Positions 1 to 64,000 of a DNA stretch of 64,000 nucleotides are shown in pieces. Within the stretch, counting starts at the first letter, position 1; the number at the start of each line of letters is the position of its first letter. A program made the position numbers and the translations under genes. Source of the stretch: a virus (Duplodnaviria > Heunggongvirae > Uroviricota > Caudoviricetes); IMG/VR virus record IMGVR_UViG_3300001199_000003, positions 58,537-122,536 of that record; one strand, written 5' to 3'. The notes beneath the pieces were generated by a model, which had not been told where the DNA came from, ran no database searches, and saw only the letters and a program-made list of their open reading frames with translations.

Positions 1-759
1 ACTGCAAACGTAGCTGGAACCGCAGGTAACTCAATTTTACTTACCGGTGACGGAATCACAGATTTAGTAGGTCTTGCTAGCACATGGAACACGGCTAACC
101 CTGGGAACGACATTGGCAGTATTTCTGGCGACACATCTCAGATTTTGGATAACGGTGCAACTATCCAGCTGGCTGGAGCTATAAACTCAACTCCTGCTTT
201 CAATATGGCAGCAGTTCAAGTTGGTGATACGGTTAAAATAGGCAACGTATTTAATACACTAAATCAAGGTGAATTCAAGATCATCGCAAAAGGCTCAAAT
301 TCTTTCACGGTTGAAAATTATACCGGTGTCAACGAGGGCCCAATCACTCTAGGATCTACTTTTGCTGACCAAATTCGCATCTTTAGCGCTGCTGGCGTTC
401 AAGAGGGCGATACTTTAGTGATTTCTGAAGGATTCTCCTCAGTCACTTTTGGCTCTTACAAGATCACTGACGTAACCGACAATTATATTGAATTTTACAG
501 CACTGCCGTTCTGCCGCAAGAAACTGGTATCTCTTCTGAATTAGCTATTTACTCTCAAGCTAAGAATTTGGTCTATTTAGAGTCTAATCAGAAATGTACG
601 GTTACTCTTAATGGAACTCAAATGGCGGCTATGGAACCTTTCGTAATCAATAACTCTAAACAACCTGGCGTCTTCATGTTGAAGGCCACTGTTTATTCAT
701 TCACCGTTACAAATAACAGTTTAGACACAGCTTCTTGCTTTGTCGCAACTGTTGAATAA
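1..759 (+). CDS. hypothetical protein, 5' end outside window
   Basis: Frame 1 is open from nt 1 with no stop before the track Met at 145. The ORF therefore continues upstream of the window. No recognisable motif. Confidence 0.5.
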   Translation, partial: TANVAGTAGNSILLTGDGITDLVGLASTWNTANPGNDIGSISGDTSQILDNGATIQLAGAINSTPAFNMAAVQVGDTVKIGNVFNTLNQGEFKIIAKGSNSFTVENYTGVNEGPITLGSTFADQIRIFSAAGVQEGDTLVISEGFSSVTFGSYKITDVTDNYIEFYSTAVLPQETGISSELAIYSQAKNLVYLESNQKCTVTLNGTQMAAMEPFVINNSKQPGVFMLKATVYSFTVTNNSLDTASCFVATVE

Positions 760-763
760 CGAA

Positions 764-772
764 TGTGATATA
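764..772 (+). promoter_or_regulatory. TGTGATATA extended -10-like motif; ATG 8 nt after the hexamer (leaderless?)
   Basis: Intergenic TGTGATATAGG immediately upstream of the ATG at 781. Confidence 0.3.
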
Positions 773-780
773 GGTAGGCT

Positions 781-2655
781 ATGAGCGAAGACAATAAAAC
801 CACAACTTTTAAACAGCCGACCGCAGAAGCGGTAGCCGCTGCTGAAGCTATTTCCAATTCAGTAAAAAACAAGGTTTCTTTCGCTTTAAGTGGAGAAGCT
901 GCTGAAAAGATGGAGAAATCCGGCGGTTTTGCAGCTACTGAAGCTGGTCAATTGATGATGGCTTTAGAGCAGGCTACCGGCTCTGCTGGGCCAAAGAAAG
1001 CTCCAGCACTCGCTTTTACTGAAAATCCTGCTCCATCTGATAATTACCTGGGCCTTTATAAGTCTAAACGTCGTCTTTTACCGGATGAAGTTCTAAAACA
1101 GATCCGTGTCCAAGATCATTTGATCGCAGCCATCTTACGTGCTCGTGGTTCAATGATGTCACTTTTTGGTAATCTCCAAAAAGACCGTTTTGATGTTGGT
1201 GTTAATGTAAAAATCAAAGATGACTTCCAGAAAATCCTAACTCCAGAGCAATACGAGAAAGTCGTTGCTCGTATGAAGCGTTTTGAGCAATTGCTCCTTA
1301 ACTGCGGTCACACTGAAGGCCTTGAGCACCAGGATCGCAAGACACTTGCTGAGTACCTAGATCTTCAAGCTCGTAACGGTCTTACTTTTGGCCGATTCGC
1401 TACAGAGGTTATTTACGACCGTGATGCGTCAGCAGATGCTAATGGAAACTTTCCATTTTTTCGTTTCAGAGCTGTCGATGTAGCTACTATCGTTCGTGCA
1501 GTTCGTAAGGGCGAAGCTATCGGGAATAACCTTCGAGTTACAGCCCTTAGAGCGCTTGAATCTTTAACCGGTGAGAAGATCAAAATTGATCTAGAATCCC
1601 TTAAAGAAGACAAATATGCCTGGTTACAAGTCATTGACGGTACTCCGCGCCAAGCTTTCACACATGAAGAAATGCTTGTTTTTGATCTTTTTCCATCTAC
1701 TGATATTGAGCATAACGGTTATCCTGTTTCCCCTATTGATACTGTCGTTAGTTCTATTACCACTCATATTAGTATTGATGCTTATAAGAAGCTCTATTTT
1801 CAGAACGGTCGTGCGTCTAAAGGGATGCTCGTCATCCAATCAGACGAAGTAGATCAACAAACTCTCGATAATATGAAACTTCAGTTCAACGCGTCTATTA
1901 ATAGCGTGTCGAACTCATTCCGTACACCTATTTTCGGTGTTGGTAAAGAAGATACGGTTGAATGGCTTTCAATGGTTGGAGAAGGGGCTCGTGATGCTGA
2001 CTTCCAATTCATGTATGACCAAGTAGCTCGTAATATTCTTTCAGCCTTCTCGATCAGTCCAGATGAATTGCCAGGATATGGCCACTTATCCAAGGGTACT
2101 AATTCTCAGACACTTTCTGAGTCAAATAACGAATTCAAACTAACTGCAGCTCGTGACACTGGTCTAAGACCAATGATCCTGAAGTTCCAGACATTCTTTA
2201 ATCAACGCCTGTTCCCGATCATGGACCCACTTTTGGCCAAGATCTGTGAAGTCAAATTCGCAGGCTTAGATGCACAGTCAAAAGAACAAGAATCTGCCCG
2301 TCTTCAACAAGACATGGCAATTCACATGACTTATGACGAAGTTCTCCATGAAGCTGATAAAGATAAGGTCGGTAAAGCTGCTGGTGGACAAGTTCCTTTC
2401 AACGAAAGATATCAGTTAATTCTAGATAAATACATGGATGTGGGTGCAGTTCGTAGTCGCTTCTTTGGCGATCCAGGTGCGATGGTAGACCCGCTTCAGA
2501 AATATAAGCGTGATCCATTCTTTATTCAATGGCTACAGTTGTTAGCTCAGACTAATCCTGCAGCAGTCCAAGCGCTATTCGCACCTAAACCTTATGCGCT
2601 TGAATTCTTAAAAATGAACATTCAAGACGAAATAGATGGAGAAGATAATGTCTAA
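781..2655 (+). CDS. putative portal protein
   Basis: 624 aa. Size and position immediately upstream of a scaffold-like and a Mu-F-like head morphogenesis gene. No diagnostic motif recognised. Confidence 0.4.
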   Translation: MSEDNKTTTFKQPTAEAVAAAEAISNSVKNKVSFALSGEAAEKMEKSGGFAATEAGQLMMALEQATGSAGPKKAPALAFTENPAPSDNYLGLYKSKRRLLPDEVLKQIRVQDHLIAAILRARGSMMSLFGNLQKDRFDVGVNVKIKDDFQKILTPEQYEKVVARMKRFEQLLLNCGHTEGLEHQDRKTLAEYLDLQARNGLTFGRFATEVIYDRDASADANGNFPFFRFRAVDVATIVRAVRKGEAIGNNLRVTALRALESLTGEKIKIDLESLKEDKYAWLQVIDGTPRQAFTHEEMLVFDLFPSTDIEHNGYPVSPIDTVVSSITTHISIDAYKKLYFQNGRASKGMLVIQSDEVDQQTLDNMKLQFNASINSVSNSFRTPIFGVGKEDTVEWLSMVGEGARDADFQFMYDQVARNILSAFSISPDELPGYGHLSKGTNSQTLSESNNEFKLTAARDTGLRPMILKFQTFFNQRLFPIMDPLLAKICEVKFAGLDAQSKEQESARLQQDMAIHMTYDEVLHEADKDKVGKAAGGQVPFNERYQLILDKYMDVGAVRSRFFGDPGAMVDPLQKYKRDPFFIQWLQLLAQTNPAAVQALFAPKPYALEFLKMNIQDEIDGEDNV

Positions 2656-3298
2656 TTCACAAGTAAACTACAAACAGAAATATGAAGAACTTAAGATGAA
2701 GTTCATGGAGTCAGTCGATACTGCCTTCCGTCTTGGTTTTGAACAAGGTGCTGTGCAAGGTATGCAAGATGCTCAAATGCAGCAACAACAAGCTCAACAA
2801 GAAGCTGAACAGAATGCTGCTGGTATCGGCCAAGGCCAAGGTTCTGAGGGATCTCCTGCAGGCACTGAGCAGATGGAAAACCCAAATGGCGGAGGAATTG
2901 ATGATGTTCCAGATTCTGAGAATCCGGCTGGATCTGAGCTTGATCAACATATTGCTAAACTTGAATCTATGGTTTCTAAGTCTGAAACCCCTTTTGCTGA
3001 TTTAGCTAAAGCCATATCTGATCTTAAATCTGTTCGTAAGTCTCAGACTAACAACATCACTTTTGGCCGTGAAATGAAAAAGTCTACCCAAGCTATCTCT
3101 GGTATCGCAAAAGCTCTTCATAAGCCAGCTTTCAAGCTTAGTGTTCAGGCTTCTCATAATATGAATTCTAACGCTAAATCAGCGGTTGGGATGCAAGAGA
3201 AGATCGTCGGAGACATCATGAAATCATGGGCAGAAGAAGAGAAAACTGCAACTTCAGATATTCAAAAGATTTTAAATACGGTCCAGAAGAAGGATTAA
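2636..3298 (+). CDS. Gln/Glu-rich protein, possible scaffolding protein
   Basis: Low-complexity QQQQAQQEAEQ segment and an acidic region. Sits between the portal-like and head morphogenesis genes. The true start may be ATG at 2648. Confidence 0.35.
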   Translation: MEKIMSNSQVNYKQKYEELKMKFMESVDTAFRLGFEQGAVQGMQDAQMQQQQAQQEAEQNAAGIGQGQGSEGSPAGTEQMENPNGGGIDDVPDSENPAGSELDQHIAKLESMVSKSETPFADLAKAISDLKSVRKSQTNNITFGREMKKSTQAISGIAKALHKPAFKLSVQASHNMNSNAKSAVGMQEKIVGDIMKSWAEEEKTATSDIQKILNTVQKKD

Positions 3299-3552
3299 TT
3301 GTGATCCAGATACCTCCACATCTTAAATTGGACTTTGATTCATTGTCTTCTGCTCAACAGCAGAAGTTCATGGAATTAGCCCATTGGGGAGCTGCAGGTA
3401 GTCAGGGAAATTTAATTATTACGGACGCTTCTTTCGAGCGTATCTTCAACAGTATTAAGCAAATGGGCGAAGAGCCTTTAACTCCTATTGAGCCTGACAC
3501 TTCCGTAAATCACGATTGGGACTTTGATCCAAAGCAAAATAAGGGGCGCTAA
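3226..3552 (+). CDS. hypothetical protein
   Basis: Track ORF. Overlaps the upstream gene by 72 nt, so the real start may be GTG near 3301, which has an AAGAAGGA-like RBS. Confidence 0.4.
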   Translation: MGRRRENCNFRYSKDFKYGPEEGLIVIQIPPHLKLDFDSLSSAQQQKFMELAHWGAAGSQGNLIITDASFERIFNSIKQMGEEPLTPIEPDTSVNHDWDFDPKQNKGR

Positions 3553-4323
3553 ATGTTCGGCATGAATAGTTCTAGCAAGGAACAAATCGCCGAAGTAGTC
3601 GAAAAAATGTTCGACTCAATTGCGCTCCAGTTCATCGGTGATATTCCAAAACTCAAAGACAAGAAAATGCTCGTTATTAGCTCTAAGCGAAACTATGGCC
3701 TTAGCCATTTGTTCGTTCAGGCTATGCAAAATAAAACTCCTAACGCTCTTGAGCAAGACGTTCTTAAATCTCTCTTAGAGAGCGCTTACGGCTACATTGA
3801 ATCCCTTAAAAATAGAACCAAATCAAATGTTACAGAAAGACTTGATGGAATCGTGCGTGAAGCCAAATTAGGTGGAGCAGATGCTAACCCTGAAGCAATC
3901 CGTGATGTTTTGGCCGAAGAACTTGGGAAAGCTAGAAGTCACCTAAGGGCCATCGCAGAGTCCGAAGCTACTAAGCTCAGAAATCTTGGTACAATGATGG
4001 ATATTTCTCGTGTTGCAGCAAACCTGGGCGATCATGACCCTACGGTATTCTTTGTTGTGGTTAAAGATGGAAGTACCTGTAAAGAGTGTATTCGACTTCA
4101 TTTAATGCCAGATCAGATGACCCCTAGACTGTGGAAATTCTCAGAGCTTAAGCAGGGATACCATAAGCGTTCAGACAATAACCCCTCTGCTTTTGGCTTA
4201 CACCCTCACTGTCGATGTACGCTAACCTATCTATCATCTGGTTTCGGTTTCAACAAGCAAGGCCTTGTTTCTTATCAAAGTGAAGACTACGACGCTTACT
4301 CACGTCAAAGAAAAGCTAGCTAA
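3553..4323 (+). CDS. head morphogenesis protein, Mu gpF / SPP1 gp7-like
   Basis: C-terminal GLHPHCRCT resembles the conserved HPNCRC motif of the Phage_Mu_F family. Located downstream of the portal-like gene. Confidence 0.5.
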   Translation: MFGMNSSSKEQIAEVVEKMFDSIALQFIGDIPKLKDKKMLVISSKRNYGLSHLFVQAMQNKTPNALEQDVLKSLLESAYGYIESLKNRTKSNVTERLDGIVREAKLGGADANPEAIRDVLAEELGKARSHLRAIAESEATKLRNLGTMMDISRVAANLGDHDPTVFFVVVKDGSTCKECIRLHLMPDQMTPRLWKFSELKQGYHKRSDNNPSAFGLHPHCRCTLTYLSSGFGFNKQGLVSYQSEDYDAYSRQRKAS

Positions 4324-4335
4324 AAATTCTAATAT

Positions 4336-4344
4336 CTGATATAT
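4336..4344 (+). promoter_or_regulatory. CTGATATAT extended -10-like motif; same spacing to the ATG at 4353
   Basis: Variant motif 8 nt upstream of the ATG at 4353. Confidence 0.3.
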
Positions 4345-4349
4345 TCAGG

Positions 4350-5876
4350 TTGATGCAGTTTGAAATAATTTCACCCACTAAAGCCTATGTTGTTGACGCA
4401 ACACCCCTAGAAATTGAGTCTTTGACTAAATCGCTGAGTTACGTCAATACAGCGTTTAAGCACCAAGCAAAAAGACATTATGAAAACAAGTGGCTTAGAA
4501 ATAAGAATAAAATTGCCTGGGAAAAGAAGCTTGAAGAGCTTAAGTCTAGGATTAATAACTGCCTAGTGTTTACGGACGACAGCGGAAAACGCTTCATTCG
4601 TCCAGGTTCCATTCCTTATCTGGAAATCCCAGATAGCCAAATCAAAAATCTCATAGTTTACCCAAAACCTAAAAAAGTGCCATGGGCTAAGCCTTTACCG
4701 TTCGATCTTTACGATTACCAAGACATGTCAGTCGAAAAACTGATAGAAATCAAGCATGGTAGCGTAGAATTATGTACCGGTGCTGGTAAATCTGCCATTA
4801 TTTTGCAAATTTGCAGAGAAACTGGCTTTAAAACGTGCGTTATCGCACCTTCTCAATCAATTTTCAATGAATTGTTAGAAAAATTTGAACATCATCTTGG
4901 TAAAGATAAAGTTGGAGCCCTAGGAGACGGTAAGCGCCGTCTTGGGAAACGATTTACGATCTGTATTGGCGATTCCATTGCGAATCTTAAGCCTGGTTCT
5001 GCCGAATATGAAGAATTTGCTAAAATGGACATGATGATCGTTGATGAATCCCATACGTGGGGAGCTGATACTCTAGAAGCTATATGTCATGGCGTTCTTC
5101 AAGATGTTCCTTACCGCCTGTTCATGTCAGGTACGCAAACGCGTGGTGACGGCGCAGAGAGACTACTACAAAGTATTATAGGTAAGACAGTCCACACACT
5201 TACAACTAAAGAGGCTATCGCAGGTGGCTACATCTGTGACCATGATTTTACTATTGTGGATATTGAATCTTCTAATCCAAACATCCAATCTGGCGATATT
5301 CTTGAGATGAAGCGTATCCATTTCTTGCGTAATAAAAACGTAGCCGCCTTTATTGCTAAATTGGCCAACGCTTCTGCCATGGCTTCAAATCACCAGACAC
5401 TTGTTTTGGTCGAAGAGCTATCTCAGATTGCTATGCTAATTCCGTTACTTAAAGTACCTTACGCCTATGCTCATTCCGAATCATCTAAAATGAAGCTTGC
5501 AGAGCTAGAAGCGTCAAGCGGTGTTTTATTGGAAAAAGTAGATAGGGCTGATTCGGTTGAAAAATTCAATAAATCTGAAGCCAAAGTATTGATCGGGACT
5601 TCATGTATAGCGACTGGTACTAATATCTTTCCTACTCATAACACTTGTAACTGGGTTGGTGGATCTTCTGAGATCAAAACTAAGCAAGGAGCCGTGGGGC
5701 GTAGCGTCAGAAAAGATGGAGCTAACCCATGGCGTGATAAGTGTGCTCCTAAGCCTAAGTCTAAGATTTTCGACTTCAATATTTATGATCAATTCCCACT
5801 CAAAAAGATGCTCGAAGAGCGTATTCTGTGCTACCGTGATTCCGGTACGGAAATCAAGCGTATCAAGCTGAAATAG
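4350..5876 (+). CDS. superfamily-2 DNA/RNA helicase
   Basis: Walker A CTGAGKSAI, DExH box MIVDESHTW and a later motif VI-like segment. Confidence 0.7.
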   Translation: MMQFEIISPTKAYVVDATPLEIESLTKSLSYVNTAFKHQAKRHYENKWLRNKNKIAWEKKLEELKSRINNCLVFTDDSGKRFIRPGSIPYLEIPDSQIKNLIVYPKPKKVPWAKPLPFDLYDYQDMSVEKLIEIKHGSVELCTGAGKSAIILQICRETGFKTCVIAPSQSIFNELLEKFEHHLGKDKVGALGDGKRRLGKRFTICIGDSIANLKPGSAEYEEFAKMDMMIVDESHTWGADTLEAICHGVLQDVPYRLFMSGTQTRGDGAERLLQSIIGKTVHTLTTKEAIAGGYICDHDFTIVDIESSNPNIQSGDILEMKRIHFLRNKNVAAFIAKLANASAMASNHQTLVLVEELSQIAMLIPLLKVPYAYAHSESSKMKLAELEASSGVLLEKVDRADSVEKFNKSEAKVLIGTSCIATGTNIFPTHNTCNWVGGSSEIKTKQGAVGRSVRKDGANPWRDKCAPKPKSKIFDFNIYDQFPLKKMLEERILCYRDSGTEIKRIKLK

Positions 5877-5883
5877 CTTAAGA

Positions 5884-5892
5884 TGTGATATA
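5884..5892 (+). promoter_or_regulatory. TGTGATATA extended -10-like motif upstream of the sigma gene
   Basis: Motif 45 nt upstream of the ATG at 5937, with an AAGGAA RBS in the leader. Confidence 0.35.
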
Positions 5893-5936
5893 TCTCTTAT
5901 GAGCCCAAGCAAGGGCAAGTAAGGAATAATATCACC

Positions 5937-6977
5937 ATGTCGAAGTACAAAAAAACCGAAGTTTTCGATAACTCGTTTTACAAATTCGCAGAAGAAGTAA
6001 CTGAACGTATTAAAGCCAATAAGGACGGTACGGATCAGAAGCAGCAAGTGGAAGAACTACTTGATGCTGAGATCAAGTTTAAAGAGACTATTCTTAAATA
6101 TCGCCAGTCTACTAAAGTCTACATGAAGTTCTGGAATAAAGTCTGTATCACCAATAAGAATATCTTATCGGCGAGACCTTATTTTAGAGAAACCGCTATC
6201 GCCTTCAGTAAAGAAATCACCCCAGCCATTAAAATTACTGATATAGAAGCCATAAAAACTTTCGATATTAACTATCAACTTATTAAATTCATTAGAGACA
6301 ATTGGGAAGGCCCGTTCCCTGCGCGAGCCGAACAGCTATTTTGGCGTGTCCATAAAGCCCGCGAAGTCCTAATCGAAAATAACATGCCTTTAGCTATTAA
6401 CCGTGCGAAATTATTCTACAGAAAAACTCCAAAGTCCCATCTTACTCTTATGGATATGATCGGGATTTGCGGTATGGGTTTAGCTGCCGGTATTGATAAA
6501 TGGTGCGGTAAGTATTCTCCAGTCTTTAGATCGGTTTGTATTGGCCGAATGGTTGGAAATCTTATTGACAGTTATTCCGAGACCATGTTACACTTCTATC
6601 CAAGCGACAAGCGCGTCCTGTACAAAGCCCATACGATTAGAGGCCGCAGAGGGATAGATGAAATCCACGCACTTACCGCAGCAGTGAATCAATCCTTCAA
6701 AGACGATGGTCTAGAAGGAAAATCAGTTCCGAAGGAAGAGGTTACAGTCAGTGAACTTAGCTATCTTATGAGCGCAGCATCAACCGTTAGCGCCGACCAA
6801 ACAGTGAGTGTGAACGACGAAGGAAGCTTTGGAGTTTACGACTACACACCGGATGAGAGCCAAGACATTGAAGGTAATTACATGGAAATGGAAACTACTG
6901 CACACATGCTTGCTTTGGCTGCTAAATTACCATTATTACATAGAAAAGTTCTAAGATTAAAGGGGATAAAACTATGA
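5937..6977 (+). CDS. RNA polymerase sigma-70 family factor
   Basis: AINRAKLFYRKTPKSHLTLMDMIGICGMGLAAGIDKW...FRSVCIGRMVGNLI aligns with sigma-70 regions 2.1-2.4 (LVVSIAKKY...LDLIQEGNIGLMKAVDKF...FSTYATWWIRQAI). Confidence 0.55.
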   Translation: MSKYKKTEVFDNSFYKFAEEVTERIKANKDGTDQKQQVEELLDAEIKFKETILKYRQSTKVYMKFWNKVCITNKNILSARPYFRETAIAFSKEITPAIKITDIEAIKTFDINYQLIKFIRDNWEGPFPARAEQLFWRVHKAREVLIENNMPLAINRAKLFYRKTPKSHLTLMDMIGICGMGLAAGIDKWCGKYSPVFRSVCIGRMVGNLIDSYSETMLHFYPSDKRVLYKAHTIRGRRGIDEIHALTAAVNQSFKDDGLEGKSVPKEEVTVSELSYLMSAASTVSADQTVSVNDEGSFGVYDYTPDESQDIEGNYMEMETTAHMLALAAKLPLLHRKVLRLKGIKL

Positions 6978-7426
6978 GCGAACAAGTAAATCCAATACAT
7001 GGGACCAGAGATGGTGCAGAATGTCCTGGATGTTCACATGAAAGCCATTTTGAGGAGAAATCTATGAGTATTGAAAAAGATCGCACGGTAGGATATGCTC
7101 AACCAGGACCTAAAGCTCCTCCTCACGCTATGAACGGTAGATTTATTCTGGAAACCTACAAAGAAGATCGCGCTCTAAAAGCTACGGTTTCAAATGGTTT
7201 CGCTATGGTTCAACAGAAAGTGTCTCTCAAAGGCCTCACTGTTTTGGCTGATGTGTTTTCGCCTGTTAACGGTCAACCGCTTGCGCGTAGAGGCGATAAA
7301 GCTTTTATTCGTGAAGCATCTCTTCAGTCACAGCCATGGGCTAAAGCTTCTTTTACTGCAGATGGTATTGAAGGCGAGTTCATGATTGTTGAAATGACCT
7401 ATATCGAATTCGTGGATCATAAATAA
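6974..7426 (+). CDS. hypothetical protein
   Basis: Track ORF. Start overlaps the upstream stop (ATGA). Confidence 0.5.
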   Translation: MSEQVNPIHGTRDGAECPGCSHESHFEEKSMSIEKDRTVGYAQPGPKAPPHAMNGRFILETYKEDRALKATVSNGFAMVQQKVSLKGLTVLADVFSPVNGQPLARRGDKAFIREASLQSQPWAKASFTADGIEGEFMIVEMTYIEFVDHK

Positions 7427-8409
7427 TGAAAATCTTGCGAGTGGGCGACCCACACATTAGACCAAGCAATATTCCTGAAGCTGAGAAGCTCATGCAGTTT
7501 GTTTTGACTCTTGTCAAAAACGCAAAAGTTGACCGTCTTGAGCTGCTCGGCGATCTTTTCCATACTCACGCTGTAGTTAGATTAGAGGTTCTGGAGTTCT
7601 GGAATAAATGGCTCCAAGTGTTCTCTGATATAATAGAGACAGTGGTCCTTGTTGGGAACCATGACCAAGGCGGTGATCACCATTCTGGTACTCACGCGCT
7701 TGAGGTGTTCAAGAGGATCAACAGTGGAAAACTCAGAATCATCGACAGAGCAACAGTTATCGGACCTTTCCTCTATATGCCGTACATTCACGATGGAGGA
7801 GTATTCGTCAATACTGTACGCGGATTTAGTGGTAAGGAAGCCAGGATACTGGTGTGTCATCAAACCTTTAGCGGTTCACAGTTCGACAACGGATTTTACG
7901 CCCCAGAAGGAATCAATCCCGATGATATCCCATTTGATACCATCATCTCCGGCCATATCCACAAAGAGCAGGTTCTCGCGGGAGGAAAAGTTGATTATCC
8001 TGGCACTGCTAAGTGGGATACTGCTTCTGACGCTAATGAGCGTAAGGGTGTTTGGCTATATGAACACGACGATGTAACTGGAAAGGTTATTAATCGTGAC
8101 ATGATCTCTACCGAGAAAGTCGTAACCCCAATCGTGTCTTTTAAATGGATCGAAGGTGAAGAAGCTCCGGTAATCCCTGAAGGCGCTAAAGCATCCATCG
8201 AGCTTATTGGCTCAAGTGATTGGATTACTAAACAGAAGTCTAAACTTAAGGGCAAGGTCTCGATTAGCTCTAAATTTACAGATAAGAAAGAAAGAGCTAA
8301 CAGAGTAGTTGTTAAATCTTTTGAGATTTTCTTGACAGAATATTATGGCCCGTTGGACCCGAATCGTTACGCATTGATCGCTTTCGCTAAGGAGATCGGA
8401 ATTGTCTAG
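7426..8409 (+). CDS. sbcD: SbcD/Mre11-like metallophosphoesterase nuclease
   Basis: Calcineurin-like motifs: GDPH near the N-terminus, GDLFH, GNHD and GHIH. Confidence 0.65.
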   Translation: MKILRVGDPHIRPSNIPEAEKLMQFVLTLVKNAKVDRLELLGDLFHTHAVVRLEVLEFWNKWLQVFSDIIETVVLVGNHDQGGDHHSGTHALEVFKRINSGKLRIIDRATVIGPFLYMPYIHDGGVFVNTVRGFSGKEARILVCHQTFSGSQFDNGFYAPEGINPDDIPFDTIISGHIHKEQVLAGGKVDYPGTAKWDTASDANERKGVWLYEHDDVTGKVINRDMISTEKVVTPIVSFKWIEGEEAPVIPEGAKASIELIGSSDWITKQKSKLKGKVSISSKFTDKKERANRVVVKSFEIFLTEYYGPLDPNRYALIAFAKEIGIV

Positions 8410-8803
8410 TTCCACCGAAGAACAAGTCAGGGAAATGGCGAAATTGACGCTACTGACCAATAAGATGAATCCCATTCAGGAGAAAAACCTGAAGATGTAT
8501 CCACTTGTCTTTTTTAATGGAATTAAGTCGGCTAAGGTAGATTTTGACCTTTCAAACGATCAGATGTTAGTCGATAGTAACGAAAATAAGTCAGATCTGG
8601 AAATTACCTATCAATTTAACAAAGCAGAGACTCGACATCTCAGAGTTTCATACCATCTTGAAATTGAAGAAAACGCCGATAATAGCTCAATTGATGCTCG
8701 TTATTTGGCCATAACGAAGGCTGTCCGAAACCTTTTCTTTAAAGAGACAAAGGTCCAGGTGTTTATCAATGATAAGCTAGCCTATGAGAGTAAAAATGTC
8801 TGA
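8402..8803 (+). CDS. hypothetical protein
   Basis: Track ORF in the gene chain. Confidence 0.5.
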   Translation: MSSSTEEQVREMAKLTLLTNKMNPIQEKNLKMYPLVFFNGIKSAKVDFDLSNDQMLVDSNENKSDLEITYQFNKAETRHLRVSYHLEIEENADNSSIDARYLAITKAVRNLFFKETKVQVFINDKLAYESKNV

Positions 8804-9458
8804 AGAAAACAAACCAGCAGTAGTGGACAGCATATCTAACGATTTTACCCAGTATGATCTGGATACTATTAAAGCCTATCAAGAGAATGGCCTTCAGGGT
8901 ATAGACTCAGTTAATGAGAAACAGATAGAATCCATCTTAGAGATGTATCTTTCAGGTAAAACCTATCGTCAGATCGCTCTTACGATGCGAATGAAGAAAG
9001 AAATTGTCCTTTATTTGTCTTTTAAGTTCAATTGGTATGCTATCCGTAAGGATTATTTGACCGATATAGAAAATTCTATGCGGGATCGCGTATTAGAAGC
9101 TAGAATCGTCAATCAAGATTTCCTGCTTCAACTTCAAGCTATGTGGCAGAAAAAGATTGGAACTAAAATTGCTAAGTATCTATCTACCGATAACGAAGAA
9201 TTTGCTAACGAAATTGACCTTAAAGAAGTAGATAAGTATCTTAAGACCGTGGAACTATTGCAGAAACTTGCTGGAGAAGGTAAGCTTCCAGCTGACAATA
9301 ATCGTCCTCTAATTGGAGTGAACGCTGGTGATGGAGTAACTATTACTCGCACTGGCGAAAATTCTATGGAGATCACCCCTAAGAGTAAAGCTATCGGGGA
9401 TGCACTTAAAATGTTCGCCGATTCACGAAGAGAAGAAGAGAAAAAGCCGATTAAATAA
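8784..9458 (+). CDS. hypothetical protein with HTH-like segment
   Basis: Track ORF. GKTYRQIALTM looks like a helix-turn-helix. Terminase small subunit was considered but is not supported. Confidence 0.45.
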   Translation: MRVKMSEENKPAVVDSISNDFTQYDLDTIKAYQENGLQGIDSVNEKQIESILEMYLSGKTYRQIALTMRMKKEIVLYLSFKFNWYAIRKDYLTDIENSMRDRVLEARIVNQDFLLQLQAMWQKKIGTKIAKYLSTDNEEFANEIDLKEVDKYLKTVELLQKLAGEGKLPADNNRPLIGVNAGDGVTITRTGENSMEITPKSKAIGDALKMFADSRREEEKKPIK

Positions 9459-9462
9459 CATC

Positions 9463-9471
9463 TGTGATATA
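9463..9471 (+). promoter_or_regulatory. TGTGATATA extended -10-like motif
   Basis: TGTGATATAAG (TGa + TATAAG) 33 nt upstream of the ATG at 9504, with a GGAG RBS. Confidence 0.35.
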
Positions 9472-9503
9472 AGTAATTCAAGACCCACTGGGCAGGAGAA
9501 AAA

Positions 9504-10475
9504 ATGAAAAACGCACTTAAATTTACACTGAGCTTGATGCTCGTTGCCTTTATGGTAGCGGTTCCTGCTCAAGCAGGGGCGATTAAAAAGATCGTTCTTA
9601 CTTCAGACAATACACTCAGTCTTAATGATGCTGTTACTGGCGCTTCAGTTGCTGAAGTTATCACTAAAGCTAAAGAACTGGACAGTAGCTTTGGTGTTTA
9701 CGCCACTATTACCGGCAAGAAAGATATCTATTTTTATCTTCGCACTCCAGGTGGATCAATTCAATCCGGCCTTGAGATGTTTGAAGCTCTTAATGGCCTT
9801 GATCGTCCAGTTCACACTATTACTAGCTTTGCAGCTTCTATGGGTTTCCAGACGGTTCAAAACCTTGGAAAACGCTATATTGTTAAAAGCGGTGTTTTGA
9901 TGTCCCACAGAGCGTCAGGTGGATTTGAAGGATCATTTGGTGGACAAAAACCGAGCCCAATGGACTCTCAAAAGAACTTCTGGGAACAACGTCTTCACGA
10001 AATGGATATGAAAACCGTAGAGCGCACTAAAGGTAAGCAAACTCTAGCTTCTTACCAAGCTCAATACGCTCCTGATATGTGGTTAACCGGTACTCAAGCT
10101 GTTGAGCAAGGATATGCTGACGAAGTTGTTCAAGTTCAGTGCGATTCATCTTTGGCCGGAGTGACTACTAAATCTGTGAATTTCATGGGTTTAATCAATA
10201 TCAACTACGACCTTGATAATTGTCCTTTAAATTCTACTCCAATGAATATCCGTATTTCTCGTATCGCTACCAATAAAGGTGAAATGGACTTTAATAAGTT
10301 TCAAGCTGCTGGCGGCGGATACGGTGTTGACTGTCTAATCGCTTCTGGTACTGATAAAACTAAGGTTTGTGCTACTAACACTTCCCTTAATGCTGAAAGA
10401 ATATATGGTCTTAAAAATGAATTCCGTAATTACTATATGGATATTAAAGGCCAAGTAAAGAACTTCAGATATTAA
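9504..10475 (+). CDS. secreted ClpP-class (S14/S49-like) serine protease
   Basis: N-terminal signal peptide MKNALKFTLSLMLVAFMVAVPAQAG. ClpP-type active-site block ITSFAASMGF. Four cysteines in the C-terminal part. Confidence 0.45.
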   Translation: MKNALKFTLSLMLVAFMVAVPAQAGAIKKIVLTSDNTLSLNDAVTGASVAEVITKAKELDSSFGVYATITGKKDIYFYLRTPGGSIQSGLEMFEALNGLDRPVHTITSFAASMGFQTVQNLGKRYIVKSGVLMSHRASGGFEGSFGGQKPSPMDSQKNFWEQRLHEMDMKTVERTKGKQTLASYQAQYAPDMWLTGTQAVEQGYADEVVQVQCDSSLAGVTTKSVNFMGLININYDLDNCPLNSTPMNIRISRIATNKGEMDFNKFQAAGGGYGVDCLIASGTDKTKVCATNTSLNAERIYGLKNEFRNYYMDIKGQVKNFRY

Positions 10476-10476
10476 T

Positions 10477-10728
10477 ATGCCACTTATTGCTTACGCATGT
10501 AAATGCGGAAACATTGACAAGAAATTCGTGAGGCAGGCTAAAGATGCGCCTGCCTCTTTCCTTTGTCCCGTCTGTAATGAAAATCAATTAAAAAAACAGT
10601 TGTCATCTCCCTCTTCTTCTAGTAAGATCACAGTAGATAATGGTGTCCAAGCTCGCGCAGTCGAGATTACGCCTGATATTATTGAGATTAACAAAGCTAG
10701 ATCCGAAAAGGATTACAGAGAGGATTAA
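10477..10728 (+). CDS. small zinc-ribbon protein
   Basis: CKCGN...CPVCN pair of CxxC motifs. Confidence 0.45.
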   Translation: MPLIAYACKCGNIDKKFVRQAKDAPASFLCPVCNENQLKKQLSSPSSSSKITVDNGVQARAVEITPDIIEINKARSEKDYRED

Positions 10729-12936
10729 GTGTTAAAACTTAAGCAACTTCGCATCAACGGCATTGCTACGTTTGTTGAAGAACAGACTATCAATCTAGAA
10801 AATCTTGGCCATTTAATTCAAGTCGATGGAGAGAACCGGAATACCGGAGGATCTTCAGGTGCAGCTAAATCCAGCGTATTCAATGCTTTGGACTATCTCT
10901 TCGGAGTCAACGATCTACCTACTACTGTCCTTCAATCCAGATATACGAAAGAACCTTTAAGTGTCATTGGAGATCTGGATTGGGATGGCCAATCTGTAAC
11001 TGTTTCGCGTTCTAAGAAGGGATTCAGTATCGAAATAAATGGAAATATTATCGAAGGATCGAGTAAGCTTACAGAAGAGAAGCTTGACGAGATTATCGGT
11101 ATGCCTCGTGATCTTTTCCGTAAGATCCTCCATAAGCGACAAAAAGAGGGTGGATTCTTTCTTAATTTCACTCCCAAGCAAATGTATGAATTTCTGACCG
11201 ATGCCTTAAATATGGCTGAAGAGCGCAAAAAGCTCGAAAAAGTTGAAGCAAAGCTTTCTGAGCTTGAAAAATCTAAAGCCGCAAAAGAGAGCATCGTTAC
11301 TGGTCTAAGATCTAGCGTAAAAGCTACTCAGGAGTCGATCCTTGCTCTTGGCCTACCTCCAGTGCGAGATATTCACCAATCGGTTATTTTAGAGCTTAAA
11401 ACTAAGATGGATGCCAGCACAGATGCTTTGGTTAAAGTCCAGGAAGGCCATAAACTAGCAAACGAGTTCTTAGATAGCCAACGACCAGTCCTTATCCCTA
11501 ATCCGACCCTGGAAGCTCCAGAACAGCTTCCTCAGCCAGAATTGATGCAGGCTACTTTAGATAATCAAGCTGAGATTGCTAGTATTGAAAATCAAATATC
11601 TGCTTTAAATAAAGAGATTTCAGAGATTAAGCAAGCTGAAGCTGAACGAATCAAGAAAGTAACAGCTTCTATTCAGGAAAGAAAGCTGAATTTGTCGGTT
11701 TTATCCCACAAATGTACGATTGCCGGTACAGCTAAAGATGAAGCAGCTAAGATTGCAGGTGAAATCAAGAGTATTCGTGATGCAATTTGCCCTACCTGCG
11801 AACAGAGTTGGGTTACTGACACCGCAAAAGTCAAAGAAGCCGAGTTTATGGCGAAATTGACTCAATATAAAGCTCAAATTCAAGAGGGCGCATCTGCCGA
11901 AAACACTATCCAAAACATCAAATCTGAGGTGGAATCGCTCGAAAAAGAGCTAAAACCTCAAGGTTTAGACGATATTTCTGAGAAAAACAATGCTTTGATG
12001 GGGTATAATTCGCAATTATCGTCCGAAAAAGACAAAGCAAACGCATATAAAGCCGAAATTTCAATTAAAAACGCCGAAATCTTGAAAAATCATGCTGAAA
12101 AGCAGAAAGCGATCAATTATGAAGTATCAAATCGTAATGCTGGTATTTTGGCTGACATTTCTGCTAAAAATAAAGCGGCTTCTGACGATTATCAGTTCAA
12201 AGTTACCGCAGTCAGAGAGACCCAGGCACGCGAATTAGATCAAGCCAGGGGCCAATCTGACGTAGATCGCAGAGCTTTTGAGGCTGCTGCTTCAAAACTT
12301 AAACTGTTCACAGATTCTTTGGCTAGATATGAGTCATCTATTAAGACAATGAGAGAGCAAGAAACAAACTATTCTTTATCTTTGGCCAAAGCTGAAGAAG
12401 ATTTTGAGTTACTTTTACAACAAATTTCAATGGCTGAAGAATTACGTAAAGCAGTGAAACTATTCATTTCTATTTCGTTCGATAGAGCTTTAGAGAACAT
12501 TGGAGACGCTGCAACTAAAATTATCCGTTGCGTTCCTACCATGTCTAATGCTACAATACAGTTTGAAGGCCAGAAAGAGACCAAAGAAGGCAAGATAAAA
12601 GAAGAAGTGAACGCCGTTATCAGTATGAATGGCGACATCGGAATCCCTATCAAGTCATTGTGCGGTGGAGAAAGATCTTCAACCGACCTAGCTGTAGATT
12701 TGGCTGTAATCGAGTTTATCGAGGAACAGACAGGTAAAGGCATAGACATCTTTATTCTTGACGAACCATTCACAGGATTAGATACTGTAGGGATTGAGAT
12801 GGTACTTGAATTTTTGAGAAACTTAACCAGCACCAAGAAACTGATTATCGTGGACCACAATCCAGAAGTCAAAGAAATGGTCAGTGATCGAATAGTTGTC
12901 GTGCGAGAAGGTAATTCTAGTACGATAGCAAGCTAG
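10729..12936 (+). CDS. sbcC: SbcC/Rad50-like SMC ATPase
   Basis: N-terminal P-loop region, a long central coiled coil with a CPTC zinc-hook motif near the midpoint, and a C-terminal FILDEPFTGLD Walker B/D-loop. GTG start. Confidence 0.65.
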   Translation: MLKLKQLRINGIATFVEEQTINLENLGHLIQVDGENRNTGGSSGAAKSSVFNALDYLFGVNDLPTTVLQSRYTKEPLSVIGDLDWDGQSVTVSRSKKGFSIEINGNIIEGSSKLTEEKLDEIIGMPRDLFRKILHKRQKEGGFFLNFTPKQMYEFLTDALNMAEERKKLEKVEAKLSELEKSKAAKESIVTGLRSSVKATQESILALGLPPVRDIHQSVILELKTKMDASTDALVKVQEGHKLANEFLDSQRPVLIPNPTLEAPEQLPQPELMQATLDNQAEIASIENQISALNKEISEIKQAEAERIKKVTASIQERKLNLSVLSHKCTIAGTAKDEAAKIAGEIKSIRDAICPTCEQSWVTDTAKVKEAEFMAKLTQYKAQIQEGASAENTIQNIKSEVESLEKELKPQGLDDISEKNNALMGYNSQLSSEKDKANAYKAEISIKNAEILKNHAEKQKAINYEVSNRNAGILADISAKNKAASDDYQFKVTAVRETQARELDQARGQSDVDRRAFEAAASKLKLFTDSLARYESSIKTMREQETNYSLSLAKAEEDFELLLQQISMAEELRKAVKLFISISFDRALENIGDAATKIIRCVPTMSNATIQFEGQKETKEGKIKEEVNAVISMNGDIGIPIKSLCGGERSSTDLAVDLAVIEFIEEQTGKGIDIFILDEPFTGLDTVGIEMVLEFLRNLTSTKKLIIVDHNPEVKEMVSDRIVVVREGNSSTIAS

Positions 12937-12945
12937 GAGAAATAA

Positions 12946-13293
12946 ATGGCCAATATGAGTATGATTGAACAAGAAATTCGGCAGTATCTGGAGGATCAGG
13001 AAAACCTGGGTAGAGCAGATCGCTATGTTCATCTTAAAGCTATATTTGATAAGCACTTAGCGATGGAAAAAACTGAACACCTATTGACAATGAGTGATTT
13101 TCACCATATTGTAAGCACTGCAAAACAGAACTTTGTTCATTTGACTTTGCCTATGACCATCTCAAACAGAGATCTAAATCCAAACGAAGCTCCTAATGTG
13201 GCATTGACAGAAGCTGTGATATCTTATCTGAACAAGGCCGGTATCCTTAGGAAATTAGTCAAAATCGACGTAACGACAAAAACAAGCAAATAG
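12946..13293 (+). CDS. hypothetical protein
   Basis: Track ORF with an RBS. Confidence 0.5.
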   Translation: MANMSMIEQEIRQYLEDQENLGRADRYVHLKAIFDKHLAMEKTEHLLTMSDFHHIVSTAKQNFVHLTLPMTISNRDLNPNEAPNVALTEAVISYLNKAGILRKLVKIDVTTKTSK

Positions 13294-13302
13294 GAGAGAA
13301 AC

Positions 13303-13518
13303 ATGGAACAAGAAGTAAAGAAAGAAACTATTAAAATGGACCCTCAATTGCGAAGAAAGGCGATGGTTAACTCTGGCGTTCTCGCTATGCAGTTTGCCAT
13401 GGTTTCATTTGTGTCATTGAAGTCTGGAGCAACATTCCTAGGAATTATTGGCCTACTAGCAACGGTTGGCACAATCAACGATACGTTAACTTTTTACTAC
13501 GCTAACAAGGAGAAATAA
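13303..13518 (+). CDS. small membrane protein
   Basis: Hydrophobic segments. Confidence 0.4.
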   Translation: MEQEVKKETIKMDPQLRRKAMVNSGVLAMQFAMVSFVSLKSGATFLGIIGLLATVGTINDTLTFYYANKEK

Positions 13519-13520
13519 TC

Positions 13521-13802
13521 ATGCGTGACGATAAATTGGAAAGTAAGGTTTTTAAACTTCCTGGTGGGAAAGAATTCAAAGAAGAAGCTGACCGTCTAGG
13601 TGCAGTTGAGCTTGAAGACTATATCGTAAGACTTCAAAAAGGTCTTGATGAGTCTCGTCTTCACAAAGAAGAAAATATTGCCCTTAAGAATGCTAGAGAC
13701 GAAGTAGCTCAGCTTTCTGGTCCATATACTGACGTTGAGAAAGCGGTCAAAATCAAGACCAAATATCTCATCGAATGTCTTAAGGAAAAAGGTAAGGCTT
13801 AA
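13521..13802 (+). CDS. hypothetical protein
   Basis: Track ORF. Confidence 0.45.
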   Translation: MRDDKLESKVFKLPGGKEFKEEADRLGAVELEDYIVRLQKGLDESRLHKEENIALKNARDEVAQLSGPYTDVEKAVKIKTKYLIECLKEKGKA

Positions 13803-14434
13803 TGGATTCAATGCGCGTACTCTCTTTAGATATGTCCTCTAAGACCGGATGGGCGTTAATTACCTCATCCGATGAGGGCTACACTCTAGTTGAGTCGGGC
13901 ATTATCGTTAAGTCATCCGAACCAGCTGGTCAGTACCCGTCTAATTACGTGGACTGGGCTTATCAGGTTTTTAACGAGATTCTAAATCTCATCAATAGGC
14001 TTGAGCCAGATGCTCTGGTTATTGAAGAAACCGTTGCAGGATCTAAGCAAGTCTATTCACAGAAGATTCTGGAATGGATTCACTTTTTGGTCGCACAATT
14101 CATTAAAAAGTCTGGAATCAAAGCTACTTACCTACTAACGGGATCTTGGCGTTCTGAAGTTGGCTGTGTTATGACCAAAGAAGAGAAGATTCGTAATAAG
14201 ACCGTTCGTGATCAGAAGAAAGCTAAAGAGAAAGAGACTGGCGTTAAGCCGATGGCTGCCTATGATATAAATGGTAAGAGGATAGGGATAGTGAACAAGA
14301 AACACGTCAACATCCGAAGAGCAAATGAGGTATTTGAAAAGTTCCTCAAAAAGCCTCTTCAGAAGAAAGATGAAGACGAGGCAGATGCCATGTTACTTGC
14401 CTACTGTTATCATTTAAGGAGAACTAAAATATGA
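13802..14434 (+). CDS. RuvC-like Holliday junction resolvase
   Basis: LSLDMSSKTGWALI (catalytic Asp block), VIEETVAG (Glu) and C-terminal DEADAMLLAY (DxxDA motif). Confidence 0.55.
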   Translation: MDSMRVLSLDMSSKTGWALITSSDEGYTLVESGIIVKSSEPAGQYPSNYVDWAYQVFNEILNLINRLEPDALVIEETVAGSKQVYSQKILEWIHFLVAQFIKKSGIKATYLLTGSWRSEVGCVMTKEEKIRNKTVRDQKKAKEKETGVKPMAAYDINGKRIGIVNKKHVNIRRANEVFEKFLKKPLQKKDEDEADAMLLAYCYHLRRTKI

Positions 14435-15399
14435 ACTATTTCAATGATGGGGACGATGACGGATCTGATTTCCGTGACATCCCTGACGAAGTAGCTGGAC
14501 AAGATGCCGGAGTTCCGCAAGTTAGAGTAAATCGACCTGCGCCTGCTCCTCAACCAGTTCAGCAACAACCGGAGCCCGAAGTGGAATACGAAGAAGAGCC
14601 TTCTGAAGAAGAACAAGAGGAAGACTTTGCGAGTATCCTAAGCGATGCCCGTCAACGTATGGAACAAGGCCGTATCTATGAGGTTCTCATGGATCACGAT
14701 CTTTTCTCTGGCCAAGGGTTTGACGAGAAAGCCGTTAAATACGTAACTAAGCAGATTCGCAATTTTGCTAAAGAGCAAATGGAGATCATGCTTGGTATGC
14801 GTTCGGAAGCACCTAAAGCTAATGTTTTCCAAGCTTCAGATTTCCCTTTTAACGATGCGGAAGTTGCAGCTCTTAAAGATCTAGCTTATGTAGCCTCTAA
14901 AGGTGCTACAGCCAGAGATGACGCACAGACCTTTACTCCTCAAGCAGCAGTTCAAGTTGCTCCGAGACGTACTGGATTGAATCCTATCGCGGTAAAGCAA
15001 GCTCCTAAACCAGCTCCAAGACCATCTGCTCCCGCAGCAAAACCTGCACCCAAGCCTTTAGCTAAACAAGCTCCAGCACCGGTAAAACGTGATCCTAAGA
15101 CAGAAGCAGCTATTGAGCAGATTCTGAGAGAAGAAGGGATTACCCGTGAAGAATATGAGCGTCAGTATCCACCTGGATACAAGCCACTTCCTAAACCGCT
15201 TCAGAATATGAATGAGCAGGAATTAGCTGAGTGGAAACGTCAAGATGCGTTAAAAACTAAAGCACAGGTTAAGAGCAGTTTCGCTATTCCTATGCCAAGC
15301 GCCGAACAAGAAGAAATGCTACATACGCAACGTGCAAATACAGCAGCTCAAAACCCACAAATGCAAGTTTTAATGGCCGCATTAACTAAGAAGAAATAG
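14431..15399 (+). CDS. acidic / Pro-Ala-Lys-rich protein
   Basis: Acidic N-terminus and PAPAPQP / KPAPKP low-complexity segments. Confidence 0.5.
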   Translation: MNYFNDGDDDGSDFRDIPDEVAGQDAGVPQVRVNRPAPAPQPVQQQPEPEVEYEEEPSEEEQEEDFASILSDARQRMEQGRIYEVLMDHDLFSGQGFDEKAVKYVTKQIRNFAKEQMEIMLGMRSEAPKANVFQASDFPFNDAEVAALKDLAYVASKGATARDDAQTFTPQAAVQVAPRRTGLNPIAVKQAPKPAPRPSAPAAKPAPKPLAKQAPAPVKRDPKTEAAIEQILREEGITREEYERQYPPGYKPLPKPLQNMNEQELAEWKRQDALKTKAQVKSSFAIPMPSAEQEEMLHTQRANTAAQNPQMQVLMAALTKKK

Positions 15400-15423
15400 T
15401 AGTAACTACTAAGGAGAAAGAAA

Positions 15424-15972
15424 ATGAGTAATCAACAGCAAGACAAACGTACAGCTTCACAACGTATCGACGATATGGAAAGAGGCTTAATGGCTCTTTA
15501 CCAAACCGCTGACAATATGGCTCGTGATCTTATGACCATTAAAGAAGCTATCAAGCTCATTGGAAATAAGTTAGATTCAGTTGTTAAAGCATCTTCTCGT
15601 GGGGAAGCTTTGAATGACGAAGTGATTGCTAAGATCATGGTAGAAAATAACGTAGAAGAACTGAAAGAAAAAGTAACTAACCTTGTGAATCAAGGCGTTC
15701 TAGTTGCCGCAGAAGAAGTTGGACCGAACAGCTTCGTTGTTGGCCGAGAAATTGATGAAAATGGCGTAGTTGCAAATCCTCGTATGCAATTCGTTGTTTC
15801 TGCTCTTGGAGCTGAAGTTAAAGATAAGTTCCCAGGCGCTAAAGCTGGCCAAACACTTGAGCTTCAAGAAGGTAAATGGAAATTTGAAGTTCAAGAAGTC
15901 TACAATATTCAGACTCCAGAACAGCAAGCTCCATCACAAGCACAAGAGGCAGCTGCCCCATCTGAATCCTAA
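15424..15972 (+). CDS. hypothetical protein
   Basis: Track ORF with an AGGAGA RBS. Confidence 0.5.
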   Translation: MSNQQQDKRTASQRIDDMERGLMALYQTADNMARDLMTIKEAIKLIGNKLDSVVKASSRGEALNDEVIAKIMVENNVEELKEKVTNLVNQGVLVAAEEVGPNSFVVGREIDENGVVANPRMQFVVSALGAEVKDKFPGAKAGQTLELQEGKWKFEVQEVYNIQTPEQQAPSQAQEAAAPSES

Positions 15973-15979
15973 TTAGGGG

Positions 15980-17659
15980 TTGGCAATGAAAAAACAAAAA
16001 AAGACTGCTAAGTCGGTGGATGATAAATCCGCCGACAGGCAGCTAGAAGTTCTATTAGCCTATATAGGCCTAGTGGAAACTGGGACATTGTTTCCGTCGC
16101 TTACTGACCTTAAAGAGGCTGGTATTACTCGGGAACGCGTTCGCCAAGGATTCAATACTTTGGCTGGATTGCGAAAATCTGCTAAACAGCAGTTTCCAGA
16201 TTCTTTTAAAGGGACTATTCAGCTAGATGACTATCTATCAGATAAAAACCTTGAAAAGTTAAACAAGAGAATTGCTAGAAATGAGCGTTTTCTTATTACT
16301 ACAGCGGTTTCCGGCCAAACAGCTCATGCTGGGTTTATGGATGCAATTAATAAGTATTGCGAAGTAAACAAAGCTAAGCTGCTAATTTTACCTTCACACG
16401 ATCCAGCTCATAACATGGATAACGAGATTGACTGGACATTTGATCCTAGAATCTCTAAAGAAGATATCATCTTTGAGGAAACAGTCCTCAATACTAACTT
16501 CTTTATCTCTGGTATCCGTGTAACAGCCAAACAGATCAATCCGATCACGGGCTTACAAGAGCTTTCCCAAACTAAGGGAAGTTTCATTTCAGCCTCTCCT
16601 AAGCAATCCTTGGAATTCGACGCAGTATCTGCTAGTAAATTCCCTCATGCTAGGATGACTTCTGGAGCCTGTACGCTTCCAAATTATTCTTCTACGCGTG
16701 GTAATTCTCAGCGTAGTTCGTACATTGCAAATTTTCAACATGTTATCGGCGCAGTTATTGTAGAAATAGTAGATGATAAAATTTATCATTTTAGACAGGT
16801 TCAGGCTAATGCTGAAGGTCTTTTCTGCGATCTTGGAGTAGAGTACAGCGCTAAAGGTGCTCGTAAGCTAGTTGGTGACGAAGCTCCAGTCCTGGTTATG
16901 GGCGATTATCACGCTGGCGAACATGACGAATCAGCTGTAGGTGCTTGGACTCAAATGATCAACCAATTGGGTATCCAAGAAGTTGTATTCCATGACATGT
17001 TTAACGGTGCTTCGATTAACCATCATGAAGAAAAAGACATTATGTCTCGCGCAGAGCGTATCCGTAAGGGTCTAGATTCTCTCGAAACAGAGCTTTCAAT
17101 TACTTCTGACGAGTTTGATCGTATTCTTGGCCTTAAATCGGTGAAGAAAGGCGTAGTTGTTAAATCTAACCACGATGACTTCATTGACAGATGGGTTCGT
17201 CCTTATAAGTTTGCTAAAGATCCGGTAAATGCCGAATTCGGTACTATTTTGGCTGCAGATATTATCAAAGCATCTAAAATTGGTCTCAAAAAAGACTTCT
17301 TTAAGACTGCTCTTGAGTTAAATGGCGCTCCAAACAATATGGACAAAATTAAATGGCTTAGTGCCGATGAAGACTATGTAGTAGGTGGAGTCCATTTAGG
17401 GGCTCACGGTGATAGATCCTCTAATGGAGCACGCGGTTCAATTAAGGGCTTAGCTCAGTCTTACCCTCGTTGCGTTATCGGCCACTCACATACGCCAGGT
17501 ATTTTTAAAGGCGCATTCCAAGTCGGGACTACATCTTTACTAAGACTAGGTTACAACAAGGGCCCGAGCAGTTGGGTGCATTGCTCTTGTTTAGTTTACA
17601 GAAATGGTCAGCGCCAGCTAATTAATTCAATTGACGGAGCATGGAAATTAAATGGATAA
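15980..17659 (+). CDS. hypothetical 559-aa protein
   Basis: Track ORF. GDYHAGEHDE and IGHSHTPG segments loosely resemble metallophosphatase motifs. Unresolved. Confidence 0.5.
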   Translation: MAMKKQKKTAKSVDDKSADRQLEVLLAYIGLVETGTLFPSLTDLKEAGITRERVRQGFNTLAGLRKSAKQQFPDSFKGTIQLDDYLSDKNLEKLNKRIARNERFLITTAVSGQTAHAGFMDAINKYCEVNKAKLLILPSHDPAHNMDNEIDWTFDPRISKEDIIFEETVLNTNFFISGIRVTAKQINPITGLQELSQTKGSFISASPKQSLEFDAVSASKFPHARMTSGACTLPNYSSTRGNSQRSSYIANFQHVIGAVIVEIVDDKIYHFRQVQANAEGLFCDLGVEYSAKGARKLVGDEAPVLVMGDYHAGEHDESAVGAWTQMINQLGIQEVVFHDMFNGASINHHEEKDIMSRAERIRKGLDSLETELSITSDEFDRILGLKSVKKGVVVKSNHDDFIDRWVRPYKFAKDPVNAEFGTILAADIIKASKIGLKKDFFKTALELNGAPNNMDKIKWLSADEDYVVGGVHLGAHGDRSSNGARGSIKGLAQSYPRCVIGHSHTPGIFKGAFQVGTTSLLRLGYNKGPSSWVHCSCLVYRNGQRQLINSIDGAWKLNG

Positions 17660-18107
17660 GATTTGCACTAAATGTCTGTTCCCTAAAGGAAAGGAGCAAT
17701 TTGCGCCTCATGAATCCTATAAGGACGACTACACTACTTGGTGCAGAACATGCCTAGGGTTACAAGCTTCTAATTGGAGTAAAGAAAATGCCGAACAGCG
17801 ACGTGAAAATCAAAGAAATTTGAATAAACGTAAGCCAGAAGCTAAGCAAAACTCTAAACTTAAGCAGCGATACGGTATTTCATTGATTGAATTTAGCGAG
17901 ATGTCTTTAAAACAGCAAGATAGATGCTTAATATGTGATAAACATAAGTCTGAGAATAAGAATGGAAAATTATTCGTAGACCACTGCTATTCTACTCAAA
18001 AAGTTAGAGGACTTCTTTGCAATGATTGCAATAAAGGTATAGGATTGTTTATGGACAATCCAGATTTATTAATGAAAGCCGTGGAGTATTTAAAAGCGAA
18101 TGGTTAA
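17652..18107 (+). CDS. endonuclease VII (T4 gp49-like) HNH resolvase
   Basis: N-terminal Cys pairs. VDHCYSTQKVRGLLCNDCNKGIG matches the Endo VII DHxxxTGxVRGLLCxxCN signature. Confidence 0.6.
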   Translation: MDKICTKCLFPKGKEQFAPHESYKDDYTTWCRTCLGLQASNWSKENAEQRRENQRNLNKRKPEAKQNSKLKQRYGISLIEFSEMSLKQQDRCLICDKHKSENKNGKLFVDHCYSTQKVRGLLCNDCNKGIGLFMDNPDLLMKAVEYLKANG

Positions 18108-18110
18108 AAC

Positions 18111-18515
18111 ATGGACAAAGCCACGGAAGATCTCAATAAATACAGTCACGTTTTATTGGATGCCCAGGTAAAACTTCAGACTATACAAGCGCACATATTG
18201 AAGATCGACAAAGATCTAGCAATGTTGACGATGGTAGAGGCAAATTTAGAAGAAAATATTAGGGTTCTAAAAAGAAGACGTGCTATAGTGATGGCTAGTG
18301 AGTTTAAAAAGTCAACAAACGACTTAGATACTTGCAGAACCAGAATGGCTTTTTTAAGAGTAGAGCGAGAAACTGTCGTTAAAAATGAAACGCAAGCCGA
18401 CGGCATCTATCAGAAAGCGCGGGAAGAGTACGAAAGACTTCTTTATTTAGTCCATAACCCGCCGAACAATGTTCTTTATGTAGATTTCGGGAGAAAAGAT
18501 GACGGACAAGAATGA
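18111..18515 (+). CDS. hypothetical coiled-coil protein
   Basis: Track ORF. Confidence 0.45.
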   Translation: MDKATEDLNKYSHVLLDAQVKLQTIQAHILKIDKDLAMLTMVEANLEENIRVLKRRRAIVMASEFKKSTNDLDTCRTRMAFLRVERETVVKNETQADGIYQKAREEYERLLYLVHNPPNNVLYVDFGRKDDGQE

Positions 18516-18720
18516 ATTACAAGAAAAAGTGCAGACGGAAGAGGATTATATCCGTGCCCCGAAATATTCAAACTCTTTGAATAAATTTGTGGCTCATAAC
18601 TCAGATGGCGTAGAGAACGCTACTATCGCAAGACTATTAATGATCCCTGAAGATCAAGTCGAAGAGATCTATCAAGAAGCGATTGTTAAGCTGAGAGAGG
18701 GCATGGTAGATGAAGATTGA
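18499..18720 (+). CDS. hypothetical small protein
   Basis: Track ORF with an HTH-like segment. Confidence 0.4.
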   Translation: MTDKNELQEKVQTEEDYIRAPKYSNSLNKFVAHNSDGVENATIARLLMIPEDQVEEIYQEAIVKLREGMVDED

Positions 18721-19267
18721 AGTCTACAGTGACGGATCAGCTACCATAGCCACTAAGCCTGGAGGATACGGATACGTGATCGTTATTGATGGCGTAAAAG
18801 TAGACGAAGGCCATGGTCACATGGAAAAGGCTACCAATAACGACGCAGAGCTAGAGGCAGCCATCCAAGGTTTGGCCAAAGTTCTGAAGATGCGAATTGA
18901 CGGTCAGATCCCTATCGGTACACACGAAGTCTTCCTAGTCTCGGATTCCCAGATCATACTTGGCTGGGCTGACGGCACTCAAAGATTCAAACAACAGAAT
19001 AAGATGGCTAAATATCACCAACTTCAACATGTTATGAGGAAGTTGAATGCTAAAACTCGTTGGGTTCGTGGTCATTCTGGCGATGAACACAATGAGCGCT
19101 GCGATAAACTAGCTAATCTAGGTAGAAAAATGTACGATGAGCCAAAAGAAGTTGTTGCCAAACCTAAGCCAGTTAAGGTATCATTAGAAAGCTTGCAGAA
19201 ACGTATTGAAGCGCTTGAGCTTGAAGTTAAAACCTTGCAACGGCAAAGATCAAACCCATTAGGATGA
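18710..19267 (+). CDS. rnh: ribonuclease H
   Basis: VYSDGS, DAELEAAI, VSDSQ and VRGHSGDEHNERCDKLA match the RNase HI catalytic motifs. Confidence 0.7.
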   Translation: MKIEVYSDGSATIATKPGGYGYVIVIDGVKVDEGHGHMEKATNNDAELEAAIQGLAKVLKMRIDGQIPIGTHEVFLVSDSQIILGWADGTQRFKQQNKMAKYHQLQHVMRKLNAKTRWVRGHSGDEHNERCDKLANLGRKMYDEPKEVVAKPKPVKVSLESLQKRIEALELEVKTLQRQRSNPLG

Positions 19268-19274
19268 TTTTTAT

Positions 19275-20198
19275 ATGATTAAAATTGGGTCACTTTTTAG
19301 CGGTGTTTCAGGCTTAGAGCTTGAGCTTCTAAAACGTCCAGATTTTGAGCTAGTATTCGTGGCAGACCCTGATAAGTTCTGCTCTCAGGTTTTGGCTTAC
19401 CATCATCCTAGGGCTCGCAATTTAGGATCTGTGACAGAGGTCGATTACAATACTGTCCCTGATTGTGACATGATCATGGGCGGAACCTCTTGTCAGAACT
19501 TCTCTTATCAAGGCGACAAGAAAGGCCTAGAGGGCGTGAAGTCTAAACTGTTCTATGATTTCGCAAAAATCATCCAGTTTAAGCAGCCTAAATATGTAGT
19601 TTGGGAAAACGTATTTGGGGCCTATACTCACAGTGATTTTCAAATTGTAAAGGAAATATTCAATGAAATCGGATACGAAATCGACTACGGTATCTTTAAC
19701 TCAGCAGTCTTTGCAAGAACAATTCAGCAACGGCAGCGAATCATCCTCCTTGCCACGCGTAAAGACCTTAACCAAGTTAGACTTGATCGCACAATACCTA
19801 GTCTCGAACTCGGTCAAGAGATGCAAGATCTCCAAAAGCGACTGGTCGGGGTTAGCAAGTCTCATCGAGAAGAAAAAGTAGACAGAGAAGGAAACATCAT
19901 CGAAGAAGGTAAGATCGAGGTTCGTTTGAACCATGGCTTAGCCAATACTCTTGTGACTGGATGGGGATGCGCCGGAGTTAGCACTAAAAACTACACCGTA
20001 GGCGAAGATGGCACTTTAAGCGAACTTACCGTCAACGAAGCAGAACTTCTCATGACTTGGCCAAAAGATTGGACTAGGTACGGTTTTAAAGATGGAGAAG
20101 TTGTTGAGATACCTACTGCTCAGCGCTATAAAATGTGCGGAAACGGTGTAGTGTCTGAGGTTGTTGGAAACATATTTAAAAATTTGGAGTTAGTATGA
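19275..20198 (+). CDS. DNA cytosine-5 methyltransferase
   Basis: Motif I FSGVSGLE, motif IV GGTSCQNFS (TSCQ where the canonical motif is PCQ), motif VI WENV. Confidence 0.65.
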   Translation: MIKIGSLFSGVSGLELELLKRPDFELVFVADPDKFCSQVLAYHHPRARNLGSVTEVDYNTVPDCDMIMGGTSCQNFSYQGDKKGLEGVKSKLFYDFAKIIQFKQPKYVVWENVFGAYTHSDFQIVKEIFNEIGYEIDYGIFNSAVFARTIQQRQRIILLATRKDLNQVRLDRTIPSLELGQEMQDLQKRLVGVSKSHREEKVDREGNIIEEGKIEVRLNHGLANTLVTGWGCAGVSTKNYTVGEDGTLSELTVNEAELLMTWPKDWTRYGFKDGEVVEIPTAQRYKMCGNGVVSEVVGNIFKNLELV

Positions 20199-20369
20199 AA
20201 CAAGATATCGCAGATGCCTTGCAGGAAGCGACAGATTTACTTACAGAAGCGTTAGATTTACTATCAAACGCTGGACCTAACCCTCTTTGCATTAGTGAAA
20301 CTGAGTATTACGACAGATTAGATAAGCTTAGAGAAAATTGCGGAACAGATATAGACGAGGAAGAATAAT

Positions 20370-21014
20370 ATGAGTCAACTTTATATGCCGTGGGATACAG
20401 AGACTGGTGGATTAAACGAAAATACCGCCGATCTTCTAACTGGTTATTTTTGTATCATGACTGAAGACTATCAGATCCTGGACGAATTGGATCTGAAGCT
20501 TAAACCGGACGGTGGCCGTCTTCCTATTGCTGAAAAGGGCGCTCTTGATGTTAATAAAATCAATATCGCTGAGCATTTGGCTAATCCAGCTACCGTGACA
20601 TACTCTGAAGGCCGAGCACAGCTCCAGGCTATGATTAAGAAGCATCTTAAGCGTAATGGTCGATATTCAAACATAACTCCGATGGGATATAACTGCCCTT
20701 TCGATATTCGCTGGACTCAGAAACATCTTTTTGAGCAGGATCTTTGGCAGTCACTTCTTCATTATAAGAACCATGACGTTATGGGTGTCGTAGATACTCT
20801 TAAGAAATACGGTCTTTTCCCTAAAACTTTAGGATCTCTATCTTCGGTTGTTGAGTACCTTGGCGTACCTACCCGTGGCGCGCACAATGCCAAAGAAGAT
20901 ACTTTGATGACAATTGACGTTGATAAGAAGCTTGCAGAATTCTTTAAGAGTCTGAAAGCTGGCGGCGGAGCAGGTGCTGGAACGGATCTAATCACCCTTT
21001 TAGAGGCGGAATAA
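20370..21014 (+). CDS. DEDD-family 3'-5' exonuclease (DnaQ-like)
   Basis: WDTETGGL exo motif I and C-terminal HNAKEDTLMT (HxAxxD motif III). Confidence 0.55.
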   Translation: MSQLYMPWDTETGGLNENTADLLTGYFCIMTEDYQILDELDLKLKPDGGRLPIAEKGALDVNKINIAEHLANPATVTYSEGRAQLQAMIKKHLKRNGRYSNITPMGYNCPFDIRWTQKHLFEQDLWQSLLHYKNHDVMGVVDTLKKYGLFPKTLGSLSSVVEYLGVPTRGAHNAKEDTLMTIDVDKKLAEFFKSLKAGGGAGAGTDLITLLEAE

Positions 21015-21170
21015 TATGTACGTTTTACTTATCATTCTTTCATTGAACTACAGTGGAAAAGCTTTGACTTCTCAATCTATCCCATTCGCAACTAAAGCGC
21101 TATGTGAAGAAGCTAAAAGCGAAGTCACAGGAAGCAGTGTTATCTATTCAGCTGATAAGACTACGGTTTT

Positions 21171-21446
21171 GTGCTTAAAAGCAAAATAGCCCTCATCTCG
21201 CTTTTGGCTCTATCTGGATGCCAGCGTAATCCTGGCCCATTCAGGGCTACTGTTAGCTATAAATTAAATATTCCACTTGAAACTAGAATAATGGCATCTT
21301 CCAGCGAACATGGATATTTTAGTGTTTACAATTCTCCATTCTTTGATACAATTCATTACGGAGATAAGGTAATTGCTAAATGTAAATACATGAGCGGGAT
21401 TTTCGGAGGACCATACAGATGTCAGATACTGGAAAAGGTAAGATAG
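21171..21446 (+). CDS. small lipoprotein
   Basis: Signal peptide with lipobox LALSGC. GTG start. Confidence 0.45.
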   Translation: MLKSKIALISLLALSGCQRNPGPFRATVSYKLNIPLETRIMASSSEHGYFSVYNSPFFDTIHYGDKVIAKCKYMSGIFGGPYRCQILEKVR

Positions 21447-21823
21447 ATCTTACTCAACTTGTGAAAATTCTTAACCTGACACAGTCCGATTCGGATGGCG
21501 AAGCTCTTAATGCTTTGCGTATGGCAAATTCTAAGCTCAAAGCTGCCGGTCTCACCTGGCAAGATATCTTATCTCCCACTTATCAGCCTAAAAAAGAAGT
21601 AGAACGTCCTTATAAGTTTAAAGAAGCTCCACACACTTTCAATGCAGGTTTCTTTAGGAATGCCGTTACAAGAGATGAATTTATCAATGTTTTATCTAAA
21701 GAACAGCATAAGTGGATAAACTCTCTAATCGACTACTATAACGATCATCATTATTTGCCACATAAAACCTGGACAACTTTCACTGAGTTGTGGTATAATT
21801 TTAGAGAAGCTTATAGGGGATAA
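21419..21823 (+). CDS. hypothetical protein
   Basis: Track ORF. Confidence 0.45.
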   Translation: MSDTGKGKIDLTQLVKILNLTQSDSDGEALNALRMANSKLKAAGLTWQDILSPTYQPKKEVERPYKFKEAPHTFNAGFFRNAVTRDEFINVLSKEQHKWINSLIDYYNDHHYLPHKTWTTFTELWYNFREAYRG

Positions 21824-21825
21824 CT

Positions 21826-22044
21826 ATGACAGTTTGGGTTCTTACTGCAGAACATAATGATTACGACCAACACGGTGAGTATTTCATTAATGTTTTCTAT
21901 AAAAAACCAGATGTTATTCAGATCTCAGCTATTTTAGGCGAGGAAGTTTCTTTCGAGTATTGTCAACATATCGTCGATAAAGGCGGTAGGACCGATAAAA
22001 TGGAAAACGTGTGGTATAACTTAACAGAGGTAACGCCGCTATGA
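21826..22044 (+). CDS. hypothetical protein
   Basis: Track ORF. Confidence 0.4.
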   Translation: MTVWVLTAEHNDYDQHGEYFINVFYKKPDVIQISAILGEEVSFEYCQHIVDKGGRTDKMENVWYNLTEVTPL

Positions 22045-22310
22045 AGAAAGACCGATCAAATTTTACCAATGAAGAGCTGATCGCAGAGATCGAATACTTT
22101 GAGAAGGACAAGGCTGAGCTTGAAAGACGAATCAAGACTGCCAGAGATGAAGGTCGGAAAGAAGGTCTTAATACTCTTAAATCTAAAATTTACCCACTTT
22201 ACACTACTTGTTTTACCGATAAGGGTTGGATTGGGTATGCTAATTTGAACACGGCTAATGTAGGCAAGAAACTTCTAGAATTACTTGCAACATTTCATGG
22301 AGAATTCTAA
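22041..22310 (+). CDS. hypothetical protein
   Basis: Track ORF with overlapping start and stop. Confidence 0.4.
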   Translation: MKKDRSNFTNEELIAEIEYFEKDKAELERRIKTARDEGRKEGLNTLKSKIYPLYTTCFTDKGWIGYANLNTANVGKKLLELLATFHGEF

Positions 22311-22696
22311 TGAGACATAGGATTGTAACCGGTACTGGGTTTGGTAATTCAGCTCCAGTTCTTCTGGACAATAAAGGCACGATCAACGCATTGTTCGCTT
22401 TAGATGCTCTTAAAGAATACTTTCAGCGCGAGGAAGGGTTTGACTTCCAGCTCAATAAGAATTACGTAAATATTGGCCTCGAACCAGCCTATCAATACGA
22501 GCGCCTAAAGATTATTTCAATCAATAAAGACAAAGATAAGTCATTTATCATGACCGGAAAAGCCTGGGGCCCATACGGATCTCAGATTGCGAAGAGCCAA
22601 AAATCTTATGCAGAATACAAATACAACAGCAAGTTCGTGAAATTTGTCGATAAATGGCATGAGGTATTGTTTGGCACGAACAAAAAAGGGCGCTAA
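22310..22696 (+). CDS. hypothetical protein
   Basis: Track ORF. Confidence 0.45.
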   Translation: MRHRIVTGTGFGNSAPVLLDNKGTINALFALDALKEYFQREEGFDFQLNKNYVNIGLEPAYQYERLKIISINKDKDKSFIMTGKAWGPYGSQIAKSQKSYAEYKYNSKFVKFVDKWHEVLFGTNKKGR

Positions 22697-22824
22697 AGGC
22701 TCAGGCTACGAATATTGGGGAAAGCGACCAGGGAACATGTATTCTCCTGGTAGGAGAGCTAAGAAGCTAACACATAAGATCGAAAGATTGCGAAGTAAGC
22801 TTTTAGCTAAAAAGGAGAAAGATA

Positions 22825-23307
22825 ATGAAACGAAGTAACGGATTTGTACTATTTTGGGGAGGACCTTTCTCTCAATGGTATCCACATAAAATGACTATTA
22901 ACGGCGTAGAATATAACTGTTGTGAGCAGTACATGATGGCTGAAAAAGCCCGTACCTTCGGAGACGCTGAAGCTTTGGAAGCAATTATGAAGTCTTCAGA
23001 TCCTAAGTATCAGAAAGCCGTAGGTCGCGGTGTTAAAAATTTCAATCCACATATCTGGGAAAAAATAGCAATGGACGTGGTTCTTAGAGCCAATATTGCT
23101 AAGTTCTCAGATCCAGAGCTTAAGAAATTCCTCTTTAGTTTTGGCAATGAAGAGATCGTTGAAGCTAGCCCTTACGATAAGATTTGGGGTATCGGCCTTT
23201 CTGAAAACGATCCAGATGCTTTAGATAAGACTAAATGGCAAGGACAAAACCTGCTTGGCGAAGCTATTATGCAAGCTCGCGAAGTATTAAAAAATTCGGT
23301 GGCTTAA
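22825..23307 (+). CDS. NADAR (YbiA/DUF1768) domain protein
   Basis: FWGGPFSQWYP...VEYNCCEQYMMAEKARTFGD...IWGIG fits the NADAR family pattern. Confidence 0.7.
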   Translation: MKRSNGFVLFWGGPFSQWYPHKMTINGVEYNCCEQYMMAEKARTFGDAEALEAIMKSSDPKYQKAVGRGVKNFNPHIWEKIAMDVVLRANIAKFSDPELKKFLFSFGNEEIVEASPYDKIWGIGLSENDPDALDKTKWQGQNLLGEAIMQAREVLKNSVA

Positions 23308-23308
23308 C

Positions 23309-23692
23309 ATGAGACAAACTAGTATTGATGCCTATAATAGTATTAGAGATTCCGGTGCTTTAGGCACTTTAAGATGGAAAGTTTACGATTACATCTTCAA
23401 TCATGGCCCAGTCTCAATGATGGAAGCTAACCTAGCCTTAAACGACGATAAATACTCAAATGGAAGCTATACTTCCAGATTTGCAGAACTTCGCCATGCT
23501 GGAGTTATCCACGAAGTTGGAAAACATAAATGTCCACATACCGGCAGAACTGCTACTTTATGGGACGTTACTGGCCGCCTTCCTAGGATTTTAACTAAGA
23601 GAGAAGTTATTCTGGAAAAAATTGAAGCAGCTAAAGCCAAATTAGCCAGAGTAGAGCAGGAATTGCTAGACTTTGATATGGGGAACACATGA
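23309..23692 (+). CDS. hypothetical protein
   Basis: Track ORF. Confidence 0.45.
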   Translation: MRQTSIDAYNSIRDSGALGTLRWKVYDYIFNHGPVSMMEANLALNDDKYSNGSYTSRFAELRHAGVIHEVGKHKCPHTGRTATLWDVTGRLPRILTKREVILEKIEAAKAKLARVEQELLDFDMGNT

Positions 23693-24087
23693 AATATAGC
23701 AAGTTTAAGATTTTCTCAGCAGTTCTTCTTGTTGGACAAGGATTCTACTACGCAATCACTCAGCCTGGTCCAATGGATTCCGTGAACGCTATCATCCACG
23801 GATTTATCTTGGCTTCACTGTTTGTTATCGAAGATCCTAAGCCAGAAAAGCAGGAAGAATGAAACATATTTTTTTCCACTTGCCTTTCTGCTTGATCTCA
23901 TGTACTGTGATCCATATCGTGGACTATAAGTTCCATCTGTTTGATAAGTTGATCGCTTTCTTGGTAGGGCTAGGAATACTGTGAAATTTTTATATATTGT
24001 GGTAGTTACAGCTATGCTTGGATTCTGTTGCTATGAAGCAGCGAAGTTGCTAGCTGAAATGTTTATGATCTGCTTGGAGACAATGCG

Positions 24088-24333
24088 ATGAAAAATAAGT
24101 ATATTTTGAGAATTAACGGCGTAACATACGCAGGACCTTTTACTTGTCCCATTTATAGAATTTTTAGGTTAGATAAGGACGCTCCAAACTATAAAGATCA
24201 GATCCAAAAATTGTTTGAGCTTCCTGGTGGAACAATTGATGTTACAGAATTGGACGGAACAGTAGTTAACCACGGATTAAGATTGATTGCTGCCGAGAGA
24301 TCTTCCGATGGATTTGAATTAAGGACTTCTTAA
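24088..24333 (+). CDS. hypothetical protein
   Basis: Track ORF. Confidence 0.4.
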   Translation: MKNKYILRINGVTYAGPFTCPIYRIFRLDKDAPNYKDQIQKLFELPGGTIDVTELDGTVVNHGLRLIAAERSSDGFELRTS

Positions 24334-27300
24334 ATGAAAGTTAGCCCACATACACATGCAGAGTCACCTCTAACCGGTTCAACCCTGGCGACTTTAGTGA
24401 AATCCGCAAAGACACTTGGACGAACTCACTTCGCCTACACGGATCACGGCCACTTAAGCTCTGCGCTTAAAGCCTACAATCAAGTTAAAAAAGCTGGTCT
24501 GAAATTCATTCCAGGAATTGAGATCTATTTTAAAGATACTATGTGTCCGTTAGTTGCTGGTACTCCTGTTGACCGTTGTAAGTATTTTACAACAACTATC
24601 TATTGCCAGGACCAAGCCTCCTATCAAGAACTTTGTAAGATAGTTTCCCGTACTGATATGCCTACTATGGAATTCTACGAAGAAAGTCAGCAATTATGGC
24701 GTTGGGAAGATCTTGAGCAGATGGCCAAATTCAACACACAGATCGTCCTTTCGGGCGTTCACTGTATGGTCGGTAAAGCTATGCTTGCCGGTAAAGCCGA
24801 TATTGGGGAGAAAATTTTGACCCGATTACAGGGTTTATTCGGGTCACGCCTATCAGTTGCTATTTTGGCTGAACCTTGGCTTAAGAAATTCTCACAGGTT
24901 ATTGAAATCAAATATGAAGATGGTACGTCAGATTCCATCCTGGCAACAGATAGTGTTTCTACCGACCGTGCTCGTTCTATACGAGCAAAAGATCTATGTG
25001 AGCCGTTTAGTCGTCATAAGCACATCAAGTCTAAGTCGGTCGGAATGATGAGTTCCGAAGTCAATAAAGATATTAAGAAGGCTACTTTACATAAAGGGTT
25101 CCTACCTTTGCCTGGCGGAGATGCTTCTTTGAAGGTAAACCGCTTTCTCGCTGCTTTGGCTAACAAGCACGGGATCAATATTTTAGTCACCGATTACGCT
25201 TATTACGCAAATAAAGAAGATAAAATCGTTCAAACCATGCGTTTAGAAGGTAATAATAAGCTTCAGCCAAATCTTCACATGAAGAATGAACAAGAAGTTA
25301 TGGATTATCTCACGGTAACTATGGGATTTCCAGCTGAAAAAGCTAAATCTATCATCGAAAACAACGAAAAATGGGCTGAAAAGTTCAATGATTTCAAAAT
25401 AACCTATGCTTGGCGTCTTGCTGAGGTCGAAGGTTCGCAATCTGCCATTAAAACTGCCATGGATATCGTTAAAGACAATAGTCGAATGCGTTGGAATGAT
25501 CCAAAATACGTTGAAAGACTTAAAGAAGAGCTGGCTGTAATTCACTCAAACGGTGTTTACGATCTTGCCCCATATTTCTTACCGATCCATGCCGTTCTTG
25601 ATCACTATCGCAGAAACGGATTGTTGACTGGCCCTGGACGGGGTTCTGCCGGTGGATCTCTTTTGTGTTATTTAATGGGGATCACTCAGATTGATCCATT
25701 CGATTTTGACCTACCATTCCAGCGATTCTTCTCGATGGTCCGTATTAAGAGTAAAAAACTTCCAGATATCGACGTGGATTTAGAGGGCCGAGAATTGCTC
25801 GTAGGCGAGGACGGACATTCTGGCTACCTTTACGGCCGATGGGGCAACAAAGCTGCTCAGATCAGTACCAGAACCACAATCAGGCTAAAATCAGCCATCC
25901 TAGACACTAACCGTTATTTCAATGGTAAGGTTGAGGATTCAATCGCTGCCCTTTCCAAGGGTCTCCCTACGCCTCCACAGGGTGTAACGGATCACCAATT
26001 CGTATTTGGCTATGAAGACTCAGATGAAAACCATATCGACGGTCTAATCGAAGTAAACGATGATCTTCGTAAATATTCAATAGATCGGCCAAAAGAGTGG
26101 GAGATTGTGTCGAAGGCAATGGGTCTCACAAGAGCCTATTCTAAACACGCATCGGCATTCGTTATTGCAGATGTTCCTATTCAAGATGTTATCCCTACTA
26201 AAGATGGAAACATCACGCAATATGAAGCTAAAGAAGTTGAGGAAGCCGGTCTGATTAAGTACGACTTCCTAGTTGTTAAGCAGCTCAAAGATATTCGAGT
26301 TGCTATGGAACTGATCAATAAGAAAAATAAAGCAACTAAAACTGTAGGGTATTTTGACCACAACGGTCAAGAGCTTTACGTCTGGAAACTCCCTCAAGAG
26401 GGCGATGTTTACCGGTCAATCTGGAATGGTCAAACTGAGACTCTATTTCAGATCAATACGGCTTCTATGCGACCGTTTGTGGTTGATATGTTACCTGAAA
26501 ACATGATGGACGTTGCCACCCTTCTTGGTCTAGTGCGACCAGGACCTATGGACTTTATCGACGAAGATACTGGCCGAAACATGGTTGAAGAGTACATGCT
26601 CCTTCGTAAGAAAGAGATTGATCCTAAGATCAAAGAAATGTACGAGCTTCTTCCAGAGACTTTCGGGATTTTAGTATTCCAAGAGCAGCTTGGTACAATT
26701 GCTAGAAAGCTAGCAGGATTCTCAGGAGAGGACGCAGAGTTACTCCGAGAAAATATGGCCAAAAAGAAGATGGTCGAACTTTTGAAAATGAAGCCTGCTT
26801 TTATGGAAGGTGCTGTCAAGAATATTGACCCAGCTATTGCCGAGAAGATCTGGGAATCAATGGTGACGTTCGGTCGTTACGGATTCTCGGTAATTCACGC
26901 CGTTGAATACGCACATATTACCTACGCTTGTATGTTCTTAAAATACCACTATCCCTTAGAATGGTGGGCTGCAGTTCTTACGAACGCGACCGAACAAGAG
27001 ATCACCGGTAAGTTTTGGCCATTCGTAAAAGACATCGTTTCACCTCCAGACATTAACTTGTCTTCGGATACTATGGCAGTGGATTACGCTAACGGACTAT
27101 TGCGTTCAAAACTCGGGATTATCCGTGGTATGGGCGAGAAGACTATTGATCCAATCGTTTCTGGCCGCCCTTATGCGGATATCCAGGATTACGTGAACAA
27201 AGATGTTGCAGGCGAAAGCTTAACTCACAAATTAATTCACGTTGGCGTATTGGATTCTCTATTTCCTCCTAAGTCTGGACTGTACGATAAGTTGAAGCTT

Positions 27301-27891
27301 TATCAGCAAGCTATTCAGAATAAAGCCTACGAAGACAAACTTGCTAAGGCTACCGCTGAAGGTAAGAGAATGCGTCAGACAGCTCCGAAAGAAGGGCAGA
27401 TCCCAGAGGATTATCTGAACATTCCACCAATCAAAGATGTGGCAATGAGAAAAGCAGTTCTACCGTCTCTCCCTGTAGATCTATTTAGTCTAGGTGCTAA
27501 GTATTCTAAAGTGCTAGATCCATTTTCGGATAGACCAGCAGTTAGATCACGCCAAGGCTATAAAACTCTTCTGTTAAATGGTGAGAAACTACGTCGTTTA
27601 GATGAGCTTGAAGGATTAATGGTCGAGGAAGATATTTATATCGCCGCTACCTGTTTTGTATTGGAAGCTAAAGAATTTGCCTATGCTAAGAATACCAAAA
27701 AAGCTCTCAAATTAATGCTTGACGCAGATGGCTATGTCTCAGAAAAGGTATTATGGCCAGAGTATGAAAGTGGAAACCTAGTTTACCCTTCTACTCTTAA
27801 GAAAGGTGCTATCGCTACGGTTTTTTTCAGGAAAAAGACCGGCAGAAAAGATATGTCGATCATGAACATAGTGGTAGAAACAGATACTTGA
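24334..27891 (+). CDS. dnaE: DNA polymerase III alpha subunit (DnaE-type, PHP domain)
   Basis: N-terminal PHP motifs HTHAES...YTDHGHLSS...IPGIEIY. Conserved polymerase block GPGRGSAGGSLLCYLMGITQIDP. 1185 aa. Confidence 0.85.
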   Translation: MKVSPHTHAESPLTGSTLATLVKSAKTLGRTHFAYTDHGHLSSALKAYNQVKKAGLKFIPGIEIYFKDTMCPLVAGTPVDRCKYFTTTIYCQDQASYQELCKIVSRTDMPTMEFYEESQQLWRWEDLEQMAKFNTQIVLSGVHCMVGKAMLAGKADIGEKILTRLQGLFGSRLSVAILAEPWLKKFSQVIEIKYEDGTSDSILATDSVSTDRARSIRAKDLCEPFSRHKHIKSKSVGMMSSEVNKDIKKATLHKGFLPLPGGDASLKVNRFLAALANKHGINILVTDYAYYANKEDKIVQTMRLEGNNKLQPNLHMKNEQEVMDYLTVTMGFPAEKAKSIIENNEKWAEKFNDFKITYAWRLAEVEGSQSAIKTAMDIVKDNSRMRWNDPKYVERLKEELAVIHSNGVYDLAPYFLPIHAVLDHYRRNGLLTGPGRGSAGGSLLCYLMGITQIDPFDFDLPFQRFFSMVRIKSKKLPDIDVDLEGRELLVGEDGHSGYLYGRWGNKAAQISTRTTIRLKSAILDTNRYFNGKVEDSIAALSKGLPTPPQGVTDHQFVFGYEDSDENHIDGLIEVNDDLRKYSIDRPKEWEIVSKAMGLTRAYSKHASAFVIADVPIQDVIPTKDGNITQYEAKEVEEAGLIKYDFLVVKQLKDIRVAMELINKKNKATKTVGYFDHNGQELYVWKLPQEGDVYRSIWNGQTETLFQINTASMRPFVVDMLPENMMDVATLLGLVRPGPMDFIDEDTGRNMVEEYMLLRKKEIDPKIKEMYELLPETFGILVFQEQLGTIARKLAGFSGEDAELLRENMAKKKMVELLKMKPAFMEGAVKNIDPAIAEKIWESMVTFGRYGFSVIHAVEYAHITYACMFLKYHYPLEWWAAVLTNATEQEITGKFWPFVKDIVSPPDINLSSDTMAVDYANGLLRSKLGIIRGMGEKTIDPIVSGRPYADIQDYVNKDVAGESLTHKLIHVGVLDSLFPPKSGLYDKLKLYQQAIQNKAYEDKLAKATAEGKRMRQTAPKEGQIPEDYLNIPPIKDVAMRKAVLPSLPVDLFSLGAKYSKVLDPFSDRPAVRSRQGYKTLLLNGEKLRRLDELEGLMVEEDIYIAATCFVLEAKEFAYAKNTKKALKLMLDADGYVSEKVLWPEYESGNLVYPSTLKKGAIATVFFRKKTGRKDMSIMNIVVETDT

Positions 27892-27907
27892 CAGGTAAAA
27901 CCGAAAG

Positions 27908-28714
27908 GTGTATTCTAATAGTATGAAAAAACTACTTATCATTCTAATGATCGCTTTACTTGGATGTACTGAAAAGCCTAAAGCTCCTACGCAGGAGACC
28001 AAAGTAGAATCTGCTCAAATGCGTAAGAAGAAAAAGCGCTACATTTGTGGCGAGAAAACTGTCGTAGTAGCCGTGATTGATACTGGGTTTAGTTTTTCCG
28101 ATCTCACTAAAAATGTAAGACTTTGCAATGAAGGTCACAGAGATTTTAGCGGAATGAACGAATTCGATAATCGTTACACTAAAACTCCAGTTCCTACCGA
28201 TAGCGATAAAGATTTTCATGGAACAAATATAGCTGGCTTGATCCAAGACTTTGGCTCTTATGCTAATTTCTGTATGGTAATTATCAAATATTATGATCCA
28301 AAAGCCACAGGTCAACAGAGCTTAGAAGCCAGTATCGCCGCAGTTAAATATGCAACTGACATTAAAGCGGATTACATTAACTATTCTAGTGGTGGCCAAT
28401 TATCTAATGATGCTGAGAATGTAGTCATTAAAGCGTATTTAGATCAAGGTGGAAAATTTATAGCTGCTGCTGGTAACGAAGCAGAGAATACAGATATTGC
28501 TCCTTTCTATCCTGCTATGTCAGATCCACGCATCGTATCTGTTGGTAGCACGGACATGTACGGCAAAAGACTTCCAACCTCTAATTACGGACCTAAAGTT
28601 ACTACGTGGGAAATTGGAGATAAGATGAAAGCTTTTGGAATCGTTAGAACTGGAACCAGTCAAGCAGCTGCTATTGTAACAGGTAAAACACTTAGAAAAG
28701 AATGTATCAAATAA
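27908..28714 (+). CDS. subtilisin-like (S8) serine protease lipoprotein
   Basis: Lipobox LLGC. Asp VAVIDTG, His DFHGTNIAG and Ser GTSQAAAIVTG catalytic blocks. Confidence 0.55.
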   Translation: MYSNSMKKLLIILMIALLGCTEKPKAPTQETKVESAQMRKKKKRYICGEKTVVVAVIDTGFSFSDLTKNVRLCNEGHRDFSGMNEFDNRYTKTPVPTDSDKDFHGTNIAGLIQDFGSYANFCMVIIKYYDPKATGQQSLEASIAAVKYATDIKADYINYSSGGQLSNDAENVVIKAYLDQGGKFIAAAGNEAENTDIAPFYPAMSDPRIVSVGSTDMYGKRLPTSNYGPKVTTWEIGDKMKAFGIVRTGTSQAAAIVTGKTLRKECIK

Positions 28715-28717
28715 TTG

Positions 28718-28746
28718 TTGCATTGTTTTATAAAAAGCATTATAGT
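28718..28746 (+). promoter_or_regulatory. sigma-70-like promoter TTGCAT-17-TATAGT
   Basis: Intergenic, upstream of the gene at 28766. Confidence 0.35.
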
Positions 28747-28765
28747 CGTTTCTTAAGGAGAAATT

Positions 28766-29536
28766 ATGTCATTACAGACCGTCCTAGCAGAGATTAAAAA
28801 GGTTAAGGTATTTGCCGAAGAAGATACCAACACAGGCGAAGCTGCAACACTCAATGCTCGTCGTGGGCGTAAGAACCAAGCTATCGAACAGCTTAAGCGT
28901 TTGAAGCGTGACTATAAGCAACAGCTTATTCAGAACACAGTCTTCATTATCGCTACCGGTTCAGAACGTGAAGCTTTCACTCAAACTGCTATTGAGGGTG
29001 GGCTGTTTGCGGCTGATCCTGAAGCTTTCTATAAAGATCTAGCTAAGCGAGTTCCAGAAGTTCTATATAAGGGAAAAGAAGGCGTATCAAACATCTTCGA
29101 CGTTCTTGGTCGTCACCTTGAAGACAAAATGATGGAACTTGACATCAACGAATATAACCAACTTCTCTTCAAAGCTCAGTATGCTCAGAAGATTGAATCA
29201 GTTGACGATTTCGCTCAACTAATTAAGAAAGCTATTAATGACCAAATTGGATCAGAGATTGTAGGTGTTCAAGCCATCGACTCTTTGGTTGACGAAGCCA
29301 TTGAGAGAAACCACTCTGATAAGTACACTCCGGTAATTTTAACCACAAACGATGAGGCATTCGCTGTCCAGCTTTCTCGTGATCTTGAGCGTCTAACTAC
29401 ACGAGTGTTCATGGCTGTAAGCGGAGAAGGTAATGAAACTCTAAAAAACCTTGACGGCGCTCTTATTTTGAGCGAAGTTAGTAAGGAATCAGTTAAAGCT
29501 GCAATTAAAGAAATGCGTAAAAACCTCAGAAAATAG
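28766..29536 (+). CDS. hypothetical protein
   Basis: Track ORF with an AAGGAG RBS. A sigma-70-like promoter lies upstream. Confidence 0.5.
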   Translation: MSLQTVLAEIKKVKVFAEEDTNTGEAATLNARRGRKNQAIEQLKRLKRDYKQQLIQNTVFIIATGSEREAFTQTAIEGGLFAADPEAFYKDLAKRVPEVLYKGKEGVSNIFDVLGRHLEDKMMELDINEYNQLLFKAQYAQKIESVDDFAQLIKKAINDQIGSEIVGVQAIDSLVDEAIERNHSDKYTPVILTTNDEAFAVQLSRDLERLTTRVFMAVSGEGNETLKNLDGALILSEVSKESVKAAIKEMRKNLRK

Positions 29537-29550
29537 AATCAATAAACCTT

Positions 29551-30738
29551 ATGAAAGAGATACTTGAGAATATCTCGAAACATAAACAAAACAGGAGAAC
29601 GAAAATGAGTCGAGTCAAGTCCGGTTTCACCGCCAAAAAGTATTTCAAACTAAAAGATGGTCCAAGTACCTTCCGCATTCTTCCTCCAATGGAAGAAATG
29701 GGTAACAAAGGTAAAGGTAAGGACTGGTCTAAGTTTTACAAAGTCCACTACGGATATAAGAACACCGATGGTAAACTTCGCGTGTTCCAATCGTCTTTGG
29801 TCGAGAACCGTAAGACAAAAATGATCGAAGTTCCAGATGCAGCTGTTCAGCGCATCAAAGATCTTAAAGCAAAATTGGAAGAAGCTAAAGAAGCAAAAAA
29901 CTCAGCTGTAGTTGAAAAACTCGGCAAGCTTGTTTCTGGCCAAAAGCCTATGTATAACCTTGATGGAAACCACTACGTTAACGCTATCGACTCTCAAGGC
30001 AATATCGGAGTTCTTAAACTTCGTCACCGTGCCATGAAAGCTTTAGAAGATGAGATTAAGAAACTTGAAAAGAAAGGGATTGATCCTCTTTCTCTGACTA
30101 ACGGCCGTGAATTTGTATTCACACGTTCTGGTACTGGCCTTGATACGTCTTTCAAAGTTGACGTTAATCAAGAAGAACTAACAATTGAGGGTGTTGGTAA
30201 GGTTAACCGTGATAAAATCAGTAACTTATCTGAGGATCTAATCGCCCGTACAGAAAACGAGTGTGCTGATCTTAGTAAGCTTTTTAAAGCCGTATCTTCT
30301 GAAGATATCGAGCGCATTGTTAAGTCTTCAGATCTTCTTACTGGTATCAGCCCAGTTATCGACGAATTGTTCGATGCTAAAGGTGATACTAATGACGGCG
30401 GAGAAGGCGATGATGAAGGCGGATCTGACGACAGTTCTGGAGATAAAACAGCCGAACAAGCAGCTGCCGCAGAAGCTAAAGCTAAGGCTGATTACGAAGC
30501 AGCAAAAGCTCGTGATGCTAAAGCCGCCGCAGATGCTAAAGCAGCTGCTGACCTGAAAGCTAAGGCTGAAGCTGACGCTAAAGCCAAAGTAGAAGAAGTG
30601 AAAGCTGAAGCTGCTAAAAACGAAACCGCAAAAACTGAAACTACATCTCGAACTAGTACGTCTTCTTCTAGCGGAACTACCGCAGAAGCAGTATCGGACA
30701 TGTCAGATGCAGATTTCCTTAAGTCTCTAGGTCTTTAA
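29551..30738 (+). CDS. gp32-like single-stranded DNA-binding protein with Ala/Lys-repeat tail
   Basis: N-terminal TAKKYFKLKDG...FRILPP...KVHYGYKNTDGK resembles T4 gp32 (IRFLPS...VNHGFKKNGKWY). Acidic DDEGGSDD segment followed by AKA repeats. Confidence 0.4.
   Translation: MKEILENISKHKQNRRTKMSRVKSGFTAKKYFKLKDGPSTFRILPPMEEMGNKGKGKDWSKFYKVHYGYKNTDGKLRVFQSSLVENRKTKMIEVPDAAVQRIKDLKAKLEEAKEAKNSAVVEKLGKLVSGQKPMYNLDGNHYVNAIDSQGNIGVLKLRHRAMKALEDEIKKLEKKGIDPLSLTNGREFVFTRSGTGLDTSFKVDVNQEELTIEGVGKVNRDKISNLSEDLIARTENECADLSKLFKAVSSEDIERIVKSSDLLTGISPVIDELFDAKGDTNDGGEGDDEGGSDDSSGDKTAEQAAAAEAKAKADYEAAKARDAKAAADAKAAADLKAKAEADAKAKVEEVKAEAAKNETAKTETTSRTSTSSSSGTTAEAVSDMSDADFLKSLGL
30455..30625 (+). repeat. GCT-AAA-GCN periodic low-complexity repeat (encodes the AKA tail)
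   Basis: Repeated gctaaagc / gctgaagc units inside 29551..30738. Confidence 0.5.
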
Positions 30739-30748
30739 GAGGTAGAGA

Positions 30749-31282
30749 ATGAGCGATCAACAAACAGATTCATCTTTAATGGTCCTTCCCGCTTTCGGGA
30801 AGGCACCAGTCCTAAAGATGGAAATGGCAAACGTCAGAACAGCAGAAAGAAGACTTATTGAAGCTAAAACTGTGAATCCGATGACTTATGCGGATTTGGA
30901 GCATACCTTCAATGAGGCTTATCGTGATCTTAAGAAGCACCTTGCTTCTATTGGGTACGCTCTGACACTCGCTCAAAAATCTCTCGAAGATGCTAAAGCA
31001 GACGTGATTCTAGGTTCCTATGCTGAGATAATGAAAGATAAGCCGAAATCTTACGATACTTTAGATATGCGTAACGCCTATCTGACTCGCGATGAGGCTT
31101 ACTCAGCTGCCCTCGATAGGATTGGCCAGCTTAAGGCGATAGAATCAAATCTGGATGGCAAGATAAAAGTTATGGAGAACGTGTGTCGATACATGCGAAA
31201 GCAGATGGATCTACTTCTCCGTAGTGGAATGTCGAGCAAAGATTATTACGTAACAATAGATAACACAAAAAAACGAGTTTAA
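30749..31282 (+). CDS. hypothetical protein
   Basis: Track ORF. Confidence 0.5.
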   Translation: MSDQQTDSSLMVLPAFGKAPVLKMEMANVRTAERRLIEAKTVNPMTYADLEHTFNEAYRDLKKHLASIGYALTLAQKSLEDAKADVILGSYAEIMKDKPKSYDTLDMRNAYLTRDEAYSAALDRIGQLKAIESNLDGKIKVMENVCRYMRKQMDLLLRSGMSSKDYYVTIDNTKKRV

Positions 31283-31297
31283 CTTAAGGAGTTAAAA

Positions 31298-32722
31298 ATG
31301 GATTTAATGACACTTGGTATTGTGGCAGGCGGAATTCTAGGCCTAGCCGGTATCGCTTTCCTAGTAGCAGTCAGTTTACGTCGAGTCGTTCCTACGAACG
31401 AAGTTCACATTGTTCAGTCTGCAGCAAGCACTACGTCTTACGGTAAGGGAACTGGTCACGGTAACTCTTACTTTGAATGGCCTACTTCTATCCCTTTCCT
31501 GGGCGTAAGTAAGACAGTCATGCCTACATCTAACTTCGACGTAGATCTTAAAGCGTATGAAGCTTACGATGACGGTCGTCTCCCTTTCCTGGTAGATATT
31601 AAAGCATTCTTTAGAATTGCTGACTCAAACGAAGCTGCTCAAAAAGTTGCTAACTTTGATGAACTTCTTAATCAGTTAACTGCCATTGTTCAAGGTGCTG
31701 TACGTACTGTTTTGGCTTCAAACTCGATTGAAGAAATTATGCAAGGCCGCTCTAAGTTCGGTACTGAGTTCACTAAAGAAGTTCACGAACAGCTTAAAAA
31801 CTGGGGTGTTGAAACTGTTAAGAATATCGAACTTATGGATATTCGCGATGCTAAGGATTCTAAAGTAATCCACAACATCATGGAAAAGAAAAAGTCTCAA
31901 ATTGAATCTGAATCTCGCGTAGCTGTAGCGAATAACCACAGAGATGCTGAGCTTGCAGAAATCGCGGCTCGTCAGCAAACTGATCTTAAAGCTCAAGAAG
32001 CTCAAGAAGCAGTTGGTCTTCGTACTAACGAACAAGAAAAAGCCGTAGAGATTGCTAAACAAGAGAAAATTCAAGCTCTTAAAGAGCAAGAAAAGACGAC
32101 TAAAGAAAAAGAAATGGCCGTTATTAAGATTGGTAAGCTTCGTGAAGCAGAGATTGCTAAAGAAGTTGCCCTTGTTAAGTCTGAACAGGATAAACAAGTT
32201 GCTTTGATTCGCTCTGAGCAAGAGAAGCAAGTTGCGGTTATCGCTGCAGAAGGTGAAAAACAAAGAATTGAGCTTGAGTCTTCTGGTCAGTTGAAAGCTA
32301 CCCAAAACCAAGCTGAAGGTATCGCCGCTACTGGTAAAGCAAATGCTGAAGCTGAACAAGCTATCCTTGCTGCTCCAGTTAATGCCCAGATTCTTTTGGC
32401 CAAAGAGATCGGTGGAAACGAGTCGTACCAGAAGTACCTCATCACTATCGAGCAAGTTAAAGCTAACGCTCAAGTCGGTATGGAACAAGCTAAGGCTCTC
32501 CAAGCTGCTGACGTTAAAATTATCTCAAACTCTGGTAAGTCAACTGACGGCCTTAAGAGCGTAATGGATGTCTTCTCTTCCCAAGGTGGAGTAGAAATCG
32601 GTGCGATGCTTGAAGGTCTAGCTGCTACTGAGAAAGGTCAAGAGTTGATTGGTAAGTTTTTAGGTGGAAAGAAAACAGCAGCTGCTGATAAAAGCCCACT
32701 AAGTGACTCAGCTAAATCGTAA
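31298..32722 (+). CDS. SPFH/band-7 (flotillin-like) membrane protein
   Basis: N-terminal transmembrane helix, SPFH-like core, then a long Glu/Ala/Lys coiled-coil repeat region as in flotillins. Confidence 0.6.
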   Translation: MDLMTLGIVAGGILGLAGIAFLVAVSLRRVVPTNEVHIVQSAASTTSYGKGTGHGNSYFEWPTSIPFLGVSKTVMPTSNFDVDLKAYEAYDDGRLPFLVDIKAFFRIADSNEAAQKVANFDELLNQLTAIVQGAVRTVLASNSIEEIMQGRSKFGTEFTKEVHEQLKNWGVETVKNIELMDIRDAKDSKVIHNIMEKKKSQIESESRVAVANNHRDAELAEIAARQQTDLKAQEAQEAVGLRTNEQEKAVEIAKQEKIQALKEQEKTTKEKEMAVIKIGKLREAEIAKEVALVKSEQDKQVALIRSEQEKQVAVIAAEGEKQRIELESSGQLKATQNQAEGIAATGKANAEAEQAILAAPVNAQILLAKEIGGNESYQKYLITIEQVKANAQVGMEQAKALQAADVKIISNSGKSTDGLKSVMDVFSSQGGVEIGAMLEGLAATEKGQELIGKFLGGKKTAAADKSPLSDSAKS

Positions 32723-32739
32723 TCAGTTAGGAGTATCAA

Positions 32740-33825
32740 ATGGCTAAGCAAAAAGAAGAAACCGCAGAGAAACCAAAATCTGCGGGCAATAAATGGCTGA
32801 AACAGCTCAGAGCCTATGATGACACGGTCAATCCAGACTATGACTCATACGCACCTGAAAACTGTCTCTACACGCCAAGTCCTTACTTTAACTGGATCTT
32901 CGCAAACAAATCGAACGGCATTCCTAGGAATGCCTCGATTTTGCTCTACTCTGAGCAGAAGGCTGGTAAATCGTTAGGGATCTACTCGATGGTTTTAGAT
33001 ATGCAACGTCGAGACCCTGAAGGGATCGCGATCATTTTCAACACCGAGCTTCGTGGGCAACTACAAGGCGGAGTGTTTCCTGAGATTGATCAGGAAAGAA
33101 TGATCATCTACGATACTAACCTACCGGCAGAGATCTTCGACCGAGTCGAAAACGATATCAAAGCTATGGTTCAAGACGGAATGCCGTTGCGAATCCTGGC
33201 TGTGGATTCTATCTCTAACATCCAGGGTGTTAAGCGTGCAAACGCTGAGTCAGCTACGGATCACTTAGTAGGAGATCACGCCTTGACAGTTCAGATCGGG
33301 CTTTCAAAGCTAGTTCCGTTCTGTAAGCAGAACAAGATCATGCTCATCGGTACTTCACAGTTACGCGGTAACTTGGACGCTGGTAAGTATGGGCCAAAAG
33401 AGAAGATGGAAGCTTCATGGGCTGTAAAACATGCCTTTGAATATTTCGTTTCTTTCAAACGTGCCGGTGCTGCAGAAGACAAAGCGGATATCGAAGGTAA
33501 GACCTTTGAAGACGACGTTAAAGATGCACGCGATAATAAGCTTTTGACTGGACATAAGATTTTCGTGAAAATGGAAGCCTCATCTCTTGGCCCACAAGGA
33601 CGCTCAGGTGTCTTTACAATGGACTACGATAAGGGGATTATCAATCAACACGAAGAGATCTTTTTCCTGGCAAAATCCTTAGGTATCATTACTACGCCAA
33701 ACAATCGTACTTATTACTTCGGTGATAGGACTTTTAACGGCAAAAAAGAAGCAGCACTTGCTATCAGAGATGATAAGAAGCTCGCTGAAGATCTTTTAGC
33801 TGCTATCAAGAAAACAGACGAATAG
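32740..33825 (+). CDS. UvsX/RecA-like recombinase
   Basis: P-loop-like YSEQKAGKSLG, a second block ILAVDSISNIQG, and overall arrangement like T4 UvsX. Confidence 0.5.
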   Translation: MAKQKEETAEKPKSAGNKWLKQLRAYDDTVNPDYDSYAPENCLYTPSPYFNWIFANKSNGIPRNASILLYSEQKAGKSLGIYSMVLDMQRRDPEGIAIIFNTELRGQLQGGVFPEIDQERMIIYDTNLPAEIFDRVENDIKAMVQDGMPLRILAVDSISNIQGVKRANAESATDHLVGDHALTVQIGLSKLVPFCKQNKIMLIGTSQLRGNLDAGKYGPKEKMEASWAVKHAFEYFVSFKRAGAAEDKADIEGKTFEDDVKDARDNKLLTGHKIFVKMEASSLGPQGRSGVFTMDYDKGIINQHEEIFFLAKSLGIITTPNNRTYYFGDRTFNGKKEAALAIRDDKKLAEDLLAAIKKTDE

Positions 33826-33894
33826 TGGGAACGCTGCAGCGAACCTGCGAGGGATGACCGTCAAAATACGGCCGTGAGAGTCGGTTTAAAGAGC

Positions 33895-33916
33895 GCGGGG
33901 AGCATTCACTCCCCGC
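33895..33916 (+). terminator. GC-rich hairpin after the recombinase gene
   Basis: GCGGGGAG-CATTCA-CTCCCCGC with a short T tract 10 nt downstream. Confidence 0.35.
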
Positions 33917-33926
33917 CCATTCCGTC

Positions 33927-33966
33927 TTTTACGATACTTATCTGTATGCTGAAAACTATCGTAAAA
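33927..33966. promoter_or_regulatory. perfect 10-bp inverted repeat TTTTACGATA / TATCGTAAAA with a 20-nt spacer
   Basis: Upstream of the gene at 33987. Confidence 0.35.
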
Positions 33967-33986
33967 TCGACATTATTAAGGAATAT

Positions 33987-35012
33987 ATGGAAGAGACAGC
34001 TCCAGTTGAGACATTTATAGAGCTAGAACAGGACGTGGCGTTAGACCTAGGTATGTATCCAGAATTGCCACCAAAAATTAAGAAGATTCATTCAAAAGAT
34101 GAGTTTGAACTATGTTACTTAAGACATCAATATCTTAGACGTGTAACTTCTGAAGTCACCGCTACCGATATGGCCCCTTATATTAAAATTGTATCGCACC
34201 AGGCTAAGAAGACATTTTATGCTTACCGGAACCTATTTAAGTTAGTAGGGTTTGAATGTGACGACGTAATAAACATAGCTAAAGCCCATCTCATTTCATT
34301 CCTTGGCCTCTATAAGCTCGATAAAGTGCCTAAAAAGTACCAAGAGTTTCTATTAGCCCATACTAAAAAATACCTTAAAGAAGCTGGTCCAGCCGATGTG
34401 GACAACAAAGACCGCGCTAATCTAACGATGTTCATGAAACAACGTATGGAAGACGTAGTGAGGGTTTGCCGTCAGAAGGCTCGTAACATCAAGGGTATGC
34501 CGGTAGAGGAATATTACGCCTTTTATGGGCCAAAAAAGCCGCCTAGAAATGCTTATAAACTTTTGAAAGACCATGAAAGATATGGATTCCGAAAGCTAGA
34601 TACAGCATCTTTTAAATCAATCAAAAAACGCTCTAAGAGAGCCCTTAATTTAATCAAAAATAAAGGCAATCGACGTAAGCCTAATCATAATGCGGATAAA
34701 CCAGAGTCATTCTTATTTGCTGGATACTGGTATGTCGCAGTGCCATTAGAAAAAAGATCTCTAGAGCTAGAAGATTTAACTGGCGCTGGAATAGATCCTC
34801 ATGATAATATCCATAATAGAAATCCAGAAGAATTGCTTTTGGACAAATTTAATGAAGAAGAATTCGAGCATAAGAAGGCTGAATTTAAAGCTTCTTCACC
34901 TAAAAGGCAAGAAGATCGAGTGAGACATTTCATCAATAAACATAAGGGAAATCCAATGTTTAGAGAAGAAATCATGCTTGCTAAGAAATTTTTGAGTGAT
35001 TTGAGGAAATAA
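33987..35012 (+). CDS. basic protein, possibly a divergent sigma-like factor
   Basis: IKIVSHQAKKTFYAYRNLF...ECDDVINIAKAHLISFLGLY resembles sigma region 2.1-2.2 weakly. C-terminus is basic. Confidence 0.4.
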   Translation: MEETAPVETFIELEQDVALDLGMYPELPPKIKKIHSKDEFELCYLRHQYLRRVTSEVTATDMAPYIKIVSHQAKKTFYAYRNLFKLVGFECDDVINIAKAHLISFLGLYKLDKVPKKYQEFLLAHTKKYLKEAGPADVDNKDRANLTMFMKQRMEDVVRVCRQKARNIKGMPVEEYYAFYGPKKPPRNAYKLLKDHERYGFRKLDTASFKSIKKRSKRALNLIKNKGNRRKPNHNADKPESFLFAGYWYVAVPLEKRSLELEDLTGAGIDPHDNIHNRNPEELLLDKFNEEEFEHKKAEFKASSPKRQEDRVRHFINKHKGNPMFREEIMLAKKFLSDLRK

Positions 35013-35533
35013 TGGGCCAAATTACTGAATCACAACTTGCAAAAGAGATAGCTAGCTTGAAAGAGCTACTAGGCGATGTTAGAAATAGCCGCCGCGTTAT
35101 CCCTATTGATAGTGGGATTCGGCAAGACATATTCAAAACACTAATCGAAACCTTGAAAGTTCGATACGATTTAGAAGAAGACGATTTTGATGGGCCGATC
35201 TTTCTCAGGCTTATCTTGGAAACATCTGTCAACCCAAATTCTGAACGAAAAGAAGGGTGGAAACGAGCTGTTACTGACGACTGGAGACGAGCCCTGGCTA
35301 GTAAGTTCCCACGCGAGCTTATTATGCACGATCCGTCTACTGAAACTAAAGTAGAACGCAAGACTACAGATCGCCAGGAAACTACTTATTCTAAAACAGA
35401 GTACGTTAATGAAGATCCGCGTCTGCAAAATGAGAATCCGATTGACCGTTCTATATTTGAAGGTCTTCCTCCAGTAGTTAGAATCGTAGACGAAGAATTC
35501 GAGAAGCTACTAGAAGGCAAGAAAGATGAGTGA
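35012..35533 (+). CDS. hypothetical protein
   Basis: Track ORF. Start overlaps the upstream stop. Confidence 0.5.
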   Translation: MGQITESQLAKEIASLKELLGDVRNSRRVIPIDSGIRQDIFKTLIETLKVRYDLEEDDFDGPIFLRLILETSVNPNSERKEGWKRAVTDDWRRALASKFPRELIMHDPSTETKVERKTTDRQETTYSKTEYVNEDPRLQNENPIDRSIFEGLPPVVRIVDEEFEKLLEGKKDE

Positions 35534-36668
35534 TAAAAAAGAAGCCTTCGACAAAGAAATGGAACTAGAAAAGCGAAAAGCAGAGACCGCCGCTAAGAAA
35601 GTTCTACTCGAAGCTAGTTATGTAGACGCAAAATTAGAGCAAATGTTGCAGAACGAGCGCGATGCCGCTAAAACTGCCACGACTAATTTTGGTATCATGT
35701 CACCTGATCAAATCATACAGATTCAAAAAAACAACGATGAATATATGGAGGCTGCGAAGCACGCTATGGAATTTATAAACCCAGTATTTAATGGTATTGT
35801 ACCGTTCTTTCGCAAGAACTTCATTTTAATTGGCGCTCGTACCGGTGAGGGTAAATCTACAGCCGTTGCGAATATTGCATACACAACTCTTAAGGAAATC
35901 AATCCTTCTACAGGTAAGACTAGACGAGTTCTGGTCTTGACAAATGAGGAGCGCGCAGAAGACTTTTATAACCGAGTCACTTGCTTAGCGCGTGGATGGC
36001 ACTATACTAATCATAGTAAATTCACACAATTACAGAAAGATACTTTCCGTGAAATGATCCCTATTTTGGCCAAAAGACTGACTGTGGTGGATAATAATCA
36101 CAATGGTTCCCACGGGGTCACGACTACTATTGAGGGTTTCTGTACCATATTCGATAGCTTAATCGCGAGCAAAGAATATTATGACGTGGTTCTCATTGAC
36201 TACTATCAAAACTACACTTCATCTCAGAAATATCCCAATTTGTCTGAAAACGATGTTCAGGCTCGCTTGTCCCGCGTGATTGATAAGTATAAGAACGAAT
36301 ACCCTGCCCCAATCGTCATGTTCGCCCAAATTACACCTCCAGACAAAGATGATAAGATACCGTTCCAGCTTCGTATCAAAGGCCGTAAGATCATTATGGA
36401 CCCTACGACGTGTGCTATTGAGATGGTTCGTAACACTAAAGAACTTTATACTCTATGGAGAATCCATAAATCGCGTTTCACAGAAGCTATCGGACAAGAC
36501 TTCAAGACTGGCTACGACAAGGGTAAATTCGTAATATACGACACCGCCTTTGCTGAGAAAGTTCAGAAGATGGCTTACGAGAAAGAAGCAAGACGAATTG
36601 AAAGTAAAATAGAAACGAAAGAAGAACAAAAGGAATCCAATGATACAGACCAAAAGCCAAGCGTTTAA
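35526..36668 (+). CDS. DnaB-like replicative helicase (RecA-fold C-terminal domain)
   Basis: Walker A ILIGARTGEGKSTAVANIAY and Walker B VVLIDYYQNY, typical of the DnaB/gp4 helicase ATPase domain. Confidence 0.5.
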   Translation: MSDKKEAFDKEMELEKRKAETAAKKVLLEASYVDAKLEQMLQNERDAAKTATTNFGIMSPDQIIQIQKNNDEYMEAAKHAMEFINPVFNGIVPFFRKNFILIGARTGEGKSTAVANIAYTTLKEINPSTGKTRRVLVLTNEERAEDFYNRVTCLARGWHYTNHSKFTQLQKDTFREMIPILAKRLTVVDNNHNGSHGVTTTIEGFCTIFDSLIASKEYYDVVLIDYYQNYTSSQKYPNLSENDVQARLSRVIDKYKNEYPAPIVMFAQITPPDKDDKIPFQLRIKGRKIIMDPTTCAIEMVRNTKELYTLWRIHKSRFTEAIGQDFKTGYDKGKFVIYDTAFAEKVQKMAYEKEARRIESKIETKEEQKESNDTDQKPSV

Positions 36669-36921
36669 AGAACTAATGGATCTGTTTAGCAATGTGCTGT
36701 CCAATGCTGGATGTAATGATTTCGTGGTTGAAAACAACCCTGAGATGTACGCCCTACTGGAACAGGCTGCTGCAGATAACCTGGGCCTTTCATTAGAGGG
36801 ATTCCGTGCGAGCCCCGATTATGAAGACTATAAGCCAAGTATCAGCTCGGATGGTACTAAGATCTACACCTCTGACTATACTATTTTGGCCATAATTCGT
36901 AAGGAAATAGGTGGAATATGA
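36640..36921 (+). CDS. hypothetical protein
   Basis: Track ORF. Confidence 0.4.
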   Translation: MIQTKSQAFKELMDLFSNVLSNAGCNDFVVENNPEMYALLEQAAADNLGLSLEGFRASPDYEDYKPSISSDGTKIYTSDYTILAIIRKEIGGI

Positions 36922-37235
36922 GCGAAGAAACTATCGTAAAACAAATTGAAGTAATGAGAATCACGTTGGAACCAGGAGATGTTCTGATTTCAACTATTAA
37001 ATCTGAATACCTAGATGGCGAATCTATGCGAGCATTAGGTGAGCAGCTGCGTCAAATGTTTCCAAACAACAAAGTTGTAGTTATGGGATGCGAACCTGAA
37101 GGTGACATCAAATTTGTTGTTGCAAAAGATGCGAGTTTGAGCGATACTAAGGTCGGATGCGGAACAACTCCGAACAATTTCTGTTCAGACTGTTCTTGCG
37201 GTAAAAAAGAAGCTTACGAACAAGGGAAAGGATAA
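36918..37235 (+). CDS. hypothetical Cys-rich protein
   Basis: CGTTPNNFCSDCSCG cluster. Confidence 0.4.
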   Translation: MSEETIVKQIEVMRITLEPGDVLISTIKSEYLDGESMRALGEQLRQMFPNNKVVVMGCEPEGDIKFVVAKDASLSDTKVGCGTTPNNFCSDCSCGKKEAYEQGKG

Positions 37236-37489
37236 TGAAATTACTTCAGTTAACAGATTTCTTTACAGGAACAGCAAAAGAATACGTCAATATTGACGAT
37301 ATTTCTATGATTCAGCCGAACGCAAAACGTGTAGGTTTCTTTAGACGTAAAATTGTAGTAGAAGGATCTCGTGTTTTTACTAGATCTAGCCGAGAAGCTA
37401 CTTACGTAAAAGAAACACCAGAACAAATTGCAGAACTTATTAAAAATAACAAGCTTGGAATTTCCCAAGATGGAATCTCACAGGAGTAG
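37235..37489 (+). CDS. hypothetical protein
   Basis: Track ORF. Confidence 0.4.
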   Translation: MKLLQLTDFFTGTAKEYVNIDDISMIQPNAKRVGFFRRKIVVEGSRVFTRSSREATYVKETPEQIAELIKNNKLGISQDGISQE

Positions 37490-37491
37490 AT

Positions 37492-37887
37492 ATGAGCCTT
37501 AACAACGACGCAACTAGAGAACAACGTGATCAAATGAAAGCTCTATCTATGGAGATTTTCGGAGCCTCTTCTAAGTGGCAGAAACTCTATAAGTTTGACG
37601 AAACTCTAACTGAGATGGTAACTGAAACCATTCCAGGAGTAGATGGCGCTGAAGATACCACGAAAGAAGTCAAGGTTCCTCTATATGTGCCAGGAACTAA
37701 AGTTAAACAAATCAAACGCCAGTACCGTTCAACTCAAGAAGTATTAGAGCTTCTTTTGATGTTCAAAGCTAAGCGTGACGAATACATTGCAAATATGAAG
37801 AAAATGCAACAGGAAGCTTTGGCCAAACGATTGGCTGACGAAAAAGCTAAGAAACTCCAAGAAGAACTTGGCGGATCAGCACTTTAG
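37492..37887 (+). CDS. hypothetical protein
   Basis: Track ORF. Confidence 0.45.
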   Translation: MSLNNDATREQRDQMKALSMEIFGASSKWQKLYKFDETLTEMVTETIPGVDGAEDTTKEVKVPLYVPGTKVKQIKRQYRSTQEVLELLLMFKAKRDEYIANMKKMQQEALAKRLADEKAKKLQEELGGSAL

Positions 37888-37893
37888 GACAAA

Positions 37894-38763
37894 ATGGACA
37901 AGACCGGACAGGAACTTCTAAATTTGATGTTCAGGCCGGGTGAGACAGTATGTGTAAGCCATAACAAATATGGGTATCACTCGATCCCGCTTGAGAACGC
38001 TCTCAACGGGATCGCCACTTTAGTCTCGCCCAATCCTGACAGGGAATTCGAGAAAGTCGAAACAGATCGACTTACGCTCGTTGCGCTCAATCCGATCAAA
38101 GGATGGCGTGAGGATTTGAACTGTACCGCATTTCGTAACTTTCTAATTGAAATGGACTATGGGCCCCTGAATGAACAGCTAGCTTATGCTGATAAGATCG
38201 GACTCCCTTATAGCGCTGTAGTGTTTTCTGGTAATAAATCGCTTCACTTTCTCATAAGCTTGGAGCAAGATCTACCTAACGAAGAGGTTTGGCGTGTAAT
38301 GGCGGAGTGGACCTTAGCCATCGCTACTGCTGCCGATCAGAATACGAAGAACCCATCAAGACAGATCCGTATTCCAGGGGCTTTTAGGGAACCTGGAAAG
38401 AAACAGTTAATAGTTAAAAATAACGGCGCTACTAAGCTGGCAGATTTTGCTGCCTGGTTAGCTAAGCACCCTGACGCTAAGCCGAGACCTCCTGAAAAAC
38501 GCGAGATCTCAGGCGAAGCAGACTTCTCAAAGCTCAAACCTTGGGTTAAACAGAGATTGGCCAAAGGTGTAGTGGGGTTTAAGAGTGGTCGTAATAAAGA
38601 ATGGTTCGCAGTAGCTTGCGAATTTGCTTTGGCTGGATATTCTGAGGATGAGGCTACTGAGATCCTATCTGGCTACTTTAGCCCTGAACGAGATTTTAAA
38701 GAACGTGAATGGAAGACATCCATAAAAAGTGGATTCAAATATATCTACGCGAGGAAAAATTGA
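37894..38763 (+). CDS. possible primase (AEP/prim-pol-like)
   Basis: IEMDYG (acidic motif I-like) and VFSGNKSLHFLI (SGxxxH motif-like). Follows the DnaB-like helicase gene. Weak. Confidence 0.3.
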   Translation: MDKTGQELLNLMFRPGETVCVSHNKYGYHSIPLENALNGIATLVSPNPDREFEKVETDRLTLVALNPIKGWREDLNCTAFRNFLIEMDYGPLNEQLAYADKIGLPYSAVVFSGNKSLHFLISLEQDLPNEEVWRVMAEWTLAIATAADQNTKNPSRQIRIPGAFREPGKKQLIVKNNGATKLADFAAWLAKHPDAKPRPPEKREISGEADFSKLKPWVKQRLAKGVVGFKSGRNKEWFAVACEFALAGYSEDEATEILSGYFSPERDFKEREWKTSIKSGFKYIYARKN

Positions 38764-38993
38764 TGGAACCTAAATATGTATTATTATTTGATGCAACTAT
38801 GCCAGATACACCGTTTGTCATCAAAGAGCAGTCCATCATGTCTTTGGAAGGCAAGCCGCAACTATTCCAAAAATCAGTATATAGATGCGATACTTACGAA
38901 GCAGGACTTAAATTTCTATCACAGCTAAGCAATGGGCAATACATCACTTTAGCTAGTTCGACAATAACTATTGACAATACTTTTACTGTGTGA
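38763..38993 (+). CDS. hypothetical protein
   Basis: Internal Met (MEPKYVLLFD) whose ATG overlaps the upstream TGA. The track ORF begins further upstream at 38709. Confidence 0.35.
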   Translation: MEPKYVLLFDATMPDTPFVIKEQSIMSLEGKPQLFQKSVYRCDTYEAGLKFLSQLSNGQYITLASSTITIDNTFTV

Positions 38994-39016
38994 GATATTA
39001 AAACACTGAGGGATCT

Positions 39017-39739
39017 ATGACTACTGAATCGAACCATAAATTAGATAAAAAGATTAAAGCGAAGTCCGACGACCACGTCTGGCACGTTCACGAATATGAC
39101 GTAGATTTGCAATCTAACCACATATACTTGATGGGTATGGAAAGCTACGCTGCGGGACATGAAGAGATGATCGGTGAGCCAGGAGTTGAATACTCCATGG
39201 CCAATAGATTCATCCGAAACTTGAACATCTGTATGCGTGCTAATCCAGATAAGCCTATTGTGATCCACATGAAAACCTGTGGCGGTCTGTGGGAAGAAGG
39301 CATGGCGATTTATGACGCGATTAAGTCGTGTCCAATGCCTGTAACTATCTTAAACTACACACATGCGCGTTCTATGTCGAGTCTGATCTTCCAAGCCGCT
39401 AATAAGCGTGTTATGATGCCCCATAGTTACTTCATGTACCACGATGGCACTTTGGCTGTAGATGGTACGACTAAGACGGTGATTTCTAATATTGAGTTCA
39501 CACAGAAGGTCAGCCAGGCAATGCTTGACATCTATGTTGATTCGATGAAGCTTTCTGGCAAGTACAAAAATCGTTCTCGTAAATGGCTCTACGCTTACCT
39601 GCGTGAGCAAATGGACAAGAAAGAAGACGTATTCGTAGTAGCTAAAGAAGCTGTGGAACTAGGATTTGCTGACTCAGTGTTTGATTACAACTGGGCTAAA
39701 CTGACCGATTACACTCAAGAAGAATTAGCTAGAGGATAA
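39017..39739 (+). CDS. ClpP-like (S14) protease
   Basis: IVIHMKTCGGLWEEGMAIYDAIK...ARSMSSLIF...MYHDG parallels ClpP INSPGG...AIYD...AASMGS...IHQP. Confidence 0.55.
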   Translation: MTTESNHKLDKKIKAKSDDHVWHVHEYDVDLQSNHIYLMGMESYAAGHEEMIGEPGVEYSMANRFIRNLNICMRANPDKPIVIHMKTCGGLWEEGMAIYDAIKSCPMPVTILNYTHARSMSSLIFQAANKRVMMPHSYFMYHDGTLAVDGTTKTVISNIEFTQKVSQAMLDIYVDSMKLSGKYKNRSRKWLYAYLREQMDKKEDVFVVAKEAVELGFADSVFDYNWAKLTDYTQEELARG

Positions 39740-39741
39740 TA

Positions 39742-40032
39742 ATGAAAAATTACTCATACGATATCGAAAAGTTGATCTGGATTGAAAAACGCTTTGGTAT
39801 CACTAAAACTATCGGGGAAACCCCATCTACTGAAAAGATGGAGGTTATTGAGAATGAGCTTTTAGCTATTCTTAGTAAATACCGAGAGAGATTAAAGATT
39901 ACATATCCACTACCGAGAGTTCGGATGTGGGCCACCAATGATAAGCTCAATTTCCTGTTTTTTAGCCGCAGTACGGGCAAACGTATTTTCCTAGGGGATT
40001 GGCTTGCAAACAAGGAAATCCCACATGAGTAG
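39742..40032 (+). CDS. hypothetical protein
   Basis: Track ORF. Confidence 0.4.
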   Translation: MKNYSYDIEKLIWIEKRFGITKTIGETPSTEKMEVIENELLAILSKYRERLKITYPLPRVRMWATNDKLNFLFFSRSTGKRIFLGDWLANKEIPHE

Positions 40033-40771
40033 TAAAATTGAGCCTTCAGAGGTAGCTAAAGCTATCCAGGTAATGGTTCCCAAACACACAGAATTCGAGA
40101 CTAAGTATCGCGTGGATGCTGCCACGTTAATTGAGTTTAAGCAGATCGCTGATAAGCTCCCAAACCTTAAAAAATTCATTTACGTGGAAGGTCCAGATAC
40201 CTACTACACGAATGAACACATTACAAAAAAATTGGAGGCTTTCAGTGAAACGCTCTCAGAAAAAAACAAAGATGCTTTCCAGCAAATCTTTGACGACACT
40301 ATTGGCGCGTTCCCCCCTTTTATGCGCTATCGTAGACCTTCGCATGGCCTTGACGGGGACCGGAAAGAGCTTACTACTAAGTACAAACAGTCAGGGTCTA
40401 AAAATAATATCCAAAGAGAAGAAAAGAATATCCGAGTAGATAACGTCGATGAAGACACTATAATGAAGTTCGTGTCTGATTTGGGTTATAAGCTCAATTT
40501 CTCCATCTGGAAAACGTGCCAAATCTATAACCTAGATGATGCTACTATTGTGTTTTATCAGGTTTACGATACCACGAATGGCGGTAAAGCGACTAAAGTA
40601 GATACTTTCGTCGAAATTGAAGTGGACGAAGAGTCTATTTCGGAGAAAACTGAGAAAGAAGCTTGGGGAATCATCGAAAAGTATGAGAAAATCCTAGAAC
40701 CTATTGGTTTATCGGCCAAAAGCAGATTGCGTAGATCACTATTTGAAATGTATAAGAGGGACGTTAAATGA
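40025..40771 (+). CDS. CYTH-domain (triphosphate tunnel metalloenzyme) protein
   Basis: N-terminal EFETKYRV (ExExK motif), an RYRR basic motif and C-terminal FVEIEVDEE (ExE). ATG at 40025 overlaps the upstream stop; the track begins at 40004. Confidence 0.45.
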   Translation: MSSKIEPSEVAKAIQVMVPKHTEFETKYRVDAATLIEFKQIADKLPNLKKFIYVEGPDTYYTNEHITKKLEAFSETLSEKNKDAFQQIFDDTIGAFPPFMRYRRPSHGLDGDRKELTTKYKQSGSKNNIQREEKNIRVDNVDEDTIMKFVSDLGYKLNFSIWKTCQIYNLDDATIVFYQVYDTTNGGKATKVDTFVEIEVDEESISEKTEKEAWGIIEKYEKILEPIGLSAKSRLRRSLFEMYKRDVK

Positions 40772-40989
40772 GTGCAAAAACTGGGTTTAATATCGTTACA
40801 TTAAATAGCACCATCGCTTCTGTAGACGATTATATATTCAGTAGAGCTATAAGGGAATTCAATACAGAATATACTCCTGCAAAAAATGTAGAGATAACTT
40901 CCGTAAAATCTTTGAGCGTTGAATTCTTACCTAAAAAACGGGACTTTAAACATACATTATGTGTATATTGGGAAGAAAATGAGCCTTAA
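40768..40989 (+). CDS. hypothetical protein
   Basis: Track ORF. Confidence 0.35.
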   Translation: MSAKTGFNIVTLNSTIASVDDYIFSRAIREFNTEYTPAKNVEITSVKSLSVEFLPKKRDFKHTLCVYWEENEP

Positions 40990-41176
40990 ACATGAGTTTA
41001 AATGCGATGTATGTAATAAGAAAGCCGAGTCCAGATTTAATGGAGAACACCATCTTCCGCCTAATGGATGGGTCCAGCTATATAGCAGTAACTCAGCTGT
41101 AATGCTGAACGAGCATCTATGCGATACTTGTCGTCCCAAACGTAAAGGTGAGAGAAAGCAAAAGGTTAAGAAATGA
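40979..41176 (+). CDS. small zinc-ribbon protein
   Basis: CDVCN...CDTC. Internal Met of the track ORF 40919..41176. Confidence 0.35.
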   Translation: MSLKHEFKCDVCNKKAESRFNGEHHLPPNGWVQLYSSNSAVMLNEHLCDTCRPKRKGERKQKVKK

Positions 41177-41361
41177 GCGATTTTCTAAAGAAACAACTCA
41201 GATCCTACTACGAATCCATGGGCTATACGGTTGGCGACATCGAAATCAAAGGCGATGAAGTTAAGATGAAAATCGTAGCTCCTCAAGCTCTAGATTTCGT
41301 ACTAGTTAATGTGGACGTTTCTAACGGTGATATTATTGACGATAAAAGGAACCTACAATGA
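41173..41361 (+). CDS. hypothetical protein
   Basis: Track ORF. Confidence 0.35.
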   Translation: MSDFLKKQLRSYYESMGYTVGDIEIKGDEVKMKIVAPQALDFVLVNVDVSNGDIIDDKRNLQ

Positions 41362-41409
41362 AAAGCGATTTAATCATCGCATTCCTATTATTTTGGCTGT
41401 GTTAACCGG

Positions 41410-41733
41410 ATGTTTATGGACCACTCAAAGAAATTAACCGAACTGGAATACGCTCAACTTCACAGAAAACATAAAAAGAAGTTGAAGGTAGATAAGATTC
41501 ATGTTAAACTGAATTTAGAACTGCCAGATCTGAGAACGGAACGAGCGCAGATAGAACAGGACAAGTGGTACAACTCAGTCCCTCTATCGAAAAAGCAAGA
41601 GTTTCTGGATCTTATGCTGGCAGGGAAGAATCTCGGAGAAGCCGCTAAGGCAGTCGGGATTGACACAGACATCGCAAGTCAGGTGATTTTGCGAAACATG
41701 GGCCAAATCTTTCCAAGTAAGGTGGAGAAATGA
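41410..41733 (+). CDS. hypothetical protein
   Basis: Track ORF. Confidence 0.4.
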   Translation: MFMDHSKKLTELEYAQLHRKHKKKLKVDKIHVKLNLELPDLRTERAQIEQDKWYNSVPLSKKQEFLDLMLAGKNLGEAAKAVGIDTDIASQVILRNMGQIFPSKVEK

Positions 41734-41936
41734 GTAAAGAAATTATTGTCCCGATTTGCTGGTTAAATGGTGGAAATATGATTGATCGGGATACCCTCCC
41801 TTCAGATCACCCAGAATCCATGTACGGTTACATTAAGTATTCATTGAAGCTAAGACCGGAAGATTACGGTATCTATACCGATAAACAGATCGCAGAGAAT
41901 AAAATCAAACAGAGTGAAGAACTCGCAAAACACTAG
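41730..41936 (+). CDS. hypothetical protein
   Basis: Track ORF. Confidence 0.4.
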   Translation: MSKEIIVPICWLNGGNMIDRDTLPSDHPESMYGYIKYSLKLRPEDYGIYTDKQIAENKIKQSEELAKH

Positions 41937-42939
41937 CATGGAGACGGACATGAGTGAACTAGATGATGCAGCAGAGTGGGCCTCAGCGGCAGAAAACTTT
42001 GATGGCGATAAAAACGAAGGTAAGCAAAGTCTAAGAGGCAGCGCTCCAGACTACGATGATGACGATGACACGACTAAGAATCCTGGACAGCCGAATCAAT
42101 ACGCTCTATATGGAGCTGGCTACATGGCTACAACACCTACTATCAAATCGTTAGTAGCTGGCTGTTACGATATCCAAGCCGATAACCGTGGCGTATTCGT
42201 GGTTCCGGCATTACCTCCATCTGGGATTCTATTAGAGTTACCGGAAATGAGATCCGATGAAGTAATCCGCGTAGTGGATAACTTTTGGAACTCTGAAGCA
42301 GACTATAAAGATGGAAACGATTTCGTAGTAGGTGGCGCACAGTTCAAAGCTGGTGTGATGATCTACGGTCCTCCAGGATCAGGTAAGTCGTGTACGATTA
42401 AGATCGTATCTAAGAAACTAGTTGAAAGAGGTGGAACAGTATTCTTCAGTTCTGGCCACCCATCTAACACAATGCGTTGGTTGGAAGATTTCGCTAGAGT
42501 TGAGCCAAACAGAAAGTGCATTGTTATTTTAGAAGATATTGATAGTTTGATCCATAACTATGGTGAATCGAACTACCTAGAGATGTTAGATTCGGCCAAA
42601 ACGATTAATAATGTCTTGTTTATTGCCACGACGAACTATCCTGAGCACTTAGATCCTCGTATCTATAACCGTCCAGGTCGTTTTAGCCATGTAATTAAGA
42701 TCGGTCTTCCAGTTCCTGCGACTCGCGAAGCTTACCTCAAAGCGATCCTCAAGAATCACCAGGATGTTGAAGAGATCGTTAAAGAGTCTGAAGGCTTCAC
42801 AATCGACCACTTGACCGCGTTGGTTAACGGTGTGTATCGTGAGAAGAAAGACCTCAAAACCGAGCTTAAACGCCTCCGTACACTGTTTAAAGTACCTAAA
42901 GGTAGCGATAAGCCTGCTCTGGGGCTCAGCAATGGGTAA
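41914..42939 (+). CDS. AAA+ ATPase
   Basis: Walker A GVMIYGPPGSGKSCT and Walker B VIVILEDIDSL. Confidence 0.65.
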   Translation: MKNSQNTSMETDMSELDDAAEWASAAENFDGDKNEGKQSLRGSAPDYDDDDDTTKNPGQPNQYALYGAGYMATTPTIKSLVAGCYDIQADNRGVFVVPALPPSGILLELPEMRSDEVIRVVDNFWNSEADYKDGNDFVVGGAQFKAGVMIYGPPGSGKSCTIKIVSKKLVERGGTVFFSSGHPSNTMRWLEDFARVEPNRKCIVILEDIDSLIHNYGESNYLEMLDSAKTINNVLFIATTNYPEHLDPRIYNRPGRFSHVIKIGLPVPATREAYLKAILKNHQDVEEIVKESEGFTIDHLTALVNGVYREKKDLKTELKRLRTLFKVPKGSDKPALGLSNG

Positions 42940-43282
42940 AATTTATAAGGTTTGCGGAGAAGGATACGTAGCTGCAGTTATTCAAGGAACGTACCAGCTT
43001 GGCTTATGGCTAATGGGTGTACCTAAGTCTAAACTGGACAATCTTACGGTCCACTCTACACATGCAGAATCTTATCCGATTGATCTTATTGAATTTAAAA
43101 TGAACGGAACGGTCACTTTTGCTGACTGTTCCGATATCTCTGAAACTGAAGATCTCTGTAAAACCCTGAAAGGGGCTGGAGCAACTGTTCTAGCGATTTA
43201 CCGTATTGGTAAGAATTTCCACGGAGATCCTAGAAATCCAGGTTCAGATTACATGGGAGTATTAGATCATGTCCACTACTAA
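42933..43282 (+). CDS. hypothetical protein
   Basis: Internal Met (MGKIYKV) overlapping the AAA+ gene stop. The track ORF starts at 42830. Confidence 0.4.
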
Positions 43283-43496
43283 GAAATATAAATGGCGTAT
43301 TAAGAATCTTAAGATCCGAAGTGAGTCTGGTGAAACGCTAGAGCTTACCGCTGGAAGAAAGAAAACCAGCTGTGTCTTAATGGACGATATGAGTCTCAGT
43401 GGTCTCAAGAAATTAAAAGACACGCTTGAAGATGCTCTGATTGAAGCTAAAATCAAGCTAGCTAGAGAACAAAGAAAGAAAGATGCTGAAGAATAA
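43269..43496 (+). CDS. hypothetical basic protein
   Basis: Track ORF. Confidence 0.4.
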   Translation: MSTTKKYKWRIKNLKIRSESGETLELTAGRKKTSCVLMDDMSLSGLKKLKDTLEDALIEAKIKLAREQRKKDAEE

Positions 43497-43704
43497 AGAA
43501 TATACTGACGAAGACATAGTGATCCTTATTTACCGAATCGAGAATCGAATCGTTAAAGAGAGGAACCGTCTTGGGATTATTAGGGCCAAAGCTAAGGATC
43601 TGCAAGATCAAGGCATTGAGACCTCTATATTCGACGTTCGTATGGAATCTACTATTAATGAAATTCTAAAACAGGCTGGCGCTACTAAAGAGAAAATGCA
43701 ATAA
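43483..43704 (+). CDS. hypothetical protein
   Basis: Track ORF. Confidence 0.4.
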   Translation: MLKNKEYTDEDIVILIYRIENRIVKERNRLGIIRAKAKDLQDQGIETSIFDVRMESTINEILKQAGATKEKMQ

Positions 43705-43802
43705 GTCTTTTGGCCGCCGCTGATTCTCGTCAGAGATAGGTGCAAAGAGAAACCGGACGAAAGTGAGCCAACGCTTTACGACTCCGGCCTTTAAAGGAAT
43801 CT

Positions 43803-44021
43803 ATGAAAAGTGTTAAAATCAAGGACTTAATTGAGAATCACTCCGTTATCGGAAATGAAGAGCTTTACGAATTAAGAAAGAGCGAGAAACAGTTTTCAGA
43901 TGTTTGTAGTATTATCAATTATTCACTAGATCTATCGGATGCTGAAAAGCTTCGTAAGATTGAATATATTATCTACAATATCGGATACAGAAAAGACGTA
44001 CTTAGCAAGATTGAAAAATGA
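43803..44021 (+). CDS. hypothetical protein
   Basis: Track ORF with an AGGAA RBS. Preceded by a structured leader. Confidence 0.35.
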   Translation: MKSVKIKDLIENHSVIGNEELYELRKSEKQFSDVCSIINYSLDLSDAEKLRKIEYIIYNIGYRKDVLSKIEK

Positions 44022-44142
44022 AGAAAAGAACGAAAAAAGCTATAAAACAGATAACTAATCCTAGACTTAAATAGTCAAAGCGTGATATGGTTAGGATAGC
44101 TAAATTTGTAGAGAGATTTAAAGAGATAATTAAATAACTTAT

Positions 44143-44568
44143 GGGGGCGCGTAGTTTCGACAGGGGAACGGAGAACGAAAGGTGCAAGACGTGGAAGGGA
44201 TGAAGGCCACGTAAAAATCATTCCAATTTTATACGGCAACGTAGAAGAAAAAATGGCTGCTTAATTCCCTCACGGGAATGGCGCTTGAGGTGTTTGTCTA
44301 CCGATAACAACAAAGGCTACCATGGCTGTATCTCAGAGCCAACCCTAAGGGAGAATCTGATTAGTTTGTTCATTCTTAAAATGAACTGGTGGACGGTAGT
44401 CTTGGTGAGTAACCTTGGCAATCCCACGAGGCTGATCGACACTCGTTAAACGACGATTACGCCGCAAGGCAAGAGTCACTCAACTCTCTAATCATGGGTC
44501 AATCTTGTGCATGACCTTAGTTTGATGATCTTTTGGACGCGGGGGGCGGCTCCCCGCCGCCTCCACCA
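44143..44568 (+). ncRNA. ssrA: tmRNA (SsrA-like transfer-messenger RNA)
   Basis: The 5' GGGGGCG pairs with the 3' CGCCUCC as a 7-bp acceptor stem with a G3:U70 wobble. T-arm GCGGGG/CCCCGC and a 3' CCACCA end, followed by a T6 run. The 5' UUCGACAGGGG segment resembles the tmRNA D-loop analogue. Internal frame GGC AAC GUA GAA GAA AAA AUG GCU GCU UAA at 44235-44264 encodes a tag ending in Ala-Ala-stop. Confidence 0.6.
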
Positions 44569-44574
44569 TTTTTT

Positions 44575-45229
44575 ACGAGTGCGCGCAGTCGCAGAAACGA
44601 GACACGTAAACACTGCGCTGACATCCAGCAAAGACTGGAGGGCCAGAGCCTCGGTAGCCCTAAACTATCCGAAAGCGTTAGTAGGTGCTTCCAGGGTCGG
44701 CTGAAGCTTAATGGCGCTACCGTCGTCGCCTACTTTTATTAAATTCAGATGAGCCGAAAGGCTTAAGCCGGTTTGGGCGAAAAAGGCTGAAACCCATTTA
44801 TGGTGGCTATGGTGTAACGGGTCGTAAGACAGGCACGGCGGTTTGTGGAACCGTTGGTGAGGTTTCAAATACCTCTAGTCACCCCATTTTTATGGCGAGA
44901 AATGATCAGATGATCAGGGGCGGTTCCTAATGGTATTTAGGGCCTCGAAAGTTCGGAGCGTAGTGTAGGTTCGAGTCCTACCCAACTTTCTCTAGTTCGC
45001 AGCTAGGCTCGCCACCTTTTAAATTTAAGTAAGCCGCAAGGCTTTGAGCCAGGGGAAGCTAAGGCTAAATCTTCCTAATCTTCATAGGGTGAGGTCTACG
45101 TGCCTGAGCGAAAGCTCGAATCCGATGGCTTGCTGTCTGGTCATGCTTTTAAAACGTAGAGAACCAGGCTAGTGTGGAAGTGTTGAAATAGGCAATAACG
45201 CAATAAAAATCACATTTCACAAATCCCAA
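44575..45229 (+). other. structured non-coding RNA region with tRNA-like modules
   Basis: No credible ORF. Repeated hairpins AGCC-GAAA-GGCT (44752-44763), AGCC-GCAA-GGCT (45032-45043) and GAGC-GAAA-GCTC (45106-45117). T-arm-like GAGGU-UUCAAAU-ACCUC (44859-44875) with CCA at 44884-44886. Second T-arm GUAGG-UUCGAGU-CCUAC (44965-44981). Confidence 0.35.
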
Positions 45230-45253
45230 CCCGCCTGAAAAGGCGGGTTTTTT
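45230..45253 (+). terminator. rho-independent terminator
   Basis: Stem CCCGCC, loop UGAAAA, stem GGCGGG, followed by a T6 run. Confidence 0.6.
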
Positions 45254-45302
45254 ATTTGACATCGAAATGAAGCTGAGATACTATTCCGCGTAAGAGGTTT
45301 TA

Positions 45303-45755
45303 ATGAAAATGATGTTTGCCGAAATATTCTTTCTACTTACGATTATTACTATAATCCACGAACTTGGTCACTTTCTTATGGCCAAATACTTCAAATTCAA
45401 TATAAAAGAATTCTCCATCGGTAGTGGATTTACGATCTTTGAGCAGAAAATAAAGAACACAATGCTTGTCTTAAAACTAGTCCTACCTTTGGGTGGACAT
45501 ATTCGTGTTGATTTTGAAGTCAATAAGTTCAAACAGATGGACGACAGAAAACTCTTAGGTATCATCTGCGTCTCATTAGCTGGACCATTCATGAATATTA
45601 TCGTGGCTTTACTTACTTTCCAATATAACTTTGCATTCGCCGCTATGAGTTTTCTTACAGGAATTACAAACCTTCTACCGTTCGATATGACCGATGGAGA
45701 TATAGCCTTGGGCGGCATTAGGGAATACCTTAAAAGACGTAAGGAGAAAGCATGA
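45303..45755 (+). CDS. minimal site-2 protease (M50 family intramembrane metalloprotease)
   Basis: First TM helix carries IIHELGHFLMAKYF (HExxH), as in RseP TVHEFGHFWVARR. FSIGSGF...LPLGGHIRV matches FSIGFG...IPLGGYVKM. C-terminal NLLPFDMTDGD matches the NLLPxxxLDGG motif. No PDZ domains. Confidence 0.55.
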   Translation: MKMMFAEIFFLLTIITIIHELGHFLMAKYFKFNIKEFSIGSGFTIFEQKIKNTMLVLKLVLPLGGHIRVDFEVNKFKQMDDRKLLGIICVSLAGPFMNIIVALLTFQYNFAFAAMSFLTGITNLLPFDMTDGDIALGGIREYLKRRKEKA

Positions 45756-45964
45756 TGCCGCCAGACTACTGGTCAGCTCTTCCAGACCATAACTTCCTTA
45801 CGATTGTAATGTTTATCTTAAAATTCTACCTCACCATGTTCATTTTTATGGCCTTAAACGTAGCTTTCATGGTAGGATCGGTATGGGGACTGCTTTTCAT
45901 CTGTCGAGCCCTTGGAATACCTTGGATCGACGGCACTAAGAAAGGTTTCATTAATAGGAGTTAA
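45752..45964 (+). CDS. small membrane protein
   Basis: Two hydrophobic helices. Confidence 0.35.
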   Translation: MMPPDYWSALPDHNFLTIVMFILKFYLTMFIFMALNVAFMVGSVWGLLFICRALGIPWIDGTKKGFINRS

Positions 45965-45965
45965 C

Positions 45966-46346
45966 ATGAAAGCTTGCAACGATTGTGGACAAAGACTTTG
46001 GTCAACCGACAAGGGCGTTTGCCCTACCTGTAGACCAGATGAAAATCGCGCAGTTTACGGACTTAAGCCTTTACAGGAAGTGGTATTTAAGCAAGAACCT
46101 ACGATCAAAACTATGATTGACACTAATCCTCTTGCTCCAAGTCTCAGAACTCAAAAGACTAAGGGCCGCCCAACTAATCCAGCTCAAGAAGGGTTTGAGA
46201 ACTCTGAATCACTAGAAAACGTGATCAAGTCCCATATCCTTAAATCTTACGAGCTGAGCGGTAAGAACAAATCACGAGCCGCTAATAAGCTTGGAATTAC
46301 CGTGAAAACCCTCTATAATCACCTTGATCGGTATGGAGTTGTATGA
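45966..46346 (+). CDS. zinc-ribbon protein with Fis/NtrC-type HTH
   Basis: N-terminal CNDCGQ...CPTC. C-terminal KSRAANKLGITVKTLYNHLDRYG resembles the Fis-family HTH. Internal start of the track ORF 45912..46346. Confidence 0.45.
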   Translation: MKACNDCGQRLWSTDKGVCPTCRPDENRAVYGLKPLQEVVFKQEPTIKTMIDTNPLAPSLRTQKTKGRPTNPAQEGFENSESLENVIKSHILKSYELSGKNKSRAANKLGITVKTLYNHLDRYGVV

Positions 46347-46792
46347 AAATCAAATCAATGATGGTAAACCTACTAGAAGGTCTTAGACAGCCAGAAAATC
46401 GTGGCGTCGGCCACACAAGAAACGCTATTGAGTTTGCTAAGTCAATTGGTGCTTTATATGTGATGCCACTGATTGGAAGCTTTCATACTGTGGATAAGGA
46501 ATTTAGTAACTCCAAAAATCTCATATCTTTGACTCAAATTGAGCTTGGCGCTCTCAGATCAAGAAAGGGCCCAATCGTACTGGATAACTATACGATTTCC
46601 TTTATTTTAGAAGAATCTCTACGTGGTTTTCGCGCTCTAGAGGATATGGCGCAAGCTTCTGAAAGAGTAGCAGAACGGGCTCAAGTTGAGGCTAATGAGT
46701 TGCGTGCTGAGCTAAACGAATATAAGACTCAGACAGAGAAAATGAAGAAAGTAATCGAAAAACTAAATAATAAAACTGGAAAGAAGAAATGA
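46343..46792 (+). CDS. hypothetical protein
   Basis: Track ORF with a C-terminal coiled coil. Confidence 0.45.
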   Translation: MKIKSMMVNLLEGLRQPENRGVGHTRNAIEFAKSIGALYVMPLIGSFHTVDKEFSNSKNLISLTQIELGALRSRKGPIVLDNYTISFILEESLRGFRALEDMAQASERVAERAQVEANELRAELNEYKTQTEKMKKVIEKLNNKTGKKK

Positions 46793-47262
46793 GAGATTTA
46801 TATCAATTTCATGAAGAACTCTACGAAGTGATTGGAGAGTCTGAGATTACCCAATTTCAGGATGGCCACCCTTTTACGTATCCTGCTTTGATTCTAAAAG
46901 AGGTAGATTCTGGTAAATCCAAAATAGTACCTAAGAATTCTCTGGACCGTCTTGGAAAGCGGGTTCCGTCTAATGTGCGCGATATTGATTCTGTAGAACA
47001 GTTCCAGCAGTGCCTGCAAGCCGCTTTTCAAGGCCGATTCACGACCATGATCAATTCTTACTCCTCAGAAGAATACGTTAAATATAAGACCGCCATGACT
47101 ACCAATGTTGAGAACTACAATCGTGGGTTTCAGGAAGGTCGTCTTACAAAAGAATCTAAAAGCCTTTTGGAAAGCTTCGCAATGATGCTGTTAGTATCAG
47201 CTGAAATGTTCGCCAAAGAGAAGGCTGAAAAACTGCGCCCTCAACCTGAACCTAAAGAGTAA
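46789..47262 (+). CDS. hypothetical protein
   Basis: Track ORF. Confidence 0.45.
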   Translation: MRDLYQFHEELYEVIGESEITQFQDGHPFTYPALILKEVDSGKSKIVPKNSLDRLGKRVPSNVRDIDSVEQFQQCLQAAFQGRFTTMINSYSSEEYVKYKTAMTTNVENYNRGFQEGRLTKESKSLLESFAMMLLVSAEMFAKEKAEKLRPQPEPKE

Positions 47263-47298
47263 TCCGCAAACAAATTTCCGCAGACTATCTTTGCGGAT
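47262..47298. promoter_or_regulatory. perfect 9-bp inverted repeat ATCCGCAAA / TTTGCGGAT with a 19-nt spacer
   Basis: Upstream of the HD hydrolase gene at 47308. Confidence 0.35.
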
Positions 47299-47307
47299 AA
47301 GGAAGAT

Positions 47308-47826
47308 ATGAAGTACGAATTAAACCTAGTTTCAGTAGCTCGCCAATTTGCCGAAGAAGCTCATGGTGATCAAAAATACGACAATATGCCTTATACTAAC
47401 GCGCACTTGGACAAAGTTGTTCATACTCTGACGTTCTTCACAAACGATCCAGTTGTTTTGGCTATGGGATATCTTCACGATGTTTTAGAAGATACTTCTG
47501 TGACCTACGATGAATTAGCTAAGACTTTTGGTCACGTTATAGCCAATGGAGTCCTAGCTTTAACGGACCAGAAAGGTAACTCTCGTTTTGAGAGACAATT
47601 CCTTACCTACGTGAGACTTCGCGACAATCGTGAAGCTCTCCTGGTTAAGCTCTGCGACCGTATCACGAATATGCGCGCATCATTTGGCACAAAACACGCT
47701 GCCGCTTACGTTAAAGAATATGAGCGTTTTAAGGGCTCACTCTACGTAGAAGACGATCTATTTGAAGGTGCTTGGATTATCTTAGATTCACTATATAATG
47801 GCTTACTTGATGAGAGTAAAAAATGA
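47308..47826 (+). CDS. HD-domain phosphohydrolase, SpoT/Mesh1-like (p)ppGpp hydrolase family
   Basis: AMGYLHDVLEDTSVTYDEL matches the HD motif of the RelA/SpoT hydrolase domain (LLHDVVEDT). 172 aa, single domain. Confidence 0.5.
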   Translation: MKYELNLVSVARQFAEEAHGDQKYDNMPYTNAHLDKVVHTLTFFTNDPVVLAMGYLHDVLEDTSVTYDELAKTFGHVIANGVLALTDQKGNSRFERQFLTYVRLRDNREALLVKLCDRITNMRASFGTKHAAAYVKEYERFKGSLYVEDDLFEGAWIILDSLYNGLLDESKK

Positions 47827-48041
47827 AAATAAACTCTTATGAAGAAAATAATGATGGTAAAAAAGACATAATTCTTACTGAAAATGGTAAAGATATTGTA
47901 ATCATTAAAGAAGAGTTCTATAAGCCATACGCCACTTACGAGCAGATGCAAGATCCAATTGAGATGGCCAAAATAGTATCTTCGGTGTTTTTAGCTATTG
48001 CGCTTAGGATGGCGAAAGAGAAAAACCTTGATAGTAAATGA
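47823..48041 (+). CDS. hypothetical protein
   Basis: Track ORF. Confidence 0.35.
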   Translation: MKINSYEENNDGKKDIILTENGKDIVIIKEEFYKPYATYEQMQDPIEMAKIVSSVFLAIALRMAKEKNLDSK

Positions 48042-48100
48042 TCACTTCCGAAGTTCTTTTGGCGCAGTAGAATTTTGTTTCAAAGGAAAGATAGTTTTTA

Positions 48101-48397
48101 TTGGAATTATTAATAAAAAGTTTCACTTCTTTAAATGGAATACAAATGGATGATATTGATTTTGAATGGAACCTATATCACGATAACAACAACCGTAACT
48201 ATCACGACGTTAAGCGAATTGAACAGCTGGAAGAGTATGCTAGAAAAATGTCTGATCCTAACAATGCTTTCTATGTTAGTCACACTAGAGAGTACGAAGT
48301 GAAAGAGCTAGATGGCACTATTAGGATTGAAAAAGTTTCTTACATTAAAAATATTCAGCAAATGGCCAAAGACGCAAAGAATGCTCTGGAGAAATAA
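48101..48397 (+). CDS. hypothetical protein
   Basis: Track ORF. Confidence 0.4.
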   Translation: MELLIKSFTSLNGIQMDDIDFEWNLYHDNNNRNYHDVKRIEQLEEYARKMSDPNNAFYVSHTREYEVKELDGTIRIEKVSYIKNIQQMAKDAKNALEK

Positions 48398-48678
48398 TGG
48401 TAGCTAATCACAAACGAAAGCGCCACATTGAAATGAACTATAGGGACCTACAGCGGGTCAATCACCTCGACTTAGAAGGTTCAGAACGCATGAGAGCTAA
48501 GCAGCTAGTACGTCAAGGTCTAGAAGATTCCGAGGACGAAAAAGACCGTGAAATCCAGCAAGAGATTGACTGGGAAGAAGAAATGGAATTAAATTACCAA
48601 TGCTACCTTAAAGAAAAAGCAGATCCTGAAAACTATAAATGTACCTGTTACGATAAACCACAAGAGACCGAAGAATGA
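48397..48678 (+). CDS. hypothetical acidic protein
   Basis: Track ORF. Confidence 0.4.
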   Translation: MVANHKRKRHIEMNYRDLQRVNHLDLEGSERMRAKQLVRQGLEDSEDEKDREIQQEIDWEEEMELNYQCYLKEKADPENYKCTCYDKPQETEE

Positions 48679-48947
48679 ATTGGCAAGGTAAAACCATATC
48701 AGCAGCAGGAACCCTTACGGCCCAGATGATTGAAGATTGCGCCCAACGGTGCATGGCTAACTTCGGTAGACCAGAGATTATTCCAGTATCGCAAAAGTTC
48801 ATCGACGATCTATTAGCTTGGGAAGCTCTCGAAAGAGAATGGAAGAAGCACCCTCCTTACATCTATAAACAGTTGAAACTCAAACACTTCCTCAAAGGAA
48901 AGTGGGCAAAACCTAGAGAAATCAAAGTATTGCCCTTACCTCTATGA
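48675..48947 (+). CDS. hypothetical protein
   Basis: Track ORF. Confidence 0.4.
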   Translation: MNWQGKTISAAGTLTAQMIEDCAQRCMANFGRPEIIPVSQKFIDDLLAWEALEREWKKHPPYIYKQLKLKHFLKGKWAKPREIKVLPLPL

Positions 48948-49360
48948 GCCTTTGGACTAACGCAATATGTGAAAAATGTGGCTTCGTTCTAATGCACTGC
49001 CAGTGTAAGAAGATCGAAGATATAATAGCTAATGCTGGGTTCCGAAACAATAAAATATGGCATTCAGCTCAACATGGACCAGGAGAATTTTCTTCGTACT
49101 TTGACTACCTATTTGAACGCCGCCTACAAGGTAAAGAAGATCTTGAGCCAAAGCCAGAAGAGGTGTGGGAAGCTATGAAGATGCAACTCAATTTCTACCA
49201 AATATCGTTAGCTAAAGCCGCAGAAAACTTCACGAAACTAGAAAACAAGTTTCGTGATGCCAATACGTTAATTTCAGACTTGACAAAAGATGCGGTTGAG
49301 GATAAAAATAAGCTACTTGCTGAAATTGAAAGCAAAAATAAAAAGCTGGGGTTAGAATGA
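48944..49360 (+). CDS. hypothetical protein
   Basis: Track ORF with an N-terminal CEKCG...CQC motif. Confidence 0.45.
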   Translation: MSLWTNAICEKCGFVLMHCQCKKIEDIIANAGFRNNKIWHSAQHGPGEFSSYFDYLFERRLQGKEDLEPKPEEVWEAMKMQLNFYQISLAKAAENFTKLENKFRDANTLISDLTKDAVEDKNKLLAEIESKNKKLGLE

Positions 49361-49632
49361 AAATTACACTTGAATTTGATTCAAATAATGAAGATGACAT
49401 GGAACGCTACGAAACCATGATGAAAGCTTCTAAGTATCAGGCAGTGATTGAATCGGTTAGGAATGAGATTTTCCGACCCGCCCGTAAGCACGGATATCCT
49501 GATTCTAATATTAATAAACTCATAGAAGATTGCGGAGTTACCCATGAGCAGTATGGGCGTGGTGAAGAAATTATCTCAAAATTAGAAGAAATCTGGGGTG
49601 AAATCCTGGAAAGATACGAAATAAAGGATTAG
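49357..49632 (+). CDS. hypothetical protein
   Basis: Track ORF. Confidence 0.4.
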   Translation: MKITLEFDSNNEDDMERYETMMKASKYQAVIESVRNEIFRPARKHGYPDSNINKLIEDCGVTHEQYGRGEEIISKLEEIWGEILERYEIKD

Positions 49633-49633
49633 T

Positions 49634-49852
49634 ATGATCTTATTTATATTGGCTTGGTTCATTATGGGACTTATCTCACACGTTCTGAACGAAAAATGCC
49701 ACAAAGTATGTGGATTCCACCAGGAATTCGATTCATTCGGTGACGTAGCCGTAGTCATGTTGGGCCCAATTTGCGGTATTATCGCAATTGCAGCCATGAT
49801 CATGCTGGTCTCTTACTCTAAAATTAAAAGCAAATTCGGCAATAAACAATGA
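49634..49852 (+). CDS. small two-helix membrane protein (holin-like?)
   Basis: Two hydrophobic segments and a charged C-terminus. Confidence 0.35.
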   Translation: MILFILAWFIMGLISHVLNEKCHKVCGFHQEFDSFGDVAVVMLGPICGIIAIAAMIMLVSYSKIKSKFGNKQ

Positions 49853-50316
49853 TTCGATGGGATAAAATCTGGCTTCTAATTTGTAACATGGATACGTTAA
49901 GTACCTTAAGCCCAAAAGTAGCTAAATTCCTGTGGAACGAATGTCCTCTTAAAATCTATCTCTCCAGCCAAGAAGACGTGGCTACTTATTGGTACGACGG
50001 AACCTGGAGCAAGCCCATCCATATTGAGTTGGGCAAGTTCAGATCCCGCAAATTGCGCTACACAGCCCTTCTACACGAAGTTGGCCACTATAAAGATCAC
50101 ACTATTCTAAAGCACCGATTCCGCAAGTCAGACCAAAAGAAGTGCGAGAAAGCTGCTTGGAAATGGGCTCTTAGATTTTCAGAGAAATACCAAATACCTA
50201 TCAATTTAGAAGTAGCTAGGCTTTGGCTTAACACTTATGGGGCTAAATATAAGTGCCTCGATAATAAGGTGGAACAAAATGAAACTCAAATGCGTAATAA
50301 ACAAAACAGAACCTAG
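49849..50316 (+). CDS. HExxH-motif putative metallopeptidase
   Basis: ALLHEVGHYKDH resembles the ImmA/IrrE-type HExxH motif. Confidence 0.35.
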   Translation: MIRWDKIWLLICNMDTLSTLSPKVAKFLWNECPLKIYLSSQEDVATYWYDGTWSKPIHIELGKFRSRKLRYTALLHEVGHYKDHTILKHRFRKSDQKKCEKAAWKWALRFSEKYQIPINLEVARLWLNTYGAKYKCLDNKVEQNETQMRNKQNRT

Positions 50317-50524
50317 ATGGGAAGGCGATAAACCTAAACCTATTCCAGGATTAACTAAGAACAAGATTTACGAAGGCGGAATTCTTAGCAAGACAGATTA
50401 CGTAGAAAGCTCTAATGGATTTGGAATTTCTCACTCTTATGAAGTTAACGGTGTTGCATTCTTGATTTTCAATAATGATAAAAAATGGAAATCTTATCCT
50501 GTAGAACTATTCGAGCCTGTATGA
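50279..50524 (+). CDS. hypothetical protein
   Basis: Internal Met of the track ORF 50237..50524. Overlaps the upstream gene end. Confidence 0.3.
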   Translation: MKLKCVINKTEPRWEGDKPKPIPGLTKNKIYEGGILSKTDYVESSNGFGISHSYEVNGVAFLIFNNDKKWKSYPVELFEPV

Positions 50525-50853
50525 AATGGGAACAAGGAAGACAGGGAACAGGCTATAAAAAGCACAAGTTCTTTGAAATCGGCAACAGCTTCTTCGGCGG
50601 AATGGACCTCTACCTTCTAAAATATGAAGAGGGCGACTCAATCCCAGTCCACACAGATCCAGTCAAAAACAAGAAACATTATCGAATAAATCTAGAGTTG
50701 AAGTCTGCCAGATCTGGCGGAGAACTATATGTTGAGAACCCAATCTTAAGATTTGGTCCACTTGCAGTTTTTCGTAGCGATTTATCCCGACATGCGGTAC
50801 ACTTAGTCGAGAAAGGCACAAGATATGTGCTATCACTAGGAGTTGCTATATGA
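50521..50853 (+). CDS. 2OG-Fe(II) oxygenase-like protein
   Basis: IPVHTDPV (HxD), a distal HAVH histidine and an RYVLSLG (RxS) segment. ATG overlaps the upstream stop. Confidence 0.4.
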   Translation: MKWEQGRQGTGYKKHKFFEIGNSFFGGMDLYLLKYEEGDSIPVHTDPVKNKKHYRINLELKSARSGGELYVENPILRFGPLAVFRSDLSRHAVHLVEKGTRYVLSLGVAI

Positions 50854-51407
50854 ACATTTTCGGATGGCTAACAAAAGAAAAACCAAAAACAGAGGTTAAG
50901 ACGTGGGTAAAACAGGAAAATCCAACACCTGTTCCAGCCCTTAGCTTTGAGCAGAAAAAAGATCAAATAATTCAAAGTTTCCATGCTTCTATTGGAAAAA
51001 TGAAGTCAGAAAAACAAGTAGAATTAGATGCTTGGAAAAAAGAACAAGAAACTAAACCTAAATTTAAGTGCGTCATAGTTACTGCAGATGAAGAACTTGA
51101 GACGGATGTTTTTGAGCCATTAGGAAGCCTCTTCACAGAGGACTACGGTCGTCACGAAAGAAGAAGTTGGCGACACAGAAATGAAAAAGAAAATATTGAA
51201 GACGTAGAGCGTCAATATAATCCTTTCTTTGTGAGCGTTTACTTAAATCTTCAAACCTCTGAAGAACGAGCTGTTAATTTTGCTAATGGCCAACAAGACA
51301 TTGCGAATAGACATCTTACTATGGGTTATTTTTGTCCAAAAACCAAACAAATGATACCGCACAAAGAAATCAAAAAGATTAAATTAGTGCAAGTATCGGA
51401 GGAATAA
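50850..51407 (+). CDS. hypothetical protein
   Basis: Track ORF. Confidence 0.45.
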   Translation: MNIFGWLTKEKPKTEVKTWVKQENPTPVPALSFEQKKDQIIQSFHASIGKMKSEKQVELDAWKKEQETKPKFKCVIVTADEELETDVFEPLGSLFTEDYGRHERRSWRHRNEKENIEDVERQYNPFFVSVYLNLQTSEERAVNFANGQQDIANRHLTMGYFCPKTKQMIPHKEIKKIKLVQVSEE

Positions 51408-51408
51408 T

Positions 51409-51825
51409 ATGCACAACGGAGACGGAATAGCCTTATTGATTTTAGCCATATTTGCCGGATTTATCGTAATGATTCCAATTGGGATCTATCAATGCGTCAA
51501 AGAATCTAAAAAAGAAGATGCCGAAAAAGCACAGGATAAGTTGATGGCTGAAGAAAAACTTGCCATAGAAATGACTCAGCCAAAGAGTCGAATTCGATTC
51601 GTAGATCATAGTTACATGGAACACGTCTCTAGAACTTACGATCCTTATGTTACCTCAAACAGATTTCTAAGAAACGCAAATGAATACTACAGCGTAGTGT
51701 CTTCTGCAAGAGTAGCCGGATTTGCCCTAAAAGAAGCTTACGAAAGAGGCTACATTAGAGATCCTGAAGGTAACACTTTTCCTACCTGTAACCTACATAA
51801 ACTCACAATCGAGGAAGTAAAATGA
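51409..51825 (+). CDS. N-terminal TM protein, i-spanin-like
   Basis: Single N-terminal TM helix then a soluble domain. Overlaps the downstream lipoprotein gene by 4 nt. Confidence 0.35.
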   Translation: MHNGDGIALLILAIFAGFIVMIPIGIYQCVKESKKEDAEKAQDKLMAEEKLAIEMTQPKSRIRFVDHSYMEHVSRTYDPYVTSNRFLRNANEYYSVVSSARVAGFALKEAYERGYIRDPEGNTFPTCNLHKLTIEEVK

Positions 51826-52061
51826 AACTCTTATTTATCCTATTATTTTTAGCTAGTTGCACGTCAGCCCCTAAACAACCTAAAGCAGAACCGTGGGCTG
51901 CAGGTGACTGTGTGGCCTGGAAACCTAGAGCGTTGATTGGCCAAATCCACAAAGTTATTCCGCCAAATGAAGACGGCGGAGAATACCTGTATGGAATTCA
52001 ATATTTCGCAGAAGAAAAAAAAGATAAGGTGTTAGAAGTAATTCCTTGTCCTAAAGAGTAG
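51822..52061 (+). CDS. small lipoprotein, o-spanin-like
   Basis: Lipobox LASC. Pro-rich, with three further Cys. Confidence 0.4.
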   Translation: MKLLFILLFLASCTSAPKQPKAEPWAAGDCVAWKPRALIGQIHKVIPPNEDGGEYLYGIQYFAEEKKDKVLEVIPCPKE

Positions 52062-52064
52062 AAC

Positions 52065-52352
52065 ATGAGATATCTTTTAGAAATTTTTCACCCTGCTCAG
52101 TTGGCTTTAATGGTATTTCTACTTATTTCTATGCCAACTGCGTTATTTTTCGCAATTAGAGATATTAATAAGCCAGCTAAAGTTACTTTTCAAGATCTTG
52201 GAAATGGTCAAGTATTCGTTGATGTCGATAAGATTGACCCAAAAACATTGATCAGCGAAATAGCCAGAAAATACGGCAGCAACTACAGGATTATTACGAC
52301 TAATTCCACGCAGTCTGGAGTTATGAGATCCGTTGTTATCGAGGTACTTTAA
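52065..52352 (+). CDS. small membrane-anchored protein
   Basis: N-terminal TM helix. Confidence 0.4.
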   Translation: MRYLLEIFHPAQLALMVFLLISMPTALFFAIRDINKPAKVTFQDLGNGQVFVDVDKIDPKTLISEIARKYGSNYRIITTNSTQSGVMRSVVIEVL

Positions 52353-52660
52353 TGAAAATCTGCGGAATTAATATTAAACATGGCCGAGAAGCTGAAGCTG
52401 GCATTCATTGCTGTAACGGATGTCCTTGTACTTACACTGACGAATCCGAACAGATCTCAAACTATGGATGTCTTCCAGACTGGAATAATCTAGTTGAGAA
52501 ATACCTCAACAATGAAGGTATCTGGAAATGTCACTCTCGCGACGTTCCATGTGGAGGACTGATTCAAGTCCTAAAAATGAATAATATTCCACTCGATAAG
52601 AACAATAAAATGCTAGTTACTGAGGATAATCCAATCATTAAAGGGAGAATCCTGCCATGA
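52352..52660 (+). CDS. hypothetical Cys-rich protein
   Basis: Multiple Cys: CGIN...CCNGCPC...C...C. Confidence 0.4.
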   Translation: MKICGINIKHGREAEAGIHCCNGCPCTYTDESEQISNYGCLPDWNNLVEKYLNNEGIWKCHSRDVPCGGLIQVLKMNNIPLDKNNKMLVTEDNPIIKGRILP

Positions 52661-52995
52661 AAAAGTACGTCCCTGGCGACAAGATCATGATCAAAATCGG
52701 CAATCGCAAGATTGAAACGTATATTGACCCACATGGAACTCAACGGATCACTCCAGTAAATAAGCTTTACAATTATCTGTACGAGTGCGGAAAGCTAGAT
52801 CTGAATAGGTTAGCTGTAGCCGTAGATACTGGCCAATTCAAGTTTAAAGACTATTTTGAGCTGTACCTGAGTATTGGCTATTCTGTAAGCGGTTTTTCTG
52901 AGCTTTCTAGGTTTCAGAAATATCAAATCAAAAATCCTCTATGGGAACAAGAATGGCTTGAAACTTTCAAACAAGAACATGAAAGCAGAACATGA
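52657..52995 (+). CDS. hypothetical protein
   Basis: Track ORF. Confidence 0.4.
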   Translation: MKKYVPGDKIMIKIGNRKIETYIDPHGTQRITPVNKLYNYLYECGKLDLNRLAVAVDTGQFKFKDYFELYLSIGYSVSGFSELSRFQKYQIKNPLWEQEWLETFKQEHESRT

Positions 52996-53243
52996 GCTGC
53001 AAGTGCCGAAAACCCCAAAGACTTGAAAACGCAGCAGGTGGAATTAAGTTCTACGTCTGTGCCAAGTCCAGAGGTGGATGTGGAGAGGAAATAATTGATC
53101 TTGACTTTGGCACGTTTAACCCTTACGATATTCTAGATAAAGACTGTACCGAATGTGCCGGTACTGGCGTTGCTTTGAGACTTTCATCGGCTGGATATTA
53201 CGAAGCTAGATGCGAGCACTGCGACGGAAGCGGGAGAATATGA
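52992..53243 (+). CDS. DnaJ-type CxxCxGxG zinc-finger protein (paralog 1)
   Basis: CTECAGTG and CEHCDGSG repeats. N-terminal MSCKC...FYVCAKSRGGCGEEI. Confidence 0.45.
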   Translation: MSCKCRKPQRLENAAGGIKFYVCAKSRGGCGEEIIDLDFGTFNPYDILDKDCTECAGTGVALRLSSAGYYEARCEHCDGSGRI

Positions 53244-53632
53244 GCTGCAAATGTCAACAACCTAAGAAGATTAAGAATTCCGCTGGTGGAGTTGATTTTT
53301 ACGTTTGTGCCAAATCTCAAGGTGGGTGCGGTGAAGAGATTGGTGTAGGCAAAGTAGTGACTGGAAGCAAGGCTAGGATTTACATGAATGGTCAGCTCGT
53401 AGGTGAGTTTGGGGAACCTGAAAAATCTTCCACAGATCACATGGTAGACGCCATAAGATATACGATGAACCGTCAGGCTGGATATAACGTAAATCCTCAT
53501 CTTCCTCCACTTCCTAAAACAGAAGAATGTCCTGCTTGCCATGGAGCAGGTTGGTATGCTAAACTGTACCCTAATGGACATACCGAAGAATCGTGCGATT
53601 ATTGCGATGGTATTGGGGAAGTAGAGCTATGA
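53240..53632 (+). CDS. DnaJ-type CxxCxGxG zinc-finger protein (paralog 2)
   Basis: Same N-terminus (MSCKCQQ...FYVCAKSQGGCGEEIG) plus CPACHGAG and CDYCDGIG. ATGA overlap with paralog 1. The track ORF begins at 53210. Confidence 0.45.
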   Translation: MSCKCQQPKKIKNSAGGVDFYVCAKSQGGCGEEIGVGKVVTGSKARIYMNGQLVGEFGEPEKSSTDHMVDAIRYTMNRQAGYNVNPHLPPLPKTEECPACHGAGWYAKLYPNGHTEESCDYCDGIGEVEL

Positions 53633-53856
53633 GCAAGATACGGTCCCAGGATTGCGCTATAGAAGTTAGAACTCAGCGTGGAGAGATTATTCCAGCCGTA
53701 TTCTATGTGAATGGTCACGCCCTATTCAAGGGGAATATTCCACTAGAATCTAAGAAAGATATTCACCAATACATTTACGAAGAAATTTTTGATAATTGCC
53801 CTTTAACTTGGGCCGATTTTTGTAAGGTTAAAATACACAATAGAGATTTTATATGA
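53629..53856 (+). CDS. hypothetical protein
   Basis: Internal Met of the track ORF 53593..53856. ATGA overlap. Confidence 0.35.
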   Translation: MSKIRSQDCAIEVRTQRGEIIPAVFYVNGHALFKGNIPLESKKDIHQYIYEEIFDNCPLTWADFCKVKIHNRDFI

Positions 53857-54617
53857 AATATCCAATAGACCCAGCTACCACAGAAACTTTCCTTGGCCAT
53901 CTTATCTCGCACGATAGGGCTCAAAGACAGTATATTACAGCCATTTCAGAGCTTCTTAAAGAGGCTATGGGCGAATCTGGCGCTAAAGAGACTGACTGGT
54001 ATCGCGAGGCTAAATCACTATTTAAGATCCAAGCAAACATCAATATGTTGCACGAAAATCGTCTTTTCGACGCTAAAAATGGACACCAAGACAAGCATAC
54101 TGTCACTGTAGAGGCTCCAGTTCCATTAGGAAACGTGGAGATCGAATCTAAAGTATCTGTTCCAGGCGTTCAAATAGACCCAGAAACTAACGTGAGACTG
54201 AACGAGGAAGAGAAAGCCTTCGGAGAAGAAATGTCTGAAGAGGAGCTAGCTAAGCTCTTTGGCCAAAAGGTTGACAAGAAGGGTGGAGTCGATCTTTCTA
54301 AGAAGAATCCTTTCAATGGCATGACCCTAGATGAAATCAATGAATGGGAAGCTAAACAGAACAATTCAAACGACATTTATAAGATCAAAGCCCGTGTTCA
54401 AAACTTAGCCGTTGGGATCTCTGGTGGAAACCTTACCCCAGTGGGTGAGATGCTTACAAACACATTTGTTCACTTATTTAAAGATCTTTATGACTTTGCG
54501 GAGACTATTCCAGATAAAGAAGTTAAGATCGCTCTTACGGAAAAGATCCGAAAACATGAGTCTGCGCCTGGGAACCTTATTTCGGCTACCGTCTCTGGAG
54601 TCAAGAATAAGAAATGA
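53853..54617 (+). CDS. hypothetical protein
   Basis: Track ORF. Confidence 0.45.
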   Translation: MKYPIDPATTETFLGHLISHDRAQRQYITAISELLKEAMGESGAKETDWYREAKSLFKIQANINMLHENRLFDAKNGHQDKHTVTVEAPVPLGNVEIESKVSVPGVQIDPETNVRLNEEEKAFGEEMSEEELAKLFGQKVDKKGGVDLSKKNPFNGMTLDEINEWEAKQNNSNDIYKIKARVQNLAVGISGGNLTPVGEMLTNTFVHLFKDLYDFAETIPDKEVKIALTEKIRKHESAPGNLISATVSGVKNKK

Positions 54618-55111
54618 AAACTATACCTCTTAGTCAAGGTAAATTTGCTATAGTTGATGACGAAGACTTTGATCGGGTTAACGTCTATAAATGGACTTGG
54701 ACAAAACGCAGTAACGATTCTGGAGAAGGATACGCTCTAAGAACTTTTGGTCCAAGAAAACAAAGAAAACGGGAAATGCTTCACAATTTCATAATGAAAA
54801 TTGAGGTAGGAACAATTAGAGCAGACCATAAAAACGGTAATGGATTAGACAACAGAAAGGAAAATTTGCGCCTTTCAACACAGCAGCAGAACCTAAGAAA
54901 CCGGTCACATGATCCACTAGCAAAATCTGGGTTCCGTGGCGTGTATTTCAAGAAAAACGTATCTAAGCCTTGGTACTCTAGGATCAGAGTAGAAGGTAAG
55001 AAAAATATCCATTTAGGGTATTTTATAACTCCAGAAGAAGCAGCTAAAGCTTTTGATCAAGCTGCGAAGCTTTACTTTGGAGAATTTTGCGGTAAGCTCA
55101 ACTATGAGTAA
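54614..55111 (+). CDS. HNH homing endonuclease with AP2 DNA-binding domain
   Basis: ADHKNGNGLDNRKENLR HNH motif. C-terminal SGFRGVYF...WYSRIRVEGKKNIHLGYF...EAAKAFDQAA AP2-like domain. Confidence 0.6.
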   Translation: MKTIPLSQGKFAIVDDEDFDRVNVYKWTWTKRSNDSGEGYALRTFGPRKQRKREMLHNFIMKIEVGTIRADHKNGNGLDNRKENLRLSTQQQNLRNRSHDPLAKSGFRGVYFKKNVSKPWYSRIRVEGKKNIHLGYFITPEEAAKAFDQAAKLYFGEFCGKLNYE

Positions 55112-55376
55112 ATATCTACAGACCGATAACACCATTGATGTGATTGCGCCGCGATGGGTCGAAGATTATGACTTGTTTTTCGGACCAACAAGTGCTAAAA
55201 TCGACGTTAATGTAGTGGTCCAAGATTTTGATAGGACTTCTGAGGTTCTAGTTCATCTAGGTTTGGCCCCAAGCAAAGGTTGGTGTCGAAAGAATAACTG
55301 GGATAAACCATTAGAACCAGGCTATCAAGAGATTGAATTTGGAAAGCTAAAATATAAATTATGTATATTGAGGTAA
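55104..55376 (+). CDS. hypothetical protein
   Basis: Internal Met of the track ORF 55053..55376. Confidence 0.35.
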   Translation: MSKYLQTDNTIDVIAPRWVEDYDLFFGPTSAKIDVNVVVQDFDRTSEVLVHLGLAPSKGWCRKNNWDKPLEPGYQEIEFGKLKYKLCILR

Positions 55377-55377
55377 C

Positions 55378-55680
55378 ATGCAATACAAAAGATTTGTCAA
55401 AAGCCATTTAAGTACGCTTGAGCATTTTATTGAACAAAATGGGTGGCCACTTGCAATCCGCGATAAAAACAATGGAGTCTCAACAGTAGAAGCGGAAGAG
55501 ATCTGTCGATACTCTTCAGCGTTCTTTATACAGGACAATCTCCTGAAGTTCGATAAGGATAAGAAGGTTCCAGCTCCTATCATGGCGGAATTCTATAAGA
55601 TTAAATACTTAGAAGCTAAGAAAGAACTTCAGAGAATATTCAAAATTACAGATAAATTCACAGAGGATCTAAATTCATGA
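55378..55680 (+). CDS. hypothetical protein
   Basis: Track ORF. Confidence 0.4.
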   Translation: MQYKRFVKSHLSTLEHFIEQNGWPLAIRDKNNGVSTVEAEEICRYSSAFFIQDNLLKFDKDKKVPAPIMAEFYKIKYLEAKKELQRIFKITDKFTEDLNS

Positions 55681-56114
55681 ACGAAAAAATTATTTGCGTA
55701 GACCCAATTGAAGGCTACCTCACTAAAGGTAAAGAATACGAGTTCCAGAAGATCGAGTCATACGCTGGCAGAGCAGTGATCATCGACGATACTGGTCGCG
55801 AAGGCCACTATAAGCCTGAACGCTTTACTCTCTACGGAGAAAACCTGGAGCAGATGGTAAAATACTACAAAGTGAAGCTTACTCGCGTAAACTCTACTCA
55901 CCAAAACCTTCAAAGAGACGAAATGATGTGCCGTACAGGATTTAAACCTGAAGTTGGACATTGTATGTTCTTTTCAGGCGATTCTTTGGCCAAATATCAA
56001 GGTCCAAGCCTTATTCAGACGACTCCTGTGAAGGAAATGTCTTTCGACGAAAAGACCAATACTTATACGATCAAAACTAGAAACACCACTTACACGATAC
56101 AATATTATGTATAA
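55677..56114 (+). CDS. hypothetical protein
   Basis: Track ORF. Confidence 0.45.
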   Translation: MNEKIICVDPIEGYLTKGKEYEFQKIESYAGRAVIIDDTGREGHYKPERFTLYGENLEQMVKYYKVKLTRVNSTHQNLQRDEMMCRTGFKPEVGHCMFFSGDSLAKYQGPSLIQTTPVKEMSFDEKTNTYTIKTRNTTYTIQYYV

Positions 56115-57072
56115 CCTTGGCTGGGGGCAGTCAGTAGCAGTTAGAGAAGCTTTTGTAAAATTTTGCAAAAGCTCTACTGTCATCACACCACAGACGTTGA
56201 TGAAATACGACTATACTGGACATGAAGGCGAAAGAGCCCTAATTAGCATTACCGCCGATGTAATCATGAAAACGCTTGGACTATCTTACAAGCACATCTT
56301 CATCACTTCGGGGGCTACGGGCGGCTGCGTAATAGCAATGAGGGCTTATCGACAGTCAGGCTATTCTCACTGTCTTACTCGTCAAGCTCCATATTACGTT
56401 CGGTATCCTAAGATGATTGAAGCTTCCGGTCTGATCCATACTACGAATCATCTTAAAGAACGCCTAAACAGTGTAGCATTAGTAGATCTTCCTTCAAATC
56501 CTTTAGGATCTATGAAATCTCCAGTCGTTCTTGGAATACCGGTTATCTTGGACGCAGTTTACTTAAATCAAGTCTATATGCTTCCAGAACAGGTTAAGTG
56601 TATTCCACACGATGTTCTGGTAGGAAGCTACTCTAAATTGCTGGGAATTAACGGCATTAGACTGGGCTACATAGCTACAAATGAAGACTTATTAGCATCT
56701 AAAATATCGGAACTAATTACTTCCGAATATTGTGGGCTTTCAATGTCATCCCAGGACATTTTAATTGATCAGCTTCCTAATTTTGCCTGGGAAAGCTTCT
56801 TTCCTTATGCTCGCTTCAAGCTAGATATGAACCGTGAGCAATTCCAGAAGATCGAGAAGTTTTTCGGGGATACTCCCGTGAACCCTATTGGGATGTTCTA
56901 CTATGGGCCAACAGATCAAAAGACGAGGGAATTGTTAGAGAAATCTAATGTTCAATTTACGCCTGGATCGGCAATGGGAACTAGCGATGAGTTTGGACGC
57001 TTTAACTTGGGCCAAGATAATAGGTTGGTTGAAGAAGCCGTTAAGGCGATTTTGAAGGCAGATAAGATATGA
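56107..57072 (+). CDS. PLP-dependent aminotransferase (class I/II-like)
   Basis: VGSYSKLLGINGIRLGYIA matches the SxSKxxGxxGxRxGY Lys-PLP motif. Upstream TSGATGG. 321 aa, which is short for the family. Confidence 0.5.
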   Translation: MYNLGWGQSVAVREAFVKFCKSSTVITPQTLMKYDYTGHEGERALISITADVIMKTLGLSYKHIFITSGATGGCVIAMRAYRQSGYSHCLTRQAPYYVRYPKMIEASGLIHTTNHLKERLNSVALVDLPSNPLGSMKSPVVLGIPVILDAVYLNQVYMLPEQVKCIPHDVLVGSYSKLLGINGIRLGYIATNEDLLASKISELITSEYCGLSMSSQDILIDQLPNFAWESFFPYARFKLDMNREQFQKIEKFFGDTPVNPIGMFYYGPTDQKTRELLEKSNVQFTPGSAMGTSDEFGRFNLGQDNRLVEEAVKAILKADKI

Positions 57073-57350
57073 TCAAAGTAGGAGACAGAGTAACCGTTAT
57101 AAGCTATAATTGGCCAGGAACAGTAGAAGAAATAGACTATAAAGAAGGCACCGCCTGTGTTGATATGGATAAACCTGAAGAATTTGCGGTAAAAAAATTA
57201 AACATGACTATAGATGAACTTAGAAGAGCGTTATCTTCAGGCAAAAAACCTGTCGTTAAGATGATGCACATGGACATATCTGATTTAAGAAAAATCTCTG
57301 GATCTCCTGAAGCGGATTGGAAAGATATATGGGATGAATCAGCTATTTGA
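57069..57350 (+). CDS. hypothetical protein
   Basis: Track ORF. Last plus-strand gene before the strand switch. Confidence 0.4.
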   Translation: MIKVGDRVTVISYNWPGTVEEIDYKEGTACVDMDKPEEFAVKKLNMTIDELRRALSSGKKPVVKMMHMDISDLRKISGSPEADWKDIWDESAI

Positions 57351-57354
57351 AGTA

Positions 57355-57379
57355 GAAACAGTCGTTTTTCGACAGTTTC
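57355..57379. terminator. bidirectional hairpin between convergent genes
   Basis: GAAACAGTCG-TTTTT-CGACAGTTTC near-perfect inverted repeat between the 57350 plus-strand stop and the 57388 minus-strand stop. Confidence 0.45.
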
Positions 57380-57387
57380 TGGCGCAA

Positions 57388-58374
57388 TTATTTAAGTTTT
57401 GTTTGTTGAGCAATTTTCTTTAAAGCATCTGGAATATAAGCCGAAACCCTACCATTCCCAATACCCTTACTTGATCCATCTTCTTCTTGAGAAAAGAAAG
57501 CGTGCATACATTCTGGAAGACCTTCAGGCTCTTGACCGAACATAGCATCGAATAGTTCATTTTCGTGAGTTGAGATCTTATCATTAATGAACTTCATAGG
57601 CTTACGAATCCACCATTTATTGCCGAATACCTGAGCGTGGACATAAAGGGCTTTCATGCTCATATCCCGAACGTACCAAAGGCCATTATCTTTCAGGTAA
57701 AGCGTTGGTGCGAAAGCCCAAAGCCATCCACCCATGATCATCCAGTGAGCCCAGAACGCAGCTTTATAGCCGATTCCTAGGTGATATCCGGTAGCCAATA
57801 AACAAGAGTTTGTGTAGAATTGTGGACCCAGAGAAGGCTGGCCAGCTTTAAGGAAATCTGAGTCAGGACAGTAATTTACGCCAAAATTATTACATCGGTT
57901 TGAAACGTCACCTTGGTTAATATCATCGTAAGATCTAGTACCGAGGTGTTTGAAGTAATTCTTAATAGCCTTTCGGATATCATCATCTTTGGCTTTATAG
58001 AACAGATTAGCGAACGCGAAACTGATCACTACGTCCCCAGAGACCTTTTTACGGTTCATAGCACCGTTTTCAGCACGGCGACGTAAGAAGTTACCTTCAC
58101 TGTCTAAAAGCTGCGAATATCCCTCTTCTTTGATGAAATTAAACATCGTAAAAGCGCCATGGTCGTCGTTATTATCCAGGAAAATACCTTCATTTCTGGT
58201 GGCTAAACCTAGAGCTACTGGGATCTCTGCGTGCTGAGGAGCTTCTTTTAAATCATCGCTTTTGAAAATAGCTATCCGCCAGTAGAGAACTACCAGCGGA
58301 TATAGAGCATAAACTAAAAATTGAATAGGTAATCCGACGAAAAGAAACAATAGCCATCGAACCATAGCTTTCAT
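57388..58374 (-). CDS. hypothetical protein (N-terminal hydrophobic segment)
   Basis: Track ORF. Last gene of the minus-strand operon. Confidence 0.5.
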   Translation of the reverse strand: MKAMVRWLLFLFVGLPIQFLVYALYPLVVLYWRIAIFKSDDLKEAPQHAEIPVALGLATRNEGIFLDNNDDHGAFTMFNFIKEEGYSQLLDSEGNFLRRRAENGAMNRKKVSGDVVISFAFANLFYKAKDDDIRKAIKNYFKHLGTRSYDDINQGDVSNRCNNFGVNYCPDSDFLKAGQPSLGPQFYTNSCLLATGYHLGIGYKAAFWAHWMIMGGWLWAFAPTLYLKDNGLWYVRDMSMKALYVHAQVFGNKWWIRKPMKFINDKISTHENELFDAMFGQEPEGLPECMHAFFSQEEDGSSKGIGNGRVSAYIPDALKKIAQQTKLK

Positions 58375-58377
58375 GGC

Positions 58378-60693
58378 TTATTTACCGATTTTCTTGACTG
58401 TTAACTGTCTTAAAGTGTTAGTTCCTGTGTTAGCTGCCACAGACCAATAGGTGTCTATTTTATGAGAGCCTTTTGGTAAATATACAGGGACAGAAAAAGA
58501 GATTGGCACTTCTAATCCAGAAGATGGAGCGTTCATTCTATTAATTGTTTGAACTTGTTGCCCGTTTACGAAAGGAGCAATGGTCACAGCAACACCTGTA
58601 GTTGAGTTAAGGATCGCTCCATAAAAATTAATCTCTACCCATTCACCCTCAGACTCATAAGTCAAACTCATATCAGGCATAGGAACAAATGTGGTTGAAG
58701 TTGTAGTAGGATTTGAAGTAACGCCTACAGCTAATTTTATTTTAGCTTTATCTGATTGCTCAATTAAAGTTTCTCTAAGATCTCCGATAGCACAAGACCC
58801 AATAGGTAAATTATTTTGTACTGCAAGCTCGTCATATTTAGGAAAATAAACAGGAGTAATTATATCTAAAGCAGCGATTACAAAATTTGTACCAGCACCA
58901 TGAGTGAATCTAACAGTATGCTTACCAAGTGGAAGTCCAGTTAACGCCATTACGCCTTGGCCAAGAGCTGTGGCTCCGTTTAAGTTAAGGACGCCAGTTG
59001 AAGGAGTGAAAACAATAGCATTATCTCTAGTGGCTACTGCTGGGCCAGATCCAGTTGCTCCGCCTCCATTATGGGAGATGGTGAAATTAGCCGTACTTAA
59101 GGCTACGCCATCTATCAAAATAGAAGAACTTGTGGCTAAGTTTGTATCTCTGTAAGTACGCATGTTGAAACCAGTTCCGAAGAACGTAAATTCTGCGTAA
59201 GCACCTGCGGTTTGAGTAGTAACTGCGTTACCGGTAGAAACAGCTGTAGGGCTTTGACTGACTGACAGCCAAGTATTAACTAGGAGAGTTTCTTTAGATG
59301 AAGCTTTTTGTAGTACCCCCTGAGACATAGAATCGGTACTAAAAGCTGACATATAGCTATAGTCAGCCATTAAAAAATATTCACCAATTTCAACTGCGTT
59401 TGCAGGTAAAGCCGGTTTTTTAGGTTGATAGACGTTGAAACCAGCAACAAAAAGACCTACGCCAACCGCAGTTGTTCTTGTGATTTTAACCGTATGGGTT
59501 CCGTAAGGAAGTCCAGACACAATTTTAACGGTATTGTTTAATCCAGTTCCGAAATAAGAACTAAGACCAGTCCCAATAGATATACCGTCAACAGCAATAC
59601 TGAAAGTATCTGTAACGGCAGCTCCTCGGACGTTTATAATATCTAGACCAGTACCTACAAACGTAATGGTAAAAAAATCACTGGCAGCGTTAAGTCCAAA
59701 TCCCTCTACGGCAGTAATAAAACTAGCAGTTACCGATGTAGCAGATAAACTAGTAGTTCCATCGTTAAGAGTAAAAGCTCTTGCTGAAGGTGTGCTAGAT
59801 AAAGAAACAAAATCATCTGCGCGGTTAACCCCAAATTCACGGAAGCTGTACGTGCGAACCAAATCCTCATTCGCGTGATCAGCAGAACCTAAATTAGACT
59901 GTGAAGCAGCGGCTGGACTAATAGCCTTGCCGACAGTTCCGTCTGGTTTAAAATAAAGTAAAACTCGTCCACCAGTAGTACCAAGAGTTCCAGATTCAAA
60001 GCCAGAATTATAGGCAGAAGAAACAGCAGAGTTTAAGTTAAATTTTTGACCGTTTTTAAGCAACGATCCAGGTCTAATATTTAGCGTTGACGATTCATTA
60101 AGAACTTCAAACCCATATAAATTGAGATCTTTTGAGACAGTATTGTTGCGAATTCTAACTGTGTGTAATCCTAAAGATAGTCCAGAAACAATAGGCAGAA
60201 CAGTATTAGCGTTGTAGTTTCTAGAAACCAATAACCCAGAATAAGAGGCTGAAGCTAGGTTAGCCGTCTCAGCTCCACCGTCAATAGAAGCCACAATGTT
60301 ATGGGTAGCTGCGTTTAATATCAAATTAAGATTTAATCCAGTACCGTAAAAGGTAATTTCTATAAAATCTGTAATATTTAATCCAGAATTTACCCTAGAT
60401 CCAGCCGCATCATTAGCTGAATACCATGATCCAGCTAAACGAATCTGACCATAAAGATCTCCAACAATCCCAAAAACAGGCTGGCCAGTTGAAGTGGTTT
60501 CGTTCTGAATTTGATATAATCTTTGGCATGGAATACGTTCAACGCCAAATCTCATACTAATATCATTGGCCAAATCATTGATCTGGGCGCGATTTACGAT
60601 AGTCGTATTCGGAACAGAAATTTTGGACACAGAAAGTTTTTGGCCAGAAATCTTGCCGAATTGCTCTTGTACCGCAAAGCTTGTACGTGACAT
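58378..60693 (-). CDS. large virion structural protein, paralog B (tail fibre/receptor-binding-like)
   Basis: 771 aa. Shares multiple blocks with 61153..63738 (NTTIVNRAQ, FGxxRADDF...RAFTL, IVSGLPYGTHTV, YQPKKPA). Rich in Gly/Thr/Asn/Ser. Confidence 0.5.
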   Translation of the reverse strand: MSRTSFAVQEQFGKISGQKLSVSKISVPNTTIVNRAQINDLANDISMRFGVERIPCQRLYQIQNETTSTGQPVFGIVGDLYGQIRLAGSWYSANDAAGSRVNSGLNITDFIEITFYGTGLNLNLILNAATHNIVASIDGGAETANLASASYSGLLVSRNYNANTVLPIVSGLSLGLHTVRIRNNTVSKDLNLYGFEVLNESSTLNIRPGSLLKNGQKFNLNSAVSSAYNSGFESGTLGTTGGRVLLYFKPDGTVGKAISPAAASQSNLGSADHANEDLVRTYSFREFGVNRADDFVSLSSTPSARAFTLNDGTTSLSATSVTASFITAVEGFGLNAASDFFTITFVGTGLDIINVRGAAVTDTFSIAVDGISIGTGLSSYFGTGLNNTVKIVSGLPYGTHTVKITRTTAVGVGLFVAGFNVYQPKKPALPANAVEIGEYFLMADYSYMSAFSTDSMSQGVLQKASSKETLLVNTWLSVSQSPTAVSTGNAVTTQTAGAYAEFTFFGTGFNMRTYRDTNLATSSSILIDGVALSTANFTISHNGGGATGSGPAVATRDNAIVFTPSTGVLNLNGATALGQGVMALTGLPLGKHTVRFTHGAGTNFVIAALDIITPVYFPKYDELAVQNNLPIGSCAIGDLRETLIEQSDKAKIKLAVGVTSNPTTTSTTFVPMPDMSLTYESEGEWVEINFYGAILNSTTGVAVTIAPFVNGQQVQTINRMNAPSSGLEVPISFSVPVYLPKGSHKIDTYWSVAANTGTNTLRQLTVKKIGK

Positions 60694-60704
60694 ATTTTAA
60701 TCCC

Positions 60705-61142
60705 TTATGGTTTTACTGGAAATTCAAATTCTTCTGGAACCAAATTTTCGCAAAGTAGTTTAGCATCGCCATTTACTTTTTTGTATTCATCCGTACACTC
60801 GCGAAGAGCCTTACGGTAAGCTCTTAGAGCAGTAGCCGATTGGCCATCGTCTTCTAAAGCATTAATCTCGTGATCAGCTTCAAGCAAAAGAGGTTCCCTT
60901 AAAGCTCTAACTTCATCAAGATTAGCGTTTGCAAAAGCTTGACGAGCAGCCAGTATCTTATCTGGATCATCTACAATAGCTTGGCCATCCCAAGATAATC
61001 TATCTAGTTCTTTATCTTCTGGGTTAAGCTCAGAAGATAGTCCTAGAATTTCTATACCAGGAAATGATGCAATTAACCCGCCGCTAGTAGCTAGTACCAT
61101 GTGCATTAATTTACCTGACTGATCTTTAACTAAATATTTCAT
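60705..61142 (-). CDS. hypothetical acidic protein
   Basis: Track ORF between the two paralogs. Confidence 0.45.
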   Translation of the reverse strand: MKYLVKDQSGKLMHMVLATSGGLIASFPGIEILGLSSELNPEDKELDRLSWDGQAIVDDPDKILAARQAFANANLDEVRALREPLLLEADHEINALEDDGQSATALRAYRKALRECTDEYKKVNGDAKLLCENLVPEEFEFPVKP

Positions 61143-61152
61143 ATTTTTATCC

Positions 61153-63738
61153 TTATTCGTCCACTAATTCGCCAAAAAATACTGCGCAAAAATTAGTAGT
61201 AACTTGGGTTCCAGTAGATCCAGAAGTAAAGAGTGAGCACCAAGCGTTAGAACTTGCGTTAGCAACTAATGGGGTTCTATCCATTTCCATTTGAGTAGCT
61301 TCGCCTAATGCGGCAATAACATAGTTGTCTGCTTTGAACGGTTTTTCAAAATAAACAGTATATCTTCCAGTAGCGGCAACTAAAACTGCAGAAATATTAA
61401 AAGAACTAACGATCCGTTGATTAACGCCGTCAAAATAAACCCACGCTTTTGCTTTACCAAGATCCGGCGTATTGTTTACGGTAGATTTCTCTGGAGAAAG
61501 CTGACGATTGCTTTGAACGCTATTGTTTACTTTGAAAGACGGATGAATAACGTGAATCGGAGTTATAATATCTAAAGTAGTCTCAAGGACAGTTGCAGCA
61601 GCGTCGCCTTTAGTCATTCTTAGGACATATTTATTCAAAGGAAGATTGTAAACTGAGATACCGCCAAGACCGACGGAACTACCAGCTTGCATATCCATTA
61701 CACCAGTTCCCAAGTTCATTGAAACACCGTTACCAGTATTTGCAGTGAGAGCGGTTGGGAAGTTAGCAGTAGTTAGGGCTACTCCGTTAAGAGTCATATT
61801 TACTACTGCAGCTCTAGCTGTTTGCTCAATAAATCTGTGGTCAAATCCAGTACCCCAGAAAGTGTATTCAATATAATTACCGTTAGCTTGAGTGGAAGCT
61901 TCGCCGAATCCAGAAGGAAAATTGGAGTTAGCACCTGTAGTGAACGTACCAACGTAGCTCAATTCTCTCATATTAGTATGACGAATTACGCCGGTAGAAA
62001 TCGTGCTAGAAGGGTTGGTTCCTGCAGAAGTATTTGGAACAAAAGTAGCTACTAAATTATAATCGGCAACTTCTATTGCCCCACTTGGAATAGCTGGCTT
62101 CTTAGGTTGATAAATAACAAAATCAAGCAAATGTAATGTCCACACGTTTGCAGTGTTACGAGTAATTCGCACAGTGTGTGTTCCGTAAGGTAATCCTGAA
62201 ACGATTTTTTTAAGTTTAGGAACAGAAACATCTGCTGCAACTACAGTCGTATCCCAGTTGCCAGCAGAAACGCCATCAACTACAGTAGTGTAAGCGCTTG
62301 CAGATCCGTTAGTACCAGCAGCGTCACCGTACCACCAAACATCAAGGCCAGTACCAACGAAGGTAATTGCGACAATACTAGTCGTATTGTTGAGCAATCT
62401 GATTGCATCACCAGGAGCCGTTACAGCAGTAGCATTTAAGGTTGTACAGTTATCTTCCAGAGTGAAAGCTCTATCTGAAGAGACTCCAGCTAAAGTTTGG
62501 AAATCATCTGCTCTACCGTTTCCGAATTCACGGAAATTAAGCTTACGAAGAGGTTCTTCGTTGGTATGATCAGCAGAAGTATAATACGCAACTGCGCCAT
62601 TGACTTCCTGAACAGCTTGAGAAATTGCTCCATCATTAATGTATTTTACAATACGAGCACCACGAACCCCTGCAACACCAGCAGAAAAAGATGAAGATGA
62701 AATCGCAGATAGAATTTCACGCTCAGCACCGGCATAAGCCGTACCTGGAAGAATCGCAAGGGTTGTTCTGTTATTAAAAATTTCAAACCCGTAAATGAAT
62801 GTCGAAGATGTCACTACTCGAATTTTAACTGTATGCCATCCAAGAGTAAGACCTGAAGCAACTGTTAATTGTTGATTAAGATTGTATCCACGGTTATTCA
62901 AATTGGAAGCTACTGTTTGAGTGTAAAGGTTTGATCCTTCAGCGCCCCCATCAATGGAAGCACGAAGATCCTTACCGGTAGACGCAGCTTCAATTAAAAG
63001 ATTAAGATCTGTTCCGTAGAAAACTACTTCAACGAAAGCGCCTGCGGTAGACGAAGAGGCATTAACACCTTCTCCAGAGCCAGTGGGAAAGGCGTTTAAT
63101 TGCCAAACACCAGCAAATCGAATACGAGAGTCTTTAGATTGAATCTCATAAACTTGTTCACCAGTTGGGCCAGACTCTGATTGAAGCAAACTAAGCGCTC
63201 TAACCATAATTTTCTCATGGCCCGCGATAGACTTTAGAGTAGCAGAGTCATCTAATACTTGAGCACGATTTACGATGGTTGTATTGGCAGCTGCAATATA
63301 GGCAGGAGCAATAAAATTACTAAAACCAGCTTTAGCCATTAAATTTGGCTGAGCAACGTCAGTATTTAACGTAGCCTGAACTGTTGCTGGAGATGGGAAG
63401 TTCTGGATAGAAACTCCGACTCTTTGAGCAAAAATATTCAAACCTGCAGCCAAAGGAGCAGATAGTTGAACTTGAGAAGATTGACCGTTAACTGCACCGA
63501 TATAAGTATAGTCGTTACCAGCACCTTCGCTAAGAAGTTTACCGTCAACAAACAACTGAACTTGCTTTTTAGCTGTGTCAGTTTGCTCTACGGCAAAGCT
63601 CAAGTTGATAGTCGTTTGACCGGCAGTAGACTCTACTGGGCCGTAAGACTGACCAACGATTGGGCCCAGCTGACGAACGTCACGATTAGTGCGCTGTTTC
63701 AGCTCTAAAAATGCGTTACCTTGTTCGATATTAGCCAT
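61153..63738 (-). CDS. large virion structural protein, paralog A
   Basis: 861 aa. Paralogous to 58378..60693. Confidence 0.5.
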   Translation of the reverse strand: MANIEQGNAFLELKQRTNRDVRQLGPIVGQSYGPVESTAGQTTINLSFAVEQTDTAKKQVQLFVDGKLLSEGAGNDYTYIGAVNGQSSQVQLSAPLAAGLNIFAQRVGVSIQNFPSPATVQATLNTDVAQPNLMAKAGFSNFIAPAYIAAANTTIVNRAQVLDDSATLKSIAGHEKIMVRALSLLQSESGPTGEQVYEIQSKDSRIRFAGVWQLNAFPTGSGEGVNASSSTAGAFVEVVFYGTDLNLLIEAASTGKDLRASIDGGAEGSNLYTQTVASNLNNRGYNLNQQLTVASGLTLGWHTVKIRVVTSSTFIYGFEIFNNRTTLAILPGTAYAGAEREILSAISSSSFSAGVAGVRGARIVKYINDGAISQAVQEVNGAVAYYTSADHTNEEPLRKLNFREFGNGRADDFQTLAGVSSDRAFTLEDNCTTLNATAVTAPGDAIRLLNNTTSIVAITFVGTGLDVWWYGDAAGTNGSASAYTTVVDGVSAGNWDTTVVAADVSVPKLKKIVSGLPYGTHTVRITRNTANVWTLHLLDFVIYQPKKPAIPSGAIEVADYNLVATFVPNTSAGTNPSSTISTGVIRHTNMRELSYVGTFTTGANSNFPSGFGEASTQANGNYIEYTFWGTGFDHRFIEQTARAAVVNMTLNGVALTTANFPTALTANTGNGVSMNLGTGVMDMQAGSSVGLGGISVYNLPLNKYVLRMTKGDAAATVLETTLDIITPIHVIHPSFKVNNSVQSNRQLSPEKSTVNNTPDLGKAKAWVYFDGVNQRIVSSFNISAVLVAATGRYTVYFEKPFKADNYVIAALGEATQMEMDRTPLVANASSNAWCSLFTSGSTGTQVTTNFCAVFFGELVDE

Positions 63739-63749
63739 ATATTAATTCC

Positions 63750-64000
63750 TTAAATTGTAACCGCGATAGCTGTAATTTCTAAATAGAAGTTAGCCGCAAC
63801 ACCTGTTCTCGAACCCGTAGCGCCGTTATGTGGCCTTAGTACGTCTCCTGCTCTCAAATAGGCAGTCATCGTTGGCGTACTGCTGGAGTTACCAGCTGCA
63901 AATAATTGCATACCTTTTCTGACTGCAGGATCTGTTTGAGAATCCAACGCTGTTCCTATCTGGGTTGAATTCACAGAAAAACCGCAATATTGTGCGTTAA
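63750..64000 (-). CDS. hypothetical protein, 5' end outside window
   Basis: Minus-strand ORF running to the window edge. Confidence 0.4.
   Translation of the reverse strand, partial: NAQYCGFSVNSTQIGTALDSQTDPAVRKGMQLFAAGNSSSTPTMTAYLRAGDVLRPHNGATGSRTGVAANFYLEITAIAVTI

Follow-up and report, generated by a model that had tools for sequence, protein, structure and literature searches.

Late promoters that depend on phage sigma factors can consist of a single element, as for T4 gp55 (TATAAATA) and SPO1 gp33/34 (−10 sequence GATATT), and the cI message that lambda transcribes from PRM is the classic leaderless mRNA. Many middle and late transcripts of Thermus phage phiYS40 are also leaderless, as Sevostyanova et al. 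reportedly described in 2007. The published extended −10 motif reads T-17 R-16 T-15 G-14 n TATA (PMC7403470). In the Thermus phages P23-45 and phiYS40, middle and late promoters are of this type and lack a −35 box, and they are used by the host sigma-A holoenzyme after phage gp39 disables −35 recognition (PMC7403470). In Deinococcus-Thermus, a −10 region adjoins the open reading frame and transcription starts on the start codon (PMC12340547).

Here, we describe a recurrent motif, TGTGATATA, in 64,000 nt of DNA (the window) from a large phage that is distantly related to Myxococcus phage Mx1. Judged by its sequence features, the motif is very probably a genuine promoter element of the extended −10 type that has been conserved in evolution. 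As a regulatory feature it is solid yet has precedent, the extended −10 type being already known. Its register (T-17 R-16 T-15 G-14, one base, T-12 A-11 T-10 A-9) is identical to that of the extended −10 of E. coli sigma-70 and the "−16 region" of Gram-positive sigma-A. In common with such primary-sigma promoters there is no −35 requirement and a start is expected 7 nt after the hexamer (PMC7403470), whereas here positions −8 and −7 are unconstrained and many members lie directly on a start codon. The Thermus phages belong to an unrelated lineage, and the host here is mesophile-like; unlike them, this phage has its own sigma and a second −35-less motif, AATCTTA, and a gp39- or AsiA-like factor was not identified here. 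The likeness to Deinococcus-Thermus genes and lambda cI is a −10 element immediately 5′ of the ATG, but in this phage the arrangement is confined to a phage-specific, motif-defined subset, other genes use strong Shine-Dalgarno (SD) sequences, and one orthologous gene alternates between leaderless and leadered forms among relatives. A short −10-only element, a large phage and a divergent sigma are shared with the T4 gp55 and SPO1 gp33/34 systems, and GATATT is a variant at several helicase sites. In contrast to T4 gp55 and SPO1 gp34, AATCTTA is here the sequence that goes with late genes and with sigma-bearing Mx1, and the likeness is one of promoter motifs.

The window was compared with about 50 related metagenomic loci (L002, L006, L010, L020, L022, L055 and others). 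Relatives that carry the motif share 39-95% protein identity with the window and range from 32 to 50% GC. The clade, Mx1-like phages of roughly 165-175 kb, is widespread and uncultured, and the sites described here give this globally distributed and experimentally unstudied group a promoter map that can be tested.

Placement and conservation of the motif

The sequence-only reading had reported the motif in four intergenic gaps, and all four sites were confirmed (Table 1). Three are exact copies of TGTGATATA; at the fourth, TCTGATATA, the position given earlier (4336) was within 1 nt of both the element and its core. Every short gap in the first 10 kb (4/4, of 21, 29, 60 and 45 nt) is filled by the motif in the sense direction, with a post-hoc P of ~6e-11. 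A related pattern, TGTGNTATA, has five copies compared to 1.37 expected, each of them on the + strand with a gene start no more than 50 nt downstream.

Table 1. Promoter elements, genes and related sites discussed in the text (window coordinates).
Feature	Position	Strand	Details
Portal promoter element	764..774	+	T-17 G-16 T-15 G-14 A-13, then hexamer TATAGG (769-774); predicted +1 = A781
Portal gene, 624 aa, candidate leaderless mRNA	781..2655	+	PF04860 and PHROG portal matches
Helicase promoter element	4335..4345	+	TCTGA, then hexamer TATATT (4340-4345), T at −7
DEAD/ResIII helicase gene, candidate leaderless mRNA	4353..5876	+	N-terminus MQFEI.. conserved from this ATG
Sigma-like gene promoter element	5884..5894	+	TGTGA, then TATATC; predicted start ~5899-5901
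Predicted sigma gene leader	5899..5936	+	Read from sequence; compared with L002, L006
Divergent sigma-70-family protein, 346 aa	5937..6977	+	Mx1 homology, structural matches
ClpP-like protease promoter element	9463..9473	+	TGTGA, then TATAAG; predicted start ~9480; leader SD AGGAG 9494-9498
ClpP-like protease gene, hydrophobic N-terminus	9504..10475	+	First gene of tightly packed array including SbcC
TGTGATATA, exact copies	764-772, 5884-5892, 9463-9471	+	Sequence search
TCTGATATA, fourth site	4335-4343	+	Core TGaTATA starts at 4337
TGTGGTATAAT, possible additional member	21789..21799	+	In 3′ end of upstream gene, 29 nt before start 21826; window sequence only
TGTGGTATAAC, possible additional member	22010..22020	+	23 nt before start 22041; window sequence only
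Full −35/−10 promoter, different class	38971..38999	+	TTGACA 38971-38976, 17-bp spacer, TGaGATATT; serves second ClpP-like gene at 39017
TGATATG variant	44083..44089	+	53 nt upstream of tmRNA gene

Placement, rather than count, is the non-random aspect of the motif. As a bare 9-mer, TGTGATATA is marginal (three observed, 0.66 expected, at least three reached in 4/100 shuffles), and with one mismatch allowed 17 copies are observed against 15.8 expected. These counts would suit a chance product of AT-rich intergenic composition, but the + strand of the gaps holds four copies of TGATATA compared to 0.34 expected under a first-order Markov model of the gaps (Poisson P ~4e-4). Of the 10 TGATATA copies in the window, 4 fall within the ~6% of bases that are intergenic. 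Across the window and 15 non-redundant related loci (164 upstream regions), TGATATA is the top-enriched 7-mer, found in 36/164 regions (13.9-fold). The motif is retained at orthologous positions with variable flanks, while conservation of the intragenic copies at 6239 and 7624 stops at the nearest relative. An origin as a chance by-product of AT-rich gaps is effectively refuted by these comparative data, and we regard it as extremely improbable.

In the ~50 related loci, TGATAT[AT] is found again in front of the portal, helicase, sigma-like and ClpP-like protease genes, the same four as in the window. Of 165 copies of TGATAT[AT], 52 are intergenic, with intergenic bases making up 7% of the total. 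For example, the motif precedes the ClpP-like orthologue in 12/15 relatives, down to 39% protein identity. At sbcD, a gene without a gap, the motif was never present among the relatives compared. Counted to the first ATG, the spacing of the motif peaks sharply at 8 nt (16/92, with 6-9 nt in 33/92), and the profiles of five control 7-mers are flat; motif-to-start distances fall into two groups, one of 7-10 nt and one of 23 nt or more in which an SD is present. Because the sites are orthologous, there are fewer independent events than the site counts in relatives suggest. In loci with an inverted helicase-sigma module, divergent intergenic regions of 66-72 nt contain two back-to-back motifs 12-25 nt apart, one serving a leaderless-type helicase and the second a GroEL-like gene whose leader has an SD. 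These regions must contain promoters, and nothing besides the motifs is conserved in them. The motif also directly precedes tRNA-Ala genes in L010 and L020, with 7 nt and 11 nt to the tRNA 5′ ends.

Two weaker variants had been proposed elsewhere in the window. The one placed at 38990 is instead, at 38989, a full promoter of another class, and its −35 element sets it apart from the four sites. The other was expected at 44080, 54 nt before the tmRNA; it is present, at a slightly different position and distance (Table 1), and TGATATG is also used at the helicase in L010. The tmRNA gene (44143-44568) was missed by ARAGORN and is taken as real from its Rfam match (75.4 bits).

Extended −10 geometry and start codons

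All four window sites read TGaTATAnn, a pattern of the extended −10 type that is also compatible with a +1 on the ATG. We propose that they are the −10 regions of one −35-independent class, T-17 R-16 T-15 G-14 A-13 T-12 A-11 T-10 A-9 N N, and would act as internal promoters in arrays of co-directional genes that lack upstream terminators. At positions outside the selection pattern, −17 is T in 22/26 sites and −16 is a purine in 21/26; the window sites have TG (3/4) or TC (1/4) there. T-12 A-11 T-10 A-9 is invariant in the selected sites, and A-13 appears invariant but lay within the TGATAT pattern used for selection. The aligned sites hold no information at −35 (positions −30 to −37), a sigma-70 scanner detected none of the four sites in the window, and at 66-72 nt the divergent regions are too short to accommodate a −35 box, all of which suggests that the motif would function without a −35 element. 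In relatives, TGATATAAT cores are also found with TTGnnn −35 boxes at 16-17 bp, and a TTGACT −35 accompanies the motif at the L055 ClpP-like promoter. The −7 base is unconserved (A 9, G 9, T 7, C 1), and T is missing there at 3/4 window sites, the helicase site being the only one to have it. Among relatives, helicase sites mostly keep T at −7, and portal, sigma and ClpP-like sites do not. Outside alpha-proteobacteria, 90-99% of promoters have T at −7 (PMC7703639). A motif without T-7 and with an apparently fixed A-13 is unusual for primary-sigma promoters. The earlier suggestion of a single promoter class is supported by orthologous conservation, fixed ATG spacing with variable flanks, T-17/R-16, the divergent pairs and the tRNA positions.

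The sequence-only reading counted 8 nt from motif to ATG at both the portal and the helicase. This is correct for the portal, where GATATA ends at 772; at the helicase, where it ends at 4343, there are 9 nt. Counting from the hexamer, the ATG begins at the 7th base after TATAGG for the portal and at the 8th after TATATT for the helicase, a spacing conserved in relatives. In 10 relatives the portal orthologue has TGATATA, exactly 8 nt that vary in sequence, and ATG, and the upstream stop codon lies at varying distances. The portal ATG has an in-frame stop one codon upstream and was also chosen in an independent gene call of L022. For the helicase, 16 sequences have TGATAT[ATG] followed by 7-10 nt and ATG, and a TTG at 4350 beside the helicase ATG is not conserved in relatives.

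The canonical start position is expected 7-8 nt after the hexamer. From the observed geometry we infer the transcription start: the A of each ATG lies at or 1 nt from this position, and therefore the transcripts would be leaderless 5′-AUG mRNAs. Such transcripts are probable at both genes. The suggestion that these sites produce leaderless mRNAs or mid-operon boosts is consistent with the geometry and with the lack of terminators. Both start codons are ATG, compared to ~12% of window genes that use GTG or TTG; because the search for leaderless-type sites in relatives accepted only ATG, those sites are not an independent test of AUG use. The SD-like UAGGUAGG of the portal has a duplex energy of −5.8 kcal/mol (mid-strength, rank 54 of 95 genes) and the helicase upstream region −3.1 (rank 74 of 95), and the G-rich bases are mostly 2-4 nt before the ATG, too near for a good SD. 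In relatives that lack the motif at the portal, TAAGGTAA is found in the same place. Given this and the retention of UAGGUAGG, the portal may be translated mainly from read-through mRNA, and leaderless translation need not be its sole route.

Candidate sigma factors for the motif

The sigma-like protein shares 33% identity (E 2e-57) with the Mx1 "putative RNA polymerase sigma factor" and has more than 1000 homologues in metagenomes. Almost all of the top 50 Foldseek PDB matches to its AF2 model (pLDDT 74.8) are sigma chains (sigma-A/sigma-70) of RNA polymerase holoenzyme or initiation complexes, with probabilities of 0.94-1.00, and the model thus predicts a sigma domain 2/3 fold. At the sequence level, profile matches to sigma region 2 are weak (E 0.4-0.6), Pfam (Sigma70_r2/r4) gave no match for the protein or 21 homologues, and the Mx1 homologue matches Sigma70_r2 with E 9e-4, below the cut-off. 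In the model, a low-confidence linker (282-313) is followed by ~36 residues with only three short helices (311-341). This C-terminal part of the protein appears shorter than a canonical sigma domain 4.

If the motif is a promoter, its likely reader is the host primary sigma with host RNA polymerase, with domain 3 contacting TRTG and no −35 contact needed. Alternatively, the same promoters could be read by the phage sigma through domains 2 and 3 and a short domain 4 remnant, in which case a −35 box would not be needed. The sigma gene would then be positively autoregulated, with its initial expression coming from the helicase promoter, which has T-7 and would be weakly recognized by the host. 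This alternative, which we consider unlikely though worth weighing, draws on the sigma-70-family fold, on the short region after the disordered linker, on the lack of T at −7 (atypical for a primary sigma; PMC7703639) at portal, sigma and ClpP-like sites, and on the strong conservation of the protein (70-93% identity) across phages that share the motif. However, this is the only promoter class at the sigma gene and in the whole region upstream of it, and therefore a strictly phage-sigma-dependent promoter could not be started. T-17 R-16 T-15 G-14 and the co-occurring TTGACT or TTGnnn −35 boxes are also a primary-sigma signature. In addition, the region 2.3-2.4 residues for a TATAAT-type −10 are presumably replaced in the phage protein, as judged from a manual alignment to E. 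coli sigma-70.

The distribution of AATCTTA also bears on this choice. In relatives, it precedes terminase, prohead-protease-like and endolysin genes. Mx1 and high-GC relatives keep the sigma homologue without TGATATA promoters, and in Mx1 AATCTTA persists, its 72 kb containing six copies, every one on the coding strand and five of them no more than 40 nt before a start. By sequence association, AATCTTA is a better candidate target of the phage sigma than TGTGATATA, and host primary sigma is therefore favored for TGTGATATA. Under this assignment the phage sigma, itself expressed from an extended −10 promoter, would turn on a separate late class, and the two motifs suggest a simple cascade from host sigma to phage sigma to late genes. 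We infer the identity of the sigma factor, and the combined explanation (−35-independent promoters, leaderless at two genes and read by host sigma) is moderately likely as a whole.

Predicted leaderless and leadered forms of the sigma gene

At the sigma-like and ClpP-like genes of the window, the leaders produced from the same element would be roughly 25-36 nt long and carry an SD; the earlier figures of 45 and 33 nt to their ATGs, with an SD in each case, are correct. The predicted sigma leader contains a mini-ORF (ATG..TAA, 5899-5922) that is not conserved, an SD (AAGGA, 5921-5925) and a small hairpin (GCCC-AAGCAA-GGGC, 5903-5916). Most relatives have the motif upstream of the sigma gene, in 15 of them 7-11 nt (mostly 8) before the ATG, and the remaining ~9 are leadered, with 25-45 nt. 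This natural series, in which one gene is leaderless or SD-led among close relatives, could be useful for studying the evolution of leaderless translation. In leaderless-type sigma genes, a covarying hairpin has the motif in its loop, and both the helicase stop codon and the sigma AUG form part of its arms (mean stem 6.4 bp compared to 4.3 in shuffled flanks; RNAfold mean z −2.0).

One interpretation of this hairpin, of the fixed distance from motif to start codon and of the G-rich SD-like bases that follow the motif is that the motif acts as RNA, either as a translation-initiation region (an A/U-rich enhancer with a weak SD) or as an RNA operator or processing loop. We consider this quite improbable, as the motif is also found at 23-58 nt from further start codons, each served by an SD of its own, and it precedes tRNA genes and is therefore not a translation signal. 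Furthermore, divergent regions have back-to-back motifs on opposite strands with no upstream transcript, the portal and helicase sites have no flanking hairpin, and the T-17/R-16 extension and occasional −35 box are features of DNA recognition.

The hairpin also enters into a broader, unlikely reading, with two −35-less classes (TGTGATATA and AATCTTA) used interchangeably in leaderless and leadered forms and with the phage sigma reading TGTGATATA in a self-reinforcing manner. Sigma expression may then have two modes, a leaderless transcript of its own and a read-through helicase-sigma mRNA in which the hairpin masks the sigma AUG; this hairpin, with the motif in its loop, may be opened by the ribosome translating the helicase. 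Under the extended −10 promoter interpretation that we prefer, knowledge of the motif would improve the calling of gene starts. For example, by ignoring the leaderless geometry, an independent gene caller was three codons off at the sigma start of L022.

The TGATATA motif in the window and its relatives

The sequence-only reading had placed an extended -10-like motif in four intergenic gaps, and its placement proved non-random. TGTGATATA is present at 764, 5884, and 9463, upstream of the portal, sigma-like, and ClpP-like protease genes, and TCTGATATA is present at 4335, upstream of the helicase gene. The exact 9-mer TGTGATATA is weak by count alone (3 observed compared to 0.66 expected). For the TGATATA core, 4 of the 10 copies in the window fall within the ~6% of bases that are gaps; the Markov expectation for the gaps is 0.34 copies (P ~4e-4, analytic calculation). 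All four short gaps in the first 10 kb contain a copy, each in the sense orientation, and TGTGNTATA yields two extra sites on the + strand, at 21789 and 22010, located 23-29 nt upstream of gene starts. A scan of positions 1-16000 revealed no enrichment of the sigma-70 consensus, a -35 box at none of the four sites, and no terminators, the last suggesting that the window sites are internal promoters in read-through arrays. Outside the motif, the flanks of the four sites have nothing in common, which rules out a repeated mobile element.

Portal- and sigma-based searches of IMG/VR, together with one NCBI metagenome contig, provided ~50 related loci (32-66% GC, 35-95% protein identity, contigs up to 177 kb). 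TGATATA was the top 7-mer in an unbiased count, occurring in 36 of 164 upstream regions (13.9-fold enriched), and 52 of 165 copies of TGATAT[AT] were intergenic compared to 7% of bases. Measured from the motif, the first ATG is most often 8 nt away, while five control 7-mers gave flat profiles. At the portal gene, TGATATA followed by exactly 8 nt and ATG is found at the orthologous position in 10 relatives, with varying spacers (GGTAGGCT, TGATTAAT, GGTACTAT, GAGGCTAT, and others) and varying distances to the upstream stop codon. The motif lies 7-10 nt from the helicase ATG in 16 sequences and 7-11 nt (mostly 8) from the sigma-gene ATG in 15 sequences; in ~9 others, the window among them, the sigma gene has a 25-45-nt leader with an SD. 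The ClpP-like gene has the motif in 12 of 15 relatives, with leaders of 23-58 nt. The motif is never present at control genes that lack a gap (sbcD), and conservation does not extend to the intragenic copies at 6239 and 7624.

Predicted promoter register and start codons

The published extended -10 motif consists of T-17R-16T-15G-14 followed by n and the hexamer, and our motif has the same register (PMC7403470). T occupies -17 in 22 of 26 sites and a purine occupies -16 in 21, at positions that were not used for site selection; the -35 region of these 26 sites has no information content. With the hexamer taken as TATAnn, the A of the ATG is the seventh base downstream at the portal gene and the eighth at the helicase gene, which is the canonical start distance. 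In relatives with an inverted helicase-sigma module, divergent intergenic regions of 66-72 nt contain two motifs back to back, one facing a leaderless-type helicase gene and the other a GroEL-like gene with a 26-37-nt SD leader. These regions must hold two promoters, and only the motifs are conserved there. The motif is also located 7 and 11 nt upstream of tRNA-Ala genes (L010, 16988-17001, - strand; L020, 20579-20596, - strand), which excludes a purely translational role. Assignment of the motif to the extended -10 promoter class is well supported, although all of its functions are ones that we infer, and in a clade without published promoter work it adds to that known class. The predicted primary transcript of each tRNA-Ala gene would start at, or a few nucleotides before, the mature tRNA 5' end.

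This use of the extended -10 class has a parallel in the Thermus phages P23-45 and phiYS40 (PMC7403470), and the motif directly before an ATG parallels the "-10 adjacent to the ORF" pattern of Deinococcus-Thermus (PMC12340547). A literature search with the string TGTGATATA returned only unrelated papers, and the genome paper of Myxococcus phage Mx1 only announces the sequence and does not analyze promoters.

A spacing of 8 nt had been proposed for both the portal and helicase genes; the helicase spacing measures 9 nt. The geometry at these two genes, and its conservation, would fit transcripts that begin with a 5'-AUG. Many middle/late transcripts of phiYS40 are reportedly leaderless. Given that the sigma gene switches between the 8-nt and 25-45-nt arrangements among relatives, the motif is independent of the SD. 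In an SD-strength test of the leaderless candidates, the portal gene retained UAGGUAGG (-5.8 kcal/mol, mid-range), and in relatives lacking the motif this position reads TAAGGTAA, suggesting that read-through mRNA is probably a further template for portal translation. The GG at -8/-7 of the portal gene may double as the hexamer end and SD. At the other ATGs, G-rich bases lie 2-4 nt upstream, a distance too short for a good SD; they could instead be discriminator contacts. In one relative (L022), an independent gene caller put the sigma start at an ATG overlapping the motif (TGATATATGGGGGTTATG), at 10001 versus 10010, three codons ahead of the conserved start (MSK), indicating that leaderless geometry misleads standard start prediction.

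The window's sigma leader contains a seven-codon mini-ORF (5899-5922, MSPSKGK*) that begins 6 nt past GATATA, in the place of the leaderless sigma ATG of relatives. It was rejected as a functional element for lack of conservation, being a 3-codon version in L006 and absent in L002; it may be what is left of a leaderless ancestor. Where the sigma gene is of the leaderless type, the motif occupies the loop of an inverted repeat with covarying arms at the helicase-sigma junction (L011, L014, L022, L043, L051, L053, L057, and others), namely CCCT/AGGG, CCCA/TGGG, GTCTG/CAGAC, ATCCTAA/TTAGGAT, and TATTAGCGC/GCGTTAGTA. On the 5' side the arm overlaps the stop codon of the helicase gene, and on the 3' side it extends into the sigma ATG; the window counterpart (~5879-5899) is weak. 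This repeat could mediate translational coupling or masking on read-through mRNA. A hairpin-loop function was rejected as a general explanation of the motif, since the repeat flanks it only at sigma genes.

The phage sigma and the AATCTTA motif

By its modeled fold, the product of the sigma-like gene is a sigma-70-family protein: the top PDB fold matches were all sigma-A or sigma-70 chains (structure model pLDDT 74.8). Pfam detected no sigma domains in this protein or 21 homologues, and a PDB sequence profile gave weak matches only (E 0.4-0.6), so the identification rests on the fold search and homology to Mx1. The protein is highly conserved, with >1000 homologues.

In the 164 upstream regions, the next most enriched 7-mer after TGATATA was [GC]nAATCTTA, which has no -35. 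It is found upstream of terminase, prohead-protease-like, endolysin, and homing-endonuclease genes and of the gene before the portal, 5-7 nt from the ATG or 16-48 nt with an SD. In the 72 kb of Mx1 examined (55% GC), the coding strand carries all six AATCTTA copies, five of them no more than 40 nt upstream of a start codon, including that of the portal gene; no TGATATA copy there is promoter-like. Within the window, no AATCTTA copy stands in a promoter context. The equivalent of the ORF called at 145-759 is, in relatives, a longer gene of 314-405 aa with a weak tail-fibre-like match, of which the ORF covers the C-terminal two-thirds; the window probably starts inside this gene, and its AATCTTA promoter would probably sit just outside the window (window 1-759).

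AATCTTA is a candidate target of the phage sigma. The most economical cascade would be one in which the host primary sigma reads TGTGATATA, the phage sigma is made from a TGTGATATA-class promoter, and the phage sigma then reads AATCTTA late promoters. We favor this cascade because only predicted TGTGATATA-class promoters lie upstream of the sigma gene and because the TGTGATATA core is also found with TTGnnn or TTGACT -35 boxes. The motif lacks the T at -7 (PMC7703639), a point in favor of TGTGATATA being read by the phage sigma rather than the host sigma; we regard this alternative as unlikely and retain host recognition of TGTGATATA.

Gene map and structured RNAs

Features of the window and AATCTTA positions in relatives
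Feature	Coordinates	Strand	Remarks
End of upstream gene	...-759	+	
Portal	781-2655	+	
Two small genes	2636-3552	+	
MuF-like	3553-4323	+	
Helicase	4353-5876	+	
Sigma-like	5937-6977	+	homologue of Mx1 "putative RNA polymerase sigma factor", 33% identity, E 2e-57
Small gene	6974-7426	+	
SbcD-like	7426-8409	+	
Two small genes	8402-9458	+	
ClpP-like protease, first	9504-10475	+	
ClpP-like protease, second	39017-39739		
tmRNA	44143-44568		Rfam, 75.4 bits
tRNA	44803-44883		81 nt
AATCTTA in relatives	L020 6573; L010 7857/20896; L012 19546; L006 3322		
AATCTTA in Mx1	8592, 28836, 30703, 37568, 48186		record coordinates

The window (41% GC) has tightly packed genes on the + strand to ~57.3 kb, beyond which tail-fibre genes lie on the - strand. 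Genes for SbcC, a methyltransferase, DNA polymerase, SSB, UvsX, and DnaB lie 3' of the first 10.5 kb. No near match was found when the first 10 kb were compared by Megablast with 50,697 phage records; the phage is not a sequenced isolate. Its closest named relative, at the protein level only, is Mx1 (169.6 kb), with 47.6% portal identity compared to 22-25% for SPO1-like portals. In the window and in the relatives closest to it (L002, L005, L006), the helicase-sigma-SbcD module (window 4353-9458) follows portal/MuF in the same direction; it is inverted and divergent from the GroEL-like/terminase/portal array in most others (L010-L020, L022), and it lies upstream of terminase in Mx1.

The first ClpP-like protein has a hydrophobic N-terminus and its gene a predicted TGTGATATA promoter; the second gene has a predicted full -35/-10 promoter. 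Mx1 has an annotated "prohead protease" of 1239 aa, which neither protein resembles. A weaker motif variant reported near 38990 is a real site (38989), but it is a complete TTGACA-17-TGaGATATT promoter. The variant described 54 nt before the tmRNA exists as TGATATG, and Rfam confirms the tmRNA; its position is 44083, 53 nt upstream. ARAGORN found no tRNA or tmRNA, and both were found by Rfam. They lie in a 1.3-kb non-coding stretch (44022-45302) with further GC-rich structured segments after the tRNA; the last elements of this stretch are a hairpin resembling a terminator and a TTGACA-17-TACTAT promoter (~45255).

What the first reader, a model, noticed from the sequence alone, without database searches (positions are those of the whole stretch)
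22825..23307. NADAR-domain protein (possible reversal of DNA ADP-ribosylation)
The match to NADAR/YbiA is clear (FWGGPFSQWYP, CCEQYMMAEKA, IWGIG). NADAR enzymes have been reported to hydrolyse ADP-ribose from guanine in DNA. That would make this a candidate anti-DarTG or other anti-ADP-ribosylation counter-defence gene in the phage.
Basis: partly seen in the sequence, partly recalled or inferred. Interest (0 to 1): 0.55.

Follow-up and report, generated by a model that had tools for sequence, protein, structure and literature searches.

The report
Ordinary phage NADAR ADP-ribose-removing enzyme
This phage gene encodes an intact NADAR enzyme of a kind already shown in other phages to strip ADP-ribose from guanine in DNA and defeat the bacterial DarTG1 defence, so it is a sound but ordinary annotation.

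Summary
Window 22825-23307 (+) is a 160-aa ORF carrying all three quoted motifs. It matches Pfam NADAR at E=2.4e-46 over nearly the whole profile. Its AlphaFold model (pLDDT 96.9) matches only the two solved NADAR structures found, 8BAU and YbiA. Nine of the ten ADP-ribose-contacting or catalytic residues of PnNADAR are kept, one as a conservative Tyr-to-Phe change (E34, K41, K64, R68, F73, W78, E113, D118, W121); R93 is Ala.

It is a Glu-type member of the NADAR family proper. It is not DarG1-type (Asp) and not T4-gp30.3-type (His). It shares 33% identity with AdfN-Bas60, a phage NADAR shown experimentally to neutralise DarT1.

The anti-ADP-ribosylation reading is therefore the leading hypothesis, but it is already published biology (AdfN, Nat Commun 2025). 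NADARs occur in about 27% of myoviruses.

The gene sits in a variable slot between the proofreading exonuclease and DnaE of a novel ~171-kb phage. No ADP-ribosyltransferase, macrodomain, NAD-salvage or riboflavin gene was found nearby. About half of its closest viral relatives do sit beside Macro and NAMPT genes, which keeps a small-molecule ADP-ribose role open.

Verdict: new member of a known kind, low interest.

The parts
22825..23307 (+). NADAR-domain protein CDS (160 aa, stop included). It is a Glu-type stand-alone NADAR with predicted catalytic and ligand residues E34, K41, K64, R68, F73, W78, E113, D118, W121.
   Evidence: ORF. Pfam PF08719 E=2.4e-46. AF2 pLDDT 96.9. Foldseek TM 0.82 to 8BAU and 0.78 to 2B3W. 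Residue map. Invariance across 57 sequences.
22813..22817 (+). Shine-Dalgarno-like AGGAG, 7 nt upstream of the ATG.
   Evidence: Read directly from the sequence. SD-like 4-mers precede 35 of 53 genes in the window, against about 4 expected at random positions.
22659..22838 (+). Small conserved basic ORF (59 aa from the ATG at 22659; the ORF listing gives a TTG at 22644). It overlaps the NADAR start by 14 nt. It is a neighbour, not shown to be functionally linked.
   Evidence: phrog_7399 E=1e-6. An orthologue lies directly upstream of the NADAR in L002 with a 4-nt overlap. It sits elsewhere, or without a NADAR, in L005 and L098. It is not in the Logan gene calls.
21015..24333 (+). Variable gene slot between the conserved DEDDh exonuclease (20370-21014) and DnaE (24334-27891). 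It holds the NADAR and about 10 small ORFs.
   Evidence: The RNase H-exonuclease-DnaE backbone is present in 8 relatives. The exonuclease-to-DnaE spacing ranges from 0 to 3.3 kb. The NADAR is present only in the window, L002, L005 and L102.

Best explanation
The gene encodes a catalytically competent, stand-alone NADAR N-glycohydrolase of the Glu-type 'NADAR proper' family. The most likely mechanism is as follows. The protein binds the ADP-ribose moiety attached to a nucleobase: the N2 of guanine, and possibly also cytosine as some Glu-type NADARs do. K41, K64 and R68 hold the phosphates. F73, W78 and W121 contact the adenine and ribose. E34, E113 and D118 coordinate the distal ribose. The enzyme then hydrolyses the N-glycosidic bond, releasing free ADP-ribose and restoring the base. 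It would be expressed together with the phage replication genes between which it lies. It would clear ADP-ribose adducts placed on phage single-stranded DNA by a host ADP-ribosyltransferase toxin (DarT1-type or pierisin/ScARP-like), letting replication proceed. That makes it an AdfN-like orphan-antitoxin counter-defence. What is shown here: family membership, fold, intact active site, orphan status, and position in a variable slot of the replication module. What is inferred: the substrate, the timing of expression, and the counter-defence role.
For: Strong NADAR profile match and a confident model that matches only NADAR structures. Nine of the ten PnNADAR ligand or catalytic residues are identical or conservatively replaced. 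The same alignment reproduces the published T4 E36 and K43 positions, which validates it (PMC11543638; PMC11825919). E34, K41, W78, E113 and D118 are invariant in 57 sequences that include AdfN-Bas60 and YbiA. The closest experimentally tested relatives are PnNADAR (35% identity, E=5e-24, hydrolyses guanine-ADPr) and AdfN-Bas60 (33%, E=1e-26, neutralises DarT1 and rescues three phages from DarTG1). Every NADAR class tested so far removes guanine-ADPr in vitro (PMC11125620; PMC12945103). No transferase gene was found within +/-10 kb, so it is an orphan. It lies between a DnaQ-like exonuclease and DnaE, in a slot that varies among related phages, as accessory counter-defence genes often do.
Against: The host is unknown, so the presence of a DarT1-like toxin in it is unknown. 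Some NADARs active in vitro do not rescue from DarT1 in cells: YbiA, and T4 gp30.3 outside infection. R93 of PnNADAR is Ala here. In about half of the closest viral relatives the NADAR is embedded with Macro, NAMPT, NUDIX and PRPP-synthetase genes. Iyer et al. read that context as processing of small ADP-ribose derivatives rather than DNA repair.
Confidence: 0.55

Rival explanations
1. The enzyme acts on low-molecular-weight ADP-ribose derivatives or on the NAD+ economy. It would cleave N-glycosidic bonds in soluble ADP-ribose-derived immune signals or by-products, working with NAD+ salvage to blunt NADase- or TIR-type defences rather than repairing DNA.
For: Among the 80 closest IMG/VR loci (47-64% identity), NAMPT lies within 6 kb in 37, a Macro-domain gene in 32 (median gap 36 nt, always on the same strand), PRPP synthetase in 23 and NUDIX in 23. 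Iyer et al. 2022 proposed this role for phage NADARs (PMC9503650).
Against: None of these partner genes is in the window or its fetched flanks. Here the gene sits among replication genes. No NADAR has been shown to act on such signals, whereas nucleobase-ADPr hydrolysis is shown for every class tested. A Macro neighbour is equally consistent with broad removal of macromolecular ADP-ribose.
Confidence: 0.2
2. It is a YbiA-like housekeeping N-glycosidase that destroys reactive riboflavin-biosynthesis intermediates.
For: NCBIfam TIGR02464 'riboflavin biosynthesis intermediates N-glycosidase' matches at 157 bits against a cut-off of 73.7. Relatives in databases are labelled 'ribA/ribD-fused' or 'GTP cyclohydrolase II'.
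Against: The same model is passed by AdfN-Bas60 (109 bits) and PnNADAR (118 bits), both ADPr-guanine hydrolases, so the name does not discriminate. The family profile is much closer to PnNADAR (3.4e-26) than to YbiA (1.3e-14). No riboflavin gene was found in the window. A lytic phage has no evident need for this function. YbiA itself also removes guanine-ADPr.
Confidence: 0.05
3. It counters a different ADP-ribosylation-based system. It might reverse RNA base ADP-ribosylation, or act as a binder and inhibitor of an ADP-ribosylated defence effector, as reported for a T5 NADAR-like inhibitor of Retron-Eco1.
For: NADARs also remove guanine-ADPr from RNA, and Glu-type members remove cytidine-ADPr. 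Johannesman et al. cite Carabias 2024 for a phage NADAR that works without catalysis.
Against: The full catalytic set is invariant across the family, which argues for an enzymatic role. No evidence here points to RNA or retron targets.
Confidence: 0.15

Closest known systems
AdfN-Bas60 (Escherichia phage PaulScherrer bas60_0111), anti-DarT factor NADAR (Johannesman et al. 2025, PMC11825919)
   Same: Both are orphan, stand-alone phage NADARs. Both carry Glu at the PnNADAR E125 position, and the same E/K/K/R/W/E/D set is kept. Identity is 33% over 167 columns, E=1e-26. Both pass TIGR02464 and hit PADLOC PDC-M42C.
   Different: AdfN-Bas60 is 183 aa with two insertions, has Y142 in place of W121, and keeps R102 where the window protein has A82. 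It comes from an unrelated coliphage and has a different genomic context (next to an FtsH-like protease gene). Its activity has been demonstrated; the window protein's has not.
Phytophthora nicotianae NADAR (PDB 8BAU; Schuller et al. 2023, PMC11543638)
   Same: It is the best structural and sequence match in the PDB: TM 0.82, 33-35% identity, family-profile E=3.4e-26. Eight of its ten ADPr-contacting residues are identical, and Y84 becomes F73.
   Different: It is a eukaryotic protein with a ~20-residue insertion after the WGIG motif. R93 is Ala in the window protein.
E. coli YbiA (PDB 2B3W), riboflavin-intermediate N-glycosidase and YbiA-type NADAR
   Same: Same fold (TM 0.78), Glu-type active site, and the TIGR02464 model is passed by both.
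   Different: Only 28% identity (E=2e-11). K64 and F73 equivalents are Ala and Pro in YbiA. YbiA lacks the loop after WG, has pI 9.4 against 6.2, and sits in a chromosomal LexA-controlled operon.
DarG1 antitoxin NADAR (E. coli C7; G. lovleyi 8BAT) and T4 gp30.3 (AdfN-T4)
   Same: Same superfamily and, presumably, the same reaction: hydrolysis of guanine-N2-ADPr.
   Different: DarG1 has Asp at the catalytic position, an N-terminal extension and an adjacent DarT1 gene. T4-like NADARs have His at that position. The window family profile does not find 8BAT at E<=1, and blastp finds no meaningful similarity to gp30.3.

Membership tests
NADAR superfamily (Pfam PF08719) | Profile match above the curated threshold over the whole domain | tested here: met
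   158.4 bits against a cut-off of 35.1, E=2.4e-46, profile positions 11-162 of 163.
NADAR superfamily (Pfam PF08719) | NADAR fold (helical core with small N-terminal beta-hairpins) | tested here: met
   AF2 pLDDT 96.9, pTM 0.90. The only significant PDB matches are 8BAU (TM 0.82) and 2B3W (TM 0.78).
NADAR superfamily (Pfam PF08719) | Conserved ADPr-binding and catalytic residues (PnNADAR E43, K50, K75, R79, Y84, W89, E125, D130, W133) | tested here: met
   E34, K41, K64, R68, F73, W78, E113, D118, W121 are present; only R93 is changed, to A82. E34, K41, W78, E113 and D118 are invariant in 57 sequences.
NADAR superfamily (Pfam PF08719) | Hydrolysis of nucleobase-linked ADP-ribose | not testable with these tools
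   Needs an in-vitro assay on guanine-ADPr, cytidine-ADPr and thymidine-ADPr oligonucleotides.
AdfN (phage anti-DarT factor NADAR, functional class) | Phage-encoded orphan NADAR with no cognate transferase toxin nearby | tested here: met
   Phage contig with a portal protein and related genes. No ART or DarT Pfam hit within +/-10 kb.
AdfN (phage anti-DarT factor NADAR, functional class) | Sequence relationship to an experimentally validated AdfN | tested here: met
   33% identity, E=1e-26 to AdfN-Bas60. No detectable similarity to AdfN-T4. AdfN-Bas32 was not obtained.
AdfN (phage anti-DarT factor NADAR, functional class) | Neutralises DarT1 toxicity or rescues phage from DarTG1 | not testable with these tools
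   Requires a co-expression toxicity assay and plaque assays as in PMC11825919.
YbiA-type NADAR (riboflavin-intermediate N-glycosidase) | Closer to YbiA than to other NADAR families | tested here: not met
   Family profile: 8BAU 3.4e-26 against YbiA 1.3e-14. blastp: 80.9 bits against 47.4 bits.
YbiA-type NADAR (riboflavin-intermediate N-glycosidase) | NCBIfam TIGR02464 above cut-off | tested here: inconclusive
   Passed at 157 bits. AdfN-Bas60 and PnNADAR also pass, so the model does not separate the families.
YbiA-type NADAR (riboflavin-intermediate N-glycosidase) | Fusion to, or linkage with, riboflavin genes (RibA/RibD) | tested here: not met
   It is a single-domain protein. No riboflavin gene was found in the window.
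DarG1 (DarT1-associated NADAR antitoxin) | Adjacent DarT1 gene, Asp at the catalytic position, N-terminal extension | tested here: not met
   No DarT gene nearby. Glu113 stands at the catalytic position. The domain starts at residue ~1-13 of a 160-aa protein. 8BAT is not detected by the family profile.
T4-like 'phage NADAR' (gp30.3, PF08010) | His replacing the conserved Glu; similarity to gp30.3 | tested here: not met
   E113 aligns with T4 H123. blastp gives only an 8-residue chance match at E=4.5.

The most novel reading that the evidence does not exclude
This Glu-type phage NADAR clade might not be primarily a DNA-repair counter-defence. It might be a glycohydrolase for soluble ADP-ribose-derived immune signals or NADase products. 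That is suggested by its tight linkage to Macro, NAMPT, PRPP-synthetase and NUDIX genes in about half of its nearest viral relatives. The copy in this phage would have been moved into a variable slot of the replication module. Alternatively, it might have broadened specificity to cytidine-ADPr or RNA adducts made by defence transferases that are not yet described.
Probability: 0.15. Interest if true: 0.5.

Novelty: new member of a known kind. Interest (0 to 1): 0.2.

Why it matters
If confirmed, it would add a divergent AdfN-like enzyme from an uncultured ~171-kb phage lineage whose nearest described polymerase relative is Myxococcus phage Mx1 at 33% identity. That would extend the evidence that reversal of nucleobase ADP-ribosylation is a widespread phage counter-defence. 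It would also imply that the unknown hosts use guanine-targeting ADP-ribosyltransferase defences. It would not change current understanding. NADARs are already known to be common in large phages, and their anti-DarTG1 role is published.

Tried and rejected
- Megablast of 3 kb around the gene against GenBank phages found nothing. The phage has no close described relative.
- I looked for a partner transferase, macrodomain, NAMPT, NUDIX or riboflavin gene in the window and its flanks, using precomputed Pfam hits, Pfam scans and tblastn. None was found.
- The sigma-70 promoter and terminator scan around the gene was no better than shuffled sequence.
- I tried to retrieve the 'sigma70-linked' E. 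coli NADAR from O157:H7 Sakai. The rpsU-dnaG-rpoD region there has no NADAR, so I dropped it.
- The AdfN-Bas32 sequence and the accession tables were not available, because no supplement is held.
- One window protein look-up (41410-41733) was not on record.
- Net charge and pI did not discriminate DNA-acting from other NADARs.
- PADLOC gave only a candidate-system model, PDC-M42C, which AdfN-Bas60 and YbiA also hit. That is not evidence for a defence role.
- NF053876 (DS32_2 anti-phage NADAR) scored far below its cut-off: 36.9 bits against 240.
- Host inference gave conflicting hints. Relatives are binned with Flavobacteriaceae and Saprospiraceae MAGs. However, 35 of 53 genes have Shine-Dalgarno motifs, which from general knowledge is unusual for Bacteroidota. 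No tRNA genes were found.

Full report
**Observation.** It runs from 22825 to 23307 on the + strand, starts with ATG and encodes 160 aa. All three quoted motifs are in the translation. An AGGAG lies 7 nt upstream of the start. Pfam NADAR (PF08719) matches at E=2.4e-46, 158 bits against a cut-off of 35.1, over profile positions 11-162 of 163. PHROG 1017 ('unknown function') matches at 5e-48. In the PDB, the sequence finds PnNADAR 8BAU (6.5e-17) and E. coli YbiA 2B3W (1e-4). An AlphaFold2 model built on 54 homologues is very confident (pLDDT 96.9, pTM 0.90). Foldseek against the PDB returns only 8BAU (TM 0.82) and 2B3W (TM 0.78) as significant matches.

**Active site.** Schuller et al. 2023 (PMC11543638) list the PnNADAR residues that contact ADP-ribose or are needed for catalysis: E43, K50, K75, R79, Y84, W89, R93, E125, D130 and W133.
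- In a MAFFT alignment these correspond to E34, K41, K64, R68, F73, W78, A82, E113, D118 and W121 of the window protein.
- The same alignment places T4 gp30.3 E36 and K43 at the first two positions. Those are exactly the residues mutated by Johannesman et al., which validates the register.
- In a 57-sequence alignment that includes AdfN-Bas60, Xanthomonas phage Elanor and YbiA, the residues E34, K41, W78, E113 and D118 are invariant. K64, R68, F73 and W121 are at least 90% conserved.

**Which NADAR family.** The literature divides the superfamily into NADAR proper, YbiA-type, DarG1 and T4-like phage NADARs. The residue at the PnNADAR E125 position is Glu in the first two, Asp in DarG1 and His in the T4-like group.
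- The window protein has Glu (E113).
- Its family profile scores 8BAU at 3.4e-26 and YbiA at 1.3e-14. It does not find the DarG1 structure 8BAT at E<=1.
- blastp gives 35% identity to PnNADAR (5e-24), 33% to AdfN-Bas60 (1e-26), 28% to YbiA (2e-11) and nothing meaningful to T4 gp30.3.
- NCBIfam TIGR02464 ('riboflavin biosynthesis intermediates N-glycosidase') is passed at 157 bits. AdfN-Bas60 (109 bits) and PnNADAR (118 bits) also pass it, so that name does not discriminate between families.
- I conclude that the protein is a Glu-type stand-alone member of the NADAR proper family. [quoted passage not shown]

**Genomic setting.** The window is part of a 171,229-bp contig assembled from SRR2043728.
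- The phage is novel. Megablast against GenBank phages finds nothing. Its 1185-aa DnaE-type polymerase is only 33% identical to that of Myxococcus phage Mx1, the best described match.
- GC content is uniform at about 41%.
- Upstream of the NADAR lie endonuclease VII, RNase H, a C5 cytosine methyltransferase and a DEDDh proofreading exonuclease. Downstream lie DnaE, an S8 subtilase and a Band_7 protein. A DnaB-like helicase is further on.
- No ADP-ribosyltransferase, macrodomain, NAMPT, NUDIX or riboflavin gene was detected in the window or its fetched flanks.
- A survey of eight related phage contigs shows a conserved RNase H-exonuclease-DnaE backbone. The exonuclease-to-DnaE interval varies from 0 to 3.3 kb.
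- The NADAR occupies that interval only in the window and in the three nearest relatives (L002, L005 and L102, with DnaE at least 76% identical and NADAR 64-79% identical). It is missing from that interval in five more distant relatives.
- So the gene sits in a variable, accessory-type slot within the replication module. Whether the other relatives carry a NADAR elsewhere could not be decided from the fetched loci.

**Wider family.** The protein has thousands of homologues (3,823 at E<=1e-5) and hits 733 GenBank phage records.
- The closest cellular homologues (45-49% identity) are chromosomal genes of Chryseobacterium, Alistipes, Palleniella, Ruminococcus and others.
- Among the 80 closest IMG/VR loci (47-64% identity; 68 distinct NADAR sequences), 37 have NAMPT within 6 kb. 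A Macro-domain gene is present in 32, with a median gap of 36 nt and always on the same strand. PRPP synthetase is present in 23 and NUDIX in 23 (examples).
- This ties the clade to NAD+/ADP-ribose biology rather than to riboflavin. It matches the survey of Iyer et al. [quoted passage not shown]

**Mechanism and what is already known.** All four NADAR classes tested hydrolyse guanine-N2-ADP-ribose on DNA and RNA. Several Glu-type members also remove cytidine-ADPr. None removes DarT2 thymidine-ADPr.
- Orphan phage NADARs from three unrelated phage groups (AdfN-T4, AdfN-Bas32, AdfN-Bas60) counter the DarTG1 defence by enzymatically cleaning phage DNA.
- The window protein has an intact active site, is related to AdfN-Bas60 and PnNADAR, has no partner toxin, and is placed among replication genes. 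The best-supported explanation is therefore an AdfN-like nucleobase de-ADP-ribosylase protecting replicating phage DNA (confidence about 0.55).
- The main rival is action on soluble ADP-ribose derivatives or on the NAD+ economy (about 0.2). Other ADP-ribosylation targets, such as RNA adducts or non-enzymatic inhibition as cited for Retron-Eco1, come next (about 0.15). The YbiA riboflavin function is least likely (about 0.05).

**Verdict.** It is, however, a routine annotation: a new member of a known kind, with the proposed function already demonstrated for homologues and the domain very common in large phages. Interest is low (0.2). Only biochemistry or genetics can settle the substrate and the target.

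Noticed in passing
window 22659-22838 (+): A small basic ORF (59 aa, motif 'KGxGYEYWxKRP') overlaps the NADAR start by 14 nt. It matches phrog_7399 (E=1e-6) and is conserved directly upstream of the NADAR in L002. It is absent from the Logan gene calls. In L005 and L098 it lies elsewhere or without a NADAR, so the linkage is loose.
   Followed up: partly
window 21015-24333 and loci L002, L005, L098-L103: The interval between the proofreading exonuclease and DnaE is a hypervariable slot (0-3.3 kb) in this phage lineage. It holds different sets of small ORFs, among them a phrog_1123 protein (23309-23692) that was seen only in the window.
   Followed up: partly
L103 9550-10142: In one relative (IMG/VR 3300031788_000018) the DnaE gene is interrupted by about 590 nt. 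The two halves are in the same frame, but the insert has 15 in-frame stops, so it is not an intein. No Rfam family (for example a group I intron) matched at E<=0.01.
   Followed up: partly
L003/L004 5868-9196: In a different phage-like contig, a 58%-identical NADAR is flanked by an IMPDH/GMP-reductase gene carrying an HNH insertion, a 191-aa fragment-like adenylosuccinate synthetase gene and an N6/N4 DNA methyltransferase. This may be a purine-metabolism or DNA-modification cluster.
   Followed up: no
window 9504-10475, 27908-28714, 31298-32722, 39017-39739, 45303-45755: The phage has an unusual load of protease and quality-control genes: two ClpP-like proteases, an S8 subtilase, an M50 peptidase and a Band_7/SPFH protein. 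A Cpn60 chaperonin gene lies just upstream of the window (L007 1-1600).
   Followed up: no
window 19275-20198 (+): A C5 cytosine DNA methyltransferase (PF00145, E=2.4e-45) lies 2.6 kb upstream of the NADAR, so the phage DNA is probably 5-methylcytosine-modified at some sites.
   Followed up: no
window 47308-47826 and 56107-57072 (+): An HD_4 (RelA/SpoT-type HD hydrolase) domain protein and a class I/II aminotransferase are encoded among the small early-type genes.
   Followed up: no
whole window: Host hints conflict. Related contigs are binned with Flavobacteriaceae and Saprospiraceae MAGs. However, 35 of 53 genes have Shine-Dalgarno-like motifs (about 4 expected by chance), which from general knowledge is atypical for Bacteroidota. 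The nearest described DnaE is from Myxococcus phage Mx1. No tRNA genes were found.
   Followed up: partly
window 7426-8409 and 10729-12936 (+): A Metallophos (Mre11/SbcD-like) gene and a 735-aa gene with a faint SMC_N hit (Rad50/SbcC-like) suggest a phage-encoded SbcCD-type nuclease pair.
   Followed up: no

What the first reader, a model, noticed from the sequence alone, without database searches (positions are those of the whole stretch)
31298..32722. Flotillin/SPFH membrane-scaffold protein inside the replication module
It has an N-terminal TM helix, an SPFH core and about 200 aa of EA/K coiled-coil repeats. SPFH proteins partner with NfeD-type ClpP-class proteases in bacteria, and the phage encodes a periplasmic ClpP-class protease (9504). 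Together these could form a phage-built membrane microdomain, perhaps for DNA injection or replication anchoring. SPFH genes are rare in phages.
Basis: partly seen in the sequence, partly recalled or inferred. Interest (0 to 1): 0.5.

Follow-up and report, generated by a model that had tools for sequence, protein, structure and literature searches.

The report
Phage-borne flotillin-like membrane scaffold gene
This large phage carries a real, intact copy of a bacterial flotillin-type membrane-scaffold gene, but it is a portable accessory gene dropped into a variable slot and has no link to the phage's secreted protease, so it is a modest, already-annotated kind of find whose role in infection remains untested.

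Summary
ORF 31298-32722 (+, 474 aa) has a strong RBS, an N-terminal TM helix, a full-length SPFH/Band_7 domain (PF01145, 69 bits against a 23.6 cutoff), about 180-210 aa of E/A/K/Q-rich helix and a conserved C-terminal block. Human flotillin is the only solved structure that aligns along its whole length.

The interpretation does not hold.
- No NfeD domain was found in the window or next to 139 homologous loci.
- The ClpP-fold protein at 9504 is secreted, whereas the SPFH domain is predicted to face the cytoplasm.
- Neither ClpP gene in the window, nor the S8 or M50 proteases, co-occurs with SPFH in other phage lineages.

The position "inside the replication module" is circumstantial. In sister phages with the same collinear backbone, the slot between the UvsY-like and UvsX-like genes is empty or holds a GIY-YIG endonuclease or other inserts.

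The family has more than 2,700 members. It includes monocistronic chromosomal copies (Arenimonas, Pseudoxanthomonas, Helicobacter, Bdellovibrionota, Alphaproteobacteria) and copies in at least four unrelated cultured phage lineages, some already annotated "flotillin" or "SPFH". Phage and cellular copies keep the same conserved residues.

The most likely role is a host-derived accessory gene that forms flotillin-like cages on the inner membrane to support membrane function during infection. This is a new member of a known kind, of modest interest.

The parts
31298..32722 (+). Flotillin-like SPFH protein gene (474 aa): TM helix aa 2-27, SPFH domain aa 28-189, E/A/K/Q-rich helices aa 190-370, conserved C-terminal block aa 355-454, variable tail
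   Evidence: ORF; PF01145 at 69 bits; AF2 model pLDDT 76.5; Foldseek and PDB sequence matches to flotillin, stomatin, QmcA and HflK/C; family alignment with 61% mean column identity
31284..31291 (+). Shine-Dalgarno region (AAGGAG) upstream of the ATG at 31298
   Evidence: Read directly from the sequence
30749..31282 (+). Upstream neighbour: UvsY-like recombination mediator (177 aa). It defines the 5' edge of the variable slot and is not an NfeD
   Evidence: No Pfam hit; mostly helical AF2 model, pLDDT 79; best folds are T4 UvsY, target-normalised TM 0.65-0.74; 378 homologs confined to about 156-172 kb phage contigs
32740..33825 (+). Downstream neighbour: UvsX-like recombinase. It defines the 3' edge of the variable slot
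   Evidence: phrog_97 at E=5.7e-23; collinear in L157, L158 and L160-L163

Best explanation
The gene encodes a functional flotillin-type SPFH scaffold of cellular origin that the phage carries as an accessory (moron-like) gene. It is made from the rightward gene block that also encodes SSB, UvsY-like, UvsX-like and DnaB-like proteins. The protein inserts through one N-terminal helix, with its bulk in the cytoplasm. Like every solved SPFH protein, it is expected to assemble through its long helices and conserved C-terminal segment into a ring or dome-shaped homo-oligomer on the inner membrane. Its effect is probably the same as that of the host's own flotillins: organising and stabilising a patch of membrane, including its fluidity and the integrity of membrane protein complexes. 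That would keep the infected cell's membrane working until lysis, or help the phage's own membrane and secreted proteins.

Shown: the domain content, the fold, the family, the accessory status, and the absence of an NfeD or ClpP partner.
Inferred: the oligomeric cage, the cytoplasmic orientation, and the benefit to infection.
For: A full-length SPFH profile hit. The fold and sequence match cage-forming SPFH proteins, and flotillin-1/2 align over 418-440 columns. The TM helix plus the positive-inside signal is consistent across 43 homologs. The C-terminal block 'LAPVEAQITLAKEIGxNxxYQKYL...KVIxN' is invariant or nearly so across the family. Of 110 columns conserved in phage copies, 101 carry the same conserved residue in chromosomal copies, and there are no class-specific fixed differences, so the biochemistry looks retained. 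The family occurs as single genes among ordinary chromosomal genes in cultured bacteria. It also occurs in unrelated phage lineages with entirely different neighbours. Phage and cellular sequences interleave in the tree, with Xanthomonas phage X1 next to the Lysobacterales chromosomal clade. Sister phages with the same backbone lack the gene at this slot. There is a strong RBS, gaps to the neighbouring genes are 15-17 nt, and promoter- and terminator-like sites in the surrounding 10 kb are no more frequent than chance.
Against: No experiment exists on any phage flotillin. The papers found only list the gene or call its role unclear (PMC13384950, PMC13239085). The cage is inferred from homologs, and the monomer model has low confidence at aa 257-272 and 405-431. 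'Membrane homeostasis' is generic and does not say which step of infection benefits. P. aeruginosa SPFH mutants show only subtle phenotypes (PMC13086221), so the fitness effect may be small or depend on conditions. Expression timing was not measured.
Confidence: 0.5

Rival explanations
1. Protease regulator. Like HflK/C and QmcA with FtsH, or stomatin with NfeD, the phage scaffold cages or tunes a membrane protease. The target could be host FtsH, the phage's own M50 site-2-type protease (45303-45755) or its cytoplasmic ClpP-fold protein (39017-39739). The effect would be to stabilise or process particular phage or host proteins.
For: The closest solved relatives include the QmcA-YbbJ and HflK/C-FtsH complexes. 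SPFH1, 2 and 5 families usually pair with NfeD proteins, some of which have ClpP domains (PMC2636767). This phage is unusually rich in proteases: two ClpP-fold proteins, an S8 lipoprotein and an M50.
Against: No NfeD domain was found anywhere that was tested. No neighbour is conserved across 139 loci. None of the four protease genes co-occurs with SPFH in other phage lineages. Chromosomal family members are monocistronic. A host FtsH interaction cannot be tested here.
Confidence: 0.15
2. Protection of the infected cell's membrane against outside or host attack. This could be superinfection exclusion, lysis-timing control, or blocking membrane-depolarising abortive-infection effectors, by covering or stiffening the inner membrane.
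For: The gene is patchy and horizontally mobile among unrelated phages and sits in a hypervariable slot, which is typical of conflict-related accessory genes. The protein is membrane-anchored.
Against: There are no hits in PADLOC. Phage copies show no sequence signature distinct from housekeeping chromosomal copies. No neighbouring anti-defence genes were identified. No literature support was found.
Confidence: 0.15
3. One reading: SPFH and the secreted ClpP-class protease (9504) form an NfeD-like pair that builds a microdomain for DNA injection or for anchoring replication.
For: Both genes exist in the window and in close relatives. The SPFH gene lies between recombination genes.
Against: The predicted locations are on opposite sides of the membrane. 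There is no NfeD domain. The genes are 21 kb apart. They do not co-occur across lineages. SPFH is absent from the same slot in sister phages whose backbone, including the replication and recombination genes, is otherwise collinear and conserved. A protein synthesised after injection cannot serve the infecting genome's own entry.
Confidence: 0.04

Closest known systems
Eukaryotic flotillin-1/2 (PDB 9bq2, 9l3g)
   Same: Best PDB sequence hit (E=1.6e-8, aa 129-422 against 102-393). These are the only solved chains that align along nearly the whole model (418-440 columns, 17-21% identity). The order of parts is the same: SPFH, then long EA-rich helices, then a C-terminal segment.
   Different: The phage protein has a true N-terminal TM helix instead of a hairpin with acylation. 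Identity is only about 20%. It would be a homo-oligomer, not a Flot1/Flot2 hetero-oligomer (inferred). Oligomer size is unknown.
Bacterial p-flotillins (SPFH2): E. coli YqiK, B. subtilis FloT/YuaG
   Same: An N-terminal membrane anchor with a basic juxtamembrane motif, an SPFH domain, an EA-rich coiled coil and a predicted cytoplasmic orientation.
   Different: BLASTP against YqiK aligns only the low-complexity coiled coil (E=4e-4). The NCBIfam FloT model scores 20 bits against a cutoff of 700. There is no NfeD2 (YqiJ/YuaF-type) gene upstream in the phage or in chromosomal family members. This is a separate, NfeD-less flotillin-like subfamily.
Annotated phage homologs: Brevundimonas phages vB_BpoS-Bambus, Marchewka and others ('flotillin'), Xanthomonas phages X1 and BUDD ('SPFH domain-containing protein'), Vibrio Thalassavirus (Brizo, Achelous and others), Ralstonia phage RP13
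   Same: Full-length homologs at 48-54% identity and about 90% coverage, with the same architecture.
   Different: The phage lineages and gene neighbourhoods are entirely different (tRNA island, NAD-salvage genes, small early ORFs), and none lies between UvsY-like and UvsX-like genes. None has been studied functionally (PMC13384950).
E. coli QmcA-YbbJ and HflK/C-FtsH cages (PDB 8z5g, 7vhq, 7wi3, 9cz2)
   Same: SPFH fold plus a helical wall. Both show that bacterial SPFH proteins form membrane cages.
   Different: They are shorter (about 300 aa), have dedicated partners (NfeD, FtsH), and HflK/C faces the periplasm. No partner was found here.

Membership tests
SPFH / Band 7 superfamily (PF01145) | Profile match to the SPFH domain above the curated threshold, covering the core | tested here: met
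   69 bits against a 23.6 cutoff; profile positions 2-174 of 176; aa 30-213
SPFH / Band 7 superfamily (PF01145) | Alpha/beta SPFH fold | tested here: met
   The AF2 model has pLDDT of about 84-94 over aa 1-240. The isolated SPFH domains of stomatin and flotillin-2 superpose at rmsd 1.8-2.9 A, target-normalised TM 0.70-0.86
SPFH / Band 7 superfamily (PF01145) | Assembly into a ring or cage oligomer on a membrane | not testable with these tools
   Inferred from homologs only. No multimer prediction or experiment was available
Flotillin type (SPFH2 / p-flotillin architecture) | N-terminal membrane anchor with the SPFH domain on the cytoplasmic side | tested here: inconclusive
   The TM helix is clear. 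Orientation is predicted only from the positive-inside rule: no K/R in the N flank and about 2 K/R in the C flank across 43 sequences
Flotillin type (SPFH2 / p-flotillin architecture) | Long EA-rich 'flotillin' coiled-coil region after the SPFH domain, plus a C-terminal oligomerisation segment | tested here: met
   Helices span 190-403, and aa 190-370 is 56% E/A/K/Q. The alignment to flotillin-1 reaches aa 422. Pfam's own Flot model gave no hit at E<=0.1
Flotillin type (SPFH2 / p-flotillin architecture) | Operon with an NfeD2-type gene (YuaF/YqiJ) | tested here: not met
   The upstream gene is helical and UvsY-like with no TM segment. phmmer with YqiJ and YbbJ finds nothing in the window or in 3,439 neighbour ORFs. 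No neighbour family is conserved. Orphan SPFH2 genes are known (PMC2636767)
FloT equivalog (NCBIfam NF058507) | Score above the equivalog cutoff | tested here: not met
   20.4 bits against a cutoff of 700. It is not a FloT ortholog
SPFH-NfeD protease pair (stomatin/PH1511 with PH1510; QmcA-YbbJ) | A partner protein with the NfeD C-terminal OB-fold domain and TM segments, with or without an N-terminal ClpP-class domain, encoded next to the SPFH gene | tested here: not met
   The 9504 protein has only a signal peptide and a CLP_protease domain, lies 21 kb away, and its homologs carry PF00574 alone. None of the window's predicted membrane proteins has an NfeD hit
Known anti-phage defence or counter-defence families (PADLOC) | Match to a defence-system protein model | tested here: not met
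   No PADLOC hit at E<=0.01

The most novel reading that the evidence does not exclude
Phages across several bacterial phyla traffic a self-sufficient, NfeD-less flotillin that builds cytoplasmic-face membrane cages in the infected cell for a virus-specific purpose. Examples would be shielding the inner membrane from membrane-depolarising abortive-infection effectors, setting lysis timing, or tethering a recombination and replication factory in the phage family that keeps the gene between its UvsY-like and UvsX-like genes. Phages would then be the main vehicle spreading this flotillin subfamily among bacteria.
Probability: 0.12. Interest if true: 0.65.

Novelty: new member of a known kind. Interest (0 to 1): 0.3.

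Why it matters
What bacterial flotillins do is still debated, and mutant phenotypes are weak. A flotillin that unrelated lytic phages have picked up repeatedly and kept intact implies a selectable benefit on the time scale of one infection. That could make a cleaner assay for flotillin function than host knock-outs. The family is also a compact candidate for structural work on bacterial flotillin cages: it has a single TM helix and no NfeD or other partner gene was detected. For annotating this window, the practical result is negative. The gene should be labelled a flotillin-like SPFH accessory protein, and it should not be treated as part of the replication machinery or as a partner of the secreted ClpP-fold protease.

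Tried and rejected
1. NfeD partner. Pfam scans of the ClpP-fold proteins, the upstream gene and all predicted membrane proteins in the window found none. phmmer with E. coli YqiJ and YbbJ against the six-frame window and 3,439 neighbour ORFs also found none. The single-sequence probes have limited sensitivity.

2. Conserved neighbours. All-against-all clustering of ORFs within about 10 kb of 139 loci found no family in more than 12 loci.

3. Co-occurrence. The following were each compared with the SPFH carriers by tblastn against 50,697 phage records, and none overlapped specifically: ClpP-1, ClpP-2, M50, S8 and the T5 A1-like protein. The comparison used the organism tallies and the listed rows, not a full accession intersection.

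4. Defence role. PADLOC gave no hit.

5. PHROGs gave no family for the SPFH protein.

6. Megablast of 7 kb around the gene against phage genomes gave no match, so the phage has no close cultured relative.

7. Close relationship to YqiK or FloT was rejected.

8. Promoter and terminator scans around the gene gave counts no higher than shuffled controls, so they were uninformative.

9. A profile search of the upstream 177-aa family against PDB sequences found nothing. Only the fold comparison pointed to UvsY.

10. The antisense ORF 31718-32503 (261 aa, L/F/S-rich) is the mirror image of the EA-rich coding strand, and I dismissed it as a gene.

11. Literature searches found no functional study of a phage-encoded flotillin.

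Not done: the 1.84-billion-protein representative search, multimer modelling, and whole-genome checks of whether sister phages carry SPFH elsewhere.

Full report

Yes. An ATG-initiated ORF occupies exactly 31298-32722 on the + strand and encodes 474 aa. An AAGGAG Shine-Dalgarno sequence lies 6 nt upstream. Pfam's Band_7/SPFH model (PF01145) matches at E=6.9e-19 and 69 bits, against a gathering score of 23.6. The match covers profile positions 2-174 of 176 and residues 30-213. The refutation condition 'coiled coil alone explains the similarity' is therefore not met.

A hydrophobic helix lies at the N-terminus: KD 2.39 at aa 7-25, modelled as helix 2-27. Residues 190-370 are 56% E/A/K/Q. An AlphaFold2 model built on 43 homologs has mean pLDDT 76.5, and about 84-94 across the TM helix and SPFH core. 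It shows an alpha/beta domain at 28-184 followed by helices at 190-258, 272-370 and 375-403.

The 261-aa antisense ORF at 31718-32503 is the L/F/S-rich mirror of this repetitive coding region, and I do not treat it as a gene.

**2. What kind of SPFH protein is it?**

By sequence, the best solved relative is human flotillin-1 (9bq2_B, E=1.6e-8), aligned from aa 129 to 422. That span covers the second half of the SPFH domain, the helical region and most of the C-terminal segment. E. coli QmcA and archaeal and human stomatins follow.

By fold, the 60 matches with E<=0.001 are headed entirely by SPFH proteins solved as membrane rings or cages: stomatin, flotillin, QmcA-YbbJ, HflK/C-FtsH, prohibitin, erlin and the major vault protein. 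Only the flotillins align over essentially the whole chain (418-440 columns, 17-21% identity).

It is not a close relative of the classical bacterial flotillins. BLASTP against E. coli YqiK aligns only the low-complexity coiled coil (E=4e-4). NCBI's FloT equivalog model scores 20 bits against a cutoff of 700.

Across 43 family members the segment before the TM helix has no Lys or Arg, while the 14 residues after it average about two, including a nearly invariant LRRVV motif. By the positive-inside rule this predicts N-out/C-in, with the SPFH domain and helices in the cytoplasm, as for YqiK and QmcA. This orientation is a prediction and has not been measured.

**3. How large and how mobile is the family?**

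A search of 5.8 billion proteins returned more than 2,700 hits. The top 120 are all about 440-490 aa, carry PF01145 alone, and are 56-94% identical to the query. An alignment of 47 members has 61% mean column identity. There are invariant blocks in the SPFH domain and in a C-terminal segment (consensus LAPVEAQITLAKEIGxNxxYQKYL...KVIxN). The coiled coil between them varies in length.

In GenBank phages, 51 records carry full-length homologs at 48-54% identity:
- Vibrio Thalassavirus (T5-like Demerecviridae)
- Brevundimonas jumbo phages of about 350 kb, annotated 'flotillin'
- Xanthomonas phages X1 and BUDD of about 200 kb, annotated 'SPFH domain-containing protein'
- Ralstonia phage RP13
- one Erwinia record and one uncultured-phage record

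The gene neighbourhoods in these lineages share nothing: a tRNA island, NAD-salvage genes, or runs of small hypothetical genes. IMG/VR adds 70 viral loci on contigs up to 517 kb.

The same family also occurs in cellular genomes at 51-60% identity. Examples are cultured Arenimonas, Pseudoxanthomonas and Helicobacter saguini, and megabase-scale contigs of Alphaproteobacteria, Bdellovibrionota, Gammaproteobacteria and Spirochaetia. There it sits as a single gene among ordinary chromosomal genes.

In a neighbour-joining tree of 135 sequences, phage and cellular sequences interleave. Xanthomonas phage X1 falls next to the Lysobacterales chromosomal clade, its host's order. The window's protein groups with sequences from small or phage-sized contigs binned as Flavobacteriaceae and Saprospiraceae.

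Of 110 alignment columns conserved at >=90% in phage copies, 101 carry the same conserved residue in chromosomal copies. No column is fixed differently in the two classes. The phage copies therefore look biochemically equivalent to the cellular ones and do not look like decoys.

**4. Is it part of the replication module?**

Only by position. The flanking genes are a gp32-like SSB (29551-30738; Pfam gp32 at 24.7 bits, just under the 26.8 gathering score, and phrog_1192 at E=1.6e-6) and a UvsX-like recombinase (32740-33825; phrog_97).

The 177-aa gene immediately upstream (30749-31282) occupies the position NfeD has in bacterial flotillin operons. It has no Pfam hit. Its model is mostly helical with no TM segment (pLDDT 79). 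Its best structural matches are T4 UvsY, the recombination mediator (target-normalised TM 0.65-0.74, E about 0.03). The local order is therefore SSB, UvsY-like, SPFH, UvsX-like.

The UvsY-like gene has only 378 detectable homologs. Its longer contigs cluster around 156-172 kb, including one 100%-identical copy on a 171,229-bp contig, which marks an environmental phage family.

Seven loci of that family were compared. In six (L157, L158, L160-L163) the backbone PolIII-alpha, S8 peptidase, p256, SSB, UvsY-like, [slot], UvsX-like, p341, p173 (where detectable), DnaB-like is collinear. In the seventh (L159, SPFH 61-63% identical, 163 kb contig) the SPFH gene sits in a different context and none of these backbone genes lies within 10 kb. 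The slot's content varies:
- SPFH in the window, L157 (87% identity) and L158 (76%)
- nothing in L160
- a 100-aa ORF in L161
- a 387-aa repeat protein ending in a motif that looks endonuclease-like in L162
- a minus-strand GIY-YIG endonuclease in L163, whose backbone proteins other than S8 (45%) and p173 (40%) are 65-83% identical to the window's

The slot is therefore a hotspot for mobile insertions and SPFH is one of its cargoes. This removes the main argument for a replication-anchoring role.

**5. The proposed ClpP/NfeD partnership**

The protein at 9504-10475 does have a ClpP fold (PF00574, 53.7 bits). It begins with a textbook Sec signal peptide (MKNALKFTLSLMLVAFMVAVPAQA|GA) and retains an AASMG serine motif. 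In its family, 117 of 119 full-length members have a signal-peptide-like N-terminus, 118 of 119 have exactly four Cys in the last 125 residues, and all keep the S-M-G/A motif. It is very probably a periplasmic protease.

It is not an NfeD, however. No NfeD domain appears in it or in its 120 best homologs, and its only hydrophobic segment is the N-terminal signal peptide. It would lie on the opposite side of the membrane from the predicted SPFH domain. The two genes are 21 kb apart.

Its 273 matches among cultured phages are dominated by Mycobacterium, Escherichia and Klebsiella phages. None covers 80% of the protein. The 37 Vibrio (Thalassavirus) and 5 Brevundimonas SPFH carriers are not among them.

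It also shows no overlap with the SPFH carriers. The same holds for the S8 lipoprotein protease and the mini-M50 protease.

E. coli NfeD probes (YqiJ, YbbJ) find nothing in the six-frame window or in 3,439 ORFs flanking 139 family loci. No neighbour family occurs in more than 12 of those loci.

According to the reference survey of prokaryotic SPFH proteins, SPFH1, 2 and 5 normally share an operon with NfeD, while SPFH3, 4 and 6-12 do not, and orphan SPFH2 genes occur (PMC2636767). This family behaves as an NfeD-less flotillin-like group.

**6. Most likely mechanism**

I commit to the following, at about 50% confidence. The phage has acquired a working cellular flotillin-type scaffold and expresses it with its rightward replication and recombination gene block. 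The gaps to its neighbours are 15-17 nt, the RBS is strong, and promoter- and terminator-like sites in the surrounding 10 kb are no more frequent than chance. The protein anchors by one helix and assembles into a ring or dome on the cytoplasmic face of the inner membrane, as all solved SPFH proteins do. It acts as host flotillins are thought to act, organising and stabilising membrane and membrane-protein complexes (for example PMC7360373 and PMC11222466, found). This would sustain the infected cell's membrane functions.

Rivals:
- regulation of a membrane protease such as host FtsH (about 15%)
- membrane shielding, covering superinfection exclusion, lysis timing or counter-defence (about 15%)

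The remainder is 'none of these'. Oligomerisation, orientation and the benefit to infection are inferred. No phage flotillin has been studied experimentally in the literature I could search.

**7. Novelty and score**

Phage-encoded homologs of this exact family are already deposited and labelled. The X1 paper lists the gene among host-metabolism-related genes (PMC13384950). A separate paper on acute-oak-decline phages notes an SPFH-domain lipoprotein in phage GIB1, which I did not check for membership of this family, and says the reason for its presence in a phage is unclear (PMC13239085). This is therefore a new member of a known kind.

What this analysis adds:
- the family is an NfeD-less flotillin-like clade shared by chromosomes and many phage lineages
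- phage and cellular copies are under the same constraints
- in this phage family the gene is cargo in a hypervariable slot between the UvsY-like and UvsX-like genes

Interest is modest (0.3). The gene is ordinary in kind, but its repeated capture by lytic phages would give a tractable handle on flotillin function.

Noticed in passing
window 9504-10475 (+): A secreted ClpP-fold serine protease (323 aa) lying between the SbcD and SbcC genes. It has a Sec signal peptide, an AASMG motif and a C-terminal domain of about 110 aa with four Cys. The family has >=1,280 members; among the 119 full-length sequences of the 120 best homologs, 117 have signal-like N-termini and 118 have exactly four C-terminal Cys. 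A periplasmic ClpP-fold enzyme encoded by a phage is unusual, and its substrate is unknown.
   Followed up: partly
window 39017-39739 (+) and 41914-42939 (+): A second ClpP-fold gene (240 aa, PF00574 at 75.8 bits) with no signal peptide. It is conserved in sister phages L157 and L158. An AAA ATPase gene lies about 2 kb downstream. Together they may form a phage-encoded cytoplasmic Clp-like system.
   Followed up: partly
window 27908-28714 (+): An S8 subtilase whose N-terminus (MYSNSMKKLLIILMIALLGC) has a lipoprotein-type lipobox. It lies immediately after the PolIII-alpha gene and is conserved at that position in six sister loci. Cultured-phage matches are only in Lactococcus and Bacillus phages.
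   Followed up: partly
window 45303-45755 (+): A 150-aa membrane protein with an HELGH motif that matches Peptidase_M50 (site-2 protease family) at 81.9 bits. This is much shorter than cellular RseP. Only 8 phage records have any match.
   Followed up: partly
window 30749-31282 (+): A 177-aa protein with no Pfam or PHROG hit whose predicted fold best matches T4 UvsY. It is likely the recombination mediator of an SSB/UvsY/UvsX set, too divergent for sequence profiles to detect.
   Followed up: yes
window 31283-32739; loci L157, L158, L160-L163: The interval between the UvsY-like and UvsX-like genes is an insertion hotspot in this phage family of about 160-172 kb. It holds SPFH, a GIY-YIG endonuclease, a 387-aa repeat protein with an endonuclease-like C-terminus, a 100-aa ORF, or nothing. 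L157 also carries a NUMOD3-type gene just after its UvsX-like gene.
   Followed up: yes
window 15980-17659 (+): A T5 A1-like 'DNA transfer protein' with a metallophosphoesterase-like region (phrog_1745, E=6.8e-103) in a phage that also has a PolIII-alpha replicase. A1-like genes occur in 1,131 phage records, including T5-like, Flavobacterium, Caulobacter and Rhizobium phages.
   Followed up: partly
window 24334-27891 (+), 19275-20198 (+), 7426-8409 and 10729-12936 (+): The phage encodes a DnaE-type PolIII alpha subunit (1,185 aa), a C5 cytosine methylase and an SbcCD pair. The window has no tRNA genes, and 7 kb around the finding has no megablast match to any cultured phage genome.
   Followed up: no
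locus L159 (contig Ga0506524_0000243, 163 kb): A phage contig that carries the SPFH gene (61-63% identical) in a different context. A ClpX-like unfoldase (zf-C4_ClpX plus AAA_2), a second AAA protein and a response-regulator receiver gene lie within 10 kb.
   Followed up: no
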